Assembly: GCA_003056145.1 (NCBI GenBank)
Contig: LSNL01000003.1
Location: 4,345-68,344, forward strand
Source of the DNA: Parcubacteria group bacterium M10-OD1-1
GTDB lineage: Bacteria; Patescibacteriota; Minisyncoccia; Moranbacterales; UBA2206
DNA: 64,000 nucleotides
Direction of reading: 5' to 3'
This document shows positions 1 through 64,000 of the stretch, one piece after another (positions within the stretch are counted from its first letter, which is position 1; every line of letters starts with the position of its first letter). The notes beneath the pieces were generated by a model that was given only the letters and a program-made list of their open reading frames with translations, had not been told where the DNA came from and ran no database searches. Position numbers and translations under genes: made by a program.

Positions 1-181
1 TATTTCCAAAACTTAAAAAGAAGTCTCCTGAAAAATTATCTTGAATAAAATCTAGCGTTTCTACTTCTGCTAAATCTCCACAATGAATTATTTTTTCAAT
101 TTTATTTTTTCGACAATAATCTAAAACCTTTTTTAAGTTTGGAATATTATCGTGAGTATCAGAAATAATAGCTAGTTTCAT
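1..181 (-). CDS. metallophosphoesterase (YfcE/MJ0936-like phosphodiesterase), 5' portion; runs off window
   Basis: Reverse-complement translation from ATG at 179-181 gives MKLAIISDTHDNIPNLKKVLDYCRKNKIEKIIHCGDL, the D-x-H-D...GD metallophosphoesterase N-terminal motifs. The ORF continues past position 1. Confidence 0.5.
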   Translation of the reverse strand, partial: MKLAIISDTHDNIPNLKKVLDYCRKNKIEKIIHCGDLAEVETLDFIQDNFSGDFFLSFGN

Positions 182-223
182 AAATTTTTAGAAAAATTAA
201 TTTTAGTCAATAAAACTTTAGAC

Positions 224-1054
224 TTAGGAAGAATTTTTACGTAATTTTTTTAAAGTTAAAATATCTTCAGCTACTTGATCGGGTGAGGTTTCTAAGATTA
301 TATCAATATCTTTTTCTTTCGCTAAGGTTATAATTTTTTGAAAGGGTTCTAGCCCGATTAAGCCTTTTCCAATATGTGCGTGACGATCTTTTTTAGAATT
401 GTATTCAGTTAGAGAATCATTAGCATGAATAATTTTAATTTTTTCTAGTCCAATCTCGGCATCTATTTTTTTAAGAGTCTTTTTGAAATCACGCCAATCG
501 TAACCAGAAGCAAAAGAATGTTGAGTATCTAAGCAAATACCAGCGATAGAAGGATTATTTACTCCTTTAATAATTTGAGCTAATTCTTGAAAATCGCTAC
601 CAATAATTCCTCCTGCTCCAGCGCTATTTTCTAAAAGTAATTTGGTAGTTCCTTGATAATTAGCTAAAGTTTTTTTTAACATCTCAATCGTTTTTTGAAG
701 AGCTAACTCTTTACCTAAATCTTTAGTGGTTCCAAGGTGTGTAATAACAAATTGAGCTTTAAGTAGGGATCCAGTCTCTAATTCTTGACGAATAGCTGAG
801 ATAGATCCATAGCGAATACGATTATTTTTGGAAGCAAAATTTATATAATAAGGAGCGTGAATAACAAAATTTTTAAGTTTATTTTTTTTAATCTCAGTAG
901 AAAATTTCTCAATGATTTCAGAAGTAAGTTGAGTCGCTTTTCCTCCTTGAGGGGAGCGGGTAAATATTTGAAAGCATTCGGCGCCTAGCTCTGTTGCTCG
1001 TTGGGGAGCCTTAAAAATTCCTTCAGCGATAGAAATATGACAACCAATATTCAT
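224..1054 (-). CDS. nfo: endonuclease IV (AP endonuclease family 2)
   Basis: 276 aa. Motifs HAPYYINFAS, ITHLGT, LLLENSAG, CLDTQHSFASGYD, IIHANDS...DRHAHIG and ILET match Nfo metal-binding residues. Confidence 0.8.
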   Translation of the reverse strand: MNIGCHISIAEGIFKAPQRATELGAECFQIFTRSPQGGKATQLTSEIIEKFSTEIKKNKLKNFVIHAPYYINFASKNNRIRYGSISAIRQELETGSLLKAQFVITHLGTTKDLGKELALQKTIEMLKKTLANYQGTTKLLLENSAGAGGIIGSDFQELAQIIKGVNNPSIAGICLDTQHSFASGYDWRDFKKTLKKIDAEIGLEKIKIIHANDSLTEYNSKKDRHAHIGKGLIGLEPFQKIITLAKEKDIDIILETSPDQVAEDILTLKKLRKNSS

Positions 1055-1134
1055 TAAACTAAGTTAGGTGATTACTTATTCATTATAAAACAAAGCTAGT
1101 TAAAAACCAAAGATTAAAAGTAATAAATAATCTC

Positions 1135-2094
1135 TTAAATAATTTTCCAACCATCTTTAATCGGGGCAATTTTTCCTTGAATTTCAAAACCACTAGCTAG
1201 CTTGTGTCCACCTCCACCAAATTGAGCAGCAATTTTAGAAACATCTACTCCCTTATATTCTTCACTGCGAAGGCTACCTTTAATAATGCCATCTTTTCTT
1301 TCAGAAAGAATTAAAGAGAACTTTGTTCCTGGAACAGTATTAAGAATTCCAGCGACTTGAGCAATATCTTCGGTTCTAGCTTCGCATTCTTCTAAATCTT
1401 TTTCAGTTAATACAGAGATAATCATTCCGTTTTCTGGGTTGATTTTAGCTTTTTCAAAAGCTTTTCCCCAAAGTTTTAAGGTAGAAATATTTTTATTAGA
1501 AAAAGTGGTTTCTACTATTTTAGCTAAGGGAGCTCCCTTTTTCATTAAAATAGAAGCAATCTCCATTACTCTAGGGGTTGTATTGGAATGTTGGAACATT
1601 CCAGTGTCAGAGAGAATTCCTAATAGTAAAAATTTAGCTATAGTGTGGTTAATTTCAATATTATTGGTAGAGAAAAAATTATAAATAATTTCACAAACAG
1701 AAGAGTAAGAAGGATCAATGATGTTAATATCTCCTTGGATAGTGATGTCTGGATGGTGATCAATTAAAGCAATAACTTGTTTTTCATTGAAGTTATCTTT
1801 AATTTTCTGAAAACCTCTCTCGACACTATCACAAGCAATAATTAATTTATAGTCAGCAAAATTTATTTGTTCGGGCGATTTAAATTGAATGTTAGAAAGA
1901 GATTTTAAATAATTTGGGAAAGGATCAAAACAGACGATAGTAACAATTTTATTAAGTTTTTTGGCGTACTCATAAAGAGCTAAAACGGAGCCGACAGTAT
2001 CTCCGTCTGGGCGAGAGTGAGCGAAAAGAAGTAAGCTATCAGTTTCTTTGATAGCAAAATTTAAAGTATTAAATTCTTGGGTAAATTTTTCCAT
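1135..2094 (-). CDS. nrnA: DHH-family phosphoesterase, NrnA-like bifunctional oligoribonuclease/pAp phosphatase
   Basis: 319 aa. It has the DHH motif (IDHHPD), a C-terminal GGGH (DHHA1) motif, and an HSRPDGD N-terminal motif. Confidence 0.6.
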   Translation of the reverse strand: MEKFTQEFNTLNFAIKETDSLLLFAHSRPDGDTVGSVLALYEYAKKLNKIVTIVCFDPFPNYLKSLSNIQFKSPEQINFADYKLIIACDSVERGFQKIKDNFNEKQVIALIDHHPDITIQGDINIIDPSYSSVCEIIYNFFSTNNIEINHTIAKFLLLGILSDTGMFQHSNTTPRVMEIASILMKKGAPLAKIVETTFSNKNISTLKLWGKAFEKAKINPENGMIISVLTEKDLEECEARTEDIAQVAGILNTVPGTKFSLILSERKDGIIKGSLRSEEYKGVDVSKIAAQFGGGGHKLASGFEIQGKIAPIKDGWKII

Positions 2095-2149
2095 TTTTTT
2101 AAAACTAAAATAAAATCAGTTTTTCAAGAGCGATTTTTGTCGCTTAAAA

Positions 2150-2479
2150 TTATATTTCTTTTAAAAGTTTTTCAATCTTATCAGCTTCTATTTCAGTCAT
2201 ATCAATTTTAAATTCAACCTTTGGTAGTGGTTTCATATATAATTTTTTGTTTAGTTTTCCTTGAATTTTAGAAATTTCTTTTTGCAAGGTCTTAAGGACA
2301 TAATTAATGTCTGCTTCTGGAAAGACGCTAACAAATATACGAGTGTATCGTAAATCGGGAGTAGTGTCAACCTTAGCAATAGTTACAAAAACACCTTCTT
2401 TTAAAGAAAGGTCTTGAGTTAAAATATCATTAATGTTTTTTTTAATAACTTGATTGATCTTTTCAATTCGTTGAGACAT
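2150..2479 (-). CDS. rbfA: ribosome-binding factor A
   Basis: 109 aa basic protein immediately downstream of infB on the same strand, which is the conserved infB-rbfA arrangement. The sequence is RbfA-like. Confidence 0.65.
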   Translation of the reverse strand: MSQRIEKINQVIKKNINDILTQDLSLKEGVFVTIAKVDTTPDLRYTRIFVSVFPEADINYVLKTLQKEISKIQGKLNKKLYMKPLPKVEFKIDMTEIEADKIEKLLKEI

Positions 2480-2515
2480 CGTTAAGCAGTAGCTAATTAG
2501 TTAGTTGTTTAAATA

Positions 2516-4294
2516 TCACAAAATATTTTTTTTAACTTCTTCTTGATAACACAAGATAGTGTCACCAGTTTTAATTTTAGTTTTTCCAATAAAAGTTATG
2601 CCACATTCTTTTCCTGTTTGACATTCGTCAACATCAACTTTATTTTCTTGAAGATTTCCCATTTTGCCTTTGCCAATACTTTTGTCAGCGCGAAAAACTT
2701 CCAAAAGAGAATTATTAACTAACTTGCCAGAAACAATTTTTCCACCGACAATCATATCTTCTTTCCCATTTTTAAAAATGGCTAAAATTGTTAATTTACC
2801 AAAATCAGTTCGCTCAATCACTGGAGGTAATAAATCAGTTAATTTTTCTTTAATATTATCAATTAGTTCGTAAATAATAGAATAATTTTTAATTTCAACT
2901 TCAGCGGATTCTGCCATTCGTTTTGCCACCGAAGTAGCATCAACACTAAAACCATAAATAGTGGCATTAGAGCTACTAGCTAAGCGAACATCAGATTCAG
3001 TAATATTACCGACACCTACACTAATATATTCAATAGCTACTTCTTCAGATTTTATTTCAGCTAAAATTTGTTGGATAGCTTCTAGAGAACCTTGAACATC
3101 AGATTTTAAAATTATATTTAATTTCTTAATCTTTTCATCAGCGATAGTTTTCATAATTTTCTGAGCACTAAAAGATTCTTGCTCCAGAGAGTTTTTAAAT
3201 TTACTGGAATTCAATTTAGATTTTCCACCAGAACGCTCTACGACTGATTGTAAAATATCGTTAGAGTTAGGAGTGCTTTGAAGTCCGATTATATTGACTG
3301 GAGTTGAAGGTCCAGCTTCAGTAATTCTTTGACCTCTAAAATCTTCAATTCGCCTTACTCTTCCTATTGTAGAGCCAGCGATAATATCTTGACCTTCTTT
3401 TAAAGTTCCTGTTTTAACTAGAATGGTAGCTACTGGTCCTTTTTGAGGGTCTAAATTAGACTCTAAAACAATTCCAATGGGTTCTCGAGAATAATTAGCC
3501 TTATAATCTTCTACTTCTGCCGTTAAAAGAATATTTTCTAAAAGTCCATCAATACCAATATTTTGTTTAGCACTAATTTTAGAGCTTAAAACATCACCAC
3601 CCCATTCTTCTAAAAGAATTCCTTTATCTGCGAGTTCTTGTTTGACTTTTTGCACATTAACACCAACCTTATCTATTTTATTGATAGCTACGACAGTAGG
3701 GATTTTTTTTGCTAAAAGATATTCAATTACTTCACTTGTTTGAGGTCTAACTCCATCATCAGCAGCTACTACTAGAACAGCAATATCAGCCAAGCTAACA
3801 CCTCGTTCTCGCATAGCACTAAAAGCTTCGTGACCAGGCGTATCTACAAAAGTAATAAGCTTACCTTTTTTCTTAACTTGATAAGCGCTGATATGTTGAG
3901 TAATTCCTCCGGATTCTTTACCTGCCACGTTAGATTTTCTAATGGCATCTAAAAGAGTAGTCTTGCCATGATCAACATGTCCAAGAATAGTGACTACTGG
4001 AGGGCGACTTCTTAGATGGTCTCCTGAATCATGTTCTTTTTTTAATAACTCATTAAGTTTTTCTAAAGTCATTTCTCCACTAGCTTCTAAAATTTCTTCG
4101 GAAACTTCAAAACCTAAATCTTGAGCAATAATAGAAGCTGTTTCAAAATCAATTTTTTCATTAATACTAGCTAAAATGCCATTTTTCATTAACTCAGTGA
4201 TGACAATATTAATAGGCAAGCCTAAAAGTTCGCCAAATTTTTTAACGGTGACTGAAGAAGGTAAATTAATTTTTTTTGTGTTTTTTTCGGGCAT
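2516..4294 (-). CDS. infB: translation initiation factor IF-2
   Basis: 592 aa. GTPase motifs [17 protein letters not shown] and NKID, with a C-terminal IF-2 beta-barrel region. Confidence 0.9.
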   Translation of the reverse strand: MPEKNTKKINLPSSVTVKKFGELLGLPINIVITELMKNGILASINEKIDFETASIIAQDLGFEVSEEILEASGEMTLEKLNELLKKEHDSGDHLRSRPPVVTILGHVDHGKTTLLDAIRKSNVAGKESGGITQHISAYQVKKKGKLITFVDTPGHEAFSAMRERGVSLADIAVLVVAADDGVRPQTSEVIEYLLAKKIPTVVAINKIDKVGVNVQKVKQELADKGILLEEWGGDVLSSKISAKQNIGIDGLLENILLTAEVEDYKANYSREPIGIVLESNLDPQKGPVATILVKTGTLKEGQDIIAGSTIGRVRRIEDFRGQRITEAGPSTPVNIIGLQSTPNSNDILQSVVERSGGKSKLNSSKFKNSLEQESFSAQKIMKTIADEKIKKLNIILKSDVQGSLEAIQQILAEIKSEEVAIEYISVGVGNITESDVRLASSSNATIYGFSVDATSVAKRMAESAEVEIKNYSIIYELIDNIKEKLTDLLPPVIERTDFGKLTILAIFKNGKEDMIVGGKIVSGKLVNNSLLEVFRADKSIGKGKMGNLQENKVDVDECQTGKECGITFIGKTKIKTGDTILCYQEEVKKNIL

Positions 4295-4346
4295 AATTTT
4301 TTTAAATACTTAATAAATAATAAAGGAAGTGAGGAAAGAAAATTGT

Positions 4347-4859
4347 TTAGCTAGTTTTATTGGTAGCAATGGCTTTTTTAATGGCTTCTTTTTCTTCTTC
4401 TGTTAATGGATGTTTTTCTGATTGACCATTGATAATCTCCTTGGAATAAATTCTTGCTCCTTCTCTAGTGAAAAGAGAAGAAAGTGTTATTCCATCATTT
4501 TTGCCATTTAGTAGAGCGATTGAGAAGCTTTGGTTACCTCCTACATCCTTAAAAGGATTAAATCTTACTTGTCCAATTTTATGAAAACTTTTAAAAGCTA
4601 AATTATTGATTTGATTGGAAATATTATATAATTCTTGAATATCTTTATCTAATAATTGAAGAGACTTCGCTTGACTTAATAAAAGTTCTTCTAAGTTTTT
4701 AACTTTTTTTCCAGCAAATAAAATTGTCTTCTCTTTTTTAATAATTTGAAACTGAAGATAAAAAAATATATTCCAAGCTAAAAGTATTAAAAACAGAATT
4801 ATAAAAAAAACTAAAATTATTAGTAGATTATTTTGAATTAAGTTCTCCAAAGAAATCAT
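4347..4859 (-). CDS. hypothetical membrane-anchored protein (DUF4446-like)
   Basis: 170 aa. N-terminal transmembrane helix, coiled-coil middle and conserved C-terminal region. The family call is from memory and not verified. Confidence 0.4.
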   Translation of the reverse strand: MISLENLIQNNLLIILVFFIILFLILLAWNIFFYLQFQIIKKEKTILFAGKKVKNLEELLLSQAKSLQLLDKDIQELYNISNQINNLAFKSFHKIGQVRFNPFKDVGGNQSFSIALLNGKNDGITLSSLFTREGARIYSKEIINGQSEKHPLTEEEKEAIKKAIATNKTS

Positions 4860-5171
4860 AGTATTTACTAGCTTAATTTAGATATAAGACTAATTTTAGG
4901 CTAGCATTTATATTTCCTTATGTAAAGCTAAAAGAATTATAATTTGATTAATAATTAAATTTATAAATTCAGAATATTTAAACTACTATTTAAGGGTTGC
5001 ACTAATGCTTTATGCAAGTCAAATTCAAAAGAGTAAGCTATGTACAGAAGAATAGGGCATACAAATGATAAATAAAAGTCTGTCTTACGTTTAAGACGGG
5101 CTTTTATTATTGTGGGCGGTGTCGCCTGCTATCTACTTGACAGATATGAATAAATATGCTAGGATGTACTG

Positions 5172-5335
5172 AATAACAAATAAGTTATTTTTAAAACAAA
5201 CAAATAAATAAATTCTTTGAGGAGAGAGTTACAAACAACGAAAGCTTTATAGCGGTTGTTGTTTAAAGAAAACAGTTAAATGTTTTTCTCTCTTCAGGGA
5301 AGAAAGCATTTAACTGTTTTTTTTTATTTTAAAAA
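5172..5335 (+). ncRNA. candidate small RNA with sigma70-like promoter and intrinsic terminator
   Basis: TTGACA (5137-5142), 17 nt, TAGGAT (5160-5165). Perfect 12-bp terminator stem aacagttaaatg/catttaactgtt (5271-5282 / 5307-5318) followed by T-run 5319-5335. No ORF lies between them. Confidence 0.4.
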
Positions 5336-5439
5336 TATGAAAGACAGATTTTGTTGAAAGAATGATGCAGATGAAATGTGCTTGTTGACACAACTTAAAA
5401 TGATTAAAAGTTGTTAATCCAAGTTTTTATCTTCATCAT

Positions 5440-6640
5440 TCTCTCAATAAAGAGGAGAGAGAAGCTGTTCTTTATATCGAAATAAAATGCTGAAAATATA
5501 TACAAGACCTGCAAGCCTTGTCACTGTGTTGGATAGGTCGCCTTTCGACGGAAACCGATTGCCAATGGCACATTTTACAAATCGTTTTCGTAAGGAAATC
5601 GACTGGGAGTGAAGACTTGAACTATCTTCGCTTTCAGAAATTTCCTTATGAGCGCCTTGTTGTTTAACTCGCTGTGAGTACAACAAGACAATCTAGAGGA
5701 AAATGCTCTTTGAAAAAAAACAAAATCATCATAGGAAGCTATCACGATGGTTTTGTAAACAAAATTGGTACTTGGCAGATAGTCTGTTTGGTTACCGAAA
5801 AAATCAGGGCTAACAAATGCCCCCTTGCCGACATTTTCATGGATGTCGTGATAGCCGAGGTTTCCTAAGGAGGAAATATCATGAATCAAAGAAATACTGG
5901 GAAGGAAGTAGTGTCCTTCCTCTGGAAGGAAGAAGGACTTGATGCGATTTTTTCCGGTGTGTCGTTTAACGACACACCGGACGGCAACGTTTGCACCTTT
6001 CTTTTTAGAAAGCAAGGTGTGAACGACGTACCGATATATTATCGGTACGAAATATTTGAACGACGCGACAGGCGTCGTTCAAAAGGACTGATTTTGACAT
6101 TACTCTTTACGAGTAATGTCAGGTCTCGGGTTGAATGCGTTTCCTTTCTAAAATTTTTAGAAAGGAATGGCCTACTCATCAGAAGGGCTGATGGCCCTGC
6201 TGATGAGTACTATGCCGACCCAAGGTTTATCACCTGTCCGCGCTTTGTGCGGATAAGTGATAAAATGTCTTTGCATTCAGAATTGTTGACCCTGACAAAT
6301 GGGGAAACAATTCTAGTAGAAATCTGGGCTCACTACCCAGAATACGAAGATGAAAATGAAGGAGACTTCCGTATAAAAAACATATGCTGGTTCCCAAAGG
6401 GGCACCATAGTTTTGATACGGAGGAAAATCCTGTAATATTCGCAGGTTTCCTGCGAATATGCCAAAACGGTAATACCGTCTTTGTAGACGGTATTTATTT
6501 CAATAACCGTGGAGGGCGCCACGGTATAATCGAAGAAGCAATTGACACACCAACGGCTACCGAGTAACCCTCGGCTAGTCGACAAACGTCGAGAGGTCGA
6601 CACTAAACAAACCCCCGAGCGACGGTAAGACGCGTTCATG
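5440..6640 (+). ncRNA. hairpin-dense tract of unknown function, candidate large structured RNA or hairpin array. The strand is uncertain; plus is suggested by the downstream plus-strand terminator.
   Basis: At least 25 local inverted repeats, many perfect 9-13 bp with 3-7 nt loops. Examples are 5955-5981 (11 bp), 6027-6049 (10 bp), 6057-6081 (10 bp), 6095-6121 (11 bp), 6141-6167 (12-13 bp), 6436-6460 (11 bp), 5656-5690 (8 bp) and 5832-5851 (6 bp). GC is higher than the flanks. The chance expectation for perfect 9+ bp hairpins in about 1 kb is far below one. Confidence 0.45.
5881..6567 (+). CDS. doubtful ORF (228 aa) overlapping the hairpin-dense tract; probably not a real protein gene
   Basis: Long ORF with an apparent SD aaggagg, but that SD is itself the hairpin tttcct-aagg-aggaaa. 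The ORF is saturated with perfect hairpins, its composition is rich in F and R, and overlapping ORFs occur on both strands, consistent with stop-codon depletion in GC-richer DNA. Confidence 0.2.
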   Translation: MNQRNTGKEVVSFLWKEEGLDAIFSGVSFNDTPDGNVCTFLFRKQGVNDVPIYYRYEIFERRDRRRSKGLILTLLFTSNVRSRVECVSFLKFLERNGLLIRRADGPADEYYADPRFITCPRFVRISDKMSLHSELLTLTNGETILVEIWAHYPEYEDENEGDFRIKNICWFPKGHHSFDTEENPVIFAGFLRICQNGNTVFVDGIYFNNRGGRHGIIEEAIDTPTATE

Positions 6641-6694
6641 AAATAAAATTATCTTGGTGTGAGTCCACCTAAAAACTCACTGCAGAAAGTACTA

Positions 6695-6739
6695 GGGGAT
6701 GAGCTTTCTGTAAGTTCAAGTTCAATCATCCCCTTTTTT
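6695..6739 (+). terminator. intrinsic terminator-like hairpin
   Basis: Stem ggggatga (6695-6702) / tcatcccc (6726-6733) with a 23-nt loop, followed by tttttt (6734-6739). Confidence 0.4.
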
Positions 6740-6999
6740 CCGAAATCATCAGTTTGTTAAAAATTGGTGGTTTCAGAGAAAAGATGCTCTTTGAAAAAAA
6801 TCTACAATACCGCAAATTGGTTGTGAATATTTGAATGTGGGATTGTTTAATTGACAACTAATTTGCAGTATTGTAGAAAAAATCCAAAGCCGGCAGGGTG
6901 TCGGTGGAGGGTAAATATTAATTTGTCTGATGCAATAATGCTGAGGACAACGGCGATTTTTCGCCCCCTAACTCCGGGGCTCGGAGTGGAGGAAGTAAG

Positions 7000-7644
7000 A
7001 TGTCCAATCAAGTGATAACTTTTGATAAAGTTGTGTCTGAGGTGGTTGCCAGCAAGGCAATTAAAAGAAATAAATATAACATCTGCCGCACCTGGCATGG
7101 ATGGATATCGAAAGACGTCCTACATATTACTAGTAGCTCCGGGGCTCGGCGGCGGAAAATTTGGCATTTCCCTATTATAAGGAATGCTGGAAAGGAGATG
7201 TTTTTTAAAAACACGACGGTAACTGCTGATTGCTGGACAGTTATTCCGGCAAAACAAGAAAAAGATCCTTATGGGAGGATTTTGAGACAGTGTAAACAAT
7301 CAAAAAAATTTCTCCACAGACATCAGCCTGGAGAAGTTGTCTATCTCAAAGGGAGATGGGCATATCTTCACTGTCATGTCCCGGGAGAGTCATCGTTTTA
7401 TGTTTCGTTCGATTCGGATGAGACGATCTTCGAAGGGCCCCTGATAAATGTTCCTGGGGGGCATTTTCAATATCAGGATTGGGAAGTGACGCTGTCCAAG
7501 TCCACTTGGGCAGTTGTCAGAAAGGCGCATGCCGATTCAAACGGTCGCGTGCGTAACTTTATCGAGGCTCTCCATATTTGGGGAGAGCCGGATATAGAAG
7601 AGGTTGCCTCCGCTGTGAGGAGAGGAACATTTGGGAGGAGTTAA
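7000..7644 (+). CDS. hypothetical protein (214 aa), uncertain, within the GC-rich insert
   Basis: ATG preceded by ggaggaag SD at -7 and a hairpin actccg-gggct-cggagt. Fewer perfect hairpins than the upstream tract, and a terminator-like hairpin downstream. Composition is W/H-rich and random-like, and I recognise no family. Confidence 0.3.
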   Translation: MSNQVITFDKVVSEVVASKAIKRNKYNICRTWHGWISKDVLHITSSSGARRRKIWHFPIIRNAGKEMFFKNTTVTADCWTVIPAKQEKDPYGRILRQCKQSKKFLHRHQPGEVVYLKGRWAYLHCHVPGESSFYVSFDSDETIFEGPLINVPGGHFQYQDWEVTLSKSTWAVVRKAHADSNGRVRNFIEALHIWGEPDIEEVASAVRRGTFGRS

Positions 7645-7659
7645 AAAGCGGACTTTTGT

Positions 7660-7700
7660 GCAGGATTGATGATTAGTTCTCATTCAATCCTGCCTATTAT
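7660..7700 (+). terminator. terminator-like hairpin downstream of ORF 7000-7644
   Basis: Stem gcaggattga (7660-7669) / tcaatcctgc (7684-7693). The downstream U-tract is weak. Confidence 0.3.
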
Positions 7701-8227
7701 TGGGATTTTAATTTCTTAATTTAAATTGAAATTCCATAATGGGAAATTGTTTATATAAATATAAACAATACATACAAAATATCTCGGTAATGTGAGGTGT
7801 TTTGAGTGAAATGAGATTTGATTTGTAAAACTTTTCGTCTTTGTAATTTTACGAGGACAAGAAACTCTCTCCTCGAGATTTTATGGATTAAATTTCTTAC
7901 TAAACATTTACTCAAACATCTCATATTGTTGAGATAAAAACATCACCTTTAACACAATAGCTTTGGCTTAGTGGTAATGTAGTCTATCGTTGTTGAAGGT
8001 TTTTTTTGTTTCTATGGAATCGGGAATTATTACAGAAGCAGTGACTGCAAAAACAGTGCGCGCTTTATATATAAAGAAAGTTCAAATATCGTTCAAAAGG
8101 TATCGCTATCTTTGAATTTTTGCGTTTTTGGTAGAATTTTGAGTGGGGCTTTGCTCCGCGCAAAGTGCGACCGTGTCTCGTATACACAGGAAGAAATGAA
8201 AATCCCCCAAAACGCTGAAATTGTAAT

Positions 8228-8317
8228 TGGCGGAGGCGGGAGGATTCGAACCTCCGATACCGGTTAAGGTATAACGCTTTTCGAGAGCGCCCTATTCAAC
8301 CGCTCTAGCACGCCTCC
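8228..8317 (-). tRNA. tRNA-Ser (anticodon CGA), type II with long variable arm
   Basis: The reverse complement reads GGAGGCG...CTAG/D-loop...anticodon stem GCGCT/AGCGT with loop CTCGAAA (anticodon CGA)...long variable arm...GGAGG-TTCGAAT-CCTCC...CGCCTCC-G-CCA. The CCA is encoded. Confidence 0.8.
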
Positions 8318-8467
8318 TTTTCTCTCTTTTTAGTATCCTTGATTTTTATCTTTTTGGCAATAAGAAAAAGATGAAATCTAATTACAAATAAAAATAATTT
8401 TTAAGTTGTTGCTTTTAGAAATTTGTTGTAAAATATAAAAGTAAAATAAAAACAAATAAAAACAACG

Positions 8468-9049
8468 ATGTTAGAACAGGAGGAAAAATCAATTCATCAA
8501 TCTTTAGGAGTAGCTAACTCTTTTAAGTTTTTAAGTCCTCAAAAAATAGTTGATCAAATTGAGGTTAATCCAGGAATGAAAATAGCTCATTTTGGTTGCT
8601 CTACTGGTTACTTTACTTTTCTATTAGCTCAAAGAGTTGGAGGTAGTGGTCAGGTTTATGCTCTAGATATTATATCTTCTAAACTAGAAATTTTAAAGAG
8701 CCAGATTAAATTACAAGGAATTAGAAACATTGCAATAAAAAGAGTGAGTTTAGAAAATAAGAATGGTTCTGGCTTGGAGAATGAAAGTATGGATTGGGTA
8801 ATAATGGTTAATATGTTATATCAAAATAATCAAAAGAATAAAATCATCAAAGAAGCAGAGAGAGTCTTAAAACCTGGTGGAAAAATTCTTTTAATAGACT
8901 GGGAAACAGGAGACGATAGAATTGGACCAAAAAAACTTTCACGAATTTCTAAAGGAGATTTAATTAAAATAGTCAGAAGATACAGTTTAGGAATTAAAAA
9001 AGAAATTGAAGTTGGAAATTTTCATTTTGGACTAATACTAGCCAAATAA
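8468..9049 (+). CDS. class I SAM-dependent methyltransferase
   Basis: 193 aa. Motif I-like GCSTGYFT and VYALDI, and the post-I region KPGGKILLIDW, which is the methyltransferase type 11 fold. Confidence 0.65.
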   Translation: MLEQEEKSIHQSLGVANSFKFLSPQKIVDQIEVNPGMKIAHFGCSTGYFTFLLAQRVGGSGQVYALDIISSKLEILKSQIKLQGIRNIAIKRVSLENKNGSGLENESMDWVIMVNMLYQNNQKNKIIKEAERVLKPGGKILLIDWETGDDRIGPKKLSRISKGDLIKIVRRYSLGIKKEIEVGNFHFGLILAK

Positions 9050-9054
9050 AATAT

Positions 9055-10482
9055 ATGACATTAAAAACAAAAAAAAGTAAAATATTTTTCGCTACAGTTT
9101 TTATTTTTGGATTGATTATTTTATCTGGCTGTGGTTTCAAACAAAAAACAGATCATCAATATAATTTAAGTTTAGAAATCTGGGGTCCTTTTGATTACGG
9201 GGATGCTTTAAGAAAAGTTTTTAATAGTTATAAAAAAATAAATCCTAATATTTCTAGTCTTGAGTATAAAAGAATTCCAATTAATACTTATCAAAAAGAA
9301 TTAACAGAAGCTTTAGCAGCAGGACAGGGTCCAGATATTTTCTTTATTCGTAATGACTGGGTACCGAGTTTTGCAGATAAAATAGTTCCTGTTAAAGAAA
9401 TTCCAGGGGTTATTAGTGAGAAAAAGTTTAGAGCTAATTTTATAGATGTAGTGGCTAATGATTTTTTAGTTAAAGGAAATATCTATGCGATGCCTCTTTC
9501 GGTAAATACTTTGGGTTTATATTATAATAAAGATCTTTTTAATCAAGCTGGCATAGTGGCACCACCAAAAACTTGGGATGAATTTTCTGAGGATGTCAAA
9601 AAACTTACTAAAATTAATGCTTTTGGGGAAATAATTCAATCAGGAGCAGCTATGGGGACAGCTTATAATATCAATCGTTCTACGGACATATTAAATCTCT
9701 TGATGTTGCAAAATCAAACTAAAATGATTGATCCACGAGGACAAGTGCTTTTTCAAAAATCAATTTCTGAAAATGGAAAAAGTATTTTTCCTGGAGAAAA
9801 CGCGCTAGCTTTCTATACTCAATTCGCTAACACTAGTTCTCCAGAATATACTTGGAATTCTCAGCTGCATGATTCTATTGATGCTTTTTCTGAAGGAACA
9901 GTTGCGATGATGTTAAATTATCCTTGGAATGTTAAGGTTATAAAAGAGAAGGCACCGAAGCTTAATTTTGCCATTGCACCAGTTCCTCAAATAAAAGATA
10001 AGCCAAAAGTTAATTTTGCTAATTATTGGGGACTAGCGGTTTCTAAAAATAAGACTCCTCAAAGTAATCCATATGGACAATCTAAAAAAGCAGTGGTAAT
10101 TAGTAGTAATACTCGGTTAAAAGAAGCTTGGACTTTTTTAACATACTTAACTACTAAGCCAGATGGAACTTTTAATAATAAGGCTAGTACAAAAGTTGGG
10201 CAAGTTACAGAAGCTAATTTTGATCCTGCTAAAAGTTGTTTAACTCAAACCGGTGAACCAGCTGCTAGGCGTGATTTAATTAAAGAGCAAAAAGATAATC
10301 CGACTATTGGTGTTTTTGCAACAGATAATTTAATTGCTCAAAGCTGGATAGAGGTTGATCCTTCTTCTATTGAGTCAATTTTTGCTGAAATGATTGATCA
10401 AGTTAATAAAGGACAGGCAACAGTGGCTGGAGCTATTAAAACAGCCGCTCAAAGAGTTCAAATATTATCCAATAATAATTAA
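9055..10482 (+). CDS. ABC transporter extracellular solute-binding lipoprotein (family 1, sugar-type)
   Basis: 475 aa. Signal peptide plus lipobox LSGC and an SBP_bac_1-like sequence. No permease or ATPase is adjacent. Confidence 0.65.
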   Translation: MTLKTKKSKIFFATVFIFGLIILSGCGFKQKTDHQYNLSLEIWGPFDYGDALRKVFNSYKKINPNISSLEYKRIPINTYQKELTEALAAGQGPDIFFIRNDWVPSFADKIVPVKEIPGVISEKKFRANFIDVVANDFLVKGNIYAMPLSVNTLGLYYNKDLFNQAGIVAPPKTWDEFSEDVKKLTKINAFGEIIQSGAAMGTAYNINRSTDILNLLMLQNQTKMIDPRGQVLFQKSISENGKSIFPGENALAFYTQFANTSSPEYTWNSQLHDSIDAFSEGTVAMMLNYPWNVKVIKEKAPKLNFAIAPVPQIKDKPKVNFANYWGLAVSKNKTPQSNPYGQSKKAVVISSNTRLKEAWTFLTYLTTKPDGTFNNKASTKVGQVTEANFDPAKSCLTQTGEPAARRDLIKEQKDNPTIGVFATDNLIAQSWIEVDPSSIESIFAEMIDQVNKGQATVAGAIKTAAQRVQILSNNN

Positions 10483-10486
10483 AAAA

Positions 10487-11410
10487 ATGAAAAACCTTAT
10501 TAAAAAAGTTCCTCTAATCTTTAGCACATTATTAATCAGTAGCCTCTTTCTTTTTTTTGGAGTAGCTAACTCGCAAGCTTCTACTGCTGAATGTACTGCT
10601 CAAGGAGGTATCTGCGCTACAGTAGGAGGAAGTGGTTGTTTAAGTGGTAGCCCTATTGCAAATATAACTTGTTCTGGTGGGGTAACTTGTTGTACGAATG
10701 TAACTCCTAAGAGTTCTACTATTTGTTGTCAGGTCTCTGGACAAGGTTGCGGAGAAATTAACGGAAGCACTTGTCCAACAGGAATGAATTTTTTAGGTAC
10801 TGGTTCTTGCTCTAGCTTTTCTGCCTGCCAAATTAAGACTTCAACAGGGTCTTCTGCTAATACTAATAATGGGAATTCAATTACTTTTTCTAATCCGATT
10901 GGATTTACTACTTTTGCTGGCTTATTGAACTCCATTCTAAATCATATGATGGGTATTATTGCTACTATTGCAATAGTCTTTATGATTCTGGGAGGTATAA
11001 TGTATATGATGTCTGGTGGCAATGAAGGAATGGTAACTAAAGCTAAAAAAACTTGGACTGGAGCTATTATTGGTCTAGCGATTGCGTTGGCTTCGCCAAC
11101 TTTTTTAAAGGAAATTCAAAAAATTCTTAATGGAGGAGGAACAGGAGGGAGCGCTCAAGCTTGGGTAAGTAAAGCGTTAACACTTAAAGAAATTGCTATT
11201 AATGTTGCTAACCTATTGTTGTCAATTTTAGGTATTCTTGGTATAATTGCCTTAATAATTGGAGGTGGAATGTATTTAACTGCCTATGGTGATGAAAGAA
11301 AAATTGATACTGGAAAAAAGATAATCACCTTTGCGATTATCGGTATTGTCGTAGCTCTCTCAGCAGTTATTATCACCAAACAAGTTTCCGTTATTTTAGG
11401 AGCAAATTAA
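10487..11410 (+). CDS. secreted Cys-rich protein with duplicated TrbC/VirB2-like pilin-family C-terminal domain
   Basis: Start chosen at the internal ATG 10487 (MKNLIKKVPLIF..., signal peptide). About 20 Cys in the N-domain, then two copies of the motif hydrophobic helix-GG-MY(L/M)-G-(D/N)E-K-hydrophobic helix, as in the three downstream paralogs. Confidence 0.5.
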   Translation: MKNLIKKVPLIFSTLLISSLFLFFGVANSQASTAECTAQGGICATVGGSGCLSGSPIANITCSGGVTCCTNVTPKSSTICCQVSGQGCGEINGSTCPTGMNFLGTGSCSSFSACQIKTSTGSSANTNNGNSITFSNPIGFTTFAGLLNSILNHMMGIIATIAIVFMILGGIMYMMSGGNEGMVTKAKKTWTGAIIGLAIALASPTFLKEIQKILNGGGTGGSAQAWVSKALTLKEIAINVANLLLSILGILGIIALIIGGGMYLTAYGDERKIDTGKKIITFAIIGIVVALSAVIITKQVSVILGAN

Positions 11411-11478
11411 ATTAGAACAAAAGAAAGTTTAATAGGATAGTTAAAAAATAAATATACAAAATAGAAAGGAGGTGTTAT

Positions 11479-11832
11479 ATGAAAAATAAAATTAGAATAA
11501 TGATTTTCTCAGTAGCCTCAACTACCTTGACTTTTCCAGCTTTGGCTTTAGCTCAATTTAGCGCTCCTGCCGGAACTGGACTACCTGTTAATTCAGTTTA
11601 TGATATTATTTCAGGAATAATGTTTTGGTTGTTGGCAATAGTGGGGATAGTGGGTGTTATTGGTTTTGCTATTGCAGGAATCCTCTACTTAACAGCAGCG
11701 GGAGATGATTCTAGGATTCAACAGGCCAAAAGTGCAATGCTCTATTCTATTATTGGAGTAATTGTAGCTTTATCTGGTTTAGTAGCAATCCATTTTGCTA
11801 GCGGGTTATTAGGTGGTCAAAGGCAATTCTAA
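11479..11832 (+). CDS. TrbC/VirB2-like pilin-family small membrane protein
   Basis: 117 aa. Signal peptide and conserved core WLLAIVGIVGVIGFAIAGILYLTAAGDDSRIQQAKSAMLYSIIGVIVAL, which is two transmembrane helices around an AGD motif. An RBS aaaggagg lies upstream. Confidence 0.5.
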   Translation: MKNKIRIMIFSVASTTLTFPALALAQFSAPAGTGLPVNSVYDIISGIMFWLLAIVGIVGVIGFAIAGILYLTAAGDDSRIQQAKSAMLYSIIGVIVALSGLVAIHFASGLLGGQRQF

Positions 11833-11952
11833 TTAAAGAATTCTTTGAAATTTCAAAACAAAAACAGATTGTTTTAATAGTCTGTTTTTGTTTTTTGTTT
11901 TTTTATTGTATAATATAAGCGAGGTATTATTAAATAAATTTAAAATAAAAAA

Positions 11953-12348
11953 ATGAAATATTTGAAATTAGGAATTCAAAAAATAAAGCAAGGGAGATAT
12001 TTATTAGGTAGTTTTTTTGGACTTAATCTTAATTCTTCTAGTGGAGGTGGAGGGAACGGTAGTGGTTGGAATCCAGGGAGTCTTAGTCAATTCAATCTTC
12101 CTAATGCTTCTATTTATAGTATTATAGAAAATATTTTAAATTGGTTATTGGGTATTTTGGGAATTATTGGAGTAATAGGTTTTGTGATTGCTGGAATTTT
12201 TTATTTAACAGCAGCTGGAGATGAATCTCAAATTACTAAAGCTAAAAGTGCTTTGAAATATTCTATTACGGGTGTCATCGTGGGAATAGCTGGTCTAGTG
12301 ATTATTCAAGCAGTTAACGCAATGCTTAACGGAACTTCTCTTTTTTAA
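11953..12348 (+). CDS. TrbC/VirB2-like pilin-family small membrane protein
   Basis: 131 aa. Gly/Ser-rich N-region and the same conserved C-terminal core (NWLLGILGIIGVIGFVIAGIFYLTAAGDESQITKAKSALKYSITGVIVG). Confidence 0.5.
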   Translation: MKYLKLGIQKIKQGRYLLGSFFGLNLNSSSGGGGNGSGWNPGSLSQFNLPNASIYSIIENILNWLLGILGIIGVIGFVIAGIFYLTAAGDESQITKAKSALKYSITGVIVGIAGLVIIQAVNAMLNGTSLF

Positions 12349-12352
12349 ATTT

Positions 12353-13039
12353 ATGAAAAATCTTACTAAAAAAATTATAAAAAACTTAATTAACTATAAT
12401 AATAAAATATACAAAGTATTTTTTTTTAGTAGTTTTATTCTAGGAGTCAGTCTTTTTTTTGGAATAAATATTTCTCAAGCAGACTATATTTGTTTAAATC
12501 AGAGTAGCGCTTGTAGTGGTAATTGGGCTGATATTAACGCTTGTGGTGTAGGTGTTTGTAGTACAGGAGAAAAATGTTGTTCAATAGCGACAAAAACGAG
12601 CACGAATACAAGTACAAACACAAATTCTTCTACACCTAGCAAAGCAGGTAACACTTGGAAAAATCCAGATAATGCAACTTCCAATTCTAATGCAGTCCCT
12701 ATTTCTTTAGGTAATCAAAATAATAATACTTCAGCTAATAATGTTTCTGGAAGTGGACAACTTAATATTCCAACATTTAATCTTCCTAACCCACAAGGAG
12801 GAATTAAAGAAATTGCTCAAAATCTATTGAATTGGTTGTTGGGTATTTTGGGTATTATAGCGATAATCTCTTTTATTATAACTGGTTTACAATATTTTAT
12901 GGCAGCGGGAGATGAACAAATAGTTCAATCAGCTAAAAAGAACATGACTTATTCTATTTTAGGGATTATTGTGGCTCTCTCAGGCTTTATAATCATTCAA
13001 GCTATCGATGCAGCCTTACGAGCTACATCATTCTTTTAA
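12353..13039 (+). CDS. TrbC/VirB2-like pilin-family protein with Cys-rich and Thr/Asn-rich N-terminal region
   Basis: 228 aa. Signal peptide, Cys cluster (CLNQSSACSGNWADINACGVGVCSTGEKCCS), TSTNTSTNTNSS low-complexity linker, and the same C-terminal pilin-like core. Confidence 0.5.
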   Translation: MKNLTKKIIKNLINYNNKIYKVFFFSSFILGVSLFFGINISQADYICLNQSSACSGNWADINACGVGVCSTGEKCCSIATKTSTNTSTNTNSSTPSKAGNTWKNPDNATSNSNAVPISLGNQNNNTSANNVSGSGQLNIPTFNLPNPQGGIKEIAQNLLNWLLGILGIIAIISFIITGLQYFMAAGDEQIVQSAKKNMTYSILGIIVALSGFIIIQAIDAALRATSFF

Positions 13040-13049
13040 TCAGTTTTGT

Positions 13050-13078
13050 TTGACATTCTTCAAAAAAAATGCTAGAAT
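13050..13078 (+). promoter_or_regulatory. sigma70-like promoter upstream of nusA
   Basis: TTGACA (13050-13055), 17 nt, TAGAAT (13073-13078). A GAAA-tetraloop hairpin lies downstream at about 13100-13130 in the leader. Confidence 0.45.
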
Positions 13079-13164
13079 GAAAGTGTTAGTTAATGGAGAT
13101 AAAGGGTTCGCGAAAGCGAACTTTATTTGTTAAATAGACCTATTTTAATTTTTAATAAAATCTT

Positions 13165-14565
13165 ATGACAAGAAAAAAAGTAAGTTCTCAAAAAGAAGAA
13201 AAAAAAGATAAAGCTGAATTTGGGAGTGCTATTGCACAAATTTGTGAAGAAAAAGGAATTTCCAAGGAAAAAGTTGTTGAAACTATTGAAGCTGCTTTAG
13301 CAGCTGCTTATAAAAAAGACTATGGCAAGAGAGGTCAAAATATCCGTTCTGTTTTTAATGAAGTTTCTGGTTCAGCCAAATTTTTCTTAGTTAAAGAAGT
13401 AGTAGATGAATCTACGCGGGAGTTTCCTATTGAAACAGAAGAAGATGATGAAGAGCAATCTAAGGAAAGTAAAAAAATTTCTTTCAGAAAAGAAGTAAAA
13501 AATGAAAATGAGGAAGAAAAAATTGCTAGATTTAATCCAGAAAGAGATCTTCGCTTAGAAGAAGCCAAAAAAATCAAAAAAGATGCTCAGGTAGGAGATA
13601 TTATTGAAACAGAATTAGAACAGAAAGAAGACTATGGGAGAGTCGCTGCTCAAACAGCTAAGCAGGTTATTATTCAAAGGATTAGAGAAGCAGAAAGAGA
13701 TGCTATGTTTGAAGAATATAAAAATAAAGAAGGAGAAGTGGTCAATGGTGTAGTGCAGAGAATGGAAGGAAGAAATATTTTTGTAGATTTAGGTAAATCT
13801 ATTGGCGTTCTTTTTCCTAGCGAACAAATTGAGAGAGAAGATCATAGAATTGGTCAGCGAATTAAAGTTTATATTGCTAATGTAGATGCTGGCTCTAAAG
13901 GACCAGGGATTACCCTTAGTCGAGTTCATCCAGACATGGTAAAAGTTTTGTTTGAGTTGGAAGTTCCGGAAATTTTTTCTGGAGTAGTAGAAATAAAATC
14001 TATTGCTAGAGAAGCTGGGCAAAGAACTAAAATTGCCGTTTTTTCTCAGGAAGAAGGAGTAGATCCTATTGGCTCTTGTGTTGGTCAGAAAGGAACTAGA
14101 GTACAAGCGATTATTGATGAATTAAATGGAGAAAAAATTGATATCGTTCTTTGGAATGAAAATCCTGAGAAATTTATTTCAGCAGCTTTAAGTCCAGCTA
14201 AAGTTTTAAGAATAGATTTAGAGGAAGGGAGAAAGGAAGCCGTTGCTACTGTTCCAGAAGATCAGCTTTCTTTAGCGATTGGGAAAAGAGGTCAAAATGT
14301 TAGATTGGCAGCTAAATTAACGGATTGGAAAATTGATATTGTAGGAGTTAGTCCAGGAGGAGAAGAAATTAATCCAGAAGAAGTAGCTAAAAAAGAATCT
14401 GTAGAAAATATTGAAAAAACAGAAGATGATAAAGAGCTAAATGAAAAAAATAGTCAAAATAAAGTTGAGAGTACAGACGATTTAAAAGATGCAGAAAAAA
14501 TAAATAGTTCAGTAGAAACAGAAAAATCAGTGGACGATGAGTCAAAAGAAGAAACTTTAAAATAA
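13165..14565 (+). CDS. nusA: transcription termination/antitermination factor NusA with acidic N- and C-terminal extensions
   Basis: 466 aa. S1 domain and tandem KH domains (GSCVGQKGTRVQAI, GKRGQNVRLAAKLTDWKIDI). Confidence 0.85.
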   Translation: MTRKKVSSQKEEKKDKAEFGSAIAQICEEKGISKEKVVETIEAALAAAYKKDYGKRGQNIRSVFNEVSGSAKFFLVKEVVDESTREFPIETEEDDEEQSKESKKISFRKEVKNENEEEKIARFNPERDLRLEEAKKIKKDAQVGDIIETELEQKEDYGRVAAQTAKQVIIQRIREAERDAMFEEYKNKEGEVVNGVVQRMEGRNIFVDLGKSIGVLFPSEQIEREDHRIGQRIKVYIANVDAGSKGPGITLSRVHPDMVKVLFELEVPEIFSGVVEIKSIAREAGQRTKIAVFSQEEGVDPIGSCVGQKGTRVQAIIDELNGEKIDIVLWNENPEKFISAALSPAKVLRIDLEEGRKEAVATVPEDQLSLAIGKRGQNVRLAAKLTDWKIDIVGVSPGGEEINPEEVAKKESVENIEKTEDDKELNEKNSQNKVESTDDLKDAEKINSSVETEKSVDDESKEETLK

Positions 14566-14596
14566 ATAATGAAGGGGTAACTAAAGGTAAAAAATT

Positions 14597-15547
14597 ATGG
14601 AAAATAAAAAATCAAAATTAAATCGAGTGATTGTTATCGGACATAAAAATCCTGATACGGATTCTATTGTTTCTAGTATAGTAGCTCAAAAATTTTTTGA
14701 GAAAACTGAAAAAATCAAAACTAAGGCTTTTAGAGCTGGATCACTTAATAATGAAACTAGATTTATTTTGAATAAATTTAAAGTAAATAGCCCTGAACTA
14801 TTAAAAAAAATTAAACTAACTGATGAAATAATTCTGGTTGATCATAATGAAAAAACTCAGATAGCTGAAGCTATAAATTTTTCGCAAGTAATTAAAATTA
14901 TTGATCACCATAAAGTTTTTATTCAGACGGAAAAACCTTTGAGTATGAGAGTAGAACCTTTAGGTAGTACAGCCTCACTTTTGGCTAAGATGTATCAAGA
15001 AGCAAAAAAGAAATTATCTAAGCTAGAAGCTAGTTTGCTTCTATCTGGTATTATCTCTGATACTTTGAATTTGGTTTCTCCAACTACTACCACAGAAGAT
15101 AAAAAAATAGTTAGAGAACTTAATAAAATAGCTAAACTAAATTTAAAACAACTGGTCAAAGAAATGTTTTTAGCTAAATCTAGTTTACAAGGGTTATCAA
15201 TAGAGGATATTATTTCTCAAGATTATAAGCAATTCCAAATGGAGGGAAATAAAGTAGGTATCGGAGTTTGGGAAACGGCTAGCCCGAAACTAGTAGAAGA
15301 AAAACAGGCAGAAATTTTTAAGAAATTAAAAATTAAAAAACAAAAAGAAAAGTTAAGCTATCTATTTTTTTTCGTGGTTGACATTATTAAACAATTTAGT
15401 GTAGCTTATATTATTAGAGAAGAAGAAGCTCAAATAGTTCAAAAAGCTTTTGGCGGTAAAGTAAAAAATAATTTGTTAACTATTAAAAATGTTGTTTCTA
15501 GAAAGAAACAGATTGTTCCTCAAATCGAGGAAATTTTAAAAAAATAA
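14597..15547 (+). CDS. ppaC: manganese-dependent inorganic pyrophosphatase (family II, DHH-DHHA2)
   Basis: 316 aa. VIGHKNPDTDSI, LVDHNE and IIDHH are the characteristic family II PPase motifs. Confidence 0.65.
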   Translation: MENKKSKLNRVIVIGHKNPDTDSIVSSIVAQKFFEKTEKIKTKAFRAGSLNNETRFILNKFKVNSPELLKKIKLTDEIILVDHNEKTQIAEAINFSQVIKIIDHHKVFIQTEKPLSMRVEPLGSTASLLAKMYQEAKKKLSKLEASLLLSGIISDTLNLVSPTTTTEDKKIVRELNKIAKLNLKQLVKEMFLAKSSLQGLSIEDIISQDYKQFQMEGNKVGIGVWETASPKLVEEKQAEIFKKLKIKKQKEKLSYLFFFVVDIIKQFSVAYIIREEEAQIVQKAFGGKVKNNLLTIKNVVSRKKQIVPQIEEILKK

Positions 15548-15549
15548 TT

Positions 15550-16842
15550 ATGAATAAAGACATCAAAAAATTACCAAAATCTCAATTAGAATTAACCATT
15601 TCTGTTTCGTGGGATGTTTGGAAAAAATATCTAGCTACTGCAGTTAAAGAAGCTTCTAAGGAAATAAAAATTGCTGGCTTTAGACCAGGGAAAGCTCCAA
15701 AAAATTTAGTAGAGCAGAAAGTAGGGAAGGCAGTTCTCCTTAATAACTCAGCTGAAAAAGCTATTAAAAAAAGCTACGCAGACTATATTCTAAAAGAAAA
15801 GTTAGAAGTTATTGGTAGTCCAAAAATTGATTTAATAAGCAATGAAGAAGGAAAAGATTTGAAATATAAAGTCATTATCTCTGTAATGCCAGGAATTAAA
15901 ATAGAAAGTAGCTATCAAAAAGCTATGAAAAAGATTAATGAAGAATTTAATCAAAAAAGTTTCAAGATAGAAGATAAAGAATTAGATTTAGAATTAGAAA
16001 AATTAGCTAATAGCCGTGTTAAGCTAGTAACTGTTAATCGAGAGGCTAGAAAAAATGATAGCGTAGAGATAGATTTTAGTGTTCTAAGAGAGGGTGTCCC
16101 GATTGAAAATGGAACCAGTAAGAAACACCCACTTATTATTGGTAAAGGAGTTTTTATCCCTGGCTTTGAAGAGAAAATTATTGGAATGAAAGCTGGCGAA
16201 GAGAAAGAATTTAATTTGTCTTTTCCATCGGAATATCATCAAAAAGATTTAGCTGGAAAGCCAGCTACTTTTAAAGTAAAAATGGGACTAGTTCAAGAAA
16301 GACAAATTCCAGAAATTAATGATGATTTTGCTAAATCTTTAGGAAAATTTGAAAAAGTAGACGCCTTGAAAAAAAGTCTACGAGAGGGAATGGAACATGA
16401 GAATAAACGTAAAATTAAAGAAGAGAAAAGGAGTAAATATTTAGAAGAAATAGTTAATCATTGCCAAGTAGAGCTTCCTGAAATATTGGTAACAGAAGAA
16501 ATCGAAAAAATGATTGGAGAATTAGAATATCAAATTCAAGCTTCAGGAATGAATATTGATCAATACTTAGCTCAGATTAAAAAAACTAAAGAAGAATTAA
16601 AAAAAGAATGGGAACCACAAGCAAAAAAAAGAGTTATTAGTGCCTTAGCTCTATCAGAAATTGCCAAAGAGCAGGATATCAAAATTGAAAATTCAGAAGT
16701 GGAGGCAGAAATGAATAAAACGCTTAATCATTATAAGGGAGTGAAAGATATCAAAAAAAATATTGATATGAAGAGATTGTATAGCTATAGTAAATCTCTC
16801 TTGGAAAATGAAAAAGTTTTTGAGTGGTTAGAAAAATTATAA
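15550..16842 (+). CDS. tig: trigger factor
   Basis: 430 aa. N-terminal ribosome-binding signature GFRPGKAP, an FKBP-type middle domain, and a C-terminal chaperone domain. Confidence 0.85.
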   Translation: MNKDIKKLPKSQLELTISVSWDVWKKYLATAVKEASKEIKIAGFRPGKAPKNLVEQKVGKAVLLNNSAEKAIKKSYADYILKEKLEVIGSPKIDLISNEEGKDLKYKVIISVMPGIKIESSYQKAMKKINEEFNQKSFKIEDKELDLELEKLANSRVKLVTVNREARKNDSVEIDFSVLREGVPIENGTSKKHPLIIGKGVFIPGFEEKIIGMKAGEEKEFNLSFPSEYHQKDLAGKPATFKVKMGLVQERQIPEINDDFAKSLGKFEKVDALKKSLREGMEHENKRKIKEEKRSKYLEEIVNHCQVELPEILVTEEIEKMIGELEYQIQASGMNIDQYLAQIKKTKEELKKEWEPQAKKRVISALALSEIAKEQDIKIENSEVEAEMNKTLNHYKGVKDIKKNIDMKRLYSYSKSLLENEKVFEWLEKL

Positions 16843-16861
16843 AGCTTAAGAAATAGTTATT

Positions 16862-17446
16862 ATGAAAAATCAAATTCTTATTCCTACGGTCATTGAAAAA
16901 ACTAGCAATGGAGAAAGGGCTTATGATATTTATTCTCGTCTTCTAAAAGATAGAATTATTTTTTTAGGAGGACCAGTCGACGATTTAGTAGCTAACAATA
17001 TTATTGCACAACTTTTATTTTTAGCTTCTCAAGACTCTAAAGAGGATATTAAACTTTATATTAATTCTCCAGGCGGACAAGTAACTTCAGCCTTAGCTAT
17101 TTACGATACAATGCAATATATAAAACCAGATGTAGCAACTATTTGTGTTGGGACAGCTGCTTCAGCGGCCGCGCTTTTATTATCAGCAGGAGCTAAAAAC
17201 AAAAGAATGATTCTACCAAATGGGGAAGTAATGATCCACCAAGTAATGGGAGGTACTCAAGGACAAGCAACAGATATTAATATTCATGCTCAACATATTT
17301 TGAAAATTAAAAGAAGGCTTAATGAAATTTTAGCTCACCATACTAAACAATCAATTAGTAAAGTAGAAAAAGATGCCGAAAGAGATTATTTTATGAATGC
17401 TATGGAAGCCAAAAAATATGGCTTAGTGGATAAAATTATAAAATAA
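16862..17446 (+). CDS. clpP: ATP-dependent Clp protease proteolytic subunit
   Basis: 194 aa. The catalytic Ser motif is [14 protein letters not shown], and MIHQ is present. Confidence 0.9.
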
Positions 17447-17517
17447 AGTGAAACTTTCAAAAAGGTTTATTAAAAACAGTCAGCTAAAAGCTAACTGTTT
17501 TTAAGATTACAAGAAAT

Positions 17518-19104
17518 TTATTTTAATATTGAAATTAAACTTTCTCCAGTCATATCAGCTGGTTGTTTCAGAGATAAAATCTCTAGAATAGTAGGTGCAA
17601 TATCACTTAATAGCCCAGAAACTTGCAAAATTCTATTTTCTTTTGGTTGAGCATAATGATTATGCGCAGTTACATACCAAAGAGGAACAGGATTAGAAGA
17701 GTGTTCTGTGTCTTTTTCTCCTGTTCTAGTATTAATCATTTCTTCAGCGTTTCCATGATCGGCAGTTATAAGTAACTGACCATCGGTCAAAAGAACATTT
17801 TTTATAATTTGTTCTAGGCAATGATCAATAGTTTCTGTGGCTTTAATAGTGGCTTCCTCGTTACCTGTATGTCCAACAATATCAGCATTAGCAAAGTTAA
17901 TTAAAATAAAGTCATAGCTATCATTTTGAATACTTTCAACAACTTTATCGGTAATTTCTTGGGCACTCATTTCTGGTTTTTCGTCAAAAGTTGCAACATC
18001 TTTAGAAGGAATGATAATACGATCTTCTAATGGATATGGTTCTTCATTACCTCCATTAAAAAAATAGGTAACATGAGCAAATTTTTCGGTCTCAGCAATT
18101 CTTAATTGATTTAAATTATTTTCACTGAGAACCTTGCTAAGACAATCGGTAACCTCAATTGGTGGAAAAGCAATTTCTACTGGTAGGTCAGCTTCGTATT
18201 GAGTCATGGTAACAAAGAATAAATTTTTGAAATCTCGGACGGGGAATTTAGAAAAACTAGGAATAGAAAAAGCTTTAGTCATTTGCCTGGCTCTATCTTC
18301 GCGATAATTAAAAAAGATAATGGAGTCATTTTCAGCTATTTTTCCAACTGGTATATTATTTTCATAAACTACTGCTGGCTCAATATATTCATCAAAAATT
18401 TCTTTTTTATAAGAATCTTTTAAATATTGTTCTGGATCTTCAGTTTTATTTCCTTTATTATTAACAATAGCATCGTAAGATTTTTTAATTCGATCCCAAT
18501 TATTATTTCTATCCATTGCGAAGTACCTACCTGAAATAGTGGCAATTTTCCCCACCTTATAACGTTTTAATCTTTGTTGTAATTCTTTAATGATCTCAGT
18601 ACCAGAAGTAGGGGATGAATCCCTTCCATCAGTAAAAACATGAAGAAAAACTTTTTTAACCTTTTGTTTTTGCATTAATTCTAGTAAGGCAAAAAGATGG
18701 TCTAAATTGGAATGAACAGAACCCTTACTAATTAAACCCATTAAGTGAAGAGCTGAGTCATGAGTTTTAGTATTTTCAATAGCCTTTAAAAAAACTGGGT
18801 TTGTAAAAAAAACACCATCTTGAATAGCCATATTAATTCTAGGCATATTTTGATAAATAATTTTTCCTGAACCTAGTGTCATATGCCCTACTTCAGAATT
18901 TCCAGGTTCTCCCCACGGTAATCCTACTGAAATACCAGAAGCTTGGATAGCTAATTTGGGGTAGTAACTGTTAAGTTTTTGAATGGTTGGTAAGGTGGCT
19001 TTAGAAATAGCATCACCCTTTCCTTTAGAGCCAATACCCCAACCGTCCAGAATAATTAAGGTCATTGGTTTTGGTTTTGTGACTTGAGAAATATCTTCAA
19101 TCAT
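17518..19104 (-). CDS. gpmI: 2,3-bisphosphoglycerate-independent phosphoglycerate mutase
   Basis: 528 aa. LIILDGWG N-terminus, and iPGM phosphatase/transferase domain motifs (ADHGN, TDGRDS). Confidence 0.85.
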   Translation of the reverse strand: MIEDISQVTKPKPMTLIILDGWGIGSKGKGDAISKATLPTIQKLNSYYPKLAIQASGISVGLPWGEPGNSEVGHMTLGSGKIIYQNMPRINMAIQDGVFFTNPVFLKAIENTKTHDSALHLMGLISKGSVHSNLDHLFALLELMQKQKVKKVFLHVFTDGRDSSPTSGTEIIKELQQRLKRYKVGKIATISGRYFAMDRNNNWDRIKKSYDAIVNNKGNKTEDPEQYLKDSYKKEIFDEYIEPAVVYENNIPVGKIAENDSIIFFNYREDRARQMTKAFSIPSFSKFPVRDFKNLFFVTMTQYEADLPVEIAFPPIEVTDCLSKVLSENNLNQLRIAETEKFAHVTYFFNGGNEEPYPLEDRIIIPSKDVATFDEKPEMSAQEITDKVVESIQNDSYDFILINFANADIVGHTGNEEATIKATETIDHCLEQIIKNVLLTDGQLLITADHGNAEEMINTRTGEKDTEHSSNPVPLWYVTAHNHYAQPKENRILQVSGLLSDIAPTILEILSLKQPADMTGESLISILK

Positions 19105-19353
19105 AAATAATATCTTTAAAAAATAAATCAGCTGTTTATGATTATTATTATACCACTTTTTGACAAAAAATTGTAATTAGACTACTATTTAAAATAGGCA
19201 AAACATTATTAATTTATTAAAATAGACGAATTTCTTTTGATAAGTCGGTCTAATATACATTAAAGAATAAATATTTTTAGTATTAAGTAGCTTTAGTAAA
19301 AAAAGTAAACAAAAATATGATTATTATTTATCAATTGAATAGAATAAAATATT

Positions 19354-20886
19354 ATGGAAATAAGTTTGACAATTCTTCTAGCGGAAATTTTGAGTTTAGT
19401 CGTGGGTTCAATTTTAGGTTACTTTACTCGACAAACAATCGCTAAAAAACAATTAAATACAGCCGAGGGAAAAGCTATTAGAGCAGTTGAAGAAGCAGAA
19501 AAAAAATCACAAGAGATTTTAATTGAGGCTAAAGATAAGGCCGTTAATATTTTAGAAGAAGCTAAAAAAAGAGAGCAAGAAAGAGAAAATCAGATAATGC
19601 GTTTAGAACAAAGATTAGAAAGACGAGAAGAATCATTAGATAAAAAAAATGAAGCCGTTGAACAAAATAAAGAATTATTAATAAAAAAAGAAAGAGAAAT
19701 TGAAACCATCAAAGAGGAGGTTAATGCAACTAAAAAAAAGGAATTAAAACGTTTAGAAAAAATAGCTGGACTTTCCAAAGAAGACGCGAAGAAAATACTT
19801 ATTCAACTAACTGAAGAAGAAAATAGGGATTTTTTAGCGAAAAAAATTAAAGAATTAGAAAATCAAGGACAAGAAGAGTTAGAGAAAAAATCTAGAGATA
19901 TTATGAGCCAAGCTATTCAAAAATATGCTGGTTCACACGCTGCCGATACTACAACTAGTTTAGTCAATATTTCATCGGATGAAATAAAAGGAAGAATTAT
20001 CGGGCGAGAAGGAAGAAATATTAAAGCATTAGAAAGATTAACAGGAATTGAAATTATTGTTGATGATACACCTGAAGCAATTGTAATTTCTGGTTTTGAT
20101 CCAATACGCAGAGAAACTGCTCGGATTGCGTTAGAAAAACTTATTGCAGATGGGAGAATTCATCCAACTAAAATTGAAGAAGCTGTAGAATTTGCTAAGA
20201 AAGAAATTAACAATAAAATTAGAGAGGCAGGGGAAGCGGCCGCTTATGATGTCGGAGTTGCTGGTTTAGAACCAAAATTGATTCATATTCTAGGTCGACT
20301 TCGTTATAGAACTAGTTTTGGACAAAATGCTTTACTGCATTCTCTGGAAGTAGCTCATTTGTCGGGAGCTTTGGCAGCTGAATTAGGATTAGATGTTAGT
20401 TTGGCTAAAAAGGCTGGTTTGTTACATGATATTGGAAAAGCTGTTGATCACGAAGTTCAAGGGACCCATGTTGAAATTGGAATTAAAATTTTAGAAAAGT
20501 TTAAAATAGGAGAAGATATTATCAAGGCGATGCGTTCTCATCATGAAGATTATCCTTTTGAAACTCCAGAATCAATGATTATTGCAGCTGCCGATGCTAT
20601 TTCAGCTTCTCGCCCAGGGGCTAGAAAAGATACTTTAGAAAATTATTTAAAACGATTAGAGGATCTTGAGGGAGTAGCTACTTCTTTTCCGGAAGTTGAA
20701 AAAAGTTATGCTATTCAAGCTGGAAGAGAAATTAGAGTTTTTGTTAAACCAGACAAAATTGATGATTTGGGAGCAATTAAACTTTCAAGAAGTATTGCAG
20801 ATAAAATTGAAGAAGAATTAAAATATCCAGGTGAAATTAAAGTGAATGTTATTAGAGAAGTGAGAGTTACCGAATATGCTCGTTAG
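19354..20886 (+). CDS. rny: ribonuclease Y
   Basis: 510 aa. N-terminal transmembrane helix, coiled coil, KH domain (GRIIGREGRNIKALE), and HD domain (LLHDIGK). Confidence 0.85.
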   Translation: MEISLTILLAEILSLVVGSILGYFTRQTIAKKQLNTAEGKAIRAVEEAEKKSQEILIEAKDKAVNILEEAKKREQERENQIMRLEQRLERREESLDKKNEAVEQNKELLIKKEREIETIKEEVNATKKKELKRLEKIAGLSKEDAKKILIQLTEEENRDFLAKKIKELENQGQEELEKKSRDIMSQAIQKYAGSHAADTTTSLVNISSDEIKGRIIGREGRNIKALERLTGIEIIVDDTPEAIVISGFDPIRRETARIALEKLIADGRIHPTKIEEAVEFAKKEINNKIREAGEAAAYDVGVAGLEPKLIHILGRLRYRTSFGQNALLHSLEVAHLSGALAAELGLDVSLAKKAGLLHDIGKAVDHEVQGTHVEIGIKILEKFKIGEDIIKAMRSHHEDYPFETPESMIIAAADAISASRPGARKDTLENYLKRLEDLEGVATSFPEVEKSYAIQAGREIRVFVKPDKIDDLGAIKLSRSIADKIEEELKYPGEIKVNVIREVRVTEYAR

Positions 20887-21050
20887 AAAGAGTTAACTGA
20901 TAGTAACAAGGCAGTTGCTTTATATAAGGGAAAAGTTGTAGAATATAAATAAGACAGGAAGGTTGGTAACAATATTAATTAACGAAATATTTTTTTCTTG
21001 TTACCGTTTATTAGTTAACATTAAATAAAGCTAGAAAGGCAGGTGATATT

Positions 21051-21335
21051 ATGGCTAATCATATGAATAAGGACGCTTTGGTTTCGGCTATTGCTGAGAG
21101 AACTGAGATTTCAAAAAAGGATACTGAATTGGTTATTGACACAATGATGGAGGTTATTACTAAAACTTTAAGAGAAGGAGAAAAAGTAGCTTTGACTGGT
21201 TTTGGAATTTTTAGAGCTTCTAAGAGAGCAGCAAGAGTAGGGATTAATCCTCAAACTAAAGAAAAAATTGAAATTCCAGCGATGACTGTTCCTAAATTTA
21301 CTGCCGGGAAAGCTTTAAAAGAAGCTATTAGATAA
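21051..21335 (+). CDS. hup: HU-family DNA-binding protein
   Basis: 94 aa. MNKDALVSAIAE..., GFGIF and the arm motif RVGINPQTKEKIEIPA. Confidence 0.85.
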   Translation: MANHMNKDALVSAIAERTEISKKDTELVIDTMMEVITKTLREGEKVALTGFGIFRASKRAARVGINPQTKEKIEIPAMTVPKFTAGKALKEAIR

Positions 21336-21375
21336 ATTTGTATTACGAATTTTAATAAAAGATAGAAACAAAATC

Positions 21376-21410
21376 CTGTTTGAACGGGATTTTGTTATGG
21401 AACCAGAAGA
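21376..21410 (+). terminator. intrinsic terminator-like hairpin after hup
   Basis: Stem caaaatcc/ggattttg (8 bp) with loop tgtttgaac, followed by ttgtt. Confidence 0.4.
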
Positions 21411-21629
21411 GTTAAACAATTGACTAAATAGAAAGAATTTTTTTAGATAATTTTTATTAAAAGTAGCTAAGTGGCTATTTTTAATAAGAGAAAATAATTT
21501 AGATTATTTAAAAACTTAAAAATATTAAATATAATTAATTTATTAAAACTTTAGGAATAAAAATAGATATTGACTGGAATCAAATTTAAAGATAGTATTA
21601 AATAGTGATTTAAAATAAAAATAAATTAA

Positions 21630-21700
21630 CGGAGTGTCGTATACCGGTAGTACGCATGTTTTGGGAACATGTTGACTGGGTTCGATTCCCAGCACTCCGA
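21630..21700 (+). tRNA. tRNA-Pro (anticodon UGG)
   Basis: Acceptor CGGAGTG/CACTCCG (C1-G72 as in bacterial tRNA-Pro). Anticodon stem CATGT/ACATG with loop TTTGGGA (U33, anticodon TGG, G37). T-arm CTGGG-TTCGATT-CCCAG, discriminator A, and CCA not encoded. The D-arm is somewhat atypical. Confidence 0.75.
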
Positions 21701-21920
21701 CTAAAAAAGTTGATTTATGATTGAATTTCAGGTAGGATAAGTTTTAGAATGAAAATTTCCGAAATACAGAAAAATAAGATAAATATCTAAATAGTTTTTC
21801 TGGACGAGGTTAATTTGCAGAAAGGAATGTTTTGATTGTAAAGATAACTATGAACGGGAAAAATATTTAAGTTTTAGATATAAAAAATAATTTTTCTGAA
21901 GTTTAATTAAAAAATAAATT

Positions 21921-21992
21921 GCGGGTGTCGTATAGTGGCTATTATATCAGCCTTCCAAGCTGAGGAGGGGGGTTCGATTCCCCCTACCCGCT
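21921..21992 (+). tRNA. tRNA-Gly (anticodon UCC)
   Basis: Acceptor GCGGGTG/TACCCGC. Anticodon stem TCAGC/GCTGA with loop CTTCCAA (anticodon TCC). T-arm GGGGG-TTCGATT-CCCCC and discriminator T. An AU-rich hairpin plus T-run follows at about 21995-22035. Confidence 0.75.
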
Positions 21993-22498
21993 CAAAAATA
22001 AAAAAACTCTGGACTGGCTCTGGAGTTTTTTTCTTTCTGTTAGTAGAATGGAGGATTGAATAGATAAATACAAACTAGAAAAGATACAAAAGAATTTTTA
22101 TAGAGAACGCTGATAAATTTGAGTAAGTGGGAATTTGGCATTAGCTAGAACAATGAGATTGAATTTATTGAGGCGAGATGAAACTTTCTTGACACTTAAA
22201 AGGTTGTTTAAGCTTTTGTTATTTTAGAGTAAAAATAATATTTGAAATAAATTATTGTACGAAAAGTAGTAATGGTATTTTATTAAGGGAGATGATGTTA
22301 TAATCTGTATTTAGAATAAAGTTTTAGCTAGAATAAGGTGTAAATATTAAGCTATTCTTTGGGTGAGGTGATAAAAGCTTGACAAGATTTTGTTTATCTG
22401 CTAGGGTGAACTTTAAAGGTATAAAAAAGAAAGTTATTTAACAATCATTGCCTAGGAAGGAGTTTCCTGGGTTAAAAAACTAAAAAAGGAGAGCGGTT

Positions 22499-23347
22499 AT
22501 GAAAAAAGAATTGTTACTGGTGTGTCTGGTGTGTTGTCTAATGGTTTTTCCAAGTCAAAGTTTTGCTGATTCGTCAGGCGTTGGAATCGCTGGCGCTCAG
22601 GCTGTTATTAACGGAGGGGATGTCCAGGTGAATCCTGGGCAAGTTGTGTCTCCAAGTGCGAATGCGAATCTGAGTATCGATTCGCATTCGAAAGTGAGCA
22701 ATCGTAATTTTTTGCAGACGGGATATCCAGCGGCCCCAGCGCCGATGACTTACTTTGGCCCCTGGAAAAAGGGACTACCGTATAATGTAATCCAACTTGC
22801 AGTTGGATCGGTATGGAAGTGGGCAGGAATGAGGAAGGTATCTTCCAGTAGTGCTAAAGCACTGTTAGAAGATATCCAACATCCATTTCCGCCGACGGCA
22901 GAAATAAAAGTTGTCTCCCCTGAGAAAGGGGAGGGAACCTTTGTCGGCAATATTGTTGTCCTAGTTGACAGCAATCAAGCGAGCTTTAACGCTCGCAACA
23001 TAGCTCTAAAAGTAGCCATGAAGGCTGGTGCCGACCAGCTGGAAATCTATTCCAACAATTACATTCAGAAGCCAACTAGCTCTGGTTGGCATTTCGGTTT
23101 TGGCGGTGGTGCCTCGGGCATCATCGGCAATGATAGCACATCAATTGCAGGCTCAGGAGGAACCGGATTTGGATCCTCCAGCCTTCATTTGGCGAGCCTT
23201 CCATTTATTAAGGCCCGTCTTTGGAGGTCAGCTACTGCAGTTGATTTGGCCAGCGTCAGCGAAGACGAAAGCTATGCACCGGCGGTCAAAGCCAAATCTT
23301 CTAATGAGGATTGGCATATAAAAGACTTAAGTAATTTTGACAATTAA
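22499..23347 (+). CDS. secreted protein of unknown function (GC-rich, likely horizontally acquired)
   Basis: 282 aa. Signal peptide MKKELLLVCLVCCLMVFPSQSFA, SD ggagag upstream, and a Gly-rich C-region. Composition contrasts strongly with the flanking AT-rich genes. No family recognised. Confidence 0.5.
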   Translation: MKKELLLVCLVCCLMVFPSQSFADSSGVGIAGAQAVINGGDVQVNPGQVVSPSANANLSIDSHSKVSNRNFLQTGYPAAPAPMTYFGPWKKGLPYNVIQLAVGSVWKWAGMRKVSSSSAKALLEDIQHPFPPTAEIKVVSPEKGEGTFVGNIVVLVDSNQASFNARNIALKVAMKAGADQLEIYSNNYIQKPTSSGWHFGFGGGASGIIGNDSTSIAGSGGTGFGSSSLHLASLPFIKARLWRSATAVDLASVSEDESYAPAVKAKSSNEDWHIKDLSNFDN

Positions 23348-23472
23348 CAAAAAAGGAGGTGATTTTCAGAATTTTCAGTAAGTAACACGAGTAACATAAC
23401 ATTCTCCATTCCTAGTTGGGATGGAGGTAATTATGGGACATTCCCGTGTCCCGAACAAAAAAGGAGAAAGTC

Positions 23473-23901
23473 ATGAAAAAGATGTTATCAAAAATGGCAG
23501 TATCGATGTCAATTATTGCCCTGATTATGGTTGCCATCCCGGCTCTTGCCCAATCAGGAGGAAGTGTGGAGGGAGGTAATTCGTCCTGGCTGTCAGGCTT
23601 TGATAATGGCATTACCCACATCTCGGCCAATCAACGATCCTGGCAACAGACAGTTATCCAGGTACCCGGTCAAACATTTAACGCCGTTTCAAACAGCAAC
23701 ACCGGGTTCCAGCTGAATGCTGCCGATGGCGTAGCCGCCGCCGAAACAACTACAGATATAGGTTTTTACACTAATTCTAGTGGAAACCTGGGAGCCTTTT
23801 CTGATGCCAATGTGGCATCGATCGCTGCAGGTAACGCCATGAGCATTACCTGGGCAGCCTCAAATTCTTCCCTGAGCCAATATGGTGGCGGGGAGCGATA
23901 G
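23473..23901 (+). CDS. secreted protein of unknown function (GC-rich)
   Basis: Start set at ATG 23473 (MKKMLSKMAVSMSIIALIMVAIPALA signal peptide) with SD aaaggag 7 nt upstream. The listed ORF begins at an upstream GTG. A strong terminator follows. Confidence 0.45.
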   Translation: MKKMLSKMAVSMSIIALIMVAIPALAQSGGSVEGGNSSWLSGFDNGITHISANQRSWQQTVIQVPGQTFNAVSNSNTGFQLNAADGVAAAETTTDIGFYTNSSGNLGAFSDANVASIAAGNAMSITWAASNSSLSQYGGGER

Positions 23902-23919
23902 TCTAAAGGTTCTGCTGAT

Positions 23920-23960
23920 GCCACCAAGATATCTAATATCTTGGTGGCATTTTTTTTTAT
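23920..23960 (+). terminator. intrinsic terminator
   Basis: 12-13 bp perfect stem gccaccaagatat / atatcttggtggc with a short loop, followed by a run of 9 T. Confidence 0.7.
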
Positions 23961-24016
23961 TAAATTTTAAGAGTTTTAGAATGGAAGCTAAAGCTCCTTT
24001 ATGATACAATGACAAA

Positions 24017-24805
24017 ATGAGGAAAGAGATAAGTTTAAATAAAATATTACTGGTGTTTTTGGTAAGCGTTTTTTTTAGCGGATGCGGTTTTTCTTCAAAT
24101 GGACAAAAAACAGAGATTGATTTAAAGTTAGATCAAAAGAAATTTATTTCAACAAAAAAGAATGTAGATAATATTCAAAAAAAAACAGTAGAGAATCATA
24201 AATCTACTAGTAATAAGGCTAAAGTTCTTAAAAAGGAAACAGCTCCTGTGACAAAGATAGTAACTTCTAGACAGAAAACAAAAAAAACCAAGACAGTGGC
24301 AAAAACTGAGACAAAAAATTTATTTACTGCAGATAGAGGATTGAAAATTAAGAATGATTTGGTTTCTTGGGGGTATCAAAAATATAACGGAACACGAAAA
24401 ATTGACACAATTATTATCCATTCTACCTATAATCCACTAGGAGGAGGACAATATGATTTTTCTAAAATTTTAGCTATCTATAAAAAATATAAAGTTTCAC
24501 CACATTATCTCATAGAAAGAGATGGAGCAATTTATCGCTTGGTTAAAGAAAACAATATTGCTTATCATGCTGGAATTAGTAGGGTTCCAGATAATAGGAC
24601 TAATGTTAATAATTTTTCTATTGGAATTGAGATGATTGGGAATAAAATCGATGGATATACTAAGGCACAATATAATTCAGTCAAGAAACTGATTAACCAA
24701 ATTAAGAGTGAATATAAAATAAAATATATTTTGGGACATAAAGATATTGCTCCTGGACGAAAAACTGATCCATGGAATTTTGATTGGAAAAAAATAAAAA
24801 AATAA
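24017..24805 (+). CDS. N-acetylmuramoyl-L-alanine amidase (amidase_2/PGRP fold) lipoprotein
   Basis: 262 aa. Lipobox FFSGC, then a C-terminal domain with IIIHSTYNP...YHAG...GIEMIG...GHKDIAPGRKTDP, which is the AmpD/PGRP family signature. Confidence 0.65.
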   Translation: MRKEISLNKILLVFLVSVFFSGCGFSSNGQKTEIDLKLDQKKFISTKKNVDNIQKKTVENHKSTSNKAKVLKKETAPVTKIVTSRQKTKKTKTVAKTETKNLFTADRGLKIKNDLVSWGYQKYNGTRKIDTIIIHSTYNPLGGGQYDFSKILAIYKKYKVSPHYLIERDGAIYRLVKENNIAYHAGISRVPDNRTNVNNFSIGIEMIGNKIDGYTKAQYNSVKKLINQIKSEYKIKYILGHKDIAPGRKTDPWNFDWKKIKK

Positions 24806-25013
24806 ATAAAAGTCTTGCGAAAGTTAATCGTGAGGTAATTAGTGGAAATAGTTTTTAAGTGTAAACTAAAAAAGATAGAAACTCTAAGCCAACTAAATAA
24901 AAAGAAAAATTAGTTGTTGGCTATCTAGGAACTAAAAAATAAAAAACAAGGCAAGCTGACAAAAACTGAAAATTTTTTTTAGGGAGAGTAAGATTTAAAA
25001 AATAAAGATTAAT

Positions 25014-25535
25014 ATGATGGAAGAAAGAATAATTTTGGTAAATAAAAATAATCAGCCAATCGGAGCGGGAGAAAAATTAGCTGTTCACCAAAAGGGACAG
25101 TTGCACAGAGCTTTTTCGGTTTTAATTTTTAATTCTCAAGGGAAAATGCTTTTGCAAAAAAGAGCTAGTCATAAATATCACTCAGGCGGACTTTGGAGTA
25201 ATGCTTGTTGTAGCCATCCAAGAGTGGGAGAAGAATTAAAAGAAGCGGTGTCGTCAAGATTAATAGAAGAAATTGGGATTAAATGTAAGTTAAAAGAAAT
25301 ATTTAGTTTTACCTATAAAGTAAATTTTAAAAATGGACTAATTGAAAATGAATTTGATTATGTTTTTTTAGGAAAATTTGACGGAGAGCCAAAAATAAAT
25401 TTAGAAGAAGCAGAAGACTGCTGTTGGAAAAGTCTAGATGATATTAAAAAGGAAATTTTATTAACTCCTGAGAAATTTACTTTTTGGTTTAAAATAATTA
25501 TGAACAATAAGCTAGAAAGATATTTAAAAAAATGA
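25014..25535 (+). CDS. idi: isopentenyl-diphosphate delta-isomerase, type 1 (Nudix)
   Basis: 173 aa. HRAFSVLIFN...LLQKRASHKYHSGGLWSNACCSHP and the ENEFDYVF motif. Confidence 0.7.
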   Translation: MMEERIILVNKNNQPIGAGEKLAVHQKGQLHRAFSVLIFNSQGKMLLQKRASHKYHSGGLWSNACCSHPRVGEELKEAVSSRLIEEIGIKCKLKEIFSFTYKVNFKNGLIENEFDYVFLGKFDGEPKINLEEAEDCCWKSLDDIKKEILLTPEKFTFWFKIIMNNKLERYLKK

Positions 25536-25801
25536 AAATTATTATTGATATTAAAAATAGGAAAATAAAAATAGCTCTTTGGAGAAATCAGACAAAGATA
25601 GATTCTTTAAATATTGAAGAAGAACACACTCTTTCAGAACAATTATTGCCTCAAATTGATAAATTACTTCGTAATAATCAATTAGACTCACAAGCTATTG
25701 CGTCCGTAGAAGTGAAATCAGATCAAGGAGATAATTTTACTACTACAAGGATAGCTCGAGCAATGGCAGAAACTTGGAATTGGAATTTACAAAATTATTA
25801 A
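25532..25801 (+). CDS. hypothetical protein
   Basis: 89 aa ORF overlapping the idi stop by 4 nt. No recognisable family. Confidence 0.3.
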   Translation: MKIIIDIKNRKIKIALWRNQTKIDSLNIEEEHTLSEQLLPQIDKLLRNNQLDSQAIASVEVKSDQGDNFTTTRIARAMAETWNWNLQNY

Positions 25802-25835
25802 GATACCTAATTATTTTAAAAGTTATTAACTTAAT

Positions 25836-26429
25836 ATGGAAAATAAAATTAAGAAAATTTTAATTAGAATAGCCGAATTAGACGAAGCTTTAAGAAAAGA
25901 GTATTCTAAAATTTCTCAAAAATACGGATTTTCTATTAAACGAAAAAGAATTATATTTTTAGAAAAGATTAAAAGAAGAAACAGAAAATTTCGTATTCCT
26001 GCTTGGAAATATGCTTTGCCAAAAAATATTCGTCATCTTCTTTCTATTCCTTTCATTTATGCGATGATTATTCCTGTTATCTTGTTGGATTTTTTCGTTA
26101 CTATTTATCACTGGGTGGCTTTTCCTTTATATAAAATTCCAAAAGTACAACGAAGTGATTATATTATTTATGATAGGAGGTTTTTGGATTATTTAAATAT
26201 TATTCAAAAAATCAATTGTTTGTATTGTAGCTATGTTAATGGAATTTTTACTTATTCAGTTGAAATAGCTAAGCGTACTGAGAGATATTGGTGTCCAATT
26301 AAATCAGCTAGAAAACCAAAATTACCTTATAATTGGGATCAAGATTTTGCGGATTATGGTAATCCTCAAGAATGGAATCAAAAATTTAATCAAGTAGAGG
26401 GTTTTAAAAAAAAGCAGAAGACAAAATAA
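25836..26429 (+). CDS. hypothetical membrane protein
   Basis: 197 aa. Central hydrophobic segments and Cys-containing C-region (CLYCSY...YWCPIK). Unknown family. Confidence 0.4.
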   Translation: MENKIKKILIRIAELDEALRKEYSKISQKYGFSIKRKRIIFLEKIKRRNRKFRIPAWKYALPKNIRHLLSIPFIYAMIIPVILLDFFVTIYHWVAFPLYKIPKVQRSDYIIYDRRFLDYLNIIQKINCLYCSYVNGIFTYSVEIAKRTERYWCPIKSARKPKLPYNWDQDFADYGNPQEWNQKFNQVEGFKKKQKTK

Positions 26430-26687
26430 AATATAACAACATTAAAACAAGGAGAGGATAAAAAATAATAAGAAATAAATATTATTTTTGATTGTTTGAT
26501 TGGGAGGTTAAAGCTGCATAAATTATTAATTGTAAGAACCTTTATAAAAGATTTTAATTTTTTAAATTGACAAAGAATAGGAAAATAAGATAGAATAAAA
26601 AAGGACTAAAAAGAATTATAAACAACAAGAAGCTGAAAGAAGAAAGAAGAAAGAAAAATTAAAAGGGTGTTTGAAAATGCAAAAAAC

Positions 26688-26715
26688 TTGCAATTATTTT
26701 TTGTTCGTGTATAAT
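26688..26715 (+). promoter_or_regulatory. sigma70-like promoter in the rpoB leader
   Basis: TTGCAA (26688-26693), 16 nt, TATAAT (26710-26715). A second candidate is TTGACA 26569, 18 nt, TAGAAT. Confidence 0.45.
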
Positions 26716-26834
26716 GCTTAATATATTCTGGAACAGCTTTATTTTATATATATATTCTCTAAATTGACTTTAGAGATGTCACAATTCTGAATGCAAAAAA
26801 ATTAAATAATTTAAATACTTTATTATAGACTCAT

Positions 26835-29800
26835 TTGTATTGTTTCCGTTCCAAGAAATTTCTTAGAACGGGCAAAATGAGAGTTATTTTTATGGTCAAA
26901 GTTGAAAAAAAGCTCAAGGTGAAAGAATCCTTTGGGTCAGGCTCATCGCTATCAAAAAGAAAGTTTTTTAAACAAATATCAATGGTTTCTTTGCCAAATC
27001 TTATTGAATCTCAATTGGATTCTTACGATTGGTTTTTAGAAAAAGGACTAAGAGAACTATTAGACGAAGTTAGTCCAATTGATGATTTCACTGAGAAAGA
27101 TTTAGCGCTATCTTTTACTGATTACTATTTGGATGAACCAAAATATGATGAAGTTACCGCTAAGAATAAAAATATTTCTTACGAAGCTCCTTTAAGATGT
27201 AAAATTCAACTTACTATTAAATCAACTGGTGAAATAAAAGAGCAAGAAATTTATTTAGGTGATTTTCCGTTAATGACTGATAGAGGAACTTTTATAATTA
27301 ACGGAGTGGAGAGAGTAGTAGTTAGCCAAATTATCAGAAGTCCAGGAGTTTTCTTTACAATGCTTTATGTCAAAGGAAAGAAACTTTTTGGAGCTAAAAT
27401 TATTCCTAATAGAGGAGCTTGGTTAGAAATTGAAACTGATATTGATGGAGCTATTTTTGTAAAAATTGATAGAAAAAGAAAAATCGCTATTACTGCTCTA
27501 TTGCGAGCTTTTGGTTATTCTACGGATGAGGAAATACTAGCCTTATTTACTGATGTAGATAATGGAGAAATTAGATATATTGAGAAAACCATTGAAAAAG
27601 ATATTACTAAAAATCAAGGAGAAGGATATAAAGAAGTTTATAAGAGAATTAGACCGGGAGATTTAGCTACTGAGAGTAATGCTAAACAAGTTATTGATAC
27701 AATGTTTTTTAGTTTTGATAAATATGATTTTGGTGGCGTAGGTCGTTATCGACTTAATCAACGATTAGATATTAATGTTCCAGATGATGAAGAACACCGA
27801 GTATTAACTAGAGAGGATTTTAATTTAATTATTAAAGAGATTATTCGTCTTAATAACGATTCTCAGGCAGTCGCTGATGATATTGATCATCTAGGGAATA
27901 GAAGAGTGAGGTCAGTAGGAGAATTGGTACAAAATAAATTAAGAGTTGGATTAGCTAGAACTGCCAGAAATATTAAAGATAGAATGAGTACTTGCGATAT
28001 TGCTACTGTAGTACCAGGACAATTAGTTAATTCTAGACCAATTGCAGCTTCCATTAAAGAATTTTTTTCTAGTTCTCAACTTTCTCAGTTTATGGATCAA
28101 GTTAATCCTTTAGCCGAGTTGGAGCATAAAAGAAGAATTAGTGCGATGGGCCCTGGAGGTTTGGCTCGTGAAAGAGCTGGCTTTGAAGTGCGAGATGTTC
28201 ATCCTTCTCATTATGGAAGGATTTGCCCAGTAGAAACTCCAGAAGGACCAAATATTGGTTTAGTTGGTCATTTAGCTACTTATACTAAGATTAATAATTA
28301 TGGTTTCTTAGAAACTCCTTATCTTAAAATTTATCACGAAATAGAAAATAGCAAAGATAAATTAGTCGGGAAAATTTTAAAGGAAAAAGTTGGAGATTTT
28401 CCTGTTGGAACTAAAATAACTGAAGAAATAGCTAATAAAATTGCTAAAATTAAAGAGAAAAAAACTATTACTATTAAGCCTTGGGCTAGCAAAGAAATTG
28501 ACTATATTAATGCGACTAAAGAAGATAGAAAAACCATTGCTCACGCCGGAATTAATATGGATAAAGAAGGTAATATTTTAGATAATATGGTTGAAGCTAG
28601 AGTAAAAGGACAAGCAACGGAGATTGAAGCTATTAAATTAGATTATATTGATGTTTCTGCTAAACAGTGTATTTCAGTGGCCACTTCTTTGATACCTTTC
28701 TTAGAACACGATGATGCTAACCGAGCTTTAATGGGATCTAATATGCAACGACAAGCTGTTTCTTGTGTTAAACCAGAATCTCCAATTGTAGGAACTGGAA
28801 TTGAAGATAAGGCTGCGGCTGATTCAGGACAAGTAGTAATTGCTCGAGCAGGAGGAGAAGTAGTTGAAGTTGATGGAGATCATATTGTAGTGAAAGAAAA
28901 AACTCCAGCGGGAGCCAAAAAAAGTTATTTCAAACGAGAATATTATTTACAAACTTTTGTGAAATCTAATGCTTTTACTTCTATGAATCAGGTGCCAAGA
29001 GTCAAAAAAGGGCAAATAGTAGAGAAAGGACAACTTTTGGCCGATGGAGCTTCAACCGATCATGGAGAATTAGCTTTAGGTCAAAATATTACCGTTGCTT
29101 TTATTCCATGGGAAGGTTCTAATTATGAAGATGCTATTATTATTTCTGAAAAATTAGTTCAGGGTGATCGCTATAGTTCTATCCATATTGAAGATTTTTC
29201 TATTGATGTAAGAGATACCAAACTTGGTCCAGAGGTAGTAACTAGAGATATTCCAAATATCGGAGAAGAAAGACTAAAAAACTTAGACGAAACAGGAATT
29301 ATCAGAATAGGAGCAGAAGTAGCTTCTGGAGATATTTTAATTGGAAAAATTTCTCCTAAAGGAGAAGGAGATTTAACTTCTGAAGAGCGACTCTTAAGAG
29401 CTATTTTTGGAGAAAAATCTCGAGATGTGAAAGATAGTTCTCTTTATCTTCCTCATGGAGAATATGGCAAGGTAGTAGATATTAAAGTTTTTTCTAGGGA
29501 AAAAGGTGATAAGCTAGCTACTGGAGTTATTCAACAAATTCAAGTTTCAGTTGCACAATTAAAGAAAATATCGGTAGGTGATAAACTAGCTGGACGTCAT
29601 GGAAATAAGGGTGTTATTTCTAGAATTGCTCCAATAGAAGATATGCCTTATCTAGAGGACGGAACTCCAGTAGATATGATTTTAAATCCTTTGGGAGTAG
29701 CTAGTCGTATGAATATTGGTCAGATTCTAGAAACTCATTTAGGTTGGGCAGCTTTAAAACTAGGCTATAAAGTAGCAACTCCAGCACTTGAAGGAGTAAC

Positions 29801-30314
29801 AGAAAAACAAATTAAGGACGAATTAAAAAAAGCTGGTCTTCCAGAAGATGGAAAATCTCAACTAATTAATGGAAGAACAGGAGAATATTTTGATAATCGA
29901 TCAACGGTTGGAGTTATGTATGTTATGAAACTGCATCATTTAGTGGATGACAAAATCCATATGCGTTCTATTGGACCTTATTCTTTAATTACTCAACAAC
30001 CACTAGGAGGAAAAGCTCAATTTGGAGGTCAGCGATTTGGAGAAATGGAAGTGTGGGCTTTAGAAGGTTATGGGGCGGCCTATACTTTGCAAGAGATGTT
30101 AACTATCAAATCGGATGATGTAATGGGAAGATCTAAAGCGTACGAATCAATCATTAAAGGAGAACCAATTAAAAGTCCTAATATTCCAGCTTCTTTTCAT
30201 GTTTTAGTTAGTGAATTGAAAGGTTTGGGATTAAATGTAGAATTAACAGAAGCGAAAAGAGAAGGGGACTCAGATGAAGAATTAGGCGGGTCAATAAAAA
30301 AAGCGGAGAATTAA
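26835..30314 (+). CDS. rpoB: DNA-directed RNA polymerase subunit beta
   Basis: 1159 aa with conserved RpoB blocks throughout. The true start may be an internal Met (26871 or 26886). Confidence 0.9.
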   Translation: MYCFRSKKFLRTGKMRVIFMVKVEKKLKVKESFGSGSSLSKRKFFKQISMVSLPNLIESQLDSYDWFLEKGLRELLDEVSPIDDFTEKDLALSFTDYYLDEPKYDEVTAKNKNISYEAPLRCKIQLTIKSTGEIKEQEIYLGDFPLMTDRGTFIINGVERVVVSQIIRSPGVFFTMLYVKGKKLFGAKIIPNRGAWLEIETDIDGAIFVKIDRKRKIAITALLRAFGYSTDEEILALFTDVDNGEIRYIEKTIEKDITKNQGEGYKEVYKRIRPGDLATESNAKQVIDTMFFSFDKYDFGGVGRYRLNQRLDINVPDDEEHRVLTREDFNLIIKEIIRLNNDSQAVADDIDHLGNRRVRSVGELVQNKLRVGLARTARNIKDRMSTCDIATVVPGQLVNSRPIAASIKEFFSSSQLSQFMDQVNPLAELEHKRRISAMGPGGLARERAGFEVRDVHPSHYGRICPVETPEGPNIGLVGHLATYTKINNYGFLETPYLKIYHEIENSKDKLVGKILKEKVGDFPVGTKITEEIANKIAKIKEKKTITIKPWASKEIDYINATKEDRKTIAHAGINMDKEGNILDNMVEARVKGQATEIEAIKLDYIDVSAKQCISVATSLIPFLEHDDANRALMGSNMQRQAVSCVKPESPIVGTGIEDKAAADSGQVVIARAGGEVVEVDGDHIVVKEKTPAGAKKSYFKREYYLQTFVKSNAFTSMNQVPRVKKGQIVEKGQLLADGASTDHGELALGQNITVAFIPWEGSNYEDAIIISEKLVQGDRYSSIHIEDFSIDVRDTKLGPEVVTRDIPNIGEERLKNLDETGIIRIGAEVASGDILIGKISPKGEGDLTSEERLLRAIFGEKSRDVKDSSLYLPHGEYGKVVDIKVFSREKGDKLATGVIQQIQVSVAQLKKISVGDKLAGRHGNKGVISRIAPIEDMPYLEDGTPVDMILNPLGVASRMNIGQILETHLGWAALKLGYKVATPALEGVTEKQIKDELKKAGLPEDGKSQLINGRTGEYFDNRSTVGVMYVMKLHHLVDDKIHMRSIGPYSLITQQPLGGKAQFGGQRFGEMEVWALEGYGAAYTLQEMLTIKSDDVMGRSKAYESIIKGEPIKSPNIPASFHVLVSELKGLGLNVELTEAKREGDSDEELGGSIKKAEN

Positions 30315-30412
30315 AAAGAAAACTTTAGATTTTTTATCAATTATTAATGAGATTAATTTAAACTTAACTCTAATTATCACAAACTGAGTGTTAATTTAAG
30401 AGTAGAAACATT

Positions 30413-33400
30413 ATGGAACCAATAACCAATACTAAAATAAGTGATTTCAATAGCGTGCGTTTAAGTATCGCTAGCCCAGAAGATATTCTAGAGTGGTCTC
30501 ACGGAGAAGTAGTCAAACCAGAAACTATTAATTATAGAACTCAGCGTTATGAGCGAGAAGGTCTTTTTGATGAAAAAATATTTGGTCCTTCCAAGGATTG
30601 GGAATGCTATTGTGGAAAATACAAAAGAATTCGCTATAAAGGGATTGTTTGTGATAAGTGTGGAGTAGAAGTGACTAGGAGTATTGTTAGACGAGAAAGA
30701 ATGGGTCATATTAAATTAGCGGTTCCTGTTTCACATATTTGGTTTTTAAGAGGTGTGCCTTCTAAGATTGGTTTAGCTCTTGGTATCGGTGTACAAAGCT
30801 TAGAAAAAGTAGTTTATTTTTCTAGCTATATTATTTTAGAAGTTAATGAAGAAGAAAAAGAAAGAGCTTTAGCTCAAGTTGAACAAGAATTTAAACAAAA
30901 ACAAAAGGAAATTAAAAGAAATTTTGCTGGTGATAGTGAAAAAGAAAAAGAAAAAGAAAAGCAAGAGGAATTAAAAAATATTTATCGTTCTTCTAAGGAG
31001 GAATTAAAAAATCTTAAAAAATTACAAATTATTTCTGAAATTGAATATTTCAATTTATCTACTAAATATGCCCAAGTATTTTCGGCTGGTATTGGAGCTG
31101 AATCTATTAGATCTATTCTGGAAACTATGGATCCAAAAGAGGAGATTGAAAAATTAAAGAAAAGTTTAGCCAATGATGAAGTAACGGATCGTAAGAAAGC
31201 TCTAAAAAGAGTTAAGATGTTACAAGGATTTATCAATGCTAAAATGAAATTAGAATGGATGATGTTGACTGTTATTCCAATTATCCCACCAGACCTTCGT
31301 CCAATGGTAGCTTTAGATGGAGGAAGATATGCTACTTCTGATTTGAATGATTTATATCGTAGAATTATTAACCGAAATAATCGTTTGAAAAAATTGATTG
31401 GGTTAGGTGCTCCAGAAGTTATTACTAGAAATGAAAAAAGAATGTTGCAAGAAGCAGTGGATGCTTTATTTGATAATAGTGCTCGAAGAGGACAAGCCTC
31501 TGTAGCAGCTTCTACTGGACAAAGAAGAGCTTTAAGGTCTTTGGCCGACACCTTAAAAGGAAAACAAGGTCGTTTTAGACAGAATCTTTTAGGAAAAAGA
31601 GTTGATTATTCAGGACGAAGTGTAATCGTAGTAGGTCCAAAATTAAAACTCAATCAATGTGGTATTCCGAAAAAAATGGCTTTGGAATTATACAAACCTT
31701 TTATTATAAATAAACTCATTGAAAGAGAATTAGCCTATAATGTTAGGTCGGCTGGAAAAATGGTAGAAGGAGAAACTGAAGAAGCTTATGATATTTTAGA
31801 TGAAATTATTTCTCATCATTATGTTTTGTTAAATCGGGCTCCAACCTTACATCGTTTGTCTATTCAAGCTTTTCAACCAGTTCTAATTGAAGGAAAAGCT
31901 ATTCAAGTACATCCAATGGTTTGTAGTGCTTTTAATGCTGATTTTGATGGGGATCAAATGGCTGTTCATGTTCCTTTGACTGATAAGGCTCGTTGGGAAA
32001 GTGAAAATTTAATGCTTTCTTCTAGAAATCTTTTAAAGCCAGCTAATGGTGATCCAATTACAATCCCGACTTTAGATATGGTTTTAGGCTGTTACTATAT
32101 TTCTCATATTGTCAGTGGAGTTAAGGGAGAAGGAGCGATTTTCTCTGATTTTAATGAAGCAGTATTAGCTAATGAACTTGGTCAAGTAGATGTAAGAGCA
32201 AAAATAAAAGTAGCCTATGAAGGAAAAATAATTGAAACTTCTATTGGGAGAATAAAACTCAATCAAATTATTCCTGAGGGGATAGGTTTTATTAATCAGG
32301 AAATGACTAAGAAAGAGCTAAAGAGTTTAGTAGCTCAAGTTTTAGAAACTCTAGGAAAAGAAACGACAGCTCAATTTGTTGATAAAATTAAAGACTTAGG
32401 TTTTGATTCAGTTACTAAATCAGGAATTAGTTGGGGAATGGATGACTTAATTATTCCAGCTAATAAAAAAGAACTTATTGATAGTAGCGAAAAGGAAGTA
32501 GAAGCTATTAAAAACCAATATAGTGCAGGACTTTTAACTGACGAAGAGCGAAAAAATAAAGTTATTGAAGTTTGGAATGAAACTAAAAATAAAATTACAG
32601 ATGAAGTTCGTAATTCTATGGATAAGGAAGGTCCTGTTTATTCAATGGTTTATTCTAAAGCGAGAGGTTCTGAATCAGTAGTAGTCCAGATGTCAGGAAT
32701 GAAAGGTTTAATGGCAGGTCCAACTGGGGAAACAATAGAGTTACCAATTAAGAGTTGCTTTAAAGAAGGACTTAATGTTTTGGAGTATTTTATTTCTACT
32801 CATGGAGCTAGAAAAGGAATGGCTGACACCGCCTTGAGAACAGCGACTGCTGGTTATTTGACTAGAAGACTAGTTGATGTTTCTCAAGATATTATTGTCA
32901 GAGAAAACGACTGTAAAGATAAAGTAGGGGCTTACATTTATAAAGAAGATTCAGATCGGATTGGACAGGATTTTGTTTCTAGAATTGTTGGAAGATTTTT
33001 AATTGAAGATATCACTGATCCAGAAAATGGAAAAGTGCTGATAAAAAAAGGTAAACTAGTTACTAAGCAACAAGGAGAACTAATTGAAAATAAAAACATT
33101 GAAAAAGCTAAAATTAGAACAGTGGCTACTTGCAAAACTTCTAGAGGAGTATGTCAAAAGTGTTACGGTGCTGATTTAGGAAGAGGTGGTATTGTAGAAA
33201 CTGGACAAACTGTTGGAATTGTAGCTGCACAAGCTATTGGAGAGCCAGGAACTCAGTTAACGATGAGGACCTTCCATATTGGAGGTATTGCGGGATCTGA
33301 TATTACTCAGGGACTTCCTAGAGTAGAAGAAATTTTTGAAGCTCGTCCTCCAAAAGGAGAAGCTATTATTTCAGAAGTGGATGGTAGAATATTGTCGTTA

Positions 33401-34009
33401 GAAAATAATGGAAAAAATATTGTTGTTAAAGTTGAAATAGAGGATAAACAAAAAACGACTAAAGAATATCAAGTGCCAGCAGGGAGTACTTTAAAAATAG
33501 CTGAAGGAGATTTAATTACGAAGGGAACTCAGCTTTCTGAAGGGCATATTGACTTGAAAAAACTTTATAAAACTATGGGCTGGGAAGAAGTCTATCGTTA
33601 TATTGTGCGAGAAATTCAAGAAGTTTATGCTTCTCAAGGAGAAACAATTAATGATAAACACATTGAAGTAATTATTCGTCAAATGTTTAGTAGAGTTATT
33701 ATTTTAGATGAAAAAGATACTGATTTACTAGTTGGTGATATTGTAGAATTAGATGAATTTAATGAAGTTAATAAACGAGTTAAATTAGCCGGAAAAGAGG
33801 AAGCTAAAGGAGAAAAAATGTTATTAGGGATAACTAAAGTAGCTCTTTCTACGGACAGTTTTCTTTCAGCTGCTTCTTTTCAAGAAACAGCCCGAGTTTT
33901 AATTAACGCCGCTTCTCAGGGTAAAGAGGATAAATTACGAGGATTAAAAGAAAATGTTATCATCGGAAAACTTATCCCAGCTGGAACTGGCTATAAAGAA
34001 AAAAAATAA
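30413..34009 (+). CDS. rpoC: DNA-directed RNA polymerase subunit beta'
   Basis: 1198 aa. Zn finger CYCGKYKRIRYKGIVCDKCGVEV, the NADFDGD catalytic motif, and a C-terminal Zn site. Confidence 0.9.
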   Translation: MEPITNTKISDFNSVRLSIASPEDILEWSHGEVVKPETINYRTQRYEREGLFDEKIFGPSKDWECYCGKYKRIRYKGIVCDKCGVEVTRSIVRRERMGHIKLAVPVSHIWFLRGVPSKIGLALGIGVQSLEKVVYFSSYIILEVNEEEKERALAQVEQEFKQKQKEIKRNFAGDSEKEKEKEKQEELKNIYRSSKEELKNLKKLQIISEIEYFNLSTKYAQVFSAGIGAESIRSILETMDPKEEIEKLKKSLANDEVTDRKKALKRVKMLQGFINAKMKLEWMMLTVIPIIPPDLRPMVALDGGRYATSDLNDLYRRIINRNNRLKKLIGLGAPEVITRNEKRMLQEAVDALFDNSARRGQASVAASTGQRRALRSLADTLKGKQGRFRQNLLGKRVDYSGRSVIVVGPKLKLNQCGIPKKMALELYKPFIINKLIERELAYNVRSAGKMVEGETEEAYDILDEIISHHYVLLNRAPTLHRLSIQAFQPVLIEGKAIQVHPMVCSAFNADFDGDQMAVHVPLTDKARWESENLMLSSRNLLKPANGDPITIPTLDMVLGCYYISHIVSGVKGEGAIFSDFNEAVLANELGQVDVRAKIKVAYEGKIIETSIGRIKLNQIIPEGIGFINQEMTKKELKSLVAQVLETLGKETTAQFVDKIKDLGFDSVTKSGISWGMDDLIIPANKKELIDSSEKEVEAIKNQYSAGLLTDEERKNKVIEVWNETKNKITDEVRNSMDKEGPVYSMVYSKARGSESVVVQMSGMKGLMAGPTGETIELPIKSCFKEGLNVLEYFISTHGARKGMADTALRTATAGYLTRRLVDVSQDIIVRENDCKDKVGAYIYKEDSDRIGQDFVSRIVGRFLIEDITDPENGKVLIKKGKLVTKQQGELIENKNIEKAKIRTVATCKTSRGVCQKCYGADLGRGGIVETGQTVGIVAAQAIGEPGTQLTMRTFHIGGIAGSDITQGLPRVEEIFEARPPKGEAIISEVDGRILSLENNGKNIVVKVEIEDKQKTTKEYQVPAGSTLKIAEGDLITKGTQLSEGHIDLKKLYKTMGWEEVYRYIVREIQEVYASQGETINDKHIEVIIRQMFSRVIILDEKDTDLLVGDIVELDEFNEVNKRVKLAGKEEAKGEKMLLGITKVALSTDSFLSAASFQETARVLINAASQGKEDKLRGLKENVIIGKLIPAGTGYKEKK

Positions 34010-34030
34010 TTTTAGCCAATTTAGCTTGTT

Positions 34031-34078
34031 AAAAAACAAAGACAGTTTCCGACTAATTTAGGAGGCTGTTTTTGTTTT
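34031..34078 (+). terminator. terminator-like long hairpin after rpoC
   Basis: aaaacaaagacag / ctgtttttgtttt (13 bp with 1 mismatch) and a 20-nt loop. Confidence 0.4.
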
Positions 34079-34144
34079 CCGATATTTATGATAAAATAGA
34101 AAAGAAGTTAATTAAGGGGTTGATTATAAATTATAGATATTAAA

Positions 34145-36571
34145 ATGGGAAGAAATAATAAAGATAAAAAAGAGGAGGAAGAAGAAGGAGAAAAAAAAAT
34201 AAAAATAAATATTGCTAGTGATGCGAAAAGGAGCACAATAGCGATTATTTTATTTGCTTTGGCAGTTTTGTTTACTTTAGGATTTTTTGGCAGTGGTGGA
34301 GTGGTTGGAAAATCTCTCAATGAGATGGCTGGATTAACAATTGGCTGGGCAAAATTAATCTTTCCTTTGTTTTTAGTTATTGCAGGGATTATTTTATTAT
34401 TAAGAAAAGAAACTATTTTTTATGTGACTAAAATAATTGGATTAACTATTGTTTTGTTTAGTCTGACAGGAATTTTTCATTGGTTTTTTAATTTTCACGA
34501 TATTTTGGCTGTAGCTAAAGTTGGGAGAGGAGGAGGTTACGCTGGTTATATTATAGCCTATATTTTAGAAAAATATTTAGGTGGCGCAGGAAGTTTGGTT
34601 GTTTTGTTAGCTTTTTTATTTATTGGTTTTATAGTAGCGTTTGATTTTTCTATTATAAATTTCTTTGCTAAATTTAAAAAAGAAAAAGTTCAAGATGAAC
34701 TAACTGAAACTGAGGAATCTAAAAAGATAAATGAGGACGAAGAATTAGATGATGGGGATGATGACAAAGAGGAAGAATTAAATCAAGAAAAGCAACCAAA
34801 AAATAGTGAATTAAAAAAAACTGAACAAGATTCTCTTCAAGAAACTGAAAATTTAGAAAGCAATATTAAGAAAATTGAATTTGTAGAAGGCAATGATCAA
34901 TTTGTTGACCCATCACTAGAAGTTCATAATGAAATAAGTTCAAGAGAACTAGAAAATTATGAAGCAGATGAAATTGAAGATGCAATTGAAGATGAAAGGG
35001 AAGAGGATCAATTTATTAGAAAAAATAAAAAACAGAAATGGACTTTGCCTCCATTAGAACTTCTAGAGGAAAGTATGGGAGAAGCTAAAGGTGGTGATGT
35101 AGAGAGGAATTTTTCCATTATTGAAAAAACATTGAAAGATTTTGGTATTGAAGTAGAAAGAGGAGAAGCCCAAACTGGTCCAACTGTTACTCAATATAGC
35201 TTTCGCCCAGCCGTGGGAGTTAAAATTTCTAAAATTTTAGCTTTGCAAAATGATTTATCGTTAGCTTTAGCGGAACATCCAATTAGAATTGAAGCTCCAA
35301 TTCCTGGAAAATCTTTAATTGGAATTGAAGTGCCTAATAAAGTTTCCTCAGTAGTGAGATTAAAGAATATTTTAGCGGAAAAGAAATTTAAAAAAAGAAA
35401 GTCTAACCTTATCTTAGCCTTGGGGGAGGATGTTAGCGGGACGAGAATTTTTGATGATCTAGCTAAAATGCCTCATTTGATGATTGCTGGAGCGACTGGA
35501 ACTGGTAAATCTGTAGCAACCAATGTTATTATCACTACTCTTCTCTATCAAAATTCTCCTGAAGATTTAAAATTTATCATGGTAGATCCAAAAATGGTAG
35601 AACTTTCAGTTTATAATGGCATTCCTCATTTATTAACAGAAGTTATTGTAGAGAATAGTAAAGTTATCAATGCCTTGAAATGGGCAGTTAGGGAAATGGA
35701 AAAGCGTTATAAATTACTGCAAGAAACTGGTTCTCGAGATTTAGTTTCCTACGAAGAAAAAAGAAAAACCGGTTTTACTGTTAAACATACTAATTCAGAA
35801 ACAGGAGAGATAAGTGAAGAAAAGCTAAAAAAGATACCTTATATTATTATTGTAATTGATGAACTGGCTGATTTAATGATTAGCCATGGGAAAGAAGTGG
35901 AAGGTGCAATTGTTAGAATTGCTCAAATGGCAAGAGCCGTTGGAATACATTTAATAGTTTCTACTCAAAGACCGTCAGTGGAAGTGATTACTGGCTTGAT
36001 TAAAGCTAATATTCCAACTAGAATTGCTTTTAAGGTAGCCACTCAAATAGATTCAAGAACAATCATTGATATGGGAGGAGCTGATAAACTTTTAGGAAAT
36101 GGAGATTCATTGTTCCTTTCTTCTCATTCTCCTAAGCCAGCTAGAATTCAGGGTATTTTTGTAAGTGAAGTAGAGGTGAAAAGAGTTGTTGAATTCATTA
36201 AAAAACAGCAAGAAGCAAGAGAAGAAAAGAACGAGGATGATGAAGAGGAAAAGAAAGATATTACTGAAAATACACAAAAAGAAATTTTAGAATTTCAAGG
36301 GACAGAGCCAGGTAAAGATGATGAGTTGATTGAACAAGCTAAAAGAGAAATTATAAGAGCTAAAAAAGCTTCCGCCACTTTATTACAAACTAGGCTAAGT
36401 ATTGGTTATTCACGGGCTAGTAGAATAATTAATGTTCTGGAGGATCAGGGCTTTGTTGGACCGTCTAATGGTTCTAAGCCTCGAGAAATATACGGACTTA
36501 ATAGTGAAAGTAATGTAGAATATCAAGATGATATTAATGATCAAGTTAGAAGGGATAAATGGCAAATTTAA
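34145..36571 (+). CDS. ftsK: DNA translocase FtsK/SpoIIIE
   Basis: 808 aa. N-terminal transmembrane helices, acidic linker, Walker A GATGTGKSV, and a C-terminal winged-helix gamma domain. Confidence 0.8.
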   Translation: MGRNNKDKKEEEEEGEKKIKINIASDAKRSTIAIILFALAVLFTLGFFGSGGVVGKSLNEMAGLTIGWAKLIFPLFLVIAGIILLLRKETIFYVTKIIGLTIVLFSLTGIFHWFFNFHDILAVAKVGRGGGYAGYIIAYILEKYLGGAGSLVVLLAFLFIGFIVAFDFSIINFFAKFKKEKVQDELTETEESKKINEDEELDDGDDDKEEELNQEKQPKNSELKKTEQDSLQETENLESNIKKIEFVEGNDQFVDPSLEVHNEISSRELENYEADEIEDAIEDEREEDQFIRKNKKQKWTLPPLELLEESMGEAKGGDVERNFSIIEKTLKDFGIEVERGEAQTGPTVTQYSFRPAVGVKISKILALQNDLSLALAEHPIRIEAPIPGKSLIGIEVPNKVSSVVRLKNILAEKKFKKRKSNLILALGEDVSGTRIFDDLAKMPHLMIAGATGTGKSVATNVIITTLLYQNSPEDLKFIMVDPKMVELSVYNGIPHLLTEVIVENSKVINALKWAVREMEKRYKLLQETGSRDLVSYEEKRKTGFTVKHTNSETGEISEEKLKKIPYIIIVIDELADLMISHGKEVEGAIVRIAQMARAVGIHLIVSTQRPSVEVITGLIKANIPTRIAFKVATQIDSRTIIDMGGADKLLGNGDSLFLSSHSPKPARIQGIFVSEVEVKRVVEFIKKQQEAREEKNEDDEEEKKDITENTQKEILEFQGTEPGKDDELIEQAKREIIRAKKASATLLQTRLSIGYSRASRIINVLEDQGFVGPSNGSKPREIYGLNSESNVEYQDDINDQVRRDKWQI

Positions 36572-36601
36572 TTGAATAATTAAGAGATAGCTTTTTAAAT
36601 T

Positions 36602-37606
36602 ATGATGCGAAATGGATTTACTAAAAAAAATATTGGCACTCTGACACTTGGAGAAAAATTAAAAAAACTTCGAGAAGATAAAAGACTTTCTCTAAATGAA
36701 ATATCTAAGGCAACTAAAATTCAAGTAAAACATCTAGATTATTTAGAAAAGGGATTCTACGAGAAGTTACCAGCTGATGTTTACGTGAAAGGTTTTCTAA
36801 GAAGTTATGCAGATTTTTTTGGTTTAGATAAACAAATTTTTTTAAGATTGTATAATAAAGAAAAAGGAATTGAGTATAATTTAAAAAAGAAAAATAATAC
36901 AGATTTTAAAAAAATAAAACCGATTAATATTTCTGCTTTTATTTTTACTCCTAAAAAAATACTAATTTTAGTTATTAGCATTTTCATTTTAGTGGGGCTC
37001 TTCTTACTTTATCGGGAGATTGGTTCTTTCGCTAGTACACCAAGATTAGTGGTCTTAAGCCCTCTGAATAATTCGGAAATAACAAGTAATTCTATTTATG
37101 TAGAAGGAATAGTAGATAAAGATGCTTCTCTATTTATTAACAATCAACCGATTTTAGTTAATGATGAAGGAAAATTTAGAGAAAATGTTGCCTTGCAAAC
37201 AGGAGTAAACGTCATTAATATAAAAGCAGTTAATAAATTTAAGAAAATTGCCAATAAAGTTATCATTGTTCGTTCTGATTATCAAGTAGCGAAAAAAAAT
37301 AATAATTCTCAAAAAGAAGCTAGCCAAAAAAAAGCCATTATTAAAAATAAAGAAATAACAATAGAACTCAGCGTTAATCCTGGTCCAGTTTGGTTAAATG
37401 TAAAAGCGGACGGAGAGTTAGTTTTTAATGGAACAATGCTCAGTGGAGCCATTCAAATGTTTCACGCTAAAAAGAAAATAGTTATCAGTTCTGGAAGGGG
37501 TAAAGCAACTTTTGTTAAATTCAATGGTAATGATATTGGAGCTTTAAGTCCAAAAGATGGTATAGTGAAAGGAGTAACTTTTACTCATGATACTAAAGGT
37601 AAATAA
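36602..37606 (+). CDS. RodZ-like HTH (XRE-type) membrane protein
   Basis: 334 aa. N-terminal HTH (LGEKLKKLREDKRLSLNEISKATKIQVKHLDYLE), a single transmembrane helix, and an extracytoplasmic C-domain. Confidence 0.5.
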   Translation: MMRNGFTKKNIGTLTLGEKLKKLREDKRLSLNEISKATKIQVKHLDYLEKGFYEKLPADVYVKGFLRSYADFFGLDKQIFLRLYNKEKGIEYNLKKKNNTDFKKIKPINISAFIFTPKKILILVISIFILVGLFLLYREIGSFASTPRLVVLSPLNNSEITSNSIYVEGIVDKDASLFINNQPILVNDEGKFRENVALQTGVNVINIKAVNKFKKIANKVIIVRSDYQVAKKNNNSQKEASQKKAIIKNKEITIELSVNPGPVWLNVKADGELVFNGTMLSGAIQMFHAKKKIVISSGRGKATFVKFNGNDIGALSPKDGIVKGVTFTHDTKGK

Positions 37607-37683
37607 TTATTTAAAATAACAAACATACATAGAAAATATAAAATTTTTTTGAAGGGTATTTTCTATAAAATGTTTTTGAAAAA

Positions 37684-38727
37684 ATGAAAGAATCTAAAAA
37701 AGAGAAAAACATCAATGCGGTTATTGATGAAATTAAAGAAAGGTTTGGCGAGGGAGTAATTATGAAATTAGGTGACATCAAAAAAGTAGATGTTGCTTCA
37801 ATTCCGACTGGATCTATCTCTTTGGATATTGCCTTAGGAATTGGTGGTATTCCTCAAGGGAGAGTAGTAGAAGTTTATGGACCAGAATCCTCTGGGAAGA
37901 CTACGCTAACTCTCCATATTATTGCTAATGCTCAAAAAGCAGGAGGAGTAGCTGCTTTTATTGATGCAGAGCATGCGTTAGATCCAGAATATGCTAAAAA
38001 AATAGGAGTTAATATTGATAATCTTTTAATTTCTCAACCAGATAATGGTGAACAGGCTTTGGATATTGTAGAAACTTTAGTTAATTCAGGAGAAATAAGT
38101 GTTATCGTGATTGACTCAGTAGCCGCCTTAGTACCGAAGGCAGAGATTGAAGGAGATATGGGGGCTCATCATATGGGAACTCAAGCTCGATTAATGTCGC
38201 AAGCTTTAAGGAAATTGACAGCTATTATTGCTAAATCTAATTGTACAGTTATTTTTATCAATCAGATTAGAATGAAAATCGGTGTAGTCTTTGGTAATCC
38301 AGAAACAACAACTGGAGGAAATGCTCTAAAGTTTTATTCTTCGGTGCGAATTGAGGTTCGTCGTTCAGCCCAAATTAAAAAAGCTGATGATATTGTAGGC
38401 AATAGAACTAAAATTAAAATTGTTAAAAACAAAGTAGCTCCACCATTTAAAACAACAGAATTTGATATTATGTATAATGAGGGTATTTCAGCGTCAGGAG
38501 ATATTTTAGACACAGGAGTTAAATATGAGATTATCAACAAGAAAGGAAATTCTTATTCTTTTAACGAAATAAAATTAGGCGTAGGGAGAGAAAAAGCTAA
38601 ACAAACATTAAAAAGTAATTTAGAGATTATGCAAGAAATTTCTAAAAAAATCTATGTTAAATTAGATGAGATAGAAGCGGAAAAAGAAAAAGAAACAGAA
38701 ACAGAAAAAGAAAAAGAGCAAAAGTAG
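37684..38727 (+). CDS. recA: recombinase RecA
   Basis: 347 aa. Walker [10 protein letters not shown] and RecA L1/L2 loop regions. Confidence 0.9.
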
Positions 38728-38823
38728 TTTCTGATTAATCGGCTGTAAGATTTCTTTAAGGGCATAGTCATAATGGTTATGTCCTTTTGCTAGAGGCTAA
38801 ATTCACCTTTTTCTACAAATGGC

Positions 38824-38852
38824 TTGACAGGATTTTTATTATATGCTATACT
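38824..38852 (+). promoter_or_regulatory. near-consensus sigma70 promoter
   Basis: TTGACA (38824-38829), 17 nt, TATACT (38847-38852). It lies about 100 nt upstream of the lipoprotein gene. Confidence 0.55.
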
Positions 38853-38952
38853 AAACTTTAAACTTGAAGAAAACAGTAAAGTTCCTTTGATAAGAAAGTA
38901 GGAGTGCATTTCGCGCTAAATTCCACACAATATATAACACAGGAGGAGAGAA

Positions 38953-39447
38953 ATGAAGAAATTTACCATGATTTCAGCTATAGTTGTGATGAGTTGTTTT
39001 ATTGGTCTTATGGGTTGCAGGAGATTCACTCAACCAAAGGTCAGCAAGAAAATGGAAAGGGAGATGATCTCTAGCATATACATGGCTCCACCGTTAGTGT
39101 GGGTGGGATTACCTACTTCATGGATGGGGGGAATGGGAGGAGAATACTGTAAAATAGTTGAGCTCAATGCGTTCAGCTATGAAGTAGGGAAATCTCTAAA
39201 AGAAACTAACGGGGGCAAGCTCCCTGAGATGCTGGGCGCGCAATTCGAGAACGCATGGCCAGTAACTGCCCATGCGACTGGGATAGCGGGAGTCCAATGG
39301 CTCCCAAGAGGGGAAGGGAAGTTTAGTTATGTTGGAGGCAACAGTGGGAAACGATGGGTAAAAAAGAAGTTTAGTGGGGAGTGTCAGTTTATGCTGTATC
39401 ATGATATTTATGGCAAATGGAGGCTGGTACGCAACTGGCAGAATTAG
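38953..39447 (+). CDS. lipoprotein of unknown function (GC-rich insert)
   Basis: 164 aa. SD aggaggag, signal peptide plus lipobox LMGC, and GC-rich relative to recA and ndk. Confidence 0.5.
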   Translation: MKKFTMISAIVVMSCFIGLMGCRRFTQPKVSKKMEREMISSIYMAPPLVWVGLPTSWMGGMGGEYCKIVELNAFSYEVGKSLKETNGGKLPEMLGAQFENAWPVTAHATGIAGVQWLPRGEGKFSYVGGNSGKRWVKKKFSGECQFMLYHDIYGKWRLVRNWQN

Positions 39448-39704
39448 GAGCGCGACATATTGCGCTGATTGTTAAAGCCTTGATCATTATTTTTGGTTAA
39501 GGTTTTTTATTATGAAAATAATATAAGTTGTTTTCTAAAAGTCAGATTATGCAAGATTTTCACTTTTTCTTTTCGCATTTTCTTGCGGGAAATTGTCGGG
39601 TCTGTTAGAATAATTGTGACGTAAGATTATCTCCTAGGGTTTGATTGTCCAATTCATTGGAGCAATTGAAGCGGGAGTTTTTAATTAAATTAAATTTTAA
39701 AAAT

Positions 39705-40313
39705 ATGAAAAATCATCCATCAAAAGAAAGAACATTAGTAATTATAAAACCAGATGGAGTGCAAAGAACTTTGATTGGTGAAATTATTAAGAGATATGAA
39801 AGAGTAGGATTAAAATTAATAGGGATTAAAATGCTAGTAGCCCAAGAGGATTTTATTGAAAAACATTACACTCTTGATCCACAGTGGAGAAGGGTAACTG
39901 GAGAAAAAACTATCGAAGGCTATAAAAGTAAAGGGTTAACTCCTCCTTCCGAAGATCCTTTGGCAATTACGGAAAAGATTTTAGTTGGATTAAAAAAATA
40001 TATGACTAGTGGTCCAATCATTGCTATGGTTTGGCAAGGTGCTAATGCAGTCAAATTAATTCGTAAAATTACTGGAGGAACAGAGCCATTAACTTCTGAT
40101 GTTGGTTCTATTAGAGGAGATTTTGTAGTTGATTCATATAAAATTTGCGATGAAGATAATCGATCAGTTAGAAACTTAGTTCATGCTTCTGGCTCAGTAG
40201 AAGAAGCAGAAATGGAAATCAACCATTGGTTTAAAAAAGAAGAAATTATTGATTATCGTTTGGTACAAGAGCAAATTCTTTATGATGTCAATTTAGACGG
40301 TATTTTAGAATAG
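39705..40313 (+). CDS. ndk: nucleoside-diphosphate kinase with internal insertions
   Basis: Start set at the internal Met (MKNHPSKERTLVIIKPDGVQR). NDK motifs IKPDG, MTSGPIIAMVWQG, IRGDF and active-site NLVHASGS are present, with about 35-aa and about 10-aa insertions relative to canonical NDK. The listed ORF begins 60 nt upstream. Confidence 0.65.
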   Translation: MKNHPSKERTLVIIKPDGVQRTLIGEIIKRYERVGLKLIGIKMLVAQEDFIEKHYTLDPQWRRVTGEKTIEGYKSKGLTPPSEDPLAITEKILVGLKKYMTSGPIIAMVWQGANAVKLIRKITGGTEPLTSDVGSIRGDFVVDSYKICDEDNRSVRNLVHASGSVEEAEMEINHWFKKEEIIDYRLVQEQILYDVNLDGILE

Positions 40314-40337
40314 CTACCGTTAAAAATTCTGATCAAT

Positions 40338-40370
40338 AAAAAATCTCCTAAAATTTAGGAGATTTTTTAT
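40338..40370. terminator. bidirectional intrinsic terminator between ndk (+) and rpmB (-)
   Basis: Perfect stem aaaaatctcct / aggagattttt with loop aaaattt and A/T runs on both sides. Confidence 0.65.
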
Positions 40371-40412
40371 TTCTATTTAGCCACTTTCTATTTAGCCACT
40401 TTCTATTTAGCT
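40369..40412. repeat. 15-nt tandem direct repeat, about 2.5 copies (tatttagccactttc)
   Basis: The run ttctatttagccactttctatttagccactttctatttagc overlaps the rpmB stop codon. Confidence 0.6.
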
Positions 40413-40570
40413 AAAGTTTTTATACATTTAGTGCAAATGTTCTTTGTTTGTCCATTAATTTTTTTTGACTGAAGATTGATGCTAAATTTTCTTCTTGATT
40501 TCATTTGAGAATGGCTAACTTTATTTCCTACCTGCGAACCTCTTCCGCAAATATCACATACTCGACTCAT
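40403..40570 (-). CDS. rpmB: 50S ribosomal protein L28
   Basis: Not in the ORF track (55 aa). Minus-strand translation gives MSRVCDICGRGSQVGNKVSHSQMKSRRKFSINLQSKKINGQTKNICTKCIKTLAK, matching the L28 N-terminus MSRVCxxxGK...SH and RRF...NLQ. Confidence 0.65.
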   Translation of the reverse strand: MSRVCDICGRGSQVGNKVSHSQMKSRRKFSINLQSKKINGQTKNICTKCIKTLAK

Positions 40571-40668
40571 AGTTTTTGATTTGATTTATTACAAAATATA
40601 AGGTAACATAATATTACATTTATAGCAAGTTTTTTTTACTGTAAATAAATTTTTTAAAGAAAAAAGAT

Positions 40669-41364
40669 ATGATGAATGAAATTGTTTTAGTAGTATTTTA
40701 TATAATTATTTTATTATATTCAGTAATTATTCATGAAGTAGCACATGGTGTAGCTGCTTTATGGCTGGGTGATCCAACAGCTAAATATGCTGGACGGTTA
40801 ACAGCCAATCCACTTAAGCATATTGATCCTTGGTTAACTATTGGGATGCCAATCCTTCTTCTTTTGATGACCAATTTTCGTTTTGCTTTTGGAGGAGCGA
40901 AACCGGTTCCCTATAATCCTTACAATTTAAAGAATCAAAAATGGGGTCCTGCTCTAGTTGGCTTAGCTGGTCCAGCCTCTAATATTTTAATTGCTGTTTT
41001 GGCCGCTATTTTAGCAAAATTTATTACTATCTCAATGACGGTTAAAGCAGATATAATTTATAATTTTAATGATTGGGGAAAAATATCTCAGGTAATCTCA
41101 GGTTCTGTGGGTTCTATTTTTTTTGAAATTTTAGTAATTGTGATTTTTTGGAATGTTATTCTAGCTTTCTTTAATCTTATCCCGATTCCACCATTAGATG
41201 GTTCTAAACTTTTATTTTCTATTTTTCCAATTAAAATTGAAACAATGGCTATTTTAGAACAATACGGTTTTATTTTCCTTTTGTTTTTTATTATTTTCTT
41301 TTCAGCTCCCTTAGGTCAATTTCTTAATACAATGTTAAATTTATTTTTAGGTGTTACTATCTAG
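40669..41364 (+). CDS. site-2 protease family (peptidase M50) membrane metalloprotease
   Basis: 231 aa. HEVAHG zinc motif in transmembrane helix 1, the LDGS motif near the C-terminal transmembrane helix, and multiple transmembrane segments. Confidence 0.6.
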   Translation: MMNEIVLVVFYIIILLYSVIIHEVAHGVAALWLGDPTAKYAGRLTANPLKHIDPWLTIGMPILLLLMTNFRFAFGGAKPVPYNPYNLKNQKWGPALVGLAGPASNILIAVLAAILAKFITISMTVKADIIYNFNDWGKISQVISGSVGSIFFEILVIVIFWNVILAFFNLIPIPPLDGSKLLFSIFPIKIETMAILEQYGFIFLLFFIIFFSAPLGQFLNTMLNLFLGVTI

Positions 41365-41390
41365 CCTAGAAATAAAATAAGCAAAATAAA

Positions 41391-42317
41391 ATGAGCAAAA
41401 AAAAATATGATTTAATAATAATTGGGGCAGGACCAGCTGGAATGATGGCTTCTATTTATGCTTCTCGTTACGGCATTAAACATTTGGTCATCGGAGGTAT
41501 CCCAGGTGGTTTAGTGACTCAAACTCATAAAATTGGTAATTGGCTAGGAACAGAAAGTATTTCTGGAATGGAATTCGTGCAAAAAGCGGAACAACATGTT
41601 AAAAGTTATCAAACTGAAATATTAAATAATTTAGTAAAAAAAATTAAAAAAGATAAGTCATCAGGATTTGAAATTTTTTTAGAAAATCAAGAAAAAAAAG
41701 AAACTAAAGCTATTATTTTTGCTGTTGGAACGAAACATAGATGTTTAGAGGTGCCTGGCGAAAAGGAATTATTAGGGAAAGGTGTTTCGTATTGTGCTAC
41801 TTGTGATGGATTTTTCTATAGGAATAAAACAGTAGCAGTGATCGGTGGAAGTGATAGTGCTGTTTCGGCAGCTCTTTATTTGGCAGATATAGTTCAAGAA
41901 GTTTATTTAATTTATCGAAAAGAAAAATTAAGAGCGGAGAATTTTTGGGTTGAGGCAGCGGAAAAAAATCCAAAGATTAAAATTATTTATCAAACTAAGG
42001 TTAAAAAAATAATTGGAGAGAGTAAGGTAGAATCCTTGGAATTGGATAATCAATTTGAAAATTTAACCCAAATTAAAGTAGAAGGAGTTTTTATTGAGAT
42101 TGGAGCTGTACCAGCCGTTGAATTAGTTGAAGAAATAGGAGTAGAGTTAGACGACGAAGGTTATATTAAAATTAATTCTGATGGTTCAACTAACATTTCA
42201 GGTATTTGGTCAGCTGGGGATATTACAACAGGTTCTAATAAATTTAAACAGATTATCACGGCATCAGCAGAAGGAGCCGTTGCTGCTCAAAGTGTTCAAA
42301 AATTTTTAAAGAAATAA
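41391..42317 (+). CDS. trxB: thioredoxin-disulfide reductase
   Basis: 308 aa. FAD motif GAGPAG, redox-active CATCDG, and NAD(P)H motif GGSDSA. Confidence 0.8.
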   Translation: MSKKKYDLIIIGAGPAGMMASIYASRYGIKHLVIGGIPGGLVTQTHKIGNWLGTESISGMEFVQKAEQHVKSYQTEILNNLVKKIKKDKSSGFEIFLENQEKKETKAIIFAVGTKHRCLEVPGEKELLGKGVSYCATCDGFFYRNKTVAVIGGSDSAVSAALYLADIVQEVYLIYRKEKLRAENFWVEAAEKNPKIKIIYQTKVKKIIGESKVESLELDNQFENLTQIKVEGVFIEIGAVPAVELVEEIGVELDDEGYIKINSDGSTNISGIWSAGDITTGSNKFKQIITASAEGAVAAQSVQKFLKK

Positions 42318-42425
42318 AGAGTAGCGATTTAAAAAATAATATATCTTTTAAAATGCAATAAAAATTTATTAATAAAAAAAGCTCATCTTAATGGAGTGTT
42401 ATTTTAGATTATTTAATGCAAGCTA

Positions 42426-42454
42426 TTGACATAATTAGCTAATTCCTATATTAT
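42426..42454 (+). promoter_or_regulatory. sigma70-like promoter upstream of rpsL
   Basis: TTGACA (42426-42431), 17 nt, TATTAT (42449-42454). Confidence 0.5.
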
Positions 42455-42565
42455 TATTTTGCTGGGTAACTGGCGTTTTTAATTTAATAAATGATAACAA
42501 TTCACTAGTATTAAAACGATATTTATAATCAAGTTCGTTTTATAGTTTGTGATAAAATTAATTTT

Positions 42566-42985
42566 GTGCCTACTATCAATCAACTAAAAAGAAATCCACG
42601 AAAAACTGGAAAGAATAAATCTAAAACCCCAGCTTTTAAATATGTATTTAATACAATTAAAAATAAACCAATTGATACTGCTAGCCCGTTCAAGCGAGGA
42701 GTCTGCATTAAAGTCAGTACAACTACTCCCAAAAAACCTAATTCTGCTTTAAGAAAGATTGCTAGAGTGCGATTAACTAACGGTATGGAAGTTACTGCTT
42801 ACATTCCAGGTGTTGGTCATAATTTACAAGAACACTCCATTGTAGTTATCAGAGGCGGGAGAGTAAAAGATTTACCAGGAGTAAGGTACCATGTAGTAAG
42901 AGGAGTGTTAGATGCAGCTGGAGTTGTTGGAAGAAAACAAGGAAAAAGTAAATACGGAGCTAAACTAGAAAAAGCAAGTAAATAA
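42566..42985 (+). CDS. rpsL: 30S ribosomal protein S12 (GTG start)
   Basis: PTINQL...NSALRK and a VTAYIPG...[14 protein letters not shown] core, with a short N-terminal insertion. Confidence 0.9.
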
Positions 42986-43082
42986 TTAATCATTGAAAAA
43001 GATTTTAATTTAAATAAGTTAATAGAAAATAATTTGTGAATCGTGCGAGATAAATTTCGCTTTTTTACAAAATAAGAATTGC

Positions 43083-43550
43083 ATGCCAAGAAGAAAAAGA
43101 ATTTATAAAAAAAATACTAAACCAGACCCAAGATATGGTAATGTTTTGGTTGGTAAATTTGTGTCCAATATAATGAAAGAAGGTAAAAGAACTGTTGCTG
43201 AAAAAATAGTTTATGATGCTTTTGAAATTATTCACGAGAGAACTAAAAAAGGAGGTTTGAATATTTTTGAACAAGCGATAAAAAATGTTTCTCCTCTAAT
43301 TGAATTAAAATCTAGACGAGTAGGAGGAGCTAACTATCAAGTTCCTATTCCAGTAGCAGGAGAAAGAAGAGTTACTTTAGCTATTCGTTGGATAAAAGTA
43401 GCAGTAGTGGCTAAAAAAGGGAAAAAAATGGCTGAGAAATTAGCCGATGAATTAATTGAAGCTTCAGAGAAAGCTGGAACAGCTATGAAAAAAAGAGAAG
43501 ATGTTCATAGAATGGCAGAAGCTAATAAAGCGTTTGCGCACTTTGCTTAG
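43083..43550 (+). CDS. rpsG: 30S ribosomal protein S7
   Basis: 155 aa. The S7 sequence follows S12. Confidence 0.9.
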   Translation: MPRRKRIYKKNTKPDPRYGNVLVGKFVSNIMKEGKRTVAEKIVYDAFEIIHERTKKGGLNIFEQAIKNVSPLIELKSRRVGGANYQVPIPVAGERRVTLAIRWIKVAVVAKKGKKMAEKLADELIEASEKAGTAMKKREDVHRMAEANKAFAHFA

Positions 43551-43621
43551 TTTTAATAATAAATTTATTTATATATAATTCGTATAAATTATAAAATTAT
43601 ACGATTTTAGAATTTTATTTT

Positions 43622-45709
43622 ATGAGAAAATACGCTATTGAAAAATATAGAAATATCGGTATTATTGCTCACATTGATGCTGGAAAAACAACTACAACTG
43701 AAAGAATTTTGTTTTATACTGGTATAACTCATAAAATTGGAGAAGTCCATGAAGGCGAGGCAACTATGGATTGGATGGATCAAGAAAAAGAACGAGGGAT
43801 AACCATCACTTCAGCAGCTACTACTTGTTTTTGGAAAGATCATCAAATTAATATTATTGATACTCCTGGACATGTTGATTTTACAGTAGAAGTAGAAAGA
43901 TCATTACGTGTTTTGGATGGTGGAGTAGTGGTTTTTGATGGGAAAGAAGGAGTAGAGCCTCAATCAGAAACTGTTTGGCGACAAGCTGATAAATATGATG
44001 TACCGAGAATTTGTTTTATTAATAAAATAGATAAAGAAGGAGCAGATTTCTATTATGCTTTGGGTACCATTTGGAATCGTCTTACTCCTAATGCAGTAGC
44101 CGTACAGATTCCAATTGGCGAAAGAGGTGATTTTCAAGGAGTAGTAGATTTGATTAAAATGAAAGGATATACTTTTAAAGGTAAAATGGGTGAAGAAGTA
44201 ATTGAAACAGAAATACCAGCTGAATTATTAGATAAGGCAAAAGAGTGGCGAGAAAAGATGATTGAAAAAATTTCTGAAACGGACGATGCTTTGACTGAAA
44301 AGTATTTAGAAGGTCAAGAAATAACAGAAATAGAGCTAAAAACTGCTTTAAGAATAGCTGTTATTAAAAATAAACTTATTCCAGTCTTTACTGGAACAGC
44401 TTTACGAAATAAAGGAGTACAATTAGTCTTAGATGCAGTCGTGGATTATTTACCATCTCCAACGGATGTGGCTAATATTAAAGGTGCTGATGTTAATGAT
44501 TCTGAAAAAGAAGTAAAAATTAAATTTGATGATGAAGCTCCTTTTGCGGCGTTAGCTTTTAAAGTAGCAACTGATCCTTTTGTTGGGCAGCTAACTTTTT
44601 TTAGGATTTATTCTGGAACATTGAAAGCTGGCTCCTATGTTCTAAATGCAACTAAAAATAGTAAAGAGAGGATTGGAAGAATTTTGCGAATGCATTCTAA
44701 TCACAGAGAAGAAGTGGATGAAATGTATACTGGGGAAATTGGAGCTTTAATAGGAATGAAGACAACTACTACTGGAGATACTCTTTGTGATTTAGATCAT
44801 CCAGTTATTTTAGAAACAATTACTTTTCCAGAACCAGTTATTTCTATTGCCGTAGAACCAAAAACTAAAGCAGATCAAGAAAAAATGGGATTAGCTTTAA
44901 GAAAGTTAGCCGAAGAAGATCCAACTTTTAAAGTTAGGACCGATGAAGAAACTTCGCAAACAATTATTTCTGGAATGGGAGAATTACATTTGGATATTAT
45001 TATTGATAGAATGAAAAGAGAGTTCAAAGTAGACGCTAGTATCGGACAACCGCAAGTAGCTTATAGAGAAACTATTAAAAGTTCTGCTCAGGCAGAGGGA
45101 AAATTTATTCGGCAATCTGGAGGACGAGGACAGTATGGTCATTGTTGGATTAAAGTTGATCCTCAAGAGCCAGGAAAAGGATTTGAATTTGTTGATGAAA
45201 TTAAAGGAGGAGTTATTCCTCAAGAATATATTCAACCTATTCATAAAGGAATTAAAGACGCTATGGAAAATGGAGTTCTTTCGGGGCATCCGATGGTAGA
45301 TATTAAAGCGACGGTTTATGATGGATCTTTTCATGATGTTGATTCATCTGAATCAGCATTTCGGATTGCTGGTTCTATGGCATTTAAAGAAGCAACTAGA
45401 AGAGCTAACCCAATAATTCTTGAACCAATTATGAAAGTTAGTGTCGTTACTCCAGAGCAATTTATGGGGGATGTTGTGGGTGATATTAATTCAAAGAGAG
45501 GAATTATTAAAGAAATGAATGATCGAGGAGAAGGGATGTCAATGGTGAAAGAAATTGATGCAGAAGTTCCTCTTTCTTCAATGTTTGGATATGCTACTCA
45601 ACTTCGTTCTATGACTCAAGGACGAGCTAATTATTCAATGGAGTTTTCACATTATGCAGAAGTTCCAAAAAATGTTGCTGAAGAAATAGTTAGTGGGGAG
45701 AAAAAATAA
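43622..45709 (+). CDS. fusA: elongation factor G
   Basis: 695 aa. [17 protein letters not shown] and EF-G domains II-V. Confidence 0.9.
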
Positions 45710-45731
45710 TTTTCATTCATTCATTTTTTCT

Positions 45732-45767
45732 AAAAACTATCCTAGTAAAATAGGGTAGTTTTTTTTC
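45732..45767 (+). terminator. intrinsic terminator after fusA
   Basis: Stem aaaaactatcct / agggtagtt with loop agtaaaat, followed by T7. Confidence 0.55.
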
Positions 45768-46135
45768 TGGATTTTGGTGTATTTAAAAATGGATAATAGA
45801 ATAATAAAATAATAAATATTAAACTTCTCTATTGGCTGTATAGAATAAGTTTCATTATATTTAGTTGTTCTTGTCATGTATGCTATTATTGACTGTATTT
45901 TTTTAGTTAGTAATTAATTAGAAAAGGTAATATTATTTAAGCCATTAATTTTTTTGATGGAGTTATTAATAAAAGAGTAGATATAACAATGAGTAATTGA
46001 AATAGAATAAAAATGATTATAATAAAACCTCTAAAAATATTTTATTTTAATATACTTTTTTGAAAACATTGACACAAAAAGATAGATAGGGTAATATTTT
46101 TTTGTAGTAGTAAATAAATTATTACTCAAATAAAT

Positions 46136-46432
46136 ATGCTTAGCAAAAAATTAAAAGAAGTCTTGGGAATCTTAGGTGGGCAAGCTATTTTAGCGGAGGA
46201 TAATCAGTTGTATATTTTAACGACCATTGAAAAATTTAAAAAAAATAACCATCAAAGAATTGAAAGCTTGACAAAGCAAGAATTGATTGATAAGATTAAC
46301 AATGATATTGCAAGCTGGAAGGCGAAGCAAAAAGAAAAAGAAATAAAAGAAATTGATTTATCTAATTTTGAAAAAGAAGAAAATCGAAATCAAGATATTA
46401 GACAGGAAATTAGATATGAACAATTAGATTGA
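46136..46432 (+). CDS. hypothetical protein
   Basis: 98 aa, charged and coiled-coil-like. TTGACA, 17 nt, TAATAT lies upstream at about 46070-46098. Confidence 0.3.
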   Translation: MLSKKLKEVLGILGGQAILAEDNQLYILTTIEKFKKNNHQRIESLTKQELIDKINNDIASWKAKQKEKEIKEIDLSNFEKEENRNQDIRQEIRYEQLD

Positions 46433-46588
46433 GCAGGTAGCTAAAATTAGATGAAATTATTGAGATTTGATTTTTAGAAAATTATAAAAAAGTATATAAT
46501 TTAATAATAATAAAAATTCGCAAACTCTCGTCGAATCTGGTGTTATATTCCAGAAAAAATTCGTGTGGGTTGCGATAAAAATAAATTT

Positions 46589-47782
46589 ATGGCAGTAGAA
46601 AAATTTGAAAGAAATAAACTTCATGTTAATGTTGGCACCATTGGTCATGTTGATCATGGAAAAACTACTTTAACAGCAGCTATTTTACATGTACTTAGCT
46701 TTGTTGGAAAAGCTAAAGAAAAAGCAGTATCCGAAATTGATAAGGCCCCTGAAGAAAGAGATCGTGGAATTACAATCGCCACTGCTCATTGTGAGTACGA
46801 ATCAGATAAAAGACATTATGCTCATGTTGATTGTCCTGGTCATGCTGACTATATTAAAAATATGATTACTGGCGCTGCTCAGATGGATGGAGCTATCTTA
46901 GTTGTAGCTGCTACTGATGGTCCTATGCCACAAACTAGAGAGCATATTCTTTTAGCTAAACAAGTAGGAGTTCCTGAAATTGTAGTTTTCCTAAATAAAG
47001 TGGATATGGTTGATGATCCAGAATTAGTTGATCTTGTTGAAGCTGAAGTAAGAGAGCTTTTAACTAAATATGAATTTGATGGTGATAATGCTAAAATTAT
47101 TCGTGGCTCAGCTCTTAAAGCTCTTGAATCAAAATCAGCTGACGAAGAAGCAGCTAAGCCTGTTATGGATTTAATAGCTGCTCTTGATGAAAAAATTCCT
47201 GATCCAGTGAGAGAAATGGATAAAGATTATCTAATGCCAATTGAAGATATTTTTTCTATTGAAGGTCGTGGAACTGTAGTAACAGGGAGAATTGAAAGAG
47301 GAATTATTAATGTTAATGATGAAGTAGAGATTGTTGGACTTCGGGATACTCAGAAGACTACGGTTACTGGAATTGAAATGTTTAACAAGTCTTTAGATAG
47401 AGGTGAAGCTGGAGATAACGCCGGAGTGCTTCTTAGAGGAACAAAGAAAGAAGATGTTGAACGAGGACAAGTTTTAGCTAAACCAGGTTCAATTACTCCG
47501 CATACAGAATTTGAATGTGAAGTTTATATTTTAACTAAAGAAGAAGGTGGAAGACACACTCCATTCTTTAAAGGTTATCGTCCTCAATTCTATGTTAGAA
47601 CTACAGATGTAACAGGAGAAGTAATCCTTCCAGAAGGAACTGAAATGGTAATGCCGGGAGATACTATTAACTTTACTGTTAAATTAGGAGCTCCTGTAGC
47701 TATGGAAGAAGGAATGAAATTTGCAATTAGAGAAGGTGGTAGAACTGTTGGAGCTGGAGTAGTAACAAAGATTTTAAAATAG
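46589..47782 (+). CDS. tuf: elongation factor Tu
   Basis: Start set at [27 protein letters not shown]; the listed ORF begins at an upstream GTG at 46565. A terminator hairpin lies at 47795-47826. Confidence 0.9.
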
Positions 47783-47872
47783 TTTATTCTTTAAGTCTAT
47801 CTCGTCAAAAGAGGTAGACTTTATAGAATAAAATTAATTTATTCAAATAATTCAAATAGCTAGTTAGTATCA

Positions 47873-48196
47873 ATGAAAAAAGAAGAAGAGATAAAACCAA
47901 GAATTAGAATTAAAATTAGAGCTTATGATCATAAAATTATTGATCAATCAGCTAAGCTAATTGTAGAAACTGCCAAAAGATCTGGAGCTAAAATCTCAGG
48001 ACCAGTTCCTTTGCCAACAACTATTAAGAGATATACAGTTAATAAATCGACTTTTGTGCATAAAGATTCTAGAGATCAATATGAAATGAGAACTCACAAA
48101 AGATTAATTGATATAACGACACCAACTCCTAAAACGATTGATGACTTAACAAATCTCGATCTTCCAGCAGGGGTGGACATAGAAATAAAAATGTGA
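47873..48196 (+). CDS. rpsJ: 30S ribosomal protein S10
   Basis: 107 aa with an S10 sequence. Confidence 0.9.
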
Positions 48197-48402
48197 TAAA
48201 CTCTAGGAGCTATAAATTATAAGCTGATTAAATATTTTGGCTAATAATTTATAGTTCGTAGATTCTAGTTAAAGTCCTATGAATTTAGGATACTCAGCTA
48301 GCCAAGAAAGAAATTTCTTTGTTTGAAAAAACAAGTGGCTGGTTTAGTCCAGTTTTTTTTATTGAAGTGTGAATGTATTAAGATTAAATATAGTTTTAGA
48401 AT

Positions 48403-48957
48403 ATGAAGTTTATTATAGGAAAAAAAATAGGAATGACAACAATTTATAATGATGATGGTGCACAGAATGTAACTCTTGTTGAGTGTGAGTCAAAAGTTAG
48501 TATGATTAAAACAGAAAAAAAGGATGGGTATAATGCAGTTCAGCTAGTAATACCAAAAACTAAAAATAAAATATTTAAAAAAGAATTTAGAGTAGATGAA
48601 ATTAATTTAGAAGAAGGTGTAATTTTGGATGTGAGTATGTTTGAAATCGGAGAGATTGTTAAAGCTAGTGGGATAGCTAAAGCTAAAGGTTTCCAAGGTG
48701 TGGTAAAAAGACATGGCTTTAAGGGATCACCTAAAACGCATGGTCATAAACATGATTTAAGAGCTCCAGGAGCTATTGGCTCTGGATTCCCTGAACATGT
48801 TGTTAAAGGAAAGAGAATGGCTGGAAGAATGGGAGGAAAAAGAGCTTCTACAATGAATATTAAGGTTGTTTATATAGATAAAGAGAAAAAATTATTAGGG
48901 TTAAAAGGTGCAATTCCAGGTATTCCAGGTAATATTGTAGAAATTGTTTCTGCATAA
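48403..48957 (+). CDS. rplC: 50S ribosomal protein L3
   Basis: 184 aa with an L3 sequence. Confidence 0.85.
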   Translation: MKFIIGKKIGMTTIYNDDGAQNVTLVECESKVSMIKTEKKDGYNAVQLVIPKTKNKIFKKEFRVDEINLEEGVILDVSMFEIGEIVKASGIAKAKGFQGVVKRHGFKGSPKTHGHKHDLRAPGAIGSGFPEHVVKGKRMAGRMGGKRASTMNIKVVYIDKEKKLLGLKGAIPGIPGNIVEIVSA

Positions 48958-49038
48958 AGAAATAAAAATAATCAAGTCAAAAGCTGATAACTTAGAATAT
49001 TTTTAATAGTTTTCAGTAACAATAGATTTTTTAATAAA

Positions 49039-49692
49039 ATGGCAAAAGTTAAGATATACAATTTAGAAGGGAAAGAAGTAGAAGAATTAGAGCTCTCAGA
49101 TGTCGTTTTCGGTGTTAAAAGAAACGATGATTTAATTCATCAGGTTTTTGTTTCAATTTCAGCTAATCAAAGACAACCATGGGCCCATACTAAGACTCGA
49201 GGAGAAAGATCTGGGTCAGGAAGAAAACCGTGGAAGCAAAAGGGAACTGGACGAGCTAGAGTAGGATCCGTGCGAACACCGATTTGGAGAAAAGGAGGAA
49301 TTGTTTTTGGACCTAGAAAAGAAAGAAATTATGATAAAAAAATTAACCGAAAAATGAGAATAAAAGCTATTAAGATGGTTTTGAGTGGAAAATTACAAGA
49401 CGGTGAAATAAAAGTAGTTGATAAGTTAGAATTAGCTGAGAAAAAAACTAAAACTATGAATAGCATTTTGAAAAATTTAAATTTAAAGGGTCGGATTTTA
49501 TTATCCTTCTCTAATTCGGAAAAAGAGTTAAGAATGTATAGCAAAAATCTAGAAAAAGTAGAAAATATTTTAACAAATCAACTGAATGTATTAGATATGT
49601 TAAATAATAAATATCTAGTTATTTCTAAAGATTCAATAAAATCTTTAGAAGATAAATATCAAGAAGTTGTAGAAAATAAAGAATCCAAATAA
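49039..49692 (+). CDS. rplD: 50S ribosomal protein L4
   Basis: 217 aa with an L4 sequence. Confidence 0.85.
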   Translation: MAKVKIYNLEGKEVEELELSDVVFGVKRNDDLIHQVFVSISANQRQPWAHTKTRGERSGSGRKPWKQKGTGRARVGSVRTPIWRKGGIVFGPRKERNYDKKINRKMRIKAIKMVLSGKLQDGEIKVVDKLELAEKKTKTMNSILKNLNLKGRILLSFSNSEKELRMYSKNLEKVENILTNQLNVLDMLNNKYLVISKDSIKSLEDKYQEVVENKESK

Positions 49693-49706
49693 GTTTATAA
49701 AGAAAA

Positions 49707-50024
49707 ATGACTAAAGAAAATAAAACAATTAAAAATAGTGAGATAGCTTATAAAATTTTAGTTGAACCCTGGGTAACAGAAGCTACTACTGCGATGATGG
49801 AAATGAATAAATATGTTTTTAAGGTTACTAAAGAAGCTACAAAAACTCAAGTGAAGAAATCAGTTGAAGATTTATATAAAGTAACTATTTTATCAGTTAG
49901 GACTATTAATATGCCCAGAAAGAAAAAAATTCGAGGAAGAATAACAGGCTATAAGCCAAGTTTTAAAAAAGCGATAATTACGCTCAAAGAAGGGGATAGT
50001 ATTAATATTTACGAAGGAAAATAA
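49707..50024 (+). CDS. rplW: 50S ribosomal protein L23
   Basis: 105 aa in the conserved position between L4 and L2. Confidence 0.8.
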   Translation: MTKENKTIKNSEIAYKILVEPWVTEATTAMMEMNKYVFKVTKEATKTQVKKSVEDLYKVTILSVRTINMPRKKKIRGRITGYKPSFKKAIITLKEGDSINIYEGK

Positions 50025-50085
50025 TTCAATACTTCATAATTTTATTAGATTATAAAATTATGAAAGTAAAGTTTAAATAATAGAA

Positions 50086-50919
50086 ATGGCAATTAAAGTA
50101 TACAAAAGAAATACGGCAGGTCGGAGGAATATGTCTATTGTTAAATCCTCTATGATTACTGATAAGAAGCCAGAAAAAACTCTTTTAGCTAAATTAACTA
50201 AAAAAGCTGGAAGATCTGGGGGAAAAATATCAGTTAGACATCAAGGCGGTGGACACAAACAAAGATATAGGATTGTTGATTTTAAGCAAGATAAGTTTGG
50301 AATACCTGGGCGTATTGCAGCAATAGAGAGAGATCCAGTCAGAAGTGCTTTTATTGCTCTAATTTATTATGTAGACGGAGAGAAGAGATATATACTAGCT
50401 ACTGAAGGAATGAAAGTGGATCAAGTAATTGTTTCAGGTGAAGAAGCTCCAATTAAAACTGGAAATAGAACTAAATTAAAAAATATCCCAGTAGGAACGA
50501 TTATTTCTAACTTAGAATTATTTCCCGGCAAAGGTGGTCAAGTGGTTAGAAGCGCTGGCTCAGGAGCTACTTTAACTGCCGTTGATGAAAAAACAGCCCA
50601 AATTAAAATGCCATCTGGAGAAATTAGATTAGTTAGTAATGAATGTTATGCAACTATCGGTCAAACAAGTAATTTTGAACATAGCTCAATTAAAATAGGA
50701 AAAGCCGGAAGAAGAAGACATATGGGATGGCGTCCATCAGTTAGAGGATCAGCTATGAATCCAGTAGATCATCCACACGGAGGAGGAGAAGGTCGTCAGG
50801 GGATAGGACTTAAGCATCCGAAAACTCCTTGGGGAAAACCAGCCTTGGGCAAGAAAACTAGAAAAAAGAATCGATATAGTAATAAATATATAATTAAAAG
50901 AAGAAGTAAGAGAAAATAA
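50086..50919 (+). CDS. rplB: 50S ribosomal protein L2
   Basis: 277 aa with the signature GRRNMSI...HPHGGGEG. Confidence 0.9.
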
Positions 50920-50921
50920 TT

Positions 50922-51260
50922 ATGACACGAAGTCTAAAAAAAGGACCTTATATAGATGAAAGGCTCTTAAAGAAAATTAAAGATAAAAAAGCTGGAGATA
51001 GGACTCTGATTAAGACTTGGTCGCGATCTGCTACAATTACTCCTGAAATGATTGGTTTTACTTTCGGAGTACACAATGGGAAAGATTTTATTTCAGTAAT
51101 TGTTTCTGAAGAAATGGTTGGACACAAGTTGGGGGAATTTTCTCCTACCAGAAAGTTTGTAAGACACGGAGGTAAAATGCAGAAAGAAATGGAAATCGCT
51201 AGTAAACAAAGAGAACTAGATGCAGCTAGAGCTGCTAAAAATACAGGAGGATCAAAATAA
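50922..51260 (+). CDS. rpsS: 30S ribosomal protein S19
   Basis: 112 aa, with SLKKGPYID and GHKLGEF. Confidence 0.9.
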
Positions 51261-51280
51261 TAATAATATTTTAACGATTT

Positions 51281-51847
51281 ATGAAAGTTTCAGCAAAATT
51301 AAACAATTTAAGAGTAGCTCCAAGAAAAGTGAGAATAGTTGCTAAATTAGTTAAAGGAATGGCTATTAATGATGCCTTTGACCAGTTAGATATTCACATT
51401 AGAAAGACAGCTCCTTATATGAAAAAATTACTTGAAAGTGCTATTGCTAACGGAGAAAATAATTTTGGAATTGATAAGGATAATATGTTTATTTCAGATG
51501 TGGTTGTTGATGCCGGACCTACCTTAAAAAGATGGAGGGCTCGAGCTTTCGGAAGAGCAGGAAAAATTTTAAAGCGAACATCTAAGATAGAACTAGTTAT
51601 TTCTGAAAGAGTTGAAGGAAAAGGAAGGAAAACTAAGGAAGAAATAGAAAAAGAAAAACAAGCTAAGATCGAAGCTCAGAAAAAAGTTGTTAAAGAACGA
51701 GAAAAAGCTGATAAAAAAGCTACTGAAACAAATAAAGTTATTAAAGCAGATTCAACGAGAATAGTTAAAAAAGATACAGAAAAAGAAGGAAGAAAAGGAG
51801 ATGAAAAAAGTTGGAAAAATAAAATATTTAGAAGAAAATCAATGTAA
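51281..51847 (+). CDS. rplV: 50S ribosomal protein L22 with Lys-rich C-terminal extension
   Basis: 188 aa. L22 core plus a K/E-rich tail of about 70 aa. Confidence 0.85.
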   Translation: MKVSAKLNNLRVAPRKVRIVAKLVKGMAINDAFDQLDIHIRKTAPYMKKLLESAIANGENNFGIDKDNMFISDVVVDAGPTLKRWRARAFGRAGKILKRTSKIELVISERVEGKGRKTKEEIEKEKQAKIEAQKKVVKEREKADKKATETNKVIKADSTRIVKKDTEKEGRKGDEKSWKNKIFRRKSM

Positions 51848-51915
51848 ATAAGTTAGTAGTTTATAATTTAAGAATTTATAAAATCTAAATTATAAACCTT
51901 AATTTTTATTAAAAT

Positions 51916-52566
51916 ATGGGCAATAAAGTTAATCCAATCGGATTTCGCATAGGAATTACTCAAGGATGGAAATCAAAGTGGTTTAGTAAAAAAGAATATA
52001 AAGAAAATCTTCACCAAGATATAAATATCCGAGTGGCAGTAGCTAAAAAATGGCGGGCAGCTTCAATTTCCGATGTTGAGATTGAAAGGTCGGCGAAGAT
52101 GATTAAAATTGTTATTAAAACAGCTCGTCCAGGAGTGCTTATTGGACGGGGAGGTAGTGGAATTGAAGATGTGAAAAATTATATTCAAAATAACTTTTTT
52201 AGAAACAATAAAAATATTAATTTACGAGTAGAAGTTCAAGAAATTAAATATTTTGAAGAAAGTGCTTCTATTGTTGCTCAGAATATTGTTGACCAGCTGG
52301 AAAAGAGAATTCCTTTTCGAAGAGTGATGAAATCAATGTTGGATCAAGTAATGAAAAATAATAAAATTAAAGGAGTTAAAATAGAATTATCTGGAAGATT
52401 AGGAGGAGCCGAAATGAGTAGAAAGGAATGGGCAGCTAAAGGAACATTACCTTTGCATACCATTAGAGCTGATATTGATTTTACGAAAGAAACAGCTTTC
52501 ACTACTTATGGAACATTAGGTGTAAAGGTTTGGTTGTATAAAGGAGAGGTTTTTAAAGATAAATAA
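51916..52566 (+). CDS. rpsC: 30S ribosomal protein S3
   Basis: 216 aa. GNKVNPIGFRIG and a KH domain. Confidence 0.9.
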   Translation: MGNKVNPIGFRIGITQGWKSKWFSKKEYKENLHQDINIRVAVAKKWRAASISDVEIERSAKMIKIVIKTARPGVLIGRGGSGIEDVKNYIQNNFFRNNKNINLRVEVQEIKYFEESASIVAQNIVDQLEKRIPFRRVMKSMLDQVMKNNKIKGVKIELSGRLGGAEMSRKEWAAKGTLPLHTIRADIDFTKETAFTTYGTLGVKVWLYKGEVFKDK

Positions 52567-52630
52567 GGTTAATTTGGTGAGTTAATTATAATAATAGTTT
52601 TAATTATTTATTTCTCACTAACAAAATAGC

Positions 52631-53047
52631 ATGTTAATGCCGAAAAAAGTAAAACATAGAAAGATCCAACGAGGCGGTAAAATCCGTGGCGTGGCTCAAC
52701 GAGGAAACAAAGTTAGTTTTGGGAGTTTTGGTTTAAAATCAATGGTTCCTGGTCTTATTTCAGCTAGACAAATAGAATCTGCCAGACGAGCAATGACTAG
52801 ACATATTAAAAGAGGTGGAAAAATTTGGATTAGAATATTTCCTGATAAGCCAATGACTAAGAAAGGTGATGAAACCCCGATGGGTAAAGGAAAAGGAGCA
52901 GTTGATCATTTTGTAGCAGTGGTTAAGCCAGGAACGATGATATTTGAAATGGATGGAGTTTCGGAAGAGGTTGCAAGGCAAGCTATGAAATTAGCAGCAT
53001 ATAAGCTTAGTGGTAAAACTAAATTTGTAGTTAAAGATGAAAATTAA
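52631..53047 (+). CDS. rplP: 50S ribosomal protein L16
   Basis: 138 aa. [11 protein letters not shown]... Confidence 0.9.
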
Positions 53048-53243
53048 ATTTATGAAGACTAAAGAATTAAGAGAAAAAAATAAAATCGAGTTAATGAAAG
53101 TACTTAGCGAAAAGAGAGAATCTGTGAGAAAAATTAGATTTGATATTGCGACTAAGCAAGTAAAAAATACTCGGGAAATAAGAAAAGAAAAAAGAGATAT
53201 TGCTAGAATATTAACTATTATTAATGAAAAAAATGAAGACTAA
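53037..53243 (+). CDS. rpmC: 50S ribosomal protein L29
   Basis: 68 aa in the conserved position, with the coiled-coil L29 pattern. Confidence 0.8.
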
Positions 53244-53481
53244 AGAAGTAAAAAATAAAATAGTTATTAAGAAAAAGGGAATAGTAGTAAGTGATAAAAT
53301 GGACAAAACGGTTGTGGTAGCAGTGGACACTTATAAAACACACAAGAAATACAAGAAAAAGTTTAAATCTACAAAAAAATATAAAGCTAATGATGAAGAG
53401 AATAAATATAAAGTTGGAGATGTTGTGGAGATAACTAATTGTCGTCCAATCAGTAAAGATAAATCGTATAAAATTTTATAA
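53224..53481 (+). CDS. rpsQ: 30S ribosomal protein S17
   Basis: 85 aa. VVSDKMDKTVVV... Confidence 0.85.
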   Translation: MKKMKTKEVKNKIVIKKKGIVVSDKMDKTVVVAVDTYKTHKKYKKKFKSTKKYKANDEENKYKVGDVVEITNCRPISKDKSYKIL

Positions 53482-53551
53482 AGATAATAGAATTTACAAA
53501 TCTGTGTTAATAATTTGATAAAAATGGCACTGGTTTTGTAGAAAAAAAGAA

Positions 53552-53917
53552 ATGATACAAGCAGAATCAAAATTGAAGGTAGCTGATAATAGTGGCGCTA
53601 AAATAATTAAGTGTTTTAAGGTTTTAGGTGGATCTAAAAGAAGATTTGCTCAAATAGGAGATATTATTGTAGCTTCTGTTAAATCAGCTGAGCCAAGAGG
53701 AGCAGTTAAAAAAGGTGAGAAAGTAAGAGCAATCATTGTTAGACAGCGAAAAGAATATAGAAGAAAAGATGGTTCTTATATCAGATTTGATGAAAATGCG
53801 GCTGTTATTATAGACGGAAAAGATATGAAGGGAACAAGAATTTTTGGTCCCATTGCTAGAGAAATCAGAGATAAAGGTTACGCTAAAATAGTTTCTTTAG
53901 CTCCAGAAGTATTATAA
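53552..53917 (+). CDS. rplN: 50S ribosomal protein L14
   Basis: 121 aa. [17 protein letters not shown]... Confidence 0.9.
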
Positions 53918-53950
53918 AATAATATAATTGAAAAATAGTAGGATAAAAAT

Positions 53951-54256
53951 ATGAAATTGAAAAAAGGAGATATAGTCAAAATGTTAGCTGGTAAAGATCG
54001 TGGAAAGACGGGAAAGATTTTGCAATCCTTTCCAGAAGAAAAGAAAGTAATTGTAGAAGGTTTAAACATTGTCAAAAAGCATATTAAACCAAAGCGAGAA
54101 GGAGAAAAAGGTCAAAGAATTGAAGTACCAAGAAGAGTAGATGTCTCTATTGCTATGTTAGTTTGTCCTAAATGTGGAAAAAGTACTAGAATAGGTTATA
54201 AAATAGAAAAAGGTAATAAATATAGAATTTGTAAAAAATGTGGAGTAGAAATTTAA
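53951..54256 (+). CDS. rplX: 50S ribosomal protein L24 (KOW) with C-terminal C4 zinc-ribbon
   Basis: 101 aa. KOW motif KKGDIVKMLAGKDRGKTGKI, and C-terminal CPKCG...CKKCG. Confidence 0.8.
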   Translation: MKLKKGDIVKMLAGKDRGKTGKILQSFPEEKKVIVEGLNIVKKHIKPKREGEKGQRIEVPRRVDVSIAMLVCPKCGKSTRIGYKIEKGNKYRICKKCGVEI

Positions 54257-54294
54257 TTAATTTCTAGAATAGTGAATAATTTAAGATTGAAAAA

Positions 54295-54840
54295 ATGACA
54301 AGTATTAGAAAAAAATATAATAAAGAAGTGGTTGGTAAATTAAAACAACAATTTAAGTTGAAGAATGATTTAGCAGCACCAAGAATTAAGAAAGTAATTG
54401 TTAATGTTGGTATTGGTAAATTTCTCAATGATTCTGGAAAAGTAGACGATATTTTACAAGCAATCACTACTATTACTGGACAAAAACCGTTAATGACTCA
54501 GGCCAGAAAGTCAATAGCTGGATTTAAGATTAGAGAAGGGTTAAAAGTGGGAATGAAAGTGACTTTAAGGGGGAAAAGAATGTGGAATTTTATTGAAAGA
54601 CTAGTTGGAACAGCACTTCCTAGAATTAGAGATTTTCATGGAATTAAAGAATCTGCAGTTGATTCTCATGGTAATTTGAATATTGGAATAAAAGAACATA
54701 TGATTTTTCCTGAGATTTTAGCGGAAGAAGTAAGAAATATTTTTGGAATGGAAGTAACGATTGTAACTACTGCTAATAAGCAAGAAGAGGGAATGGTTTT
54801 ATTTAAAGCCTTGGGATTTCCAATAGAAATTAAAGAATAA
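54295..54840 (+). CDS. rplE: 50S ribosomal protein L5
   Basis: 181 aa with an L5 sequence. Confidence 0.9.
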   Translation: MTSIRKKYNKEVVGKLKQQFKLKNDLAAPRIKKVIVNVGIGKFLNDSGKVDDILQAITTITGQKPLMTQARKSIAGFKIREGLKVGMKVTLRGKRMWNFIERLVGTALPRIRDFHGIKESAVDSHGNLNIGIKEHMIFPEILAEEVRNIFGMEVTIVTTANKQEEGMVLFKALGFPIEIKE

Positions 54841-54917
54841 ATAAATTATATAAAATAAACACCTTTTTTATAACTAGTCTTTAAAAACTAATTATAAAAT
54901 AAGAGTAAATTTATAAA

Positions 54918-55103
54918 ATGGCAAAGAAATCAGTAGAAGCTAGGGCAAGAAAAAAAGTTAAGTTTTCAACAAGAGAAGTTAGGCGTTGTTGGAAATGCGG
55001 AAGAAAGCATGGTTATATGCGTCAGTTTGATATTTGCAGAATATGTTTTAGAGAATTAGCTAGTACAGGTCAACTTCCAGGAGTAAAAAAAGCTAGTTGG
55101 TAA
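54918..55103 (+). CDS. rpsZ: 30S ribosomal protein S14 type Z (zinc-binding)
   Basis: 61 aa with a CxxC...CxxC motif. Confidence 0.85.
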
Positions 55104-55165
55104 TTTAAATAATGATAATAATTCATCAATCAAAGAAAGAGACATCTAATTAAATTCAAAAATCT

Positions 55166-55570
55166 ATGGATAAAATTTCAGAAATGTTAACTAAAATAAG
55201 GAATGCTCAAATGGCGGAGCATAAAGAAGTTTTGATAAAGTTTTCAAAACTTAAGTTTGCTTTAGCTAATATTTTTGCTAAAGAAGGATTTATAAAATCC
55301 ATATCCAAAGATAAAGACAAAGATGATAGAGATTTAATTAAAATTGTTCTAAAATATTATCAGATTTCTAATACAGAAAAAGTTCCAGCTATTAAAGGGA
55401 TAAGAAGAATTAGTAAATTGGGACAAAGAATTTATATTAAGAATAAAGATATTAGAAGTGTTAAGAGTGAATTTGGTATAGCCGTAATTTCTACCTCTAG
55501 GGGAATTGTTACTGGAGAAGAAGCTAAGAAGTTAGGTTTAGGAGGAGAATATATTTGTGAAGTTTGGTAA
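55166..55570 (+). CDS. rpsH: 30S ribosomal protein S8
   Basis: 134 aa. ISEMLTKIRNAQMA... Confidence 0.9.
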   Translation: MDKISEMLTKIRNAQMAEHKEVLIKFSKLKFALANIFAKEGFIKSISKDKDKDDRDLIKIVLKYYQISNTEKVPAIKGIRRISKLGQRIYIKNKDIRSVKSEFGIAVISTSRGIVTGEEAKKLGLGGEYICEVW

Positions 55571-55617
55571 AAATAAATTTTTTTGATTGATAACATTTAA
55601 TATAATAGTAAACATTT

Positions 55618-56163
55618 ATGTCTAAGATAGGAAAAAAACCCATTGAAATACCTCAAGGAGTAGAAGTTAAATTAACAGAAGATACTCTAGAAGCTAAAGG
55701 TCCTAAAGGAACGCTTAGTTTAAAGGTGGATAAAGCTGTTAAAGTTGAAATTCAAGAAAAAGAGATTAAGATTGAAAAAAATAAAAGCTCTAAACAGGCT
55801 AACGCTGTTTGGGGGTTGACTAGAGCTTTAATTAATAATATTGTAGTGGGAGTAACCACTGGTTTTGAAAAGAAATTGGAGCTACAAGGCGTAGGTTTTA
55901 GGATGTCCATTCAAGGAAAGAAATTGGATTTAGCTTTAGGTTTTTCTCATCCTGTTAAAGTAGATATCCCAGATGATTTGACTGTTAAGTTGGAAGATAA
56001 CAATGTATTAGGAATTTGGGGAATAGATAAACAAAGAGTAGGACAATTTGCTGCTGAGATACGATCACTTAAAAAAGTAGAACCTTACAAAGGAAAAGGC
56101 TTTCGTTATCAAGGTGAAAATGTTAGAAGAAAAGTTGGTAAGAAAGCAGGGGCAGTTAAATAA
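55618..56163 (+). CDS. rplF: 50S ribosomal protein L6
   Basis: 181 aa. MSKIGKKPIEIPQGVEV... Confidence 0.9.
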   Translation: MSKIGKKPIEIPQGVEVKLTEDTLEAKGPKGTLSLKVDKAVKVEIQEKEIKIEKNKSSKQANAVWGLTRALINNIVVGVTTGFEKKLELQGVGFRMSIQGKKLDLALGFSHPVKVDIPDDLTVKLEDNNVLGIWGIDKQRVGQFAAEIRSLKKVEPYKGKGFRYQGENVRRKVGKKAGAVK

Positions 56164-56226
56164 ATTTAGTAATTGATAGCGAAATTATTAAAATAAATAA
56201 TTACAAAAGTTTAATTTTTAAATAAT

Positions 56227-56571
56227 ATGAAATTAAGTAGAAACAAACTAAGGTTGCGTAGAAAAAAAAGAATAAGTGCTAAAATCAAAGGAGCTGCTAA
56301 AAGACCTAGAATGGCTATTTTTAAGAGTCTTCGGAATTTATATGTTCAAGTTATTGATGATCAAAAGGGTAATACTTTAGCTTCTATTAACTCTCAAGAA
56401 ATAAAAGTCAAAAATGATATTCAAGGAGCTAAAGAAGTTGGAACTTTAATAGCGAAAAAATGTCAGGAAAAAAAGATAACTCAAGTTGTTTTTGATAGGT
56501 CTGGTTACAAATATCATGGTAAAGTTAAGGCTTTAGCTGAGAGTGCTAAAAAGAATGGGCTTAAAATTTAA
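56227..56571 (+). CDS. rplR: 50S ribosomal protein L18
   Basis: 114 aa in the conserved position. Confidence 0.85.
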   Translation: MKLSRNKLRLRRKKRISAKIKGAAKRPRMAIFKSLRNLYVQVIDDQKGNTLASINSQEIKVKNDIQGAKEVGTLIAKKCQEKKITQVVFDRSGYKYHGKVKALAESAKKNGLKI

Positions 56572-56642
56572 AGTAATAATTAAGAAGAGTCAATATTTTC
56601 AAATAAGTTAACTCATTAAAATATTTATTCAAAGTTGTCAAT

Positions 56643-57191
56643 ATGAATAACAAAGAAAAAAGATTTAGAGGAAAAAGAGAAAAACCTGAATACGATCAGA
56701 AGCTTTTAGACTTAGCTAGAGTTACAAGAGTAGTTAAAGGAGGAAGAAGGTTTAGATTTCGAGCTACTTTAGTAATCGGTAATAAAAAAGGAAAAGTAGG
56801 CGTAGGAGTAGGTAAAGGATCAGATGTTTCTGATTCAATTAAAAAAGCTTTTGATGACGCTAAAAAAAATTTAGTAGAAGTAGCTATTTATAAAAATACT
56901 ATTCCTCACGAGACTTATATTAAAAAAGGAAGTGCTAAAATTATTTTTAGACCAGCACCAAAAGGAAGAGGTATTGTGGCTGGAGGCGCTATCAGAGCTG
57001 TAGTTGATCACGCTGGAATTAAAGATATTGTTTCTAAATCATTAGGAACATCCAATAAATTAAATGTAGCTAGAGCAGCAGTTGAGGCGTTAAGTGAACT
57101 AAAAAAATCTAAAGTTAGGAATGTTAGATTAGGTAAGACTCAGGGAATTAAGAAAGAAGAGAATAAAAAAAATGAAAAAATTAAGAAATAA
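56643..57191 (+). CDS. rpsE: 30S ribosomal protein S5
   Basis: 182 aa. The dsRBD-like N-domain VTRVVKGGRRFRFRATLVIGN. Confidence 0.9.
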   Translation: MNNKEKRFRGKREKPEYDQKLLDLARVTRVVKGGRRFRFRATLVIGNKKGKVGVGVGKGSDVSDSIKKAFDDAKKNLVEVAIYKNTIPHETYIKKGSAKIIFRPAPKGRGIVAGGAIRAVVDHAGIKDIVSKSLGTSNKLNVARAAVEALSELKKSKVRNVRLGKTQGIKKEENKKNEKIKK

Positions 57192-57210
57192 TTGTTTTTA
57201 ATATATTGTT

Positions 57211-57663
57211 ATGCAGATAAATGATTTAAAATTAAATTCACCTCGTAAAAAAAGAAAAATTATTGGTAGAGGCGGAAAAAAAGGAACTTATTGTGGACGA
57301 GGAATGAATGGACAGAAGTCTAGAAGTGGAGCTAGTGTAGATCCTTTATTTGAAGGTGGAAGATCAACTTTAATTGATCATATGAAAAAGAAAAAAGGAT
57401 TTAAATCACGCACACCCAAAAAGAATATTATTAAGTTAGCTGATTTAGAGATAAAATTTCAAGATGGCGATGAAATTAATCAAAAAACTTTGGTTAAATC
57501 AGGTTTGATTAGTAAGATGAAGATAATTAAAGGAGTAAAAATCCTTGGAAGTGGGGAACTAACCAAAAAATTATCTATTGCTTCAGGAATTTTAGTAACG
57601 ATTTCTGCCAAGAAGGCTATTGAAAAAGCTGGTGGAAAAATTATTTTTAGTCAATCAGATTAA
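57211..57663 (+). CDS. rplO: 50S ribosomal protein L15
   Basis: 150 aa. It follows S5 directly with only a 19-nt gap, so no L30 gene is present. Confidence 0.85.
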   Translation: MQINDLKLNSPRKKRKIIGRGGKKGTYCGRGMNGQKSRSGASVDPLFEGGRSTLIDHMKKKKGFKSRTPKKNIIKLADLEIKFQDGDEINQKTLVKSGLISKMKIIKGVKILGSGELTKKLSIASGILVTISAKKAIEKAGGKIIFSQSD

Positions 57664-57699
57664 TAACTTAAAAAATTTTGAAAAACTAAAAGTCTATAT

Positions 57700-58971
57700 A
57701 TGTTGAATAAAATTATTCAAATATTTAAAGTCAAAGAATTGAGAAATAAAATATTTTTTATTCTAGTTCTTTTAGTAATTTTTAGATTAGCAGCCAATAT
57801 ACCATTACCAGGAATTGATCAAGAAAAACTAAAACTTTTTTTTCAAGGTAATCAATTTTTTGGACTTTTAAACTTATTTTCTGGAGGAGGAATGACTAGT
57901 ATTTCGATTGTAATGTTAGGGGTTGGACCTTATATTACTTCATCTATTGTGATGCAACTGTTAACAATGGTTAGTCCTCGGTTAGAGCAAGTTTACAAAG
58001 AAGAAGGAGAGGCTGGACGAGAGAAATTTAATCAATGGACAAGATGGTTAACAGTTCCTTTTGCTGCTTTGCAAACAATTGGAATGATTTCCTTACTCCG
58101 TTCTAAACAAATTATGGCCCCTGGCGATGCTTTAGAAATGGCAACGATTATAATTATGGCTGTAGCGGGAACGATTTTTTTAACTTGGTTAGGGGAGCTG
58201 ATTACAGAAAAAAATATTGGCAATGGAGTCTCTCTTATAATTTTTGCAGGGATTGTTTCTGGTCTTCCAGGAGCTATTTCTCGGATATCTGCTACTTGGG
58301 ATCCGTCACAATTTTTTACTTATCTTATATTTTTAATTATTGTTGTAGGTGCGATTGCTTCTATTGTTTATATTACTGAGGGTCAAAGAAATATGCCAGT
58401 TTCTTATGCTAAACAAGTGAGAGGTAATAAGATGTATGGAGGAACAACCTCTCATCTTCCTTTGCGAATTAATCAAGCTGGAGTAATGCCGATAATATTT
58501 GCGATGTCTATTATGCTATTTCCAGGGATGATTTCTAATTTTTTATCTCGAGCCTCCAATCCAACAGTAGCCAATATAGCCAGGGAAGTAGGAAATATTT
58601 TTCAAAACCAATGGTTTTATGGAACTTTTTATTTTATTTTAGTAGTAGCTTTTACTTATTTTTATACAGCTGTAGTTTTTGATCCTAAACAAATAGCTGA
58701 AAATCTTCAAAAACAGGGTGGTTATATTCCAGGTATTAGACCAGGACATAAAACATCTGAATATCTTTATAAAATAATGAACCGAGTTACTTTATCAGGG
58801 GCAATTTTCCTAGGATTAATCGCTGTTTTACCTTTTATTGTGCAAGGTTTTACTGACATTGGCTCGGTCTCAGTAGGTGGAACTGGTTTATTGATTGTGG
58901 TAGCAGTAGTTATTGAAACAGTTCAACAAATTGAAGGTCAGCTAGTGATGAGAGATTACGAAGGCTTTTAA
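57700..58971 (+). CDS. secY: preprotein translocase subunit SecY
   Basis: 423 aa with 10 predicted transmembrane segments and conserved SecY blocks. Confidence 0.9.
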   Translation: MLNKIIQIFKVKELRNKIFFILVLLVIFRLAANIPLPGIDQEKLKLFFQGNQFFGLLNLFSGGGMTSISIVMLGVGPYITSSIVMQLLTMVSPRLEQVYKEEGEAGREKFNQWTRWLTVPFAALQTIGMISLLRSKQIMAPGDALEMATIIIMAVAGTIFLTWLGELITEKNIGNGVSLIIFAGIVSGLPGAISRISATWDPSQFFTYLIFLIIVVGAIASIVYITEGQRNMPVSYAKQVRGNKMYGGTTSHLPLRINQAGVMPIIFAMSIMLFPGMISNFLSRASNPTVANIAREVGNIFQNQWFYGTFYFILVVAFTYFYTAVVFDPKQIAENLQKQGGYIPGIRPGHKTSEYLYKIMNRVTLSGAIFLGLIAVLPFIVQGFTDIGSVSVGGTGLLIVVAVVIETVQQIEGQLVMRDYEGF

Positions 58972-59026
58972 ACTTGATAAATTAACCAATAAAAAATTAA
59001 AAAATATAAAATTGGTTATCAATTAA

Positions 59027-59683
59027 ATGAATGTTGTTATTTTAGGTCCGCAAGGATCTGGTAAGGGGACACAAGCTCAGCTAATCGCTGAGAAATTTGA
59101 CTTAGAACATATTGATATGGGGAAATTTCTTAGAGAAGTAGCCTTATTAAATACTCCTTTAGGAAAAGAGATTAACGAAATTATCAATATCAAAAAGGAA
59201 TTAGTAGATGATAAAATATTAAAAAAAGTCTTGCATTTAAAAATACAAGACTTGCCTAGGGAAAAAGGTATTATATTTGATGGAGTACCAAGGAGAGAAG
59301 ATCAGCTAGCTTATTTTGAGGAAGCGATGATTAAATTTGGACGCCAGGTTGATAGAGTAATCCTGATTAAGCTATCAGAAAAAGAATCTTTTCAAAGAAT
59401 AGCCAAAAGAAGAATTTGTGAAAAATGCAAAAAAGTTTTTATTTTAGGCAAAGATATTCAGAGTGAAACAGAAAAGTGTCCAGTTTGTTCAGGAAAAATA
59501 ATTCAGCGAATAGATGACACAGAAGAAGGAGTGAAGAAAAGGTTAAAAATTTTTCAACAAGAAACAATGCCTGTAATTAAATATTATGAAGCACAAGATA
59601 ATATTATTGAGATCAATGGTGATCAAATAATTAAAAAAGTGTTTAAAGATATTTTGAAACAACTAAAAAAAATTTATGATTAG
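59027..59683 (+). CDS. adk: adenylate kinase (zinc-lid type)
   Basis: 218 aa. P-loop GPQGSGKGTQA, and lid CEKC...CPVC. Confidence 0.85.
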   Translation: MNVVILGPQGSGKGTQAQLIAEKFDLEHIDMGKFLREVALLNTPLGKEINEIINIKKELVDDKILKKVLHLKIQDLPREKGIIFDGVPRREDQLAYFEEAMIKFGRQVDRVILIKLSEKESFQRIAKRRICEKCKKVFILGKDIQSETEKCPVCSGKIIQRIDDTEEGVKKRLKIFQQETMPVIKYYEAQDNIIEINGDQIIKKVFKDILKQLKKIYD

Positions 59684-60437
59684 AAAAAAGACTTCAGCTG
59701 AAATTAAATTAATGAGAGAAGGAGGGCATCTTTTAGCGGATATTATAGCTAAAATTGGACAAGCAATTATTCCTGGAGAGAATACTGAAAAGCTAGATCA
59801 ATTAGCTGAAGAATTAATTCGTAAACAAGGAGGAGACCCAATTTTTAAAGGGCAAGGAGGACCAGAAAATCCATTTCCGGCCACCATTTGTGCTTCTATC
59901 AATGAAGAAATTGTTCATGGTATACCTCAAAAGAATAAAATTATTCAAACTGGTGATTTAGTAAAAATTGATATTGGAATGCGATATAAAGGGATGGTTA
60001 CTGATATGGCTAGAACTTTTCCGGTAGGAGAAATTTCTTTAGTAGCAAAAAAATTAATTAAAGCTACTCAAGAGGGATTAAATTTAGGTATCAAAACAAT
60101 TAAAGACGGAGCTAAACTAAATGATTATTCTAAAGCTGTGGAGAGCTATGTTAAATCACTGGGTTTTTCAGTAGTGAGAGATTTGGTTGGACATGGGGTA
60201 GGCTACGAGTTGCACGAAGATCCTCAAATTCCTAATTATCAAACTAAAACTAAAGAAATTATTTTCCAAGAAGGAATGACTGTTGCCTTAGAGCCAATGA
60301 TTAATGAGGGAACTTTTAAGATTGATTTTTTAAATGATGGTTGGACTATTGTTACTCAAGATGGAAAACTTTCAGCTCATTTTGAAGATACAGTAGTGGT
60401 TAAAAAAAGGGGAGTAGAAATTTTAACTAGAAATTAA
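59676..60437 (+). CDS. map: type I methionine aminopeptidase
   Basis: 253 aa with metal ligands in the D...D...H...E...E pattern (VHGIP, DIGMRYKGMVTDMARTF). Confidence 0.85.
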   Translation: MIRKKTSAEIKLMREGGHLLADIIAKIGQAIIPGENTEKLDQLAEELIRKQGGDPIFKGQGGPENPFPATICASINEEIVHGIPQKNKIIQTGDLVKIDIGMRYKGMVTDMARTFPVGEISLVAKKLIKATQEGLNLGIKTIKDGAKLNDYSKAVESYVKSLGFSVVRDLVGHGVGYELHEDPQIPNYQTKTKEIIFQEGMTVALEPMINEGTFKIDFLNDGWTIVTQDGKLSAHFEDTVVVKKRGVEILTRN

Positions 60438-60476
60438 AGGATAGAGTTATTTTTCAGTTATTTTTTAGTCAACTTT

Positions 60477-60875
60477 ATGGCAGAAGCTAATACTTATTTG
60501 GGAATAGATTATGGTTTATCTAAGGTAGGATTATCCTTAGCTGATGACGAAACTAGGATGGCTTTTTCTTATGGAATGATTTTAAATGATAAAAATTTTA
60601 TTCAAAATCTTTTAGCTATTATTAAAAAAGAAAAAGTCAAAAAAATTATTATTGGCATTCCTTATTATTTGAAAAAAAATATAATTTATGAGGGAGAAAA
60701 GCTTAAAAAAACATTAGAATTATTAATTGATGTAAGGATAGAATTTCAAGATGAAATGTTTACTACTAAAATTGCTCAAAGTAATCTTAAAGCTCAGGGC
60801 TTAAAAAAACTTAATCAAATAGATGATCAAGAATCTGCTAGAATTATTCTTCAGAGTTGGTTAGATAAAAAGTAA
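60477..60875 (+). CDS. ruvX: Holliday-junction resolvase-like RuvX/YqgF (putative pre-16S rRNA nuclease)
   Basis: 132 aa. N-terminal LGIDYGLSKVGLSLAD, which is the RNase H-like YqgF signature. Confidence 0.6.
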   Translation: MAEANTYLGIDYGLSKVGLSLADDETRMAFSYGMILNDKNFIQNLLAIIKKEKVKKIIIGIPYYLKKNIIYEGEKLKKTLELLIDVRIEFQDEMFTTKIAQSNLKAQGLKKLNQIDDQESARIILQSWLDKK

Positions 60876-60998
60876 AAATTAAAGGACTTTGGGCAATAAT
60901 TATTTTTGTGTTATAATTAAAACGCTTTATAATTAGCTTAAAATTAAATTAATTATAAATCAAAGCAACTGCTTAATTAATTTATTAAAACAAGAAAA

Positions 60999-61751
60999 AT
61001 GGAAAACATTCCTTATTTATCAGTTATTGTTCCTTCTTATAAAGAAGGTCAGCGAATTGGAGATAATCTTTTAGAAATAGAAAAATATTTAAATTCTCAG
61101 GATTATAGCTATGAAGTTTTAGTAGTCGTGGATGGTTCTCCTGATAATACAGCAGAAGTAGCTAGGAGTTTTCAGCATAAAGTAAAAAATTTAAGAGTAA
61201 TTGATAATCCAGAAAATCATGGTAAGGGTTATGTAGTTCGACAAGGTTTGTTAGCAGCAAAAGGTCAATACAGATTATTTTTAGACGCTGATGGCTCTAC
61301 CTCTATTAAACACCTAGATGTTTTTTTACCAGAGCTTAAAAAAGGTTTTGATGTAGTGATTGGTTCACGAGACATTCAAGGCGCTTATATTCAAGTTCAC
61401 CAACCAAAATATAGAGAAATTATGGGTAGTATGGGCAATTGGTTAATTAGAATTGTCTTAGGTCTTTGGACTTATCCTGATACTCAATGTGGTTTCAAAA
61501 TGCTTAATGCTAAGGCAGCTGAGGCTATTGCTAAACGAATGGTTGTTGACCGATTTGGTTTTGATTTTGAAATGATTATTTTAGCTAAAAAACTAGATTT
61601 TAAAATTAAACAAATGCCAGTTAGGTGGTTAAATGAAGAGGGCTCAACTGTTGGATTGACTGGACCAAATGGATTTATTCAAGTAATTATTGATTTATTT
61701 AAAACTAAAGGAAGATTATTATCAGAAAAATATCAAATAAAAGAAAAATAA
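60999..61751 (+). CDS. family 2 glycosyltransferase (polyprenyl-phosphate hexosyltransferase-like)
   Basis: 250 aa. N-terminal YLSVIVPSYKE, DxD region LDADGS, and the GT-A fold. Confidence 0.65.
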   Translation: MENIPYLSVIVPSYKEGQRIGDNLLEIEKYLNSQDYSYEVLVVVDGSPDNTAEVARSFQHKVKNLRVIDNPENHGKGYVVRQGLLAAKGQYRLFLDADGSTSIKHLDVFLPELKKGFDVVIGSRDIQGAYIQVHQPKYREIMGSMGNWLIRIVLGLWTYPDTQCGFKMLNAKAAEAIAKRMVVDRFGFDFEMIILAKKLDFKIKQMPVRWLNEEGSTVGLTGPNGFIQVIIDLFKTKGRLLSEKYQIKEK

Positions 61752-61835
61752 AATGTAGATTAGTTAGGAAAATATTAGTCTAAATAGTTTTCCAAAAACT
61801 TCTAAAAGAAGAAGTCAACGAAAAATAAATACAAA

Positions 61836-62900
61836 ATGAGCGAGCAAAAATCAAAAGAAAAAAAAATTAAAATCGAATCTAACGAAAAATCAAAACTGAA
61901 ATCAAAATTAACAGAGTTAAGACAAGATTTAGTAACTGGAGATTGGGTAGTTATTGCAACTAGTCGGGCTAAGCGTCCGGAAGATTTTGCTAGGCAAAAA
62001 AGAAAAGAAATAGAAGAAAGCACTGAACATCAATGTTATTTTTGTTATCCTGAAGAAACTGGGCAAGAAAAAGATGTTTTAATTTATCAAGATAGCTATA
62101 AAGAATGGACATTGAGAGTGTTCCCTAATAAATATCCAGCTTTCATCCGAGGCAAAAGAGTAAAACACTTTGAGGAGGGTCCTTATTTTGGAATGGATGG
62201 AGTGGGTTACCACGAAATAGTAGTTACTAGAGATCATCAAAAGCAGATTGCTAATTTAGAAGTTTTAGCGGTAATGGAAATAATTGATGCTTATCAAGAC
62301 CGTTATATTAGCTTGATGAATAGAAAAAGTGTTAATTATATTGAAATTTTTCATAATCACGGGCAAGAAGCGGGAGCTTCAATTAATCATCCACATTCTC
62401 AGATAATGGCTATCCCTGTTATTTCTCCTTATGTACAACTAGAGCTCAAGGGAGCAGAAAATTATCATAAAAATAACAAGTATTGCGTTTATTGTGCTAT
62501 AATTAAATGGGAGCAAGAGAGTAGACAAAGAATTATTTTTGAAAATGATGATTTCTTAGTTTTTTGTCCTTATGCTTCTAGAGCGGCTTTTGAAGTTTGG
62601 GTAATACCTAAGAAACATCAGCCTTATTTTGAAAGGATGGGAAAGAAGGAGAAGTTTCAATTAGCTGAAGCTCTACAAATAGCGATTAAAAAAATTTATA
62701 CAGCTTTAGGAGATCCAGCGTATAATTTTTATCTTCATACTGCTCCTTGTGATGGAAGAGATTATCCTCATTTCCATTGGCATATTGAGATTTTGCCTCG
62801 TACTTCAATTTGGGCAGGCTTTGAACTCTCTACTGGAATTGAAATTTCCACTATTGAACCAGAAGTAGCCGCTCAATATTTAAAAAATATAGAGGATTAG
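61836..62900 (+). CDS. galT: galactose-1-phosphate uridylyltransferase (GalT) family protein with K-rich N-extension
   Basis: 354 aa. Zn site CYFCYPEE and active-site HPHSQI (the HxHxQ motif). Confidence 0.55.
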   Translation: MSEQKSKEKKIKIESNEKSKLKSKLTELRQDLVTGDWVVIATSRAKRPEDFARQKRKEIEESTEHQCYFCYPEETGQEKDVLIYQDSYKEWTLRVFPNKYPAFIRGKRVKHFEEGPYFGMDGVGYHEIVVTRDHQKQIANLEVLAVMEIIDAYQDRYISLMNRKSVNYIEIFHNHGQEAGASINHPHSQIMAIPVISPYVQLELKGAENYHKNNKYCVYCAIIKWEQESRQRIIFENDDFLVFCPYASRAAFEVWVIPKKHQPYFERMGKKEKFQLAEALQIAIKKIYTALGDPAYNFYLHTAPCDGRDYPHFHWHIEILPRTSIWAGFELSTGIEISTIEPEVAAQYLKNIED

Positions 62901-62946
62901 AAATTGAAAAAGAAAGCAACCTTGTTTTTTATCAATATTTTTTTGA

Positions 62947-63462
62947 TTGAGTGGTTTAATTATTTTTTTTATGCAAAGTTTAATTATTTCCTATTTCTCT
63001 AATTTTCCCAAAGAGTGGGCAGTTTTTTTCTTGTCTATGATTCCTATCACAGAACTGCGGGCAACTATTCCTTTAGCAATTACCCAATTTGGAATGACCC
63101 CCTTAACAGTATTTTTTTATGCGGTAATGGGTAATACAATTATGGGAGCTTTAGTAATTTCAATAGTAGAACCGATTACTAAGTTAGCTATTAACAAAGT
63201 TAGCTTTTTACGTCGCTTTTGGGAGCACTATATTAATAGAATTGTTACTAATAATCAAAACAAGTTTGAAAAATGGGGAGCATTAGCTTTGATTACTTTT
63301 ATTGCTATCCCTTTACCAATGACAGGCGCTTTTACTGGAGCGGTCGCCGCTTCTATTTTTCGTGTTCCTTTTAAAAAGGCTGTACCAGTAATTTTTATCG
63401 GTTGTGCTATTGCTGGCATTATTGTAACGATGTTGACTTTATGGATTGGTAAAATGGCATAA
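62947..63462 (+). CDS. hypothetical integral membrane protein
   Basis: 171 aa with 4-5 predicted transmembrane helices. No family recognised. Confidence 0.4.
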   Translation: MSGLIIFFMQSLIISYFSNFPKEWAVFFLSMIPITELRATIPLAITQFGMTPLTVFFYAVMGNTIMGALVISIVEPITKLAINKVSFLRRFWEHYINRIVTNNQNKFEKWGALALITFIAIPLPMTGAFTGAVAASIFRVPFKKAVPVIFIGCAIAGIIVTMLTLWIGKMA

Positions 63463-63547
63463 TTTAAAAGATAAAAAAACAATAAATAACTAAAAGAAGA
63501 TAATTCTTAAGTTGAATAAATTTATTTTGATAAACTAATGAAAAATT

Positions 63548-64000
63548 ATGAATAAACTAATTGTAGGAAATTTAAAAATGAATTTATTGAGTATTGATGA
63601 GCGAGAACAATATCTCAATTTGTTTAAAAGAGAGTTAAAAGGTAAAAAATTGGAGAAAGTGGATTTATTATTAGCTCCTCCTTTTGTGCATTTAGAAGGA
63701 TTTAAAAAAGCTAAAATAAAAAATTTATCTCTCGGGGCTCAAAATATGTTTTGGGAGAAAAAAGGTTCTTTTACAGGAGAAATATCTCCGAGTATGCTAA
63801 AAAATCTAGGCAATGATTTTGTTATTTTAGGTCATAGCGAAAGAAGAAAATATTTTCAAGAAAATGATCAGACTATTAATTTAAAAGTTCAAATAGCCTT
63901 AAAAGAAGGATTACGTCCTATCCTTTGTGTCGGAGAAACTGGAGAAGAGAAAGAAGCTAATAAAACTTTAACTGTTATCAAAAGAGAAATTAAAAACGCT
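63548..64000 (+). CDS. tpiA: triosephosphate isomerase (N-terminal part; runs off window)
   Basis: Not in the ORF track because there is no stop in the window. Translation gives MNKLIVGNLKMN...LGAQNMFWEKKGSFTGEISPSMLKNLGNDFVILGHSERR...ILCVGE, with the TIM catalytic motifs. Confidence 0.8.
   Translation, partial: MNKLIVGNLKMNLLSIDEREQYLNLFKRELKGKKLEKVDLLLAPPFVHLEGFKKAKIKNLSLGAQNMFWEKKGSFTGEISPSMLKNLGNDFVILGHSERRKYFQENDQTINLKVQIALKEGLRPILCVGETGEEKEANKTLTVIKREIKNA

What the first reader, a model, noticed from the sequence alone, without database searches (positions are those of the whole stretch)
4860..8227. GC-richer ~3.3 kb insert abutting the 3' end of tRNA-Ser, with no integrase
The window backbone is very AT-rich. 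From about 5040 to about 8220 the composition shifts to visibly higher GC, about 45% versus about 30-35% estimated by eye. The insert ends at the 3' end of tRNA-Ser(CGA) (8228-8317, minus strand). Integrative elements classically insert at tRNA 3' ends, yet no integrase, recombinase or transposase ORF is present, and I found no convincing direct repeat of the tRNA 3' end at the far side. The content is a putative sRNA, the hairpin-dense tract, two doubtful ORFs and terminator-like hairpins. This looks like a degraded or non-autonomous islet or a cargo-only remnant.
Basis: partly seen in the sequence, partly recalled or inferred. Interest (0 to 1): 0.6.

Follow-up and report, generated by a model that had tools for sequence, protein, structure and literature searches.

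The report
Two-gene islet of hairpin-saturated orphan genes
The GC-rich stretch beside tRNA-Ser in this Moranbacteria genome is a lineage-specific islet of two real protein-coding orphan genes whose coding sequences carry far more hairpins than their proteins require, not a decayed integrase-borne element or a giant RNA.

Summary
The composition shift is real but narrower than reported. The GC-rich core is 5440-7700 (42.8% GC against 31.5% elsewhere). AT-rich spacers of 580 nt and 527 nt separate it from the DUF4446 gene and from tRNA-Ser. In the closest Moranbacteria genomes the tRNA lies 54-143 nt from DUF4446, so the content is lineage-specific.

No integrase and no att repeat were found.

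The "doubtful ORFs" are genes:
- ORF2 (7000-7644) belongs to an uncharacterised modular protein family of 35 clusters. Its AlphaFold model has pLDDT 95.7 and no fold relatives. It has a conserved leader that sequesters the ribosome-binding site.
- ORF1 (5881-6567) is an orphan. It sits on a 1,081-bp cassette bounded by a 17-bp direct repeat, and a 99.8%-identical genome lacks that cassette.

The "hairpin-dense tract" is ORF1's coding sequence. Both genes, ORF2 homologues in other Patescibacteria and three other GC3-rich orphan genes in this window fold far better than synonymous-codon shuffles (z about -2 to -22). Host genes mostly do not.

Hairpin positions are not conserved between homologues, and the excess is usually larger on the sense strand. 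I infer selection for heavily folded mRNA. The purpose of that folding, and the proteins' functions, remain unknown.

The parts
4860..5439 (.). AT-rich spacer (27% GC) between the DUF4446 start codon and the GC-rich core. It holds small hairpin/terminator-like units (5071-5108; 5265-5324 followed by a T-run) and a promoter-like site (5137-5165). It has no counterpart in the 54-143 nt spacers of the closest relatives.
5440..5702 (+). Left edge of the GC-rich core. It is a hairpin-rich non-coding stretch upstream of the cassette repeat and is retained in the genome that lacks the ORF1 cassette.
5703..5719 (+). Left copy of the 17-bp direct repeat ATGCTCTTTGAAAAAAA. It marks the left boundary of the 1,081-bp ORF1 cassette indel.
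5720..5880 (+). ORF1 5' untranslated region, with Shine-Dalgarno GGAGG at 5869-5873, 7 nt before the ATG.
   Evidence: sequence read directly
5881..6567 (+). ORF1, a 228-aa orphan gene and the 'hairpin-dense tract'. Seven perfect hairpins with 10-13 bp stems lie at 5953-5981, 6027-6049, 6055-6083, 6095-6121, 6141-6167, 6436-6460 and 6472-6495, among many near-perfect ones.
   Evidence: - Hairpins and folding: z -17.1; z -11 against synonymous shuffles.
- Coding: (pN/pS 0.32; two in-frame indels relative to L006).
- Structure prediction from the single sequence was uninformative.
6695..6739 (+). Terminator-like hairpin (GGGGATGA...TCATCCCC) followed by T6, downstream of ORF1.
   Evidence: sequence read directly
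6784..6800 (+). Right copy of the 17-bp direct repeat. In L007 a single copy joins 5719 to 6801.
6801..6877 (+). 28-nt inverted repeat (6801-6828 / 6850-6877) that encloses a TTGACA hexamer (6852-6857). This is the likely ORF2 promoter region.
   Evidence: - Inverted repeat: (I1).
- TTGACA hexamer.
- By analogy, L001/L002 have a TTGACA-17-TACAAT promoter upstream of the homologue.
6952..6999 (+). Conserved ORF2-family leader. P1 hairpin 6952-6965; CCU 6967-6969 pairing with AGG 6990-6992 of the Shine-Dalgarno GGAGG (6988-6992); P2 hairpin ACUCCG/CGGAGU 6971-6987.
   Evidence: -.
- The covariance model finds it only upstream of family genes in 1.07 Mb searched.
- No Rfam match.
7000..7644 (+). 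ORF2, 214 aa, a member of an uncharacterised modular protein family. It has a conserved N-domain (residues 1-85, motif HTWxGWxSK..LH..S.SGA...IWHF) and one of at least two alternative C-domains.
   Evidence: (pLDDT 95.7)
7660..7693 (+). Terminator-like hairpin GCAGGATTGA...TCAATCCTGC after ORF2.
   Evidence: sequence read directly
7701..8227 (.). AT-rich spacer (32% GC) between the GC-rich core and the tRNA 3' end. No ORF with support and no att-like repeat.
8228..8317 (-). tRNA-Ser(cga). It is the conserved neighbour of DUF4446-infB across Moranbacteria.

Best explanation
What it is. The interval is a lineage-specific accessory islet in a Candidatus Moranbacteria (Patescibacteria) chromosome. 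Its foreign-looking core (5440-7700) holds two independent monocistronic expression cassettes, on the strand opposite to the flanking tRNA-Ser, DUF4446 and infB genes. Each cassette has its own leader, a strong Shine-Dalgarno, an ORF and a terminator-like hairpin.

Shown by tool results:
- Both ORFs encode proteins.
- ORF2 belongs to a rare modular family that travels with its own leader, which pairs with the ribosome-binding site.
- The ORF1 cassette is gained or lost as a 1,081-bp unit between 17-bp direct repeats in near-identical genomes.
- The hairpins lie inside the coding sequences and exceed what synonymous-codon shuffles give.
- The excess recurs in homologues in other hosts, but at different positions.
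- It is larger in kcal/mol on the sense strand in all eight genes tested, though by z-score in only five.

Inferred:
- The hairpins reflect selection on the mRNAs for dense local folding. The likely benefit is to keep the transcript intact in these AT-rich hosts, for example against single-strand-specific endoribonucleases such as MazF or against Rho loading.
- The elevated GC is partly a consequence of that folding and partly a mark of recent acquisition.
- Arrival and turnover occur by recombination after DNA uptake and by short-repeat recombination, not by a tRNA-targeting integrase.
- The tRNA adjacency is incidental.

The biochemical function of both proteins is unknown.

The confidence given (0.55) is for the whole statement. 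That it is a two-gene coding accessory islet without integrase-mediated tRNA integration I put at about 0.8. That the hairpins are selected in the mRNA I put at about 0.45. Any specific benefit I put at 0.2 or less.
For: Insert status:
- The order SBP-MTase-tRNA-Ser(cga)-DUF4446-infB is conserved in about 35 Moranbacteria loci. The tRNA-to-DUF4446 gap is 54-143 nt in the six closest loci with a short gap, against 3,368 nt here.

Composition:
- 42.8% against 31.5% GC; GC3 0.43-0.44 against 0.14-0.27; largest tetranucleotide distance in the window.

Coding:
- Two ORFs of at least 214 aa arose in 0 of 2000 shuffles.
- ORF2 has 35 representative clusters and 53% identity over the N-domain with conservative changes.
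- Differences to homologues by codon position are 0.33/0.23/0.57.
- The AlphaFold model has pLDDT 95.7 and pTM 0.83.
- ORF1 has a Shine-Dalgarno 7 nt upstream. Both indels inside the ORF relative to L006 are in frame (6 and 3 nt); the two outside it are 1 nt. pN/pS is 0.32, P=0.03.

Cassette turnover:
- L007 is 99.6-99.8% identical and lacks exactly 5720-6800 minus one repeat copy. The 17-mer occurs nowhere else in the window.

Hairpins:
- Seven of the window's 30 perfect hairpins (stem of 8 bp or more) lie within 543 nt of ORF1.
- z against dinucleotide shuffles is -17.1 for ORF1, -6.0 for ORF2 and +0.6 for a control gene.
- z against synonymous shuffles is -11 to -22 for ORF1, -3.7 to -5.7 for ORF2 and -4.5 to -16 for eight of nine homologues. 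Host genes lie near 0, including host genes at 45% GC.
- Only 1-9% of predicted pairs are shared between homologues.
- The sense-strand excess in kcal/mol is at least as large as the antisense excess in 8 of 8 genes.
- Substitutions are depleted in the perfect hairpins: 1 of 24 against 4.7 expected, P=0.04.

Leader:
-.

No mobile-element hallmarks:
-.
Against: - Third-position GC outside strong helices is still 0.37-0.40. Folding alone therefore does not explain the composition, and a foreign source is also needed.
- For ORF1, L001, L012 and the 282-aa islet gene, antisense z-scores are as extreme as sense z-scores. A DNA-level or mutational (template-switch) origin of the perfect palindromes is not excluded.
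- One homologue in a GC-rich host (L013) shows no excess folding.
- ORF1 has no homologue beyond a 95%-identical copy, and its single-sequence structure prediction failed (pLDDT 32). Its coding status rests on modest statistics.
- No expression data exist.
- The proposed benefit of folding (RNase or Rho evasion) is untested.
- The closest relatives share only 74-77% infB identity, so the timing and route of acquisition are unknown.
Confidence: 0.55

Rival explanations
1. Degraded or non-autonomous integrative element that entered at the 3' end of tRNA-Ser and then lost its integrase and att sites.
For: - It lies next to a tRNA 3' end, has foreign composition and is absent from the closest relatives.
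- A second GC-rich islet in the window lies about 500 nt downstream of tRNA-Pro and tRNA-Gly.
Against: - No integrase in the interval or in annotated neighbours.
- The best matches to the tRNA 3' half are no better than in shuffles.
- 527 nt of host-like AT-rich DNA lie between the tRNA and the GC-rich core.
- ORF2-family genes in longer contigs (L095, L100) have no tRNA and no recombinase nearby, and there are none in viral contigs.
- The same gap holds groES-groEL at host GC in L024, L026 and L045.
Confidence: 0.12
2. The ORF1 cassette, and perhaps each cassette, is a small mobile unit. It would insert and excise as a circle of about 1.08 kb by site-specific recombination at the 17-bp core ATGCTCTTTGAAAAAAA, using a recombinase supplied in trans, in the manner of an integron cassette or a Xer-dependent element.
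For: - A precise presence/absence polymorphism bounded by exact 17-bp direct repeats, extended to about 24 of 26 nt.
- The cassette is self-contained, with a leader, ORF and terminator.
- Family genes travel with their own leader between hosts.
Against: - Only one event has been seen.
- Recombination or replication slippage between 17-bp repeats would give the same product.
- The 17-mer occurs at no other site in the window or in 101 loci except the L007 junction.
- The repeat lacks the GTTRRRY integron core, as read from the sequence. attC structure and Xer/dif-like arms were not tested.
- No recombinase was identified.
- L006, which is 96% identical, carries the cassette at the same left junction. 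This fits an old resident that was deleted in L007.
Confidence: 0.12
3. The GC-rich core is one or two giant structured non-coding RNAs of the GOLLD, ROOL or OLE kind, and the ORFs are accidental.
For: - GC-rich islands in AT-rich genomes often mark structured RNAs (established knowledge).
- Folding z-scores are extreme.
- ORF1 has no distant homologues and no confident structure model.
Against: - No Rfam family matches even at E up to 10.
- Two long same-strand ORFs arose in 0 of 2000 shuffles.
- ORF2 is a well-folded protein family with a coding substitution pattern.
- ORF1 shows in-frame indels and an excess of synonymous changes.
- Hairpin positions are not conserved between ORF2 homologues, unlike a functional RNA architecture.
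Confidence: 0.05
4. The hairpins are a neutral by-product of mutation. Short-range template switching would convert quasi-palindromes into perfect ones in a recombination-prone, recently acquired segment. They would not result from selection on RNA.
For: - Many stems are perfect Watson-Crick.
- Antisense z-scores equal sense z-scores in ORF1, L001, L012 and the 282-aa islet gene.
- The segment shows indel turnover.
- At 7566-7589 the hairpin is kept in L012 through swapped amino acids, A..E against E..A. A two-arm conversion event would produce that.
Against: - Host genes in the same genome show no excess. A genome-wide mutational bias is therefore excluded, and the bias would have to be local.
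- In ORF2, L008, L095 and L100 the excess depends on G-U pairs and is clearly stronger on the sense strand. Template switching cannot produce that.
- Substitutions are depleted in the perfect hairpins.
- The trait recurs in homologues residing in different hosts.
Confidence: 0.15

Closest known systems
Small genomic islets of orphan genes (strain-specific accessory DNA without mobility genes)
   Same: - Atypical GC and codon usage.
- Absent from the syntenic site in relatives.
- Varies between strains.
- Carries genes with no known function.
- No integrase.
   Different: - Each gene is a complete cassette with its own leader and terminator.
- The coding sequences are saturated with hairpins encoded at synonymous sites.
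- The same signature marks every GC3-rich orphan gene in the window and the homologues in other hosts.
tRNA-targeted integrative elements and genomic islands
   Same: It lies next to the 3' end of a tRNA gene and has foreign composition.
   Different: - No integrase.
- No duplication of the tRNA 3' end.
- The foreign core starts 527 nt from the tRNA.
- Relatives of the cargo gene are not near tRNAs elsewhere.
[quoted passage not shown] 2019, PMC6649704)
   Same: Perfect inverted repeats embedded in protein-coding sequence, with both arms translated. Protein coding and stringent secondary structure are preserved together (abstract read).
   Different: - Those are up to 284 bp, in conserved respiratory genes of animal mitochondria.
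- Here there are many short hairpins (stems of 8-14 bp) in bacterial orphan genes, and their positions are not conserved between homologues.
Integron gene cassettes
   Same: A promoter-independent unit of about 1 kb carrying a single ORF, present or absent between strains and bounded by a repeated sequence.
   Different: - No IntI was seen among the annotated neighbours.
- The 17-bp repeat does not contain the GTTRRRY core. attC structure was not tested.
- The cassettes appear to carry their own expression signals.
Large ornate non-coding RNAs (GOLLD, ROOL, OLE, HEARO)
   Same: A GC-rich, highly structured island in an AT-rich genome, near a tRNA.
   Different: - No Rfam match.
- Long ORFs with protein-level conservation.
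- The structure is a string of local hairpins that is not conserved between homologues.
Leaders that sequester the Shine-Dalgarno (RNA thermometers, riboswitch expression platforms)
   Same: The ORF2-family leader pairs a conserved CCU with the AGG of the Shine-Dalgarno across a conserved hairpin. It is preceded by a hairpin whose sequence covaries between hosts.
   Different: - No Rfam family matches.
- No ligand or signal is known.
- The motif occurs only upstream of this protein family.

Membership tests
tRNA-targeted integrative element / genomic island | Encodes, or retains a remnant of, a tyrosine or serine recombinase | tested here: not met
   - No recombinase-like ORF in 4860-8227.
- No Pfam, PHROG, PADLOC or NCBIfam hit for ORF1 or ORF2.
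- The annotated neighbours in L007 contain none.
tRNA-targeted integrative element / genomic island | Direct repeat of the tRNA 3' end (attL/attR) at the far border | tested here: not met
   The best ungapped matches to the tRNA 3' 50 nt (11/14, 13/18, 15/24) are no better than the maxima in shuffled sequence (means 11.2, 12.9 and 15.3).
tRNA-targeted integrative element / genomic island | Foreign DNA begins at the tRNA 3' end | tested here: not met
   7701-8227 (527 nt next to the tRNA) is 32.4% GC, like the host. The GC-rich core ends near 7700.
tRNA-targeted integrative element / genomic island | Absent from the same site in related genomes, with atypical composition | tested here: met
   - The gap is 54-143 nt in the six closest loci with a short gap, against 3,368 nt here.
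- GC, GC3 and tetranucleotide deviation.
Integron gene cassette | attC recombination site with the GTTRRRY core at cassette boundaries, and an IntI integrase with attI nearby | tested here: not met
   - The boundaries are a 17-bp direct repeat, ATGCTCTTTGAAAAAAA, which does not contain the GTTRRRY core.
- attC structure itself was not analysed.
- No integrase among annotated neighbours.
Large structured non-coding RNA families in Rfam (GOLLD, ROOL, OLE, HEARO and others) | Match to the family covariance model | tested here: not met
   Only the tRNA passes. Nothing meaningful appears at E up to 10 in 4700-8400.
Large structured non-coding RNA (any) | Secondary structure conserved between homologues, with no protein-coding constraint | tested here: not met
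   - 1-9% of predicted pairs are shared between ORF2 homologues.
- Third-codon positions diverge about twice as fast as first and second positions.
- AlphaFold pLDDT 95.7.
Dispersed palindromic repeats (REP/BIME, MITE, Rickettsia palindromic elements) | The same palindromic unit is repeated at many genomic sites | tested here: not met
   - No blastn-short hit (E<0.01) of 4860-8227 to the rest of the 64-kb window.
- Every hairpin has a different sequence.
Coding palindromes (as in Nematomorpha mitochondria) | Perfect inverted repeats inside a translated ORF, with both arms coding | tested here: met
   Seven perfect hairpins with 10-13 bp stems lie inside ORF1. This is a shared feature, not shared ancestry.
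ORF2 protein family (unnamed; HTWxGWxSK N-domain) | Significant sequence match over the N-domain, including the invariant residues | tested here: met
   - 35 clusters with E<=1e-3, 27 of them with E<=1e-10.
- 18 invariant columns in the N-domain alignment.
Phage or defence-system protein families | Match to PHROGs or PADLOC profiles, or presence on viral contigs | tested here: not met
   - No PHROG or PADLOC hit for ORF1, ORF2 or four family members.
- No relative in IMG/VR contigs.
- No fold match in BFVD (TM about 0.2).

The most novel reading that the evidence does not exclude
Patescibacteria carry a previously undescribed class of self-contained 'hairpin-armoured' gene cassettes. These would be GC3-rich orphan genes, each with its own leader and terminator, whose mRNAs are saturated with lineage-specific hairpins written into synonymous sites. 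The hairpins would be maintained by selection, for example to survive single-strand-specific RNases or toxins, Rho, or the single-stranded stage of natural transformation. The cassettes would move between genomes without dedicated recombinases and be gained or lost as units at short direct repeats.
Probability: 0.2. Interest if true: 0.7.

Novelty: new variant of a known kind. Interest (0 to 1): 0.5.

Why it matters
If the pattern holds more widely, a simple sequence signature would flag a distinct class of accessory genes in the poorly understood candidate phyla radiation. The signature is raised third-position GC together with folding far beyond synonymous-codon shuffles.

It would also give a bacterial example of protein-coding sequence shaped as strongly by nucleic-acid structure as by the protein. 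That makes questions about mRNA survival, silencing of foreign genes and recombinase-free gene flow in these reduced episymbionts directly testable.

It further yields a confidently folded protein family with no structural relatives, and a candidate translational control leader.

As a tRNA-adjacent islet alone, the finding is ordinary.

Tried and rejected
- Rfam at gathering and at E up to 10 found nothing but the tRNA.
- Pfam, PHROGs, PADLOC and NCBIfam gave no hits for ORF1, ORF2 or the family members tested.
- The PDB sequence profile search found nothing.
- ORF1 is not related to ORF2 or to any domain of the family. No pseudogene fragments of the family occur elsewhere in the window.
- ORF1 single-sequence structure prediction was uninformative (pLDDT 32).
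- The exact leader pattern had no hits in viral or genome collections. The full-length alignment A3 was too divergent for locus search, so the N-domain alignment A5 was used instead.
- An att repeat of the tRNA 3' end was searched for and not found.
- An obelisk-like or viroid-like reading of the 1.08-kb cassette was rejected, because the fold is a string of local hairpins and not a rod and the cassette is DNA-encoded in two assemblies.
- The idea that high GC is merely the stems was rejected, because GC3 outside helices is 0.37-0.40.
- The idea that this site is a general hotspot for mobile elements was rejected, because the larger gaps in other Moranbacteria hold groES-groEL and other host-composition genes.
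- Literature searches for the assemblies and for this phenomenon in Patescibacteria found nothing relevant.

Full report
OBSERVATION

ARAGORN and Rfam place tRNA-Ser(cga) at 8228-8317 on the minus strand. Sliding-window GC rises to 0.40-0.455 only between about 5500 and 7700.

Computed directly:
- The core 5440-7700 is 42.8% GC, against 31.5% for the rest of the window.
- 4860-5439 is 27.1% GC and 7701-8227 is 32.4% GC.
- The core has the largest tetranucleotide distance from the rest of the window (0.466; median 0.19).

The shift is therefore real. It covers 2.26 kb, not 3.3 kb, and it does not abut the tRNA. No integrase-like ORF is present. The best matches to the tRNA 3' half are no better than in shuffled sequence.

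THE REGION IS AN INSERT RELATIVE TO RELATIVES

A genome-collection scan with infB identified the organism as a Candidatus Moranbacteria (Patescibacteria). The best relatives share 74-77% infB identity.

In about 35 Moranbacteria loci the order SBP, methyltransferase, tRNA-Ser(cga), DUF4446, infB is conserved. In six of the closest loci (L015, L017, L018, L019, L022, L023) the tRNA 3' end lies 54-143 nt from DUF4446. Here the gap is 3,368 nt. None of these loci encodes a relative of ORF1 or ORF2.

Larger gaps occur in other Moranbacteria, but they hold groES-groEL or other genes at host GC. The site is therefore not a dedicated landing pad for mobile elements.

THE ORFS ARE GENES

Two same-strand ORFs fill the core: 5881-6567 (228 aa) and 7000-7644 (214 aa). 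Each is preceded by GGAGG 7 nt upstream. ORFs of this length arose in 0.05% of 2000 dinucleotide shuffles of the core, and two of them never arose.

ORF2:
- It has an identical copy in a second assembly (L007).
- An exhaustive HMMER search found 35 representative clusters.
- The family is modular. A conserved N-domain of about 85 aa (HTWxGWxSK..LH..S.SGA...IWHF..FKNTT) is joined to at least two alternative C-domains and to optional extensions of about 220 aa.
- Differences to homologues by codon position are 0.33/0.23/0.57.
- AlphaFold2 with the 35-sequence alignment gives pLDDT 95.7 and pTM 0.83, with two beta-rich domains.
- No Pfam, NCBIfam, PHROG, PADLOC or PDB-sequence match was found.

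ORF1:
- It is an orphan with one 95%-identical relative, on a 934-bp contig (L006).
- Both indels inside the ORF are in frame (6 and 3 nt). The two outside it are 1 nt.
- 7 of 15 substitutions are synonymous, giving pN/pS 0.32 (P=0.03).
- Its single-sequence structure prediction was uninformative.

CASSETTE-LEVEL VARIATION

L007 comes from a different assembly of a 99.6-99.8% identical genome. It lacks the ORF1 unit precisely. One copy of the 17-bp repeat ATGCTCTTTGAAAAAAA joins 5719 to 6801, whereas the window has copies at 5703-5719 and 6784-6800, 1,081 bp apart. The 17-mer occurs nowhere else in the window or in the other loci.

L006 (96% identical) carries the cassette with the same left junction. 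I therefore favour deletion in the L007 lineage by recombination between the short repeats. Site-specific excision is not excluded.

THE HAIRPIN TRACT IS CODING SEQUENCE

Seven of the window's 30 perfect hairpins with stems of at least 8 bp lie within 543 nt of ORF1.

| Gene | z against dinucleotide shuffles | z against synonymous-codon shuffles |
|---|---|---|
| ORF1 | -17.1 | -11 to -22 |
| ORF2 | -6.0 | -3.7 to -5.7 |
| Neighbouring methyltransferase gene | +0.6 | near 0 |

The synonymous-codon shuffles keep both the protein and the codon usage.

Wider pattern:
- Eight of nine ORF2-family or co-islet genes from other hosts give z of -4.5 to -16. Their host neighbours give about 0 to -1.3, including host genes at 45% GC. 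The exception is L013, which sits in a GC-rich host.
- Across all 48 ORFs of at least 140 aa in the window, five have GC3 above 0.4: ORF1, ORF2, 22499-23347, 23446-23901 and 38953-39447.
- Those five are among the six with the largest excess folding energy. The sixth is the adenylate kinase gene.

Nature of the signal:
- Predicted pairs are not shared between ORF2 homologues (1-9%). No specific RNA architecture is conserved.
- The excess over shuffles in kcal/mol is at least as large on the sense strand as on the antisense strand in all eight genes tested.
- In ORF2, L008, L095 and L100 the excess depends on G-U pairs. In ORF1, L001, L012 and the 282-aa gene it is nearly symmetric.
- Substitutions between the window and L006 are depleted in the perfect hairpins: 1 of 24 against 4.7 expected, P=0.04.
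- GC3 outside strong helices is still 0.37-0.40. Folding alone does not account for the composition.

LEADER

Upstream of ORF2 and of its homologues in eight loci there is a conserved 5' untranslated region with three parts:
- a hairpin whose sequence differs in every host;
- CCU, which pairs with the AGG of the Shine-Dalgarno;
- between them, the hairpin CUCCGGGGYUCGGAG, whose closing pair covaries (A-U, G-C, U-A).

This rests. A covariance model finds the motif only upstream of family genes in 1.07 Mb of window and loci. Rfam has no match. The gene and its translational control element therefore move together.

CONTEXTS OF THE FAMILY

- The longer contigs (L095, L099/L100) are chromosomal and look like Patescibacteria. 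They carry type IV pilus genes, a GNAT-domain protein, TrmB-type regulators and, in L100, a MazF/PemK toxin. They have no tRNA, integrase or phage genes.
- In every host the family gene is 5-15 GC points above its surroundings.
- No relative occurs in IMG/VR viral contigs.

INTERPRETATION

The data show a lineage-specific two-gene accessory islet built from self-contained cassettes. The coding sequences carry nucleic-acid structure beyond what the proteins require.

I infer the following:
- The structure is selected in the mRNA. The excess appears against synonymous shuffles, involves sense-strand G-U pairs, recurs in different hosts at different positions, and the hairpins are depleted in substitutions.
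- Its role is to protect or stabilise transcripts of foreign-type genes in these AT-rich cells.
- Acquisition did not involve a tRNA-targeting integrase.

Rivals retained with lower weight:
- a decayed tRNA-integrating element;
- site-specific cassette mobility at the 17-bp repeat;
- neutral template-switch mutation creating the perfect palindromes;
- a giant non-coding RNA.

COMPARISON WITH KNOWN SYSTEMS

The closest published analogue for perfect inverted repeats inside translated genes is the coding palindromes of Nematomorpha mitochondria (PMC6649704). That is a different genetic system with much longer repeats.

As a tRNA-adjacent GC-rich islet without an integrase, the finding is ordinary. 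The unusual parts are the hairpin-saturated coding sequences, their association with every GC3-rich orphan gene in the window and with homologues elsewhere, the fold-orphan protein family, and its private leader.

Noticed in passing
window 22499-23901: A second GC-rich islet (GC 0.44-0.48, GC3 0.43-0.49) lies about 500 nt downstream of tRNA-Pro(tgg) and tRNA-Gly(tcc). It has two orphan ORFs (282 aa and 151 aa) with signal-peptide-like N-termini and no Pfam or NCBIfam hit. Both are over-folded against synonymous shuffles (z -6 to -7.5 and -1.6 to -3.3).
   Followed up: partly
window 38953-39447: A third GC3-rich (0.49) orphan ORF of 164 aa, with a lipoprotein-like N-terminus, lies directly after recA. 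It is also over-folded (z -2.2 to -3.4) and has no family match.
   Followed up: partly
window 6952-6999; also L001 132-196, L008 448-511, L011 14-77, L012 100-167, L013 339-405, L100 6604-6674, L101 374-438: Conserved 5' leader of the ORF2 family. It consists of a covarying hairpin, CCU pairing with the Shine-Dalgarno, and the hairpin CUCCGGGGYUCGGAG. It is absent from Rfam and is found only upstream of this family. It is a candidate translational control element.
   Followed up: yes
window 5137-5333: A promoter-like site (TTGACA-17-TAGGAT with an upstream TG) is followed about 100 nt later by a 29-bp-arm hairpin and a T-run (5265-5333). A separate terminator-like hairpin lies at 5071-5108. 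Together they look like a short independent transcription unit in the AT-rich spacer.
   Followed up: no
window 7566-7589 versus L012 (homologous codons): The same hairpin position is kept in two homologues through swapped amino acids: E-A-L-H-I-W-G-E-P against K-E-L-H-I-W-G-A-P. Here the protein sequence appears to have changed on both arms in a way that preserves base pairing.
   Followed up: partly
L024 3484-6703, L026 6547-9440, L045 7159-9458: In some Moranbacteria groES-groEL lies between tRNA-Ser(cga) and DUF4446, at host GC. Gene order at this junction is therefore fluid for ordinary reasons as well.
   Followed up: partly
L100 4608-5922; L095 8189-8953: TrmB-family regulators lie divergently upstream of the ORF2-family gene in two unrelated contigs. 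L100 also has a MazF/PemK toxin gene between them.
   Followed up: no
window 59027-59683: The adenylate kinase gene has host-like GC3 (0.21) but an unusually negative folding z-score against synonymous shuffles (-5.2). It is the only host-type gene to stand out.
   Followed up: no
L095 9371-9817; L001 813-1172: Small orphan ORFs next to ORF2-family genes (148 aa upstream in L095; 119 aa overlapping downstream in L001) share the over-folded signature (z -5.6 and -5.1). The islets in other hosts also hold more than one such gene.
   Followed up: partly

Follow-up and report, generated by a model that had tools for sequence, protein, structure and literature searches.

A chain of perfect hairpins inside a probable orphan protein gene of a strain-variable cassette in Patescibacteria

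Coding palindromes and other hairpin-rich sequences

Perfect hairpins are normally kept out of coding sequence, because each stem couples two stretches of protein. The closest precedent for the tract described here, and the sole earlier description found, concerns the ‘coding palindromes’ of hairworm (Nematomorpha) mitochondria (PMC6649704, 2019). The mitochondrial genes of these animals carry coding palindromes of up to 284 bp, for which template switching or arm conversion has been proposed, and the long ones avoid phase 3, in which third codon positions pair with each other (PMC6649704). Hairpin-forming DNA is also tolerated within coding sequence in the form of Rickettsia palindromic elements (RPE), PARCEL repeats and intragenic MITEs or REPs. 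Among RNAs, type I toxin mRNAs (hok) and the genomes of single-stranded RNA phages are highly folded and translationally sequestered.

The tract lies in a stretch of 64,000 nt (hereafter the window) from a Candidatus Moranbacteria (Patescibacteria) genome and coincides largely with ORF1, an orphan reading frame of 228 codons (Table 1). Like the hairworm palindromes, it contains many perfect, non-repetitive inverted repeats in coding sequence with both arms translated; in ORF1, both arms of ten perfect stems belong to one (probable) coding gene. In both systems the repeats are perfect or absent, synonymous choice makes the arms pair, the stem pattern shifts between relatives and the repeats may have been generated by template switching. 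There are differences too. The hairworm palindromes sit in a conserved respiratory gene, whereas an accessory orphan of a bacterial chromosome is affected here; the stems are of 7-16 bp instead of up to 284 bp; structure extends to the UTRs and the ribosome-binding site, with the rest of the genome unaffected; phase-3 stems show no evident depletion among the seven longest, short as these are; and an adjacent gene, ORF2, is conserved in a way typical of selection on RNA, with G-U pairs tolerated on the sense strand.

Other comparisons are looser. RPE, REP/BIME, MITE and PARCEL elements are copies of one consensus, dispersed genome-wide or in tandem, whereas each ORF1 stem is unique. With the large RNAs GOLLD, ROOL, OLE, HEARO and raiA the tract shares a size of ~1 kb, multiple helices, a GC content above that of the genome, association with a tRNA or island and an intrinsic terminator at the end. 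Unlike them, it matches no covariance model and has an ORF with a ribosome-binding site, and its stems are simple perfect hairpins, whereas junctions, pseudoknots and conserved loops belong to those RNAs. By analogy with hok mRNAs and single-stranded RNA phage genomes, in which structure likewise pervades the coding RNA and a Shine-Dalgarno sequence (SD) is buried in a stem, the transcript may be long-lived and slowly translated. Unlike in hok, the proteins here have 214-228 residues and are not small membrane toxins, and no antisense RNA partner was identified; unlike in these phages, there are no replicase or coat genes, and the element is DNA-encoded and chromosomal.

Table 1. Positions of the islet, its neighbours and the elements within it (numbered along the window)
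Feature	Position	Strand	Remarks
DUF4446 gene	4347-4859	-	Left neighbour of the islet
Islet, ~3.4 kb	4860-8227	+	Between the DUF4446 gene and tRNA-Ser(CGA); delimited by composition, z-scores and locus comparison
Left direct repeat	5695-5719	+	25 nt, AGAGGAAAATGCTCTTTGAAAAAAA; constitutes the junction in GCA_003056095.1, which lacks the cassette
Cassette A body	5720-6774	+	1,081-bp unit together with one repeat copy
Imperfect hairpin, cassette 5' end	5720-5756	+	Arms ACAAAATCATC / GATGGTTTTGT; MFE structure
SD hairpin TTTCCT-AAGG-AGGAAA	5861-5876	+	Half of the SD AAGGAGG (5867-5873) paired; SD 7 nt before ATG
ORF1, 228 codons	5881-6567	+	Orphan, probably coding; 17 perfect stems of at least 6 bp
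Hairpin core	5953-6210	+	Adjacent stems 5953-5981 (14 bp, 1-nt loop), 5988-6025, 6027-6049 (10 bp, 3-nt loop), 6055-6083 (12 bp, 5-nt loop), 6095-6121 (11 bp, 5-nt loop), 6141-6167 (13 bp, 1-nt loop), 6173-6209
Three perfect hairpins	6436-6525	+	6436-6460 (11 bp, 3-nt loop), 6472-6495 (10 bp, 4-nt loop), 6506-6525; inside ORF1
Hairpins across ORF1 stop codon and 3' UTR	6555-6625	+	MFE structure
Intrinsic terminator of ORF1 transcript (predicted)	6695-6739	+	Stem GGGGATGA...TCATCCCC, then T6
Right direct repeat	6775-6800	+	26 nt, AGAGAAAAGATGCTCTTTGAAAAAAA
Inverted repeat	6801-6877	+	28-nt arms, 89% complementary; -33.6 kcal/mol, z -8
5'-UTR element CCCTAACTCCGGGGCTCGGAGTGGAGGA	6966-6993	+	Conserved in the 53%-identical homologue of ORF2; hairpin pairing part of the SD
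ORF2, 214 codons	7000-7644	+	Orphan, clearly coding; sense-strand-specific mRNA structure
tRNA-Ser(CGA)	8228-8317	-	Conserved neighbour of DUF4446; marks an insertion hot spot

Hairpin density and coding status of ORF1

A preliminary description, made from the sequence, had counted at least 25 inverted repeats in positions 5440-6640. That figure is reached with imperfect helices included (~25-30 in the MFE structure), and perfect stems of at least 6 bp number 21, against 2.5 expected from 300 dinucleotide shuffles of the segment. The comparison with shuffles, computed as had been proposed, gives an extreme excess: seven stems have at least 8 bp (0.15 expected) and seven at least 10 bp (0.01 expected). 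The extent also needs narrowing. While 17 of the 21 stems, and all seven perfect hairpins of at least 10 bp, fall within 5881-6567, the 5' part is far weaker, and no perfect stem of at least 7 bp occurs in 4860-5719. The six hairpins named at the outset (the five with loop lengths in the core, and 6436-6460) are all where they had been placed, as are the nested hairpin, the inverted repeat with 28-nt arms and the SD hairpin, whose fold (-7.9 kcal/mol) takes up 59% of the ensemble; 6472-6495 is an extra one. The terminator on the plus strand also held up, sequence and fold agreeing on a stem GGGGAUGA...UCAUCCCC followed by UUUUUU; its loop is unusually large, so that the pattern scanner has no entry for it.

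The array is non-repetitive, as first described, every stem differing in sequence. No copy of a stem was found elsewhere in the window, in 89 fetched loci or in viral contigs, exact-pattern scans of viral contigs with the longest hairpin and the conserved ORF2 leader gave no match, and direct-repeat families within the region are limited to two-copy matches of 12-20 nt. This bears on a reading at the DNA level, an array of palindromic protein-binding or cruciform sites. Perfect palindromes would suit such sites, and two have a single central base (5953-5981 and 6141-6167). Against it, the palindromes share no binding motif or half-site, they lie within an ORF and its UTRs and stop at the terminator, and 1-nt centres (2/7) are as frequent as chance predicts for RNA loops of 3 nt. 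Such an array is barely credible.

The folding of ORF1 is extreme. RNAfold z-scores are -15 (plus strand) and -16 (minus strand), and the MFE of -298 kcal/mol compares with -186 kcal/mol in synonymous-codon shuffles (z -17), so that the folding energy is 15-17 SD below dinucleotide and synonymous-codon shuffles alike; host genes deviate from their synonymous-codon shuffles by z -0.1 to -1.6. The hairpins of ORF1 depend on the specific choice and order of synonymous codons. Segment 5950-6090 folds at -74.5 kcal/mol (z -11.9). The anomaly is broader than first noted, the islet being hyperstructured along nearly all its length. Across the 64 kb, 200-nt windows have a mean z of -0.47 (SD 1.55), whereas 10/15 of those in 5001-8000 are at z<=-5; islet values are -3 to -10 against ~0 in flanking host genes, and plus-strand z is below minus-strand z in 11/15 islet windows. 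Hyperstructure as a general trait of Moranbacteria was rejected, 1.26 Mb of related loci having 0.33 stems/kb with a maximum of 5 per 700 nt. A third hyperstructured orphan, an ORF of 282 codons, occurs in the window at 22499-23347.

Several sequence features indicate that ORF1 is probably a protein-coding orphan gene. Its stop-free run is 232 codons long, and 228 codons were reached in 0/2000 dinucleotide shuffles and 0/2000 hairpin-preserving randomisations. Compared with a 96% variant (the comparisons for ORF1, as for ORF2, cover two distinct sequences), its indels of 6 and 3 nt are both in frame, while those upstream are of 1 nt. Synonymous substitutions make up 7/15 (4.1 expected, P=0.085), against 3/15 in frames 1 and 2. 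A synonymous pattern supporting the ORF had been named in advance as evidence against a non-coding RNA; it is present weakly, the ORF frame being the best of the three. Codon-position periodicity is significant (p=0.007, similar to ORF2) over the whole ORF and absent from the hairpin core (p=0.47). ORF1 also appears as a called gene product in a public protein collection (NCBI- and Logan-sourced).

Relatives of the protein are limited to P0001, at 95-96% identity, and a CIA30/CBM11-like repeat protein that matches weakly over 47 residues. In this weak match, residues 183-228 align with the terminal strands of the repeat (E 5.8e-5, 1.8 billion proteins), and hhalign covers 31 columns with a probability of 38%. 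The hairpins at 6436-6525 code for IFAGFLRIC, NTVFVDGI and the next residues, and it is this segment that is similar to the final strands of a CBM-like domain. No PDB sequence matched ORF1, and AlphaFold2 models from two-sequence alignments were uninformative (pLDDT 32 and 36). Searches of Pfam, PHROGs, PADLOC, NCBIfam and PDB sequences with the two islets' six orphan ORFs and with the L002 islet returned nothing significant. Positions 5300-7700 had no match to phage and plasmid collections in distant-mode blastn, the viral contig scan and the initial genome contig scan gave no relatives, and metagenome contigs yielded known contigs only. The literature yielded no paper dealing with coding regions rich in hairpins in Patescibacteria, or with the source accessions.

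These results have to be set against the possibility that the tract is a large non-coding RNA of many hairpins, or the precursor from which several small hairpin RNAs derive, with the 228-codon ORF incidental or vestigially translated. The structure z of -15 suits this reading, and so do an orphan protein with no confident fold and a core that lacks codon periodicity and is conserved at all codon positions. GC enrichment within an AT-rich genome, typical of structured RNAs, is a further point. The reading is nevertheless improbable. As in the preliminary description, the tract could not be assigned to an RNA family, Rfam 15 cmscan giving no match at gathering score or, under permissive filters, at E<=10; the GOLLD, ROOL, OLE, HEARO, raiA and group I/II intron models had no significant match, the whole window yielded three tRNAs only at gathering score, and 4800-8400 scanned at E<=10 gave only sub-threshold miRNA-type chance matches. 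A giant RNA of the GOLLD/ROOL/OLE type, one of the initial suggestions, is thereby disfavoured, also because the array coincides with a gene-like ORF. A strong SD and an ATG stand right where a stop-free run unreached in 4000 randomisations begins, the indels keep the frame, the weak synonymous excess is confined to the ORF frame, and the adjacent ORF2, similarly structured, is unambiguously coding.

The islet and its strain-variable cassette

The tract had been placed next to a tRNA gene, within an insert of foreign composition, and this setting is borne out by a GC content of 42-43% from ~5500 to 7500 in a genome of ~30%. In most of 33 Moranbacteria loci the distance between tRNA-Ser(CGA) and DUF4446 is 140-260 bp, as against 3,369 bp here, and the islet is an insertion adjoining the tRNA relative to related genomes. 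Six other loci have unrelated inserts of 0.8-3.3 kb at the same site; as their z is ~0, hyperstructure is not a trait of inserts at this hot spot. At the far border, no directly repeated tRNA 3' end (att site) was found, and the islet, whose ORFs are all orphans, contains no integrase-sized ORF. T4SS pilin genes are located 2 kb from the cassette. An origin of replication, considered from a GC-skew minimum near 4.5-5 kb, was rejected as there is no DnaA-box cluster.

Within the islet, cassette A is a presence/absence polymorphism. Genome GCA_003056095.1 (99.8% identical) lacks it, 1-5719 abutting 6775-11588 with a 25-nt overlap in blastn, and the direct repeats are spaced 1081 nt start to start. 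The tract sequence recurs in four independent metagenome contigs (99.9-100% identity), and a 96% variant retains hairpins; therefore, it is not an assembly artefact.

A one-gene unit of 1.08 kb with terminal direct repeats that is present or absent among strains could also be a cassette with a single-stranded DNA stage, integron-cassette-like or rolling-circle-like, with hairpins serving as recombination, priming or single-stranded DNA promoter sites or as protection from nucleases. The perfect Watson-Crick stems and the proximity of the pilin genes fit this idea. So may the inverted repeat at 6801-6877, whose right arm comprises a promoter-like TTGACA (6851-6856), 17 nt and TAGAAA (6874-6879) upstream of ORF2 (a pair for which the pattern scan tool has no entry); its folding would set this -35/-10-like pair in a duplex stem. 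Other observations make a single-stranded stage highly unlikely. The Pfam scan of ten ORFs in 224-11410 revealed no integrase, Rep/HUH or relaxase, and inspection of the cassette boundaries, which end in the 25/26-nt repeat ...ATGCTCTTTGAAAAAAA, no attC-type GTTRRRY core; without core and without recombinase among these ten ORFs, the unit does not qualify as an integron gene cassette. It was found in one genomic context only, and no contig with a circular cassette junction was found. The sense-strand G-U preference of the islet indicates RNA, and slippage between 20-nt repeats explains the deletion equally well.

ORF2 and the origin of the stems

The third-position substitution pattern and 80 conserved N-terminal residues relative to P0003 mark ORF2 clearly as protein-coding. 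Its only relatives are P0002, a copy of 100% identity, and P0003, which is 53% identical across 41% of the query; a profile search added none. ORF1 and ORF2 were considered as paralogues, and this was rejected (BLASTP E=1). RNAfold z for ORF2 is -6.7 on the plus strand versus -1.9 on the minus strand, and -5.5 versus synonymous shuffles. With a ~70%-identical homologue, 92.7% of cells stay paired, versus 38-45% with partners slid; the differences comprise eight compensatory pairs and 12 one-sided changes that preserve pairing by G-U. Consensus energy with the homologue is -86.8 sense versus -66.8 antisense, where many pairs become A-C. Nine pairs of the 5'-UTR element are invariant between ORF2 and its homologue. 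The hairpins of ORF2 are imperfect, and the pattern of stems either perfect or absent does not apply to them.

In ORF1, ten stems of at least 7 bp are perfect and two have a single mismatch (5994-6019 and 6173-6209). The hairpin core is the slowest-changing segment of the cassette: 1/15 substitutions relative to the 96% variant falls in 5953-6250, which makes up 44% of the ORF (P=0.002). Several of the variant differences reshape stems. Those at 5928 and 5931 create a perfect 11-bp stem, the one at 6387 makes a 7-bp stem perfect, as read from the aligned sequences, and the two in-frame deletions strike both arms of one hairpin. The seven stems of at least 10 bp, all of them short, are in phases 3, 2, 3, 3, 1, 1 and 2.

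These patterns could have arisen from non-adaptive, ‘parasitic’ coding palindromes, produced at the DNA level by template switching or arm conversion in a weakly constrained orphan, so that the gene is coding and its stems are functionless. Stems that are perfect or absent agree with this origin, for which the hairworm genes offer a precedent and a proposed mechanism (PMC6649704), as do the equal folding of both ORF1 strands and stems that show no evident avoidance of phase 3 (n=7). The substitutions 5928 and 5931, 3 nt apart in one arm and jointly completing a stem, are a multinucleotide signature of template switching. The few single-mismatch stems beside ten perfect ones suit active arm conversion better than a balance of selection and mutation. 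This explanation is nonetheless rather unlikely, as the core is the slowest-evolving part and conversion by itself would not reduce the rate of substitution. The process would also have to spare host genes (z ~0) and the inserts that other loci carry at this hot spot, the UTRs and ribosome-binding site are structured as well, and the hairpins of ORF2, which are imperfect and favour the sense strand, are retained across ~30% divergence.

The reading preferred here, held at about even confidence, is that the tract represents the transcription unit of a small, strain-variable cassette in which an orphan protein gene is combined with nucleotide-level constraint for dense mRNA folding. The cassette would encode an orphan protein of 228 residues, and its transcript would fold, from the 5' UTR and ribosome-binding site to the terminator, as a series of stem-loops that are short (7-16 bp), non-repetitive and for the most part perfect. 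The hairpins presumably act in the sense RNA. A compact mRNA exposing little single-stranded surface may resist single-strand-specific RNases, Rho loading or RNA-guided targeting, and its folding may throttle translation initiation. Perfect stems may be made or renewed when replication switches templates over a short distance, from one hairpin arm to the other. Several observations run counter to the preferred reading, among them the core without codon periodicity, the weakness of the synonymous excess, the uninformative structure models, the shortness of the CBM-like similarity (31-47 residues) and the scarcity of single-mismatch stems. ORF1 stems are perfect Watson-Crick and both strands fold equally well, and because of such stems RNA and DNA levels are inseparable in ORF1. 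Further, three of the first four stems are in phase 3 (n=7 overall), the most protein-constraining phase, where strong amino-acid selection predicts otherwise.

A bolder proposal, and an unlikely one at present, is a class of Patescibacteria accessory cassettes with ‘armoured’ mRNAs, in which coding sequence and hairpin chain have co-evolved as an active strategy and not as a mutational accident. The entire transcript, UTRs and ribosome-binding site included, would then expose almost no single-stranded surface. The first members would be ORF1, ORF2, the ORF at 22499-23347 and the islet with the ORF2 homologue in a second lineage; two or three lineages with such genes are known. Possible purposes include the escape of foreign genes from Rho, RNase surveillance or RNA-guided immunity, and the survival of extracellular RNA in an episymbiont.

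About 17 hairpins tolerated or exploited in 687 nt of a bacterial gene place the genetic code under two constraints at once. A practical lesson is that GC-rich, extremely structured islands of AT-rich genomes need not be non-coding RNAs. If the stems are mutational, the cassette would parallel, in a bacterium, the unexplained palindromes of nematomorph mitochondria and would serve as a naturally occurring reporter of mutagenesis by template switching. If they are selected, a pressure so far overlooked would be acting on the accessory transcripts of ultra-small episymbiotic bacteria, be it mRNA surveillance, RNA-targeting immunity or RNA longevity.

Hairpin density and folding energy

Every hairpin listed in the preliminary description is present, as judged by a reading of 4800-7400 and an inverted-repeat search, and each stem has its own sequence, in line with the claim that they form no repeat family. 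When perfect stems with loops of 1-9 nt are counted, the proposed tract at 5440-6640 exceeds its shuffled controls (300 dinucleotide-preserving shuffles) in all length classes: 21 stems of at least 6 bp against 2.5 expected, seven of at least 8 bp against 0.15 and seven of at least 10 bp against 0.01. The whole 64-kb window holds 33 stems of at least 8 bp, and seven, all of at least 10 bp, lie within 5953-6495. The limits of the tract stand only in part. Dense packing holds for ORF1, a 228-codon plus-strand frame with 17 of the 21 stems of at least 6 bp; the 5' part is far weaker, and 4860-5719 is devoid of perfect stems of at least 7 bp. ORF1 folds with RNAfold at -299.7 kcal/mol on the plus strand, versus -178 ± 8 for shuffles (z = -15), and at z = -16 on the minus strand. 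With most of the window scanned in 200-nt steps, background z averages -0.47 (SD 1.55); 10 of the 15 windows in 5001-8000 reach -5 or lower. Collectively, the anomaly is real, extreme and wider than first reported. Four independent metagenome contigs carry sequence 99.9-100% identical to the window and a 96%-identical variant of the cassette keeps the hairpins, so that the sequence is not an artefact.

Structure also appears elsewhere. Away from this region and from the islet described below, isolated 200-nt windows at 11801, 37601-38000, 39401 and 48201 (z -4.3 to -5.6) probably hold terminators or structures between genes; scanning 37000-40500 against Rfam by E-value gave no relevant match. 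An AT-rich perfect 18-bp palindrome around one central base (AATAAAAAATCTCCTAAA A TTTAGGAGATTTTTTATT, 40335-40371), shortly past an ORF ending at 40313, is probably a bidirectional terminator. A second GC-rich (~45%) islet at 22400-24000, immediately past tRNA-Pro and tRNA-Gly, contains two orphan ORFs. The 282-codon one is hyperstructured (z -8.6 versus dinucleotide and -10 versus synonymous shuffles), with perfect stems of 12 bp (22659-22690) and 8 bp; a perfect 15-bp hairpin lies at 23918-23950.

A strain-variable cassette and the islet that carries it

The surrounding genes encode InfB, RbfA, a DHH phosphoesterase, DUF4446, a methyltransferase, a solute-binding protein and T4SS pilins, and the closest relatives of the DUF4446 protein belong to Candidatus Moranbacteria (Moraniibacteriota), within Patescibacteria. 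Three T4SS-pilin (PF18895) genes stand in a row at 10394-12348, 2 kb past the tRNA, the last two with ~71% identity over ~160 nt. GC content is 42-43% at 5500-7500 in a genome of ~30%. Among 33 Moranbacteria loci examined, most have 140-260 bp between tRNA-Ser(CGA) and DUF4446, against 3,369 bp here. In this gap six other genomes (L010, L013, L015, L017, L020 and L039) have unrelated inserts, 0.8-3.3 kb long; 4860-8227 therefore forms an islet at a hot spot of insertion shared across Moranbacteria. Five of these inserts (all but L013) fold no better than their own shuffles, and 1.26 Mb of related loci yield only 0.33 stems per kb (at least 8 bp with at least three G-C pairs; maximum five per 700 nt). 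This rules out hyperstructure as a trait of the lineage or site and makes it a property of the islet. Several palindromes at L013:14470-15088, in a related Patescibacteria genome, share the core GGGGC(A/G)ATTC...GAAT(T/C)GCCCC and look like a REP-like repeated family, whereas in the window each stem is unique.

A second assembly of a near-identical organism (GCA_003056095.1; 99.6-99.8% identity) aligns to 1-5719 and to 6775-11588, the two matches overlapping by 25 nt. The window thus has 1,081 bp extra, and the cassette-less genome a single hybrid copy of the bounding direct repeat.

Features of the cassette and the second islet
Feature	Position	Location or note
Left direct repeat AGAGGAAAATGCTCTTTGAAAAAAA	5695-5719	cassette boundary
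Structured leader, 160 nt		within 1,081-bp cassette
SD hairpin		within 1,081-bp cassette
ORF1, 228 codons	5881-6567	within cassette
3' UTR hairpins		within cassette, after ORF1
Intrinsic terminator	6695-6739	within cassette
Right direct repeat AGAGAAAAGATGCTCTTTGAAAAAAA	6775-6800	cassette boundary
Orphan ORF, 282 aa	22499-23347	second islet; signal-peptide-like N-terminus
Orphan ORF, 151 aa	23446-23901	second islet; signal-peptide-like N-terminus

A cassette with a single-stranded DNA stage would fit these repeats and is quite improbable; the ten ORFs scanned in 224-11410 include no recombinase, neither an attC-type core nor a copy of the tRNA end was seen, and a single genomic context was found. 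Metagenome unitigs are interrupted within 6607-6757, which may reflect both alleles co-existing in the samples. Of the eight independent metagenome contigs that cover the cassette or ORF2, seven start or stop in this 150-nt stretch around the ORF1 terminator (L093, the exception, runs from 5827 to 6715), a pattern that suggests variation in the population or lower coverage there. The 96% variant diverges sharply at 6608-6616. At the DUF4446-proximal edge, a promoter-like pair of TTGACA and TG-extended TAGGAT, spaced by 17 nt (5137-5165), precedes a structured stretch of ~160 nt ending in a 23-pair hairpin and a T9 run (5265-5332; z -7.9). This candidate small RNA or leader (5137-5332) is common to cassette-plus and cassette-minus genomes and has no Rfam match (best Thr_leader, at 28 bits where the gathering score is 55).

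Probable coding and pairing in the same bases

ORF1 is probably translated. AAGGAGG lies 7 nt upstream of its ATG, and its stop-free run of 232 codons is unreached both in 2000 dinucleotide shuffles (maximum 226) and in 2000 randomisations keeping the hairpin architecture (maximum 200). Relative to the 96% variant (protein P0001), indels inside ORF1 are of 6 and 3 nt, and two upstream are of 1 nt each. Base composition varies with codon position (p=0.007; p=0.019 in ORF2, at 7000-7644), and the identical 228-residue sequence is a called gene product in a public protein collection (NCBI- and Logan-sourced). The synonymous pattern that the preliminary description would have taken as support for the frame is present in weak form: 7 of 15 substitutions versus 4.1 expected (P=0.085), and 3 of 15 in each other frame. 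A HMMER scan of 1.8 billion representative proteins gave a single weak relative (E 5.8e-5), residues 183-228 resembling the final strands, with the linker, of a CIA30/CBM11-like repeat; hhalign aligned only 31 columns to the CBM-like repeat, at 38% probability. AlphaFold models are uninformative, and none of the family libraries searched gave a match. The giant non-coding RNA first proposed is disfavoured: Rfam membership is ruled out (no match at gathering score or E ≤ 10), and the hairpins sit in an ORF with an SD, a long stop-free run and in-frame indels. A non-coding RNA of many hairpins whose ORF is incidental, a reading with which the lack of codon periodicity in the hairpin core (p=0.47) would agree, is improbable.

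In ORF1, the stems are a constraint in addition to the genetic code. With synonymous codons permuted, the folding energy is -186 ± 6.5 kcal/mol instead of the native -298 (z -17), and stems of at least 6 bp fall from 17 to 2; for four host genes z is -0.1 to -1.6. The hairpin core (5953-6250), 44% of ORF1, carries 1 of the 15 substitutions (P=0.002). Much of the other divergence reshapes stems. Synonymous changes at 5928 and 5931 convert an imperfect stem into a perfect 11-bp one in the variant, and a change at 5905 weakens the competing stem upstream; by our reading of the alignment, 6387 (Cys to Trp) makes a 7-bp stem perfect. Both in-frame deletions fall in one hairpin and take away parts of its two arms, and at 6024 and 6436 G-C or A-U pairs become plus-strand G-U pairs. 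IFAGFLRIC and NTVFVDGI, a CBM-strand-like segment, are encoded directly by two perfect hairpins, and therefore the same bases encode protein and stem.

RNA level or DNA level

Because its stems are perfect, ORF1 folds equally well on both strands, and RNA and DNA are not separable there. An array of DNA-binding or cruciform sites is scarcely credible. Around ORF1 the sense strand is favoured, with lower plus-strand z in 11 of 15 islet windows and z of -6.7 (plus) versus -1.9 (minus) for ORF2. By its sequence ORF2 is unambiguously coding, its N-terminal 80 residues being conserved through third-position changes with P0003, a 53%-identical homologue from another low-GC genome, where it lies in a comparable islet of ~1.3 kb, GC-rich and dense in hairpins. 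The two share ~70% identity over the leader and first 90 codons. Paired cells reach 92.7%, against 38-45% with partners slid by 1-3 columns; eight pairs changed on both sides (0-3 in slid controls), and 12 one-sided changes keep the pair as G-U. Consensus energy is -86.8 kcal/mol in sense and -66.8 in antisense, where many pairs become A-C. Since only two distinct sequences are compared, with a structure derived from the same two, this is supportive rather than conclusive. A 16-nt motif, TA(A/G)CTCCGGGGCTCGG, occurs at 6969-6984, in the conserved ORF2 leader hairpin, and 165 nt away at 7134-7149, inside ORF2, encoding SSGARR.

Other features argue for a DNA-level generator or maintainer: stems are perfect or absent (two single-mismatch versus ten perfect in ORF1), the paired 5928/5931 change resembles a single multinucleotide event, and by our own calculation the seven ORF1 stems of at least 10 bp seem not to avoid phase 3 (phases 3, 2, 3, 3, 1, 1 and 2). 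DNA-level generation or maintenance of coding palindromes has been proposed for nematomorph mitochondria (PMC6649704), and non-adaptive, conversion-driven palindromes are a possible, rather unlikely, account of ORF1. The closest precedent is the coding palindromes of Nematomorpha mitochondria, from which the cassette differs in its host, the type of gene, the length of the stems, its structured UTRs and the evidence that the sense RNA is conserved. Repeated palindromic families (RPE, REP, MITE and PARCEL) are ruled out since each stem is unique, and no report of such hairpin-packed genes in Patescibacteria was found in the literature.

There is about an even chance that the tract corresponds to the mRNA of a cassette that codes for protein and varies between strains, and that this transcript is selected to fold into consecutive short hairpins, its ribosome-binding site being sequestered. 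Such folding would give a compact, long-lived and slowly translated RNA with little single-stranded surface, and template switching would be the likely source of its perfect stems. Hairpin density of the ORF1 type is a striking, statistically unassailable oddity, known from two or three lineages only.

Follow-up and report, generated by a model that had tools for sequence, protein, structure and literature searches.

Results

A 1,081-bp segment of a Candidatus Moranbacteria chromosome is probably a self-contained single-gene cassette, and the two copies of a short direct repeat are its recombination junctions. The cassette carries one orphan gene (ORF1) and sits in a GC-rich island, with an analogous resident unit (ORF2) immediately downstream. 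The evidence centers on a near-identical genome in which the segment is missing and one copy of the repeat is left. All coordinates refer to the window, the whole 64 kb stretch of DNA that was analyzed.

Genomic setting of the repeat

The window belongs to the core chromosome of a member of Candidatus Moranbacteria/Moraniibacteriota (Patescibacteria, CPR) whose genome is AT-rich (32% GC), an assignment based on the synteny of IF2, DUF4446, tRNA-Ser, methyltransferase, SBP and T4SS pilin genes together with the best 80 reference loci. The repeat falls in a 3.4 kb stretch that runs from the DUF4446 gene (4347–4859, − strand) to the tRNA-Ser(CGA) gene (8228–8317, − strand) and has a GC content of 42–45%, versus 32% for the genome. 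This island adjoins the 3′ end of the tRNA-Ser gene, with the junction outside the tRNA itself. Other GC-rich islands show no comparable flanking repeats. No phage genes are found near the cassette with PHROGs, no viral relatives were found, and there is no integrase, resolvase or transposase among the ORFs of the 64 kb window (25 top families listed). Across 80 species, the DUF4446 and methyltransferase genes are separated by gaps of 0.15 to 4.5 kb. A conserved cassette hotspot across Moranbacteria was considered and rejected, as this gap holds ordinary genes (GroES/EL), no relatives of ORF1 or ORF2, and no copy of the motif.

A 17-nt motif occurs twice and nowhere else in the window

The 17-mer ATGCTCTTTGAAAAAAA is present at 5703–5719 and 6784–6800, both times on the + strand, and the 64 kb window contains no further copy on either strand when up to three mismatches are allowed. 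The original prediction had reported this pair, a nearly identical extended context, and similar distances to a downstream Shine–Dalgarno (SD) sequence and start codon, and had argued that the pair could not be chance; the description holds, and the pair exceeds chance expectation. The repeat extends to 19 identical positions of 20 (5700–5719 versus 6781–6800, a spacing of 1,081 nt), with an imperfect resemblance 5′ of it (AGAGGAAA- at one copy versus AGAGAAAAG at the other). The motif stands 178 nt from the ATG of ORF1 (5881) and 216 nt from that of ORF2 (7000), and the SD sites are AAGGAGG at 5867–5873 and GGAGG at 6988–6992, respectively. In dinucleotide-shuffled sequence, searched with up to two mismatches, the mean number of motif matches is 0.21, and two or more occur in 3 of 100 shuffles; since that count tolerated mismatches, an exact pair is expected to be rarer still. 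An A-run contributes to the motif, but there is no scatter of low-complexity matches, only the two copies. A weak dyad symmetry, AGAG N7–8 CTCT, surrounds the motif core.

Extended similarity around the copies, which the original prediction had raised, is not seen: the flanks are not significantly alignable (permutation p of at least 0.25). Identity thus essentially ends with the repeat itself, a pattern that classically marks a recombination junction.

A near-identical genome preserves the empty site

The empty state is known from one genome, assembly GCA_003056095.1, whose contig LSNQ01000009.1 (L014) encodes an ORF2 100% identical to that of the window. This contig aligns with the window over 4301–5719 at 99.5% and over 6775–8600 at 99.7%, so that it is only 0.2–0.5% diverged, and the intervening 1,081 bp are absent. 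The two alignments have 25 nt in common, at a single motif copy. At the base level, the junction consists of the left flank of copy 1 (...CAATCTAGAGGAAA), one motif, and the right flank of copy 2 (TCTACAATACC...), and it reads ...CTAGAGGAAAATGCTCTTTGAAAAAAATCTACAATACC...; the cassette boundaries in the window read GAAAAAAA/ACAAAATC and GAAAAAAA/TCTACAAT, where the slash marks the boundary. From this anatomy, the motif copies are the exact ends of a presence/absence segment that carries only ORF1. A single ORFan thus lies between direct repeats and between genes that are adjacent in a close relative, and that cassette-free relative has one chimeric repeat copy at the empty site. The proposal that the copies mark the ends of a duplicated module is therefore half right: they are exact module ends, flanking a segment that a near-identical genome lacks, but the module is no duplication, as ORF1 and ORF2 are unrelated and their leaders cannot be aligned. 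A tandem module duplication was rejected on these grounds.

As read from the junctions, the occupied and empty states are related by a crossover inside the 17–20 bp of identity, with one chimeric copy kept. We propose that the two copies recombine reciprocally, which would release the cassette as a circle of ~1.08 kb bearing one motif copy, with a predicted junction of ...TTTCAGAGAAAAGATGCTCTTTGAAAAAAAACAAAATCATC..., and that the reverse route would be a Campbell-type integration of such a circle. Exchange of this kind takes place between the PeSL motifs around ORFans in T4-type phages and between the att cores of integrative elements. The reaction could be carried out by a trans-acting site-specific recombinase or by host short-homology recombination. 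Neither a circular junction nor a second insertion site was seen, and public collections contain no other occupied or empty att sites.

The direction of the change can be judged from a sister strain. Its 934-bp contig (L008), which is not linked to a host backbone, carries a 3.6%-diverged ORF1 allele at the same left junction, and as the cassette-free L014 is far closer to the window than this allele, parsimony favors recent loss. The empty state is accordingly more likely to represent a recent precise loss in the L014 lineage than the ancestral condition, a polarity that rests on parsimony from this one contig and one empty-site genome. Repeated site-specific gain is the alternative and is less favored by parsimony. 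The left motif copy of the sister strain reads ATGTTCTTTGAGAAAAAAA and is changed at 2 of 17 positions, versus a divergence of ~4% in the remaining leader, which indicates that the motif is not under conspicuous constraint.

Anatomy of the cassette and of the resident unit

The cassette span (5720–6800) comprises leader hairpins, an SD sequence, ORF1, a terminator-like hairpin and one repeat copy. The ORF2 unit has an analogous layout of motif, inverted repeat, TTGACA, GAAAAAATC, SD sequence, ORF2 and terminator-like hairpin. The features are as follows.

5700–5719 (core 5703–5719), + strand: left direct-repeat copy and left cassette junction; homology to L014 ends at 5719 and resumes at 6775
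5720–5756 and 5765–5798, + strand: pair of stem-loops that opens the ORF1 leader (fold of 5690–5885, z = −3.7)
5772–5777 and 5797–5805, + strand: possible promoter, read from the sequence, with −35-like TTGGCA 25 nt before box GAAAAAATC
5881–6567, + strand: ORF1, 228 aa, orphan cargo gene with SD AAGGAGG, hairpin-saturated
6695–6739, + strand: terminator-like hairpin 3′ of ORF1, GGGGATGA...TCATCCCC followed by TTTTTT (from folding and sequence)
6735–6783, + strand: cassette right-end hairpin, directly 5′ of the right repeat copy
6781–6800 (core 6784–6800), + strand: right direct-repeat copy and right cassette junction
6801–6877, + strand: long inverted repeat at the start of the ORF2 leader, with 28-nt arms that are 89% complementary (fold z = −7.5)
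6851–6856 and 6876–6884, + strand: in the ORF2 leader, read from the sequence, TTGACA, 17 nt, and TAGAAA, overlapping box GAAAAAATC
7000–7644, + strand: ORF2, 214 aa, resident neighbor present in both haplotypes, with SD GGAGG
7660–7701, + strand: terminator-like hairpin 3′ of ORF2 (from folding)

Stem-loops start directly after both motif copies and total 77–78 nt, and others precede both copies, so that each copy has an adjacent stem-loop. With its SD sequence, a 228-codon ORF whose variant shows in-frame indels, and its own terminator-like hairpin and T-run, the cassette looks autonomous.

ORF1 and ORF2 are orphan genes

Neither ORF1 nor ORF2 has a match in Pfam, PHROG or PADLOC. A word-indexed search of 5.8 billion proteins returned a single relative of ORF1 with 95% identity, and an exhaustive HMMER search over 1.8 billion representatives added one weak match (E = 5.8e-5), in which the C-terminus of ORF1 is matched to the terminal strands of a beta-sandwich repeat domain that resembles CIA30/CBM11. 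The protein searches revealed no further copies of the ORF1 module elsewhere, and AlphaFold2 gave no usable model for either ORF1 or ORF2 (pLDDT 32 and 36). Relative to the window, the sister-strain allele of ORF1 has about 8 non-synonymous and 7 synonymous changes and two in-frame deletions of 6 nt and 3 nt, variation that would be expected for a translated gene under moderate constraint. We rejected the idea, prompted by its perfect hairpins, that ORF1 is solely a large structured non-coding RNA in view of its strong SD sequence, 228 open codons, in-frame deletions, mixed substitutions and weak beta-sandwich match, and of the absence of an Rfam match.

ORF2 has one distant relative, P0003, found in a different AT-rich organism and at a different locus. 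The N-terminal 87 aa of the two proteins are 53% identical and the C-terminus has diverged, and the genes have in common a 31-nt SD-proximal leader element with 93.5% identity. The P0003 locus adjoins a holA-like gene and a tRNA, and is GC-rich and hairpin-rich like ORF2. The presence of an ORF2-family module at another locus in another organism implies that such modules move.

Could the motif be a regulatory element?

We consider it possible, if on balance unlikely, that the 17-mer is instead a cis-regulatory element of two independently expressed orphan genes, lying upstream of a promoter or opening a regulatory uORF (MLFEK...), with RecA-independent slipped-strand deletion between the boxes as a by-product. 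The original prediction had likewise suggested that the copies mark the 5′ ends of parallel transcription units or form a regulatory box, and these suggestions find no direct support, as no promoter-like site and no Rfam family is detected. A promoter scan called no site at either motif copy and did not call the TTGGCA/GAAAAAATC arrangement, and an Rfam search of region 4800–8400, at the gathering score and at E ≤ 10, gave only chance-level microRNA-type matches and no known cis-regulatory RNA.

The layout of the two leaders does speak for such a role. The motif-to-ATG distances are similar, stem-loops follow each copy at once, and TTGRCA (TTGGCA or TTGACA) lies exactly 25 nt 5′ of GAAAAAATC in both leaders, as part of a TTGRCA-17-nnGAAA arrangement 50–52 nt downstream of the motif copies that was identified by eye only. 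Of 5000 shuffles, 25 equal the 9-mer that the leaders share at a matched offset (p of about 0.005 in a post hoc test). Recent loss in L014, which parsimony favors, would also fit a by-product deletion. Against this role, the leaders show no significant similarity beyond the boxes, and the motif is not recognizable in the leader of P0003, the sole distant relative of ORF2, despite the conservation there of the 31-nt element. A wider search, which the original prediction had proposed, yielded no additional genuine copies: the pattern AGAG-N4–5-ATGCTCTTTGAAAAAAA is found in metagenome contigs at this locus and in two chance matches within unrelated coding sequence, and IMG/VR contains none. A widespread box was rejected for this reason. 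The rarity of the motif, its absence from the P0003 leader and the changes at 2 of its 17 positions in the sister strain all speak against a regulatory box that is widespread or tightly conserved.

The uORF offers a similarly divided picture. The motif begins with ATG after the purine-rich AGAGGAAA and opens a uORF in every copy, encoding MLFEKK... (36 aa) and MLFEKN... (16 aa) in the window and MFFEKK... in the sister strain, whose changes keep M[LF]FEKK. The SD spacing of the uORFs is about 3 nt, versus 8 nt for ORF1 and ORF2, and the sister-strain peptide is frame-shifted after residue 6. Judged from these sequences, a leader-peptide role for the motif uORF is possible but unlikely. The common TTGRCA-25 nt-GAAAAAATC layout and the uORF start in every copy nevertheless hint at a functional layout common to both leaders, which would favor pre-existing boxes.

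Other origins of the repeat pair

A target-site duplication, left by transposase-type insertion of the ORF1 module, would account for an insert between direct repeats and for a single copy at the empty site, and we regard it as very improbable. Typical transposase target-site duplications measure 2–14 bp, and the 17–20 bp seen here far exceed that length. Terminal inverted repeats are lacking, with no inverted pair joining 5720–5760 to 6740–6783; no transposase is encoded, ORF1 being without a database match; and other copies of the module are absent elsewhere.

That the cassette-free contig or the cassette-bearing window is a chimera of assembly or binning is scarcely credible: all of the sequences are metagenome assemblies, contig breaks recur inside the island across samples (5608, about 6613, 6757 and 7684) and segment 6716–6756 is covered by the window alone, but each occupied junction is found at 100% identity in three independent assemblies from other samples (left junction in L001–L003, right junction in L005–L007), the exact repeat of 17 nt is shorter than usual assembly k-mers, which makes a repeat-collapse artifact in L014 unlikely, and the deletion begins and ends exactly at the repeat, as real recombination predicts.

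Comparison with known gene cassettes

A recombination-bounded cassette has its closest parallels in phages. In T4-type phages, recombination between the motifs of promoter-early stem-loop (PeSL) cassettes explains the deletion and insertion of ORFans (Arbiol et al. 2010, PMC2839356). ORFan192 of RB49, for instance, lies between two PeSLs, where phi1 has one chimeric PeSL instead, and mini-circles have been detected (PMC2839356). The present cassette resembles this system in that an ORFan lies between two short motif copies with adjacent stem-loops and the cassette-free relative keeps one chimeric motif. PeSLs, however, are composite elements of roughly 50–70 bp with a demonstrated sigma-70 promoter and a terminator, present many times per phage genome (PMC2839356), whereas here the identity spans 17–20 bp, the promoter is putative, and there are two copies in 64 kb. 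The cassette also lies beside core genes in a CPR chromosome, has no phage relatives, and is not part of a T4-like hyperplastic region.

Phage morons are similar in other respects. A moron is one coding region of atypical composition that brings its own expression signals and terminator and separates two genes that are neighbors in a related genome (PMC4378225), and the mechanism by which morons are acquired has been called 'mysterious' (PMC4378225). Like a moron, the cassette has a single ORF, a terminator-like hairpin and a GC content unlike its surroundings, and is inserted between genes that are adjacent in L014; unlike a moron, it lies outside a prophage and does not reside in a phage. 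Flanking direct repeats are no part of the definition of a moron, and here there is an explicit junction repeat. Membership in both the PeSL and the moron classes fails because the cassette has no phage context, only two motif copies and a putative promoter. By analogy, it is best filed as a gene cassette of moron/PeSL-like type that is bounded by direct repeats and located in a CPR chromosome.

The terminal repeats of 17–20 bp, the single copy at the empty site, the island beside tRNA-Ser and the weak dyad are also reminiscent of CIME-type att-flanked elements and of the att cores of tyrosine recombinases. Such integrative elements differ in that no recombinase gene is found here, either within the element or across the 64 kb window (25 top families listed), and the neighbors are DUF4446, ORF2 and tRNA-Ser. 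An att-flanked, non-autonomous integrative element would fit the repeats, without a recombinase of its own. Integron cassettes offer a looser parallel: they too form a promoter-proximal array of single orphan ORFs, and the present segment is one discrete, strain-variable unit of ~1 kb. In contrast to them, there is no attC and there are no GTTRRRY cores at the boundaries, the inverted repeat at 6801–6877 lies outside the cassette and lacks such cores, no intI is found in the window (25 top families listed), and each ORF has its own SD sequence, leader and terminator. The lack of terminal inverted repeats and of a transposase, together with the 17–20 bp repeat, sets the cassette apart from insertion sequences and transposons.

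The orphan genes are saturated with hairpins

As single strands, the GC-rich orphan genes show an extraordinary amount of structure, a loose end that we find more surprising than the cassette itself. ORF1 folds with a free energy of −299.7 kcal/mol, versus −178.7 kcal/mol for shuffled sequences (z = −17.1), and between 5953 and 6495 it contains seven perfect hairpins with stems of 10–13 bp, more than all of the remaining 64 kb. The folding z-scores of other sequences are as follows.

P0003 gene: −13.0
Secreted-protein gene (22499–23185): −9.9
Non-coding stretch (5168–5720): −8.2
ORF2: −6.0
AT-rich neighbor of P0003: −1.2
Methyltransferase gene: +0.6

Sister-strain substitutions show no significant avoidance of hairpin stems, with 9 of 15 at paired positions (p = 0.33). 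Wobble-pair and sense/antisense asymmetry, which bear on RNA-level versus DNA-level hairpins, are the same in control genes. Comparison of ORF2 with P0003 gives 7 compensatory pairs, a suggestive covariation from two independent lineages only. No description of such hairpin-saturated genes was found in the literature.

A broader and rather doubtful conjecture is that the chromosomes of CPR bacteria (Moranbacteria) carry an undescribed class of mobile, GC-rich, hairpin-saturated orphan-gene cassettes, built as autonomous leader-ORF-terminator units that would move as small circles across a short leader repeat, with stem-loop density (z of −6 to −17) as their functional hallmark. Such cassettes would be the chromosomal counterpart of the phage PeSL mini-circles. 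The hairpins might then serve, for example, in mRNA stability, in allowing a recombinase to recognize folded single-stranded DNA, or in nuclease evasion.

Discussion

Little is known about how accessory genes are gained and lost in the tiny genomes of CPR/Patescibacteria. The orphan gene described here, caught in both states with base-pair-exact junctions, provides a concrete and testable case. The locus is probably a case of gene flux by recombination-bounded cassettes in an uncultured member of the CPR, and any regulatory role of the repeat is putative. If a circular intermediate or a dedicated recombinase were found, the logic of PeSLs and morons would extend from phages to streamlined bacterial chromosomes. 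The hairpin-saturated coding sequences are unusual in themselves and could be relevant to mRNA stability in CPR bacteria or to recombination that depends on DNA structure.

Folding and relatives of the GC-rich genes

Stable local hairpins saturate the GC-rich orphan genes of this 32%-GC genome, and they likewise saturate the gene of P0003, a distant ORF2 relative from another organism; for comparison, the folding z-scores of ordinary neighbouring genes are +0.6 and −1.2.

Folding z-scores of GC-rich features
Window 5881–6567 (+), ORF1, the cassette gene: z = −17.1
Window 7000–7644 (+), ORF2, its resident neighbour: z = −6.0
Window 22499–23347, GC-rich orphan region: z = −9.9
Window 5168–5720, non-coding part of the GC-rich stretch: z = −8.2
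L010 1025–1663, P0003 gene: z = −13.0

ORF1 contains seven perfect stems of 10–13 bp, despite which it looks protein-coding. Its C-terminus (NPVIFAGFLRICQNGNTVFVDGIYFNNRGG, residues 183–227, within window 6183–6567) gives a weak match (E = 5.8e-5) to P0004, a 728-aa metagenomic protein with a tandemly repeated CIA30/CBM11-like beta-sandwich domain, and aligns with the final strands of that domain. This sequence match hints that ORF1 may have a carbohydrate-binding-like fold. The ORF2 family is conserved over its N-terminal 87 aa and diverges at the C-terminus, and at the P0003 locus a 119-aa ORF comes next, overlapping the end of the P0003 gene. The SD-proximal hairpin of the ORF2 leader (CCCTAACTCCGGGGCTCGGAGTGGAGGA, window 6963–6993) is 93.5% conserved in P0003 (L010 987–1017), and its core, TAACTCCGGGGCTCGG, is found again within the ORF2 coding sequence (7134–7149, 94%).

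More GC-rich orphan genes (44–47% GC) lie at window 22499–23901 and 38953–39447, and each product carries either a signal peptide or a signal of the lipoprotein type. Of these genes, two are located directly 3′ of tRNA-Pro and tRNA-Gly and one follows recA; they show no copy of the 17-nt cassette-end motif and no convincing flanking direct repeat.

Organization of the island and its surroundings

The entire GC-rich island is enclosed by an imperfect 17-nt direct repeat at window 5484–5500 (AAAATGCTGAAAATATA) and 8209–8225 (AAAACGCTGAAATTGTA), the latter copy and the 3′ end of tRNA-Ser being 3 nt apart. Each copy is similar to the cassette-end motif without its CTTT. The significance of this repeat is marginal, as three matches were found against 0.96 expected, a number reached in 6 of 100 shuffles.

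Upstream of the cassette lies the region's strongest promoter-like site (TG-extended TTGACA-17-TAGGAT, window 5137–5165), and ~100 nt after it comes a hairpin with 29-bp arms and a T-run (5265–5330). This unit (5137–5330) is kept in the cassette-free locus L014 and matches no Rfam family; possible readings are a ~150-nt small RNA and an attenuated leader.

Within the island, contigs built by different assemblers from several independent samples begin or end at shared coordinates (window 5608, ~6613, 6757 and 7684), most of which coincide with strong hairpins. The two genes ORF1 and ORF2 are frequently on separate contigs of ~1 kb, and none of the retrieved contigs covers window 6716–6756. Such recurrent breaks could reflect strain bubbles, additional structural variants or a loss of coverage related to the hairpins.

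Among 80 genomes of Moranbacteria and other CPR, the interval between the DUF4446 and methyltransferase genes ranges from ~150 nt to 4.5 kb, and in several species it contains groES-groEL or sigma-factor genes. Gene order at this site is therefore fluid over deeper time, even without cassettes.
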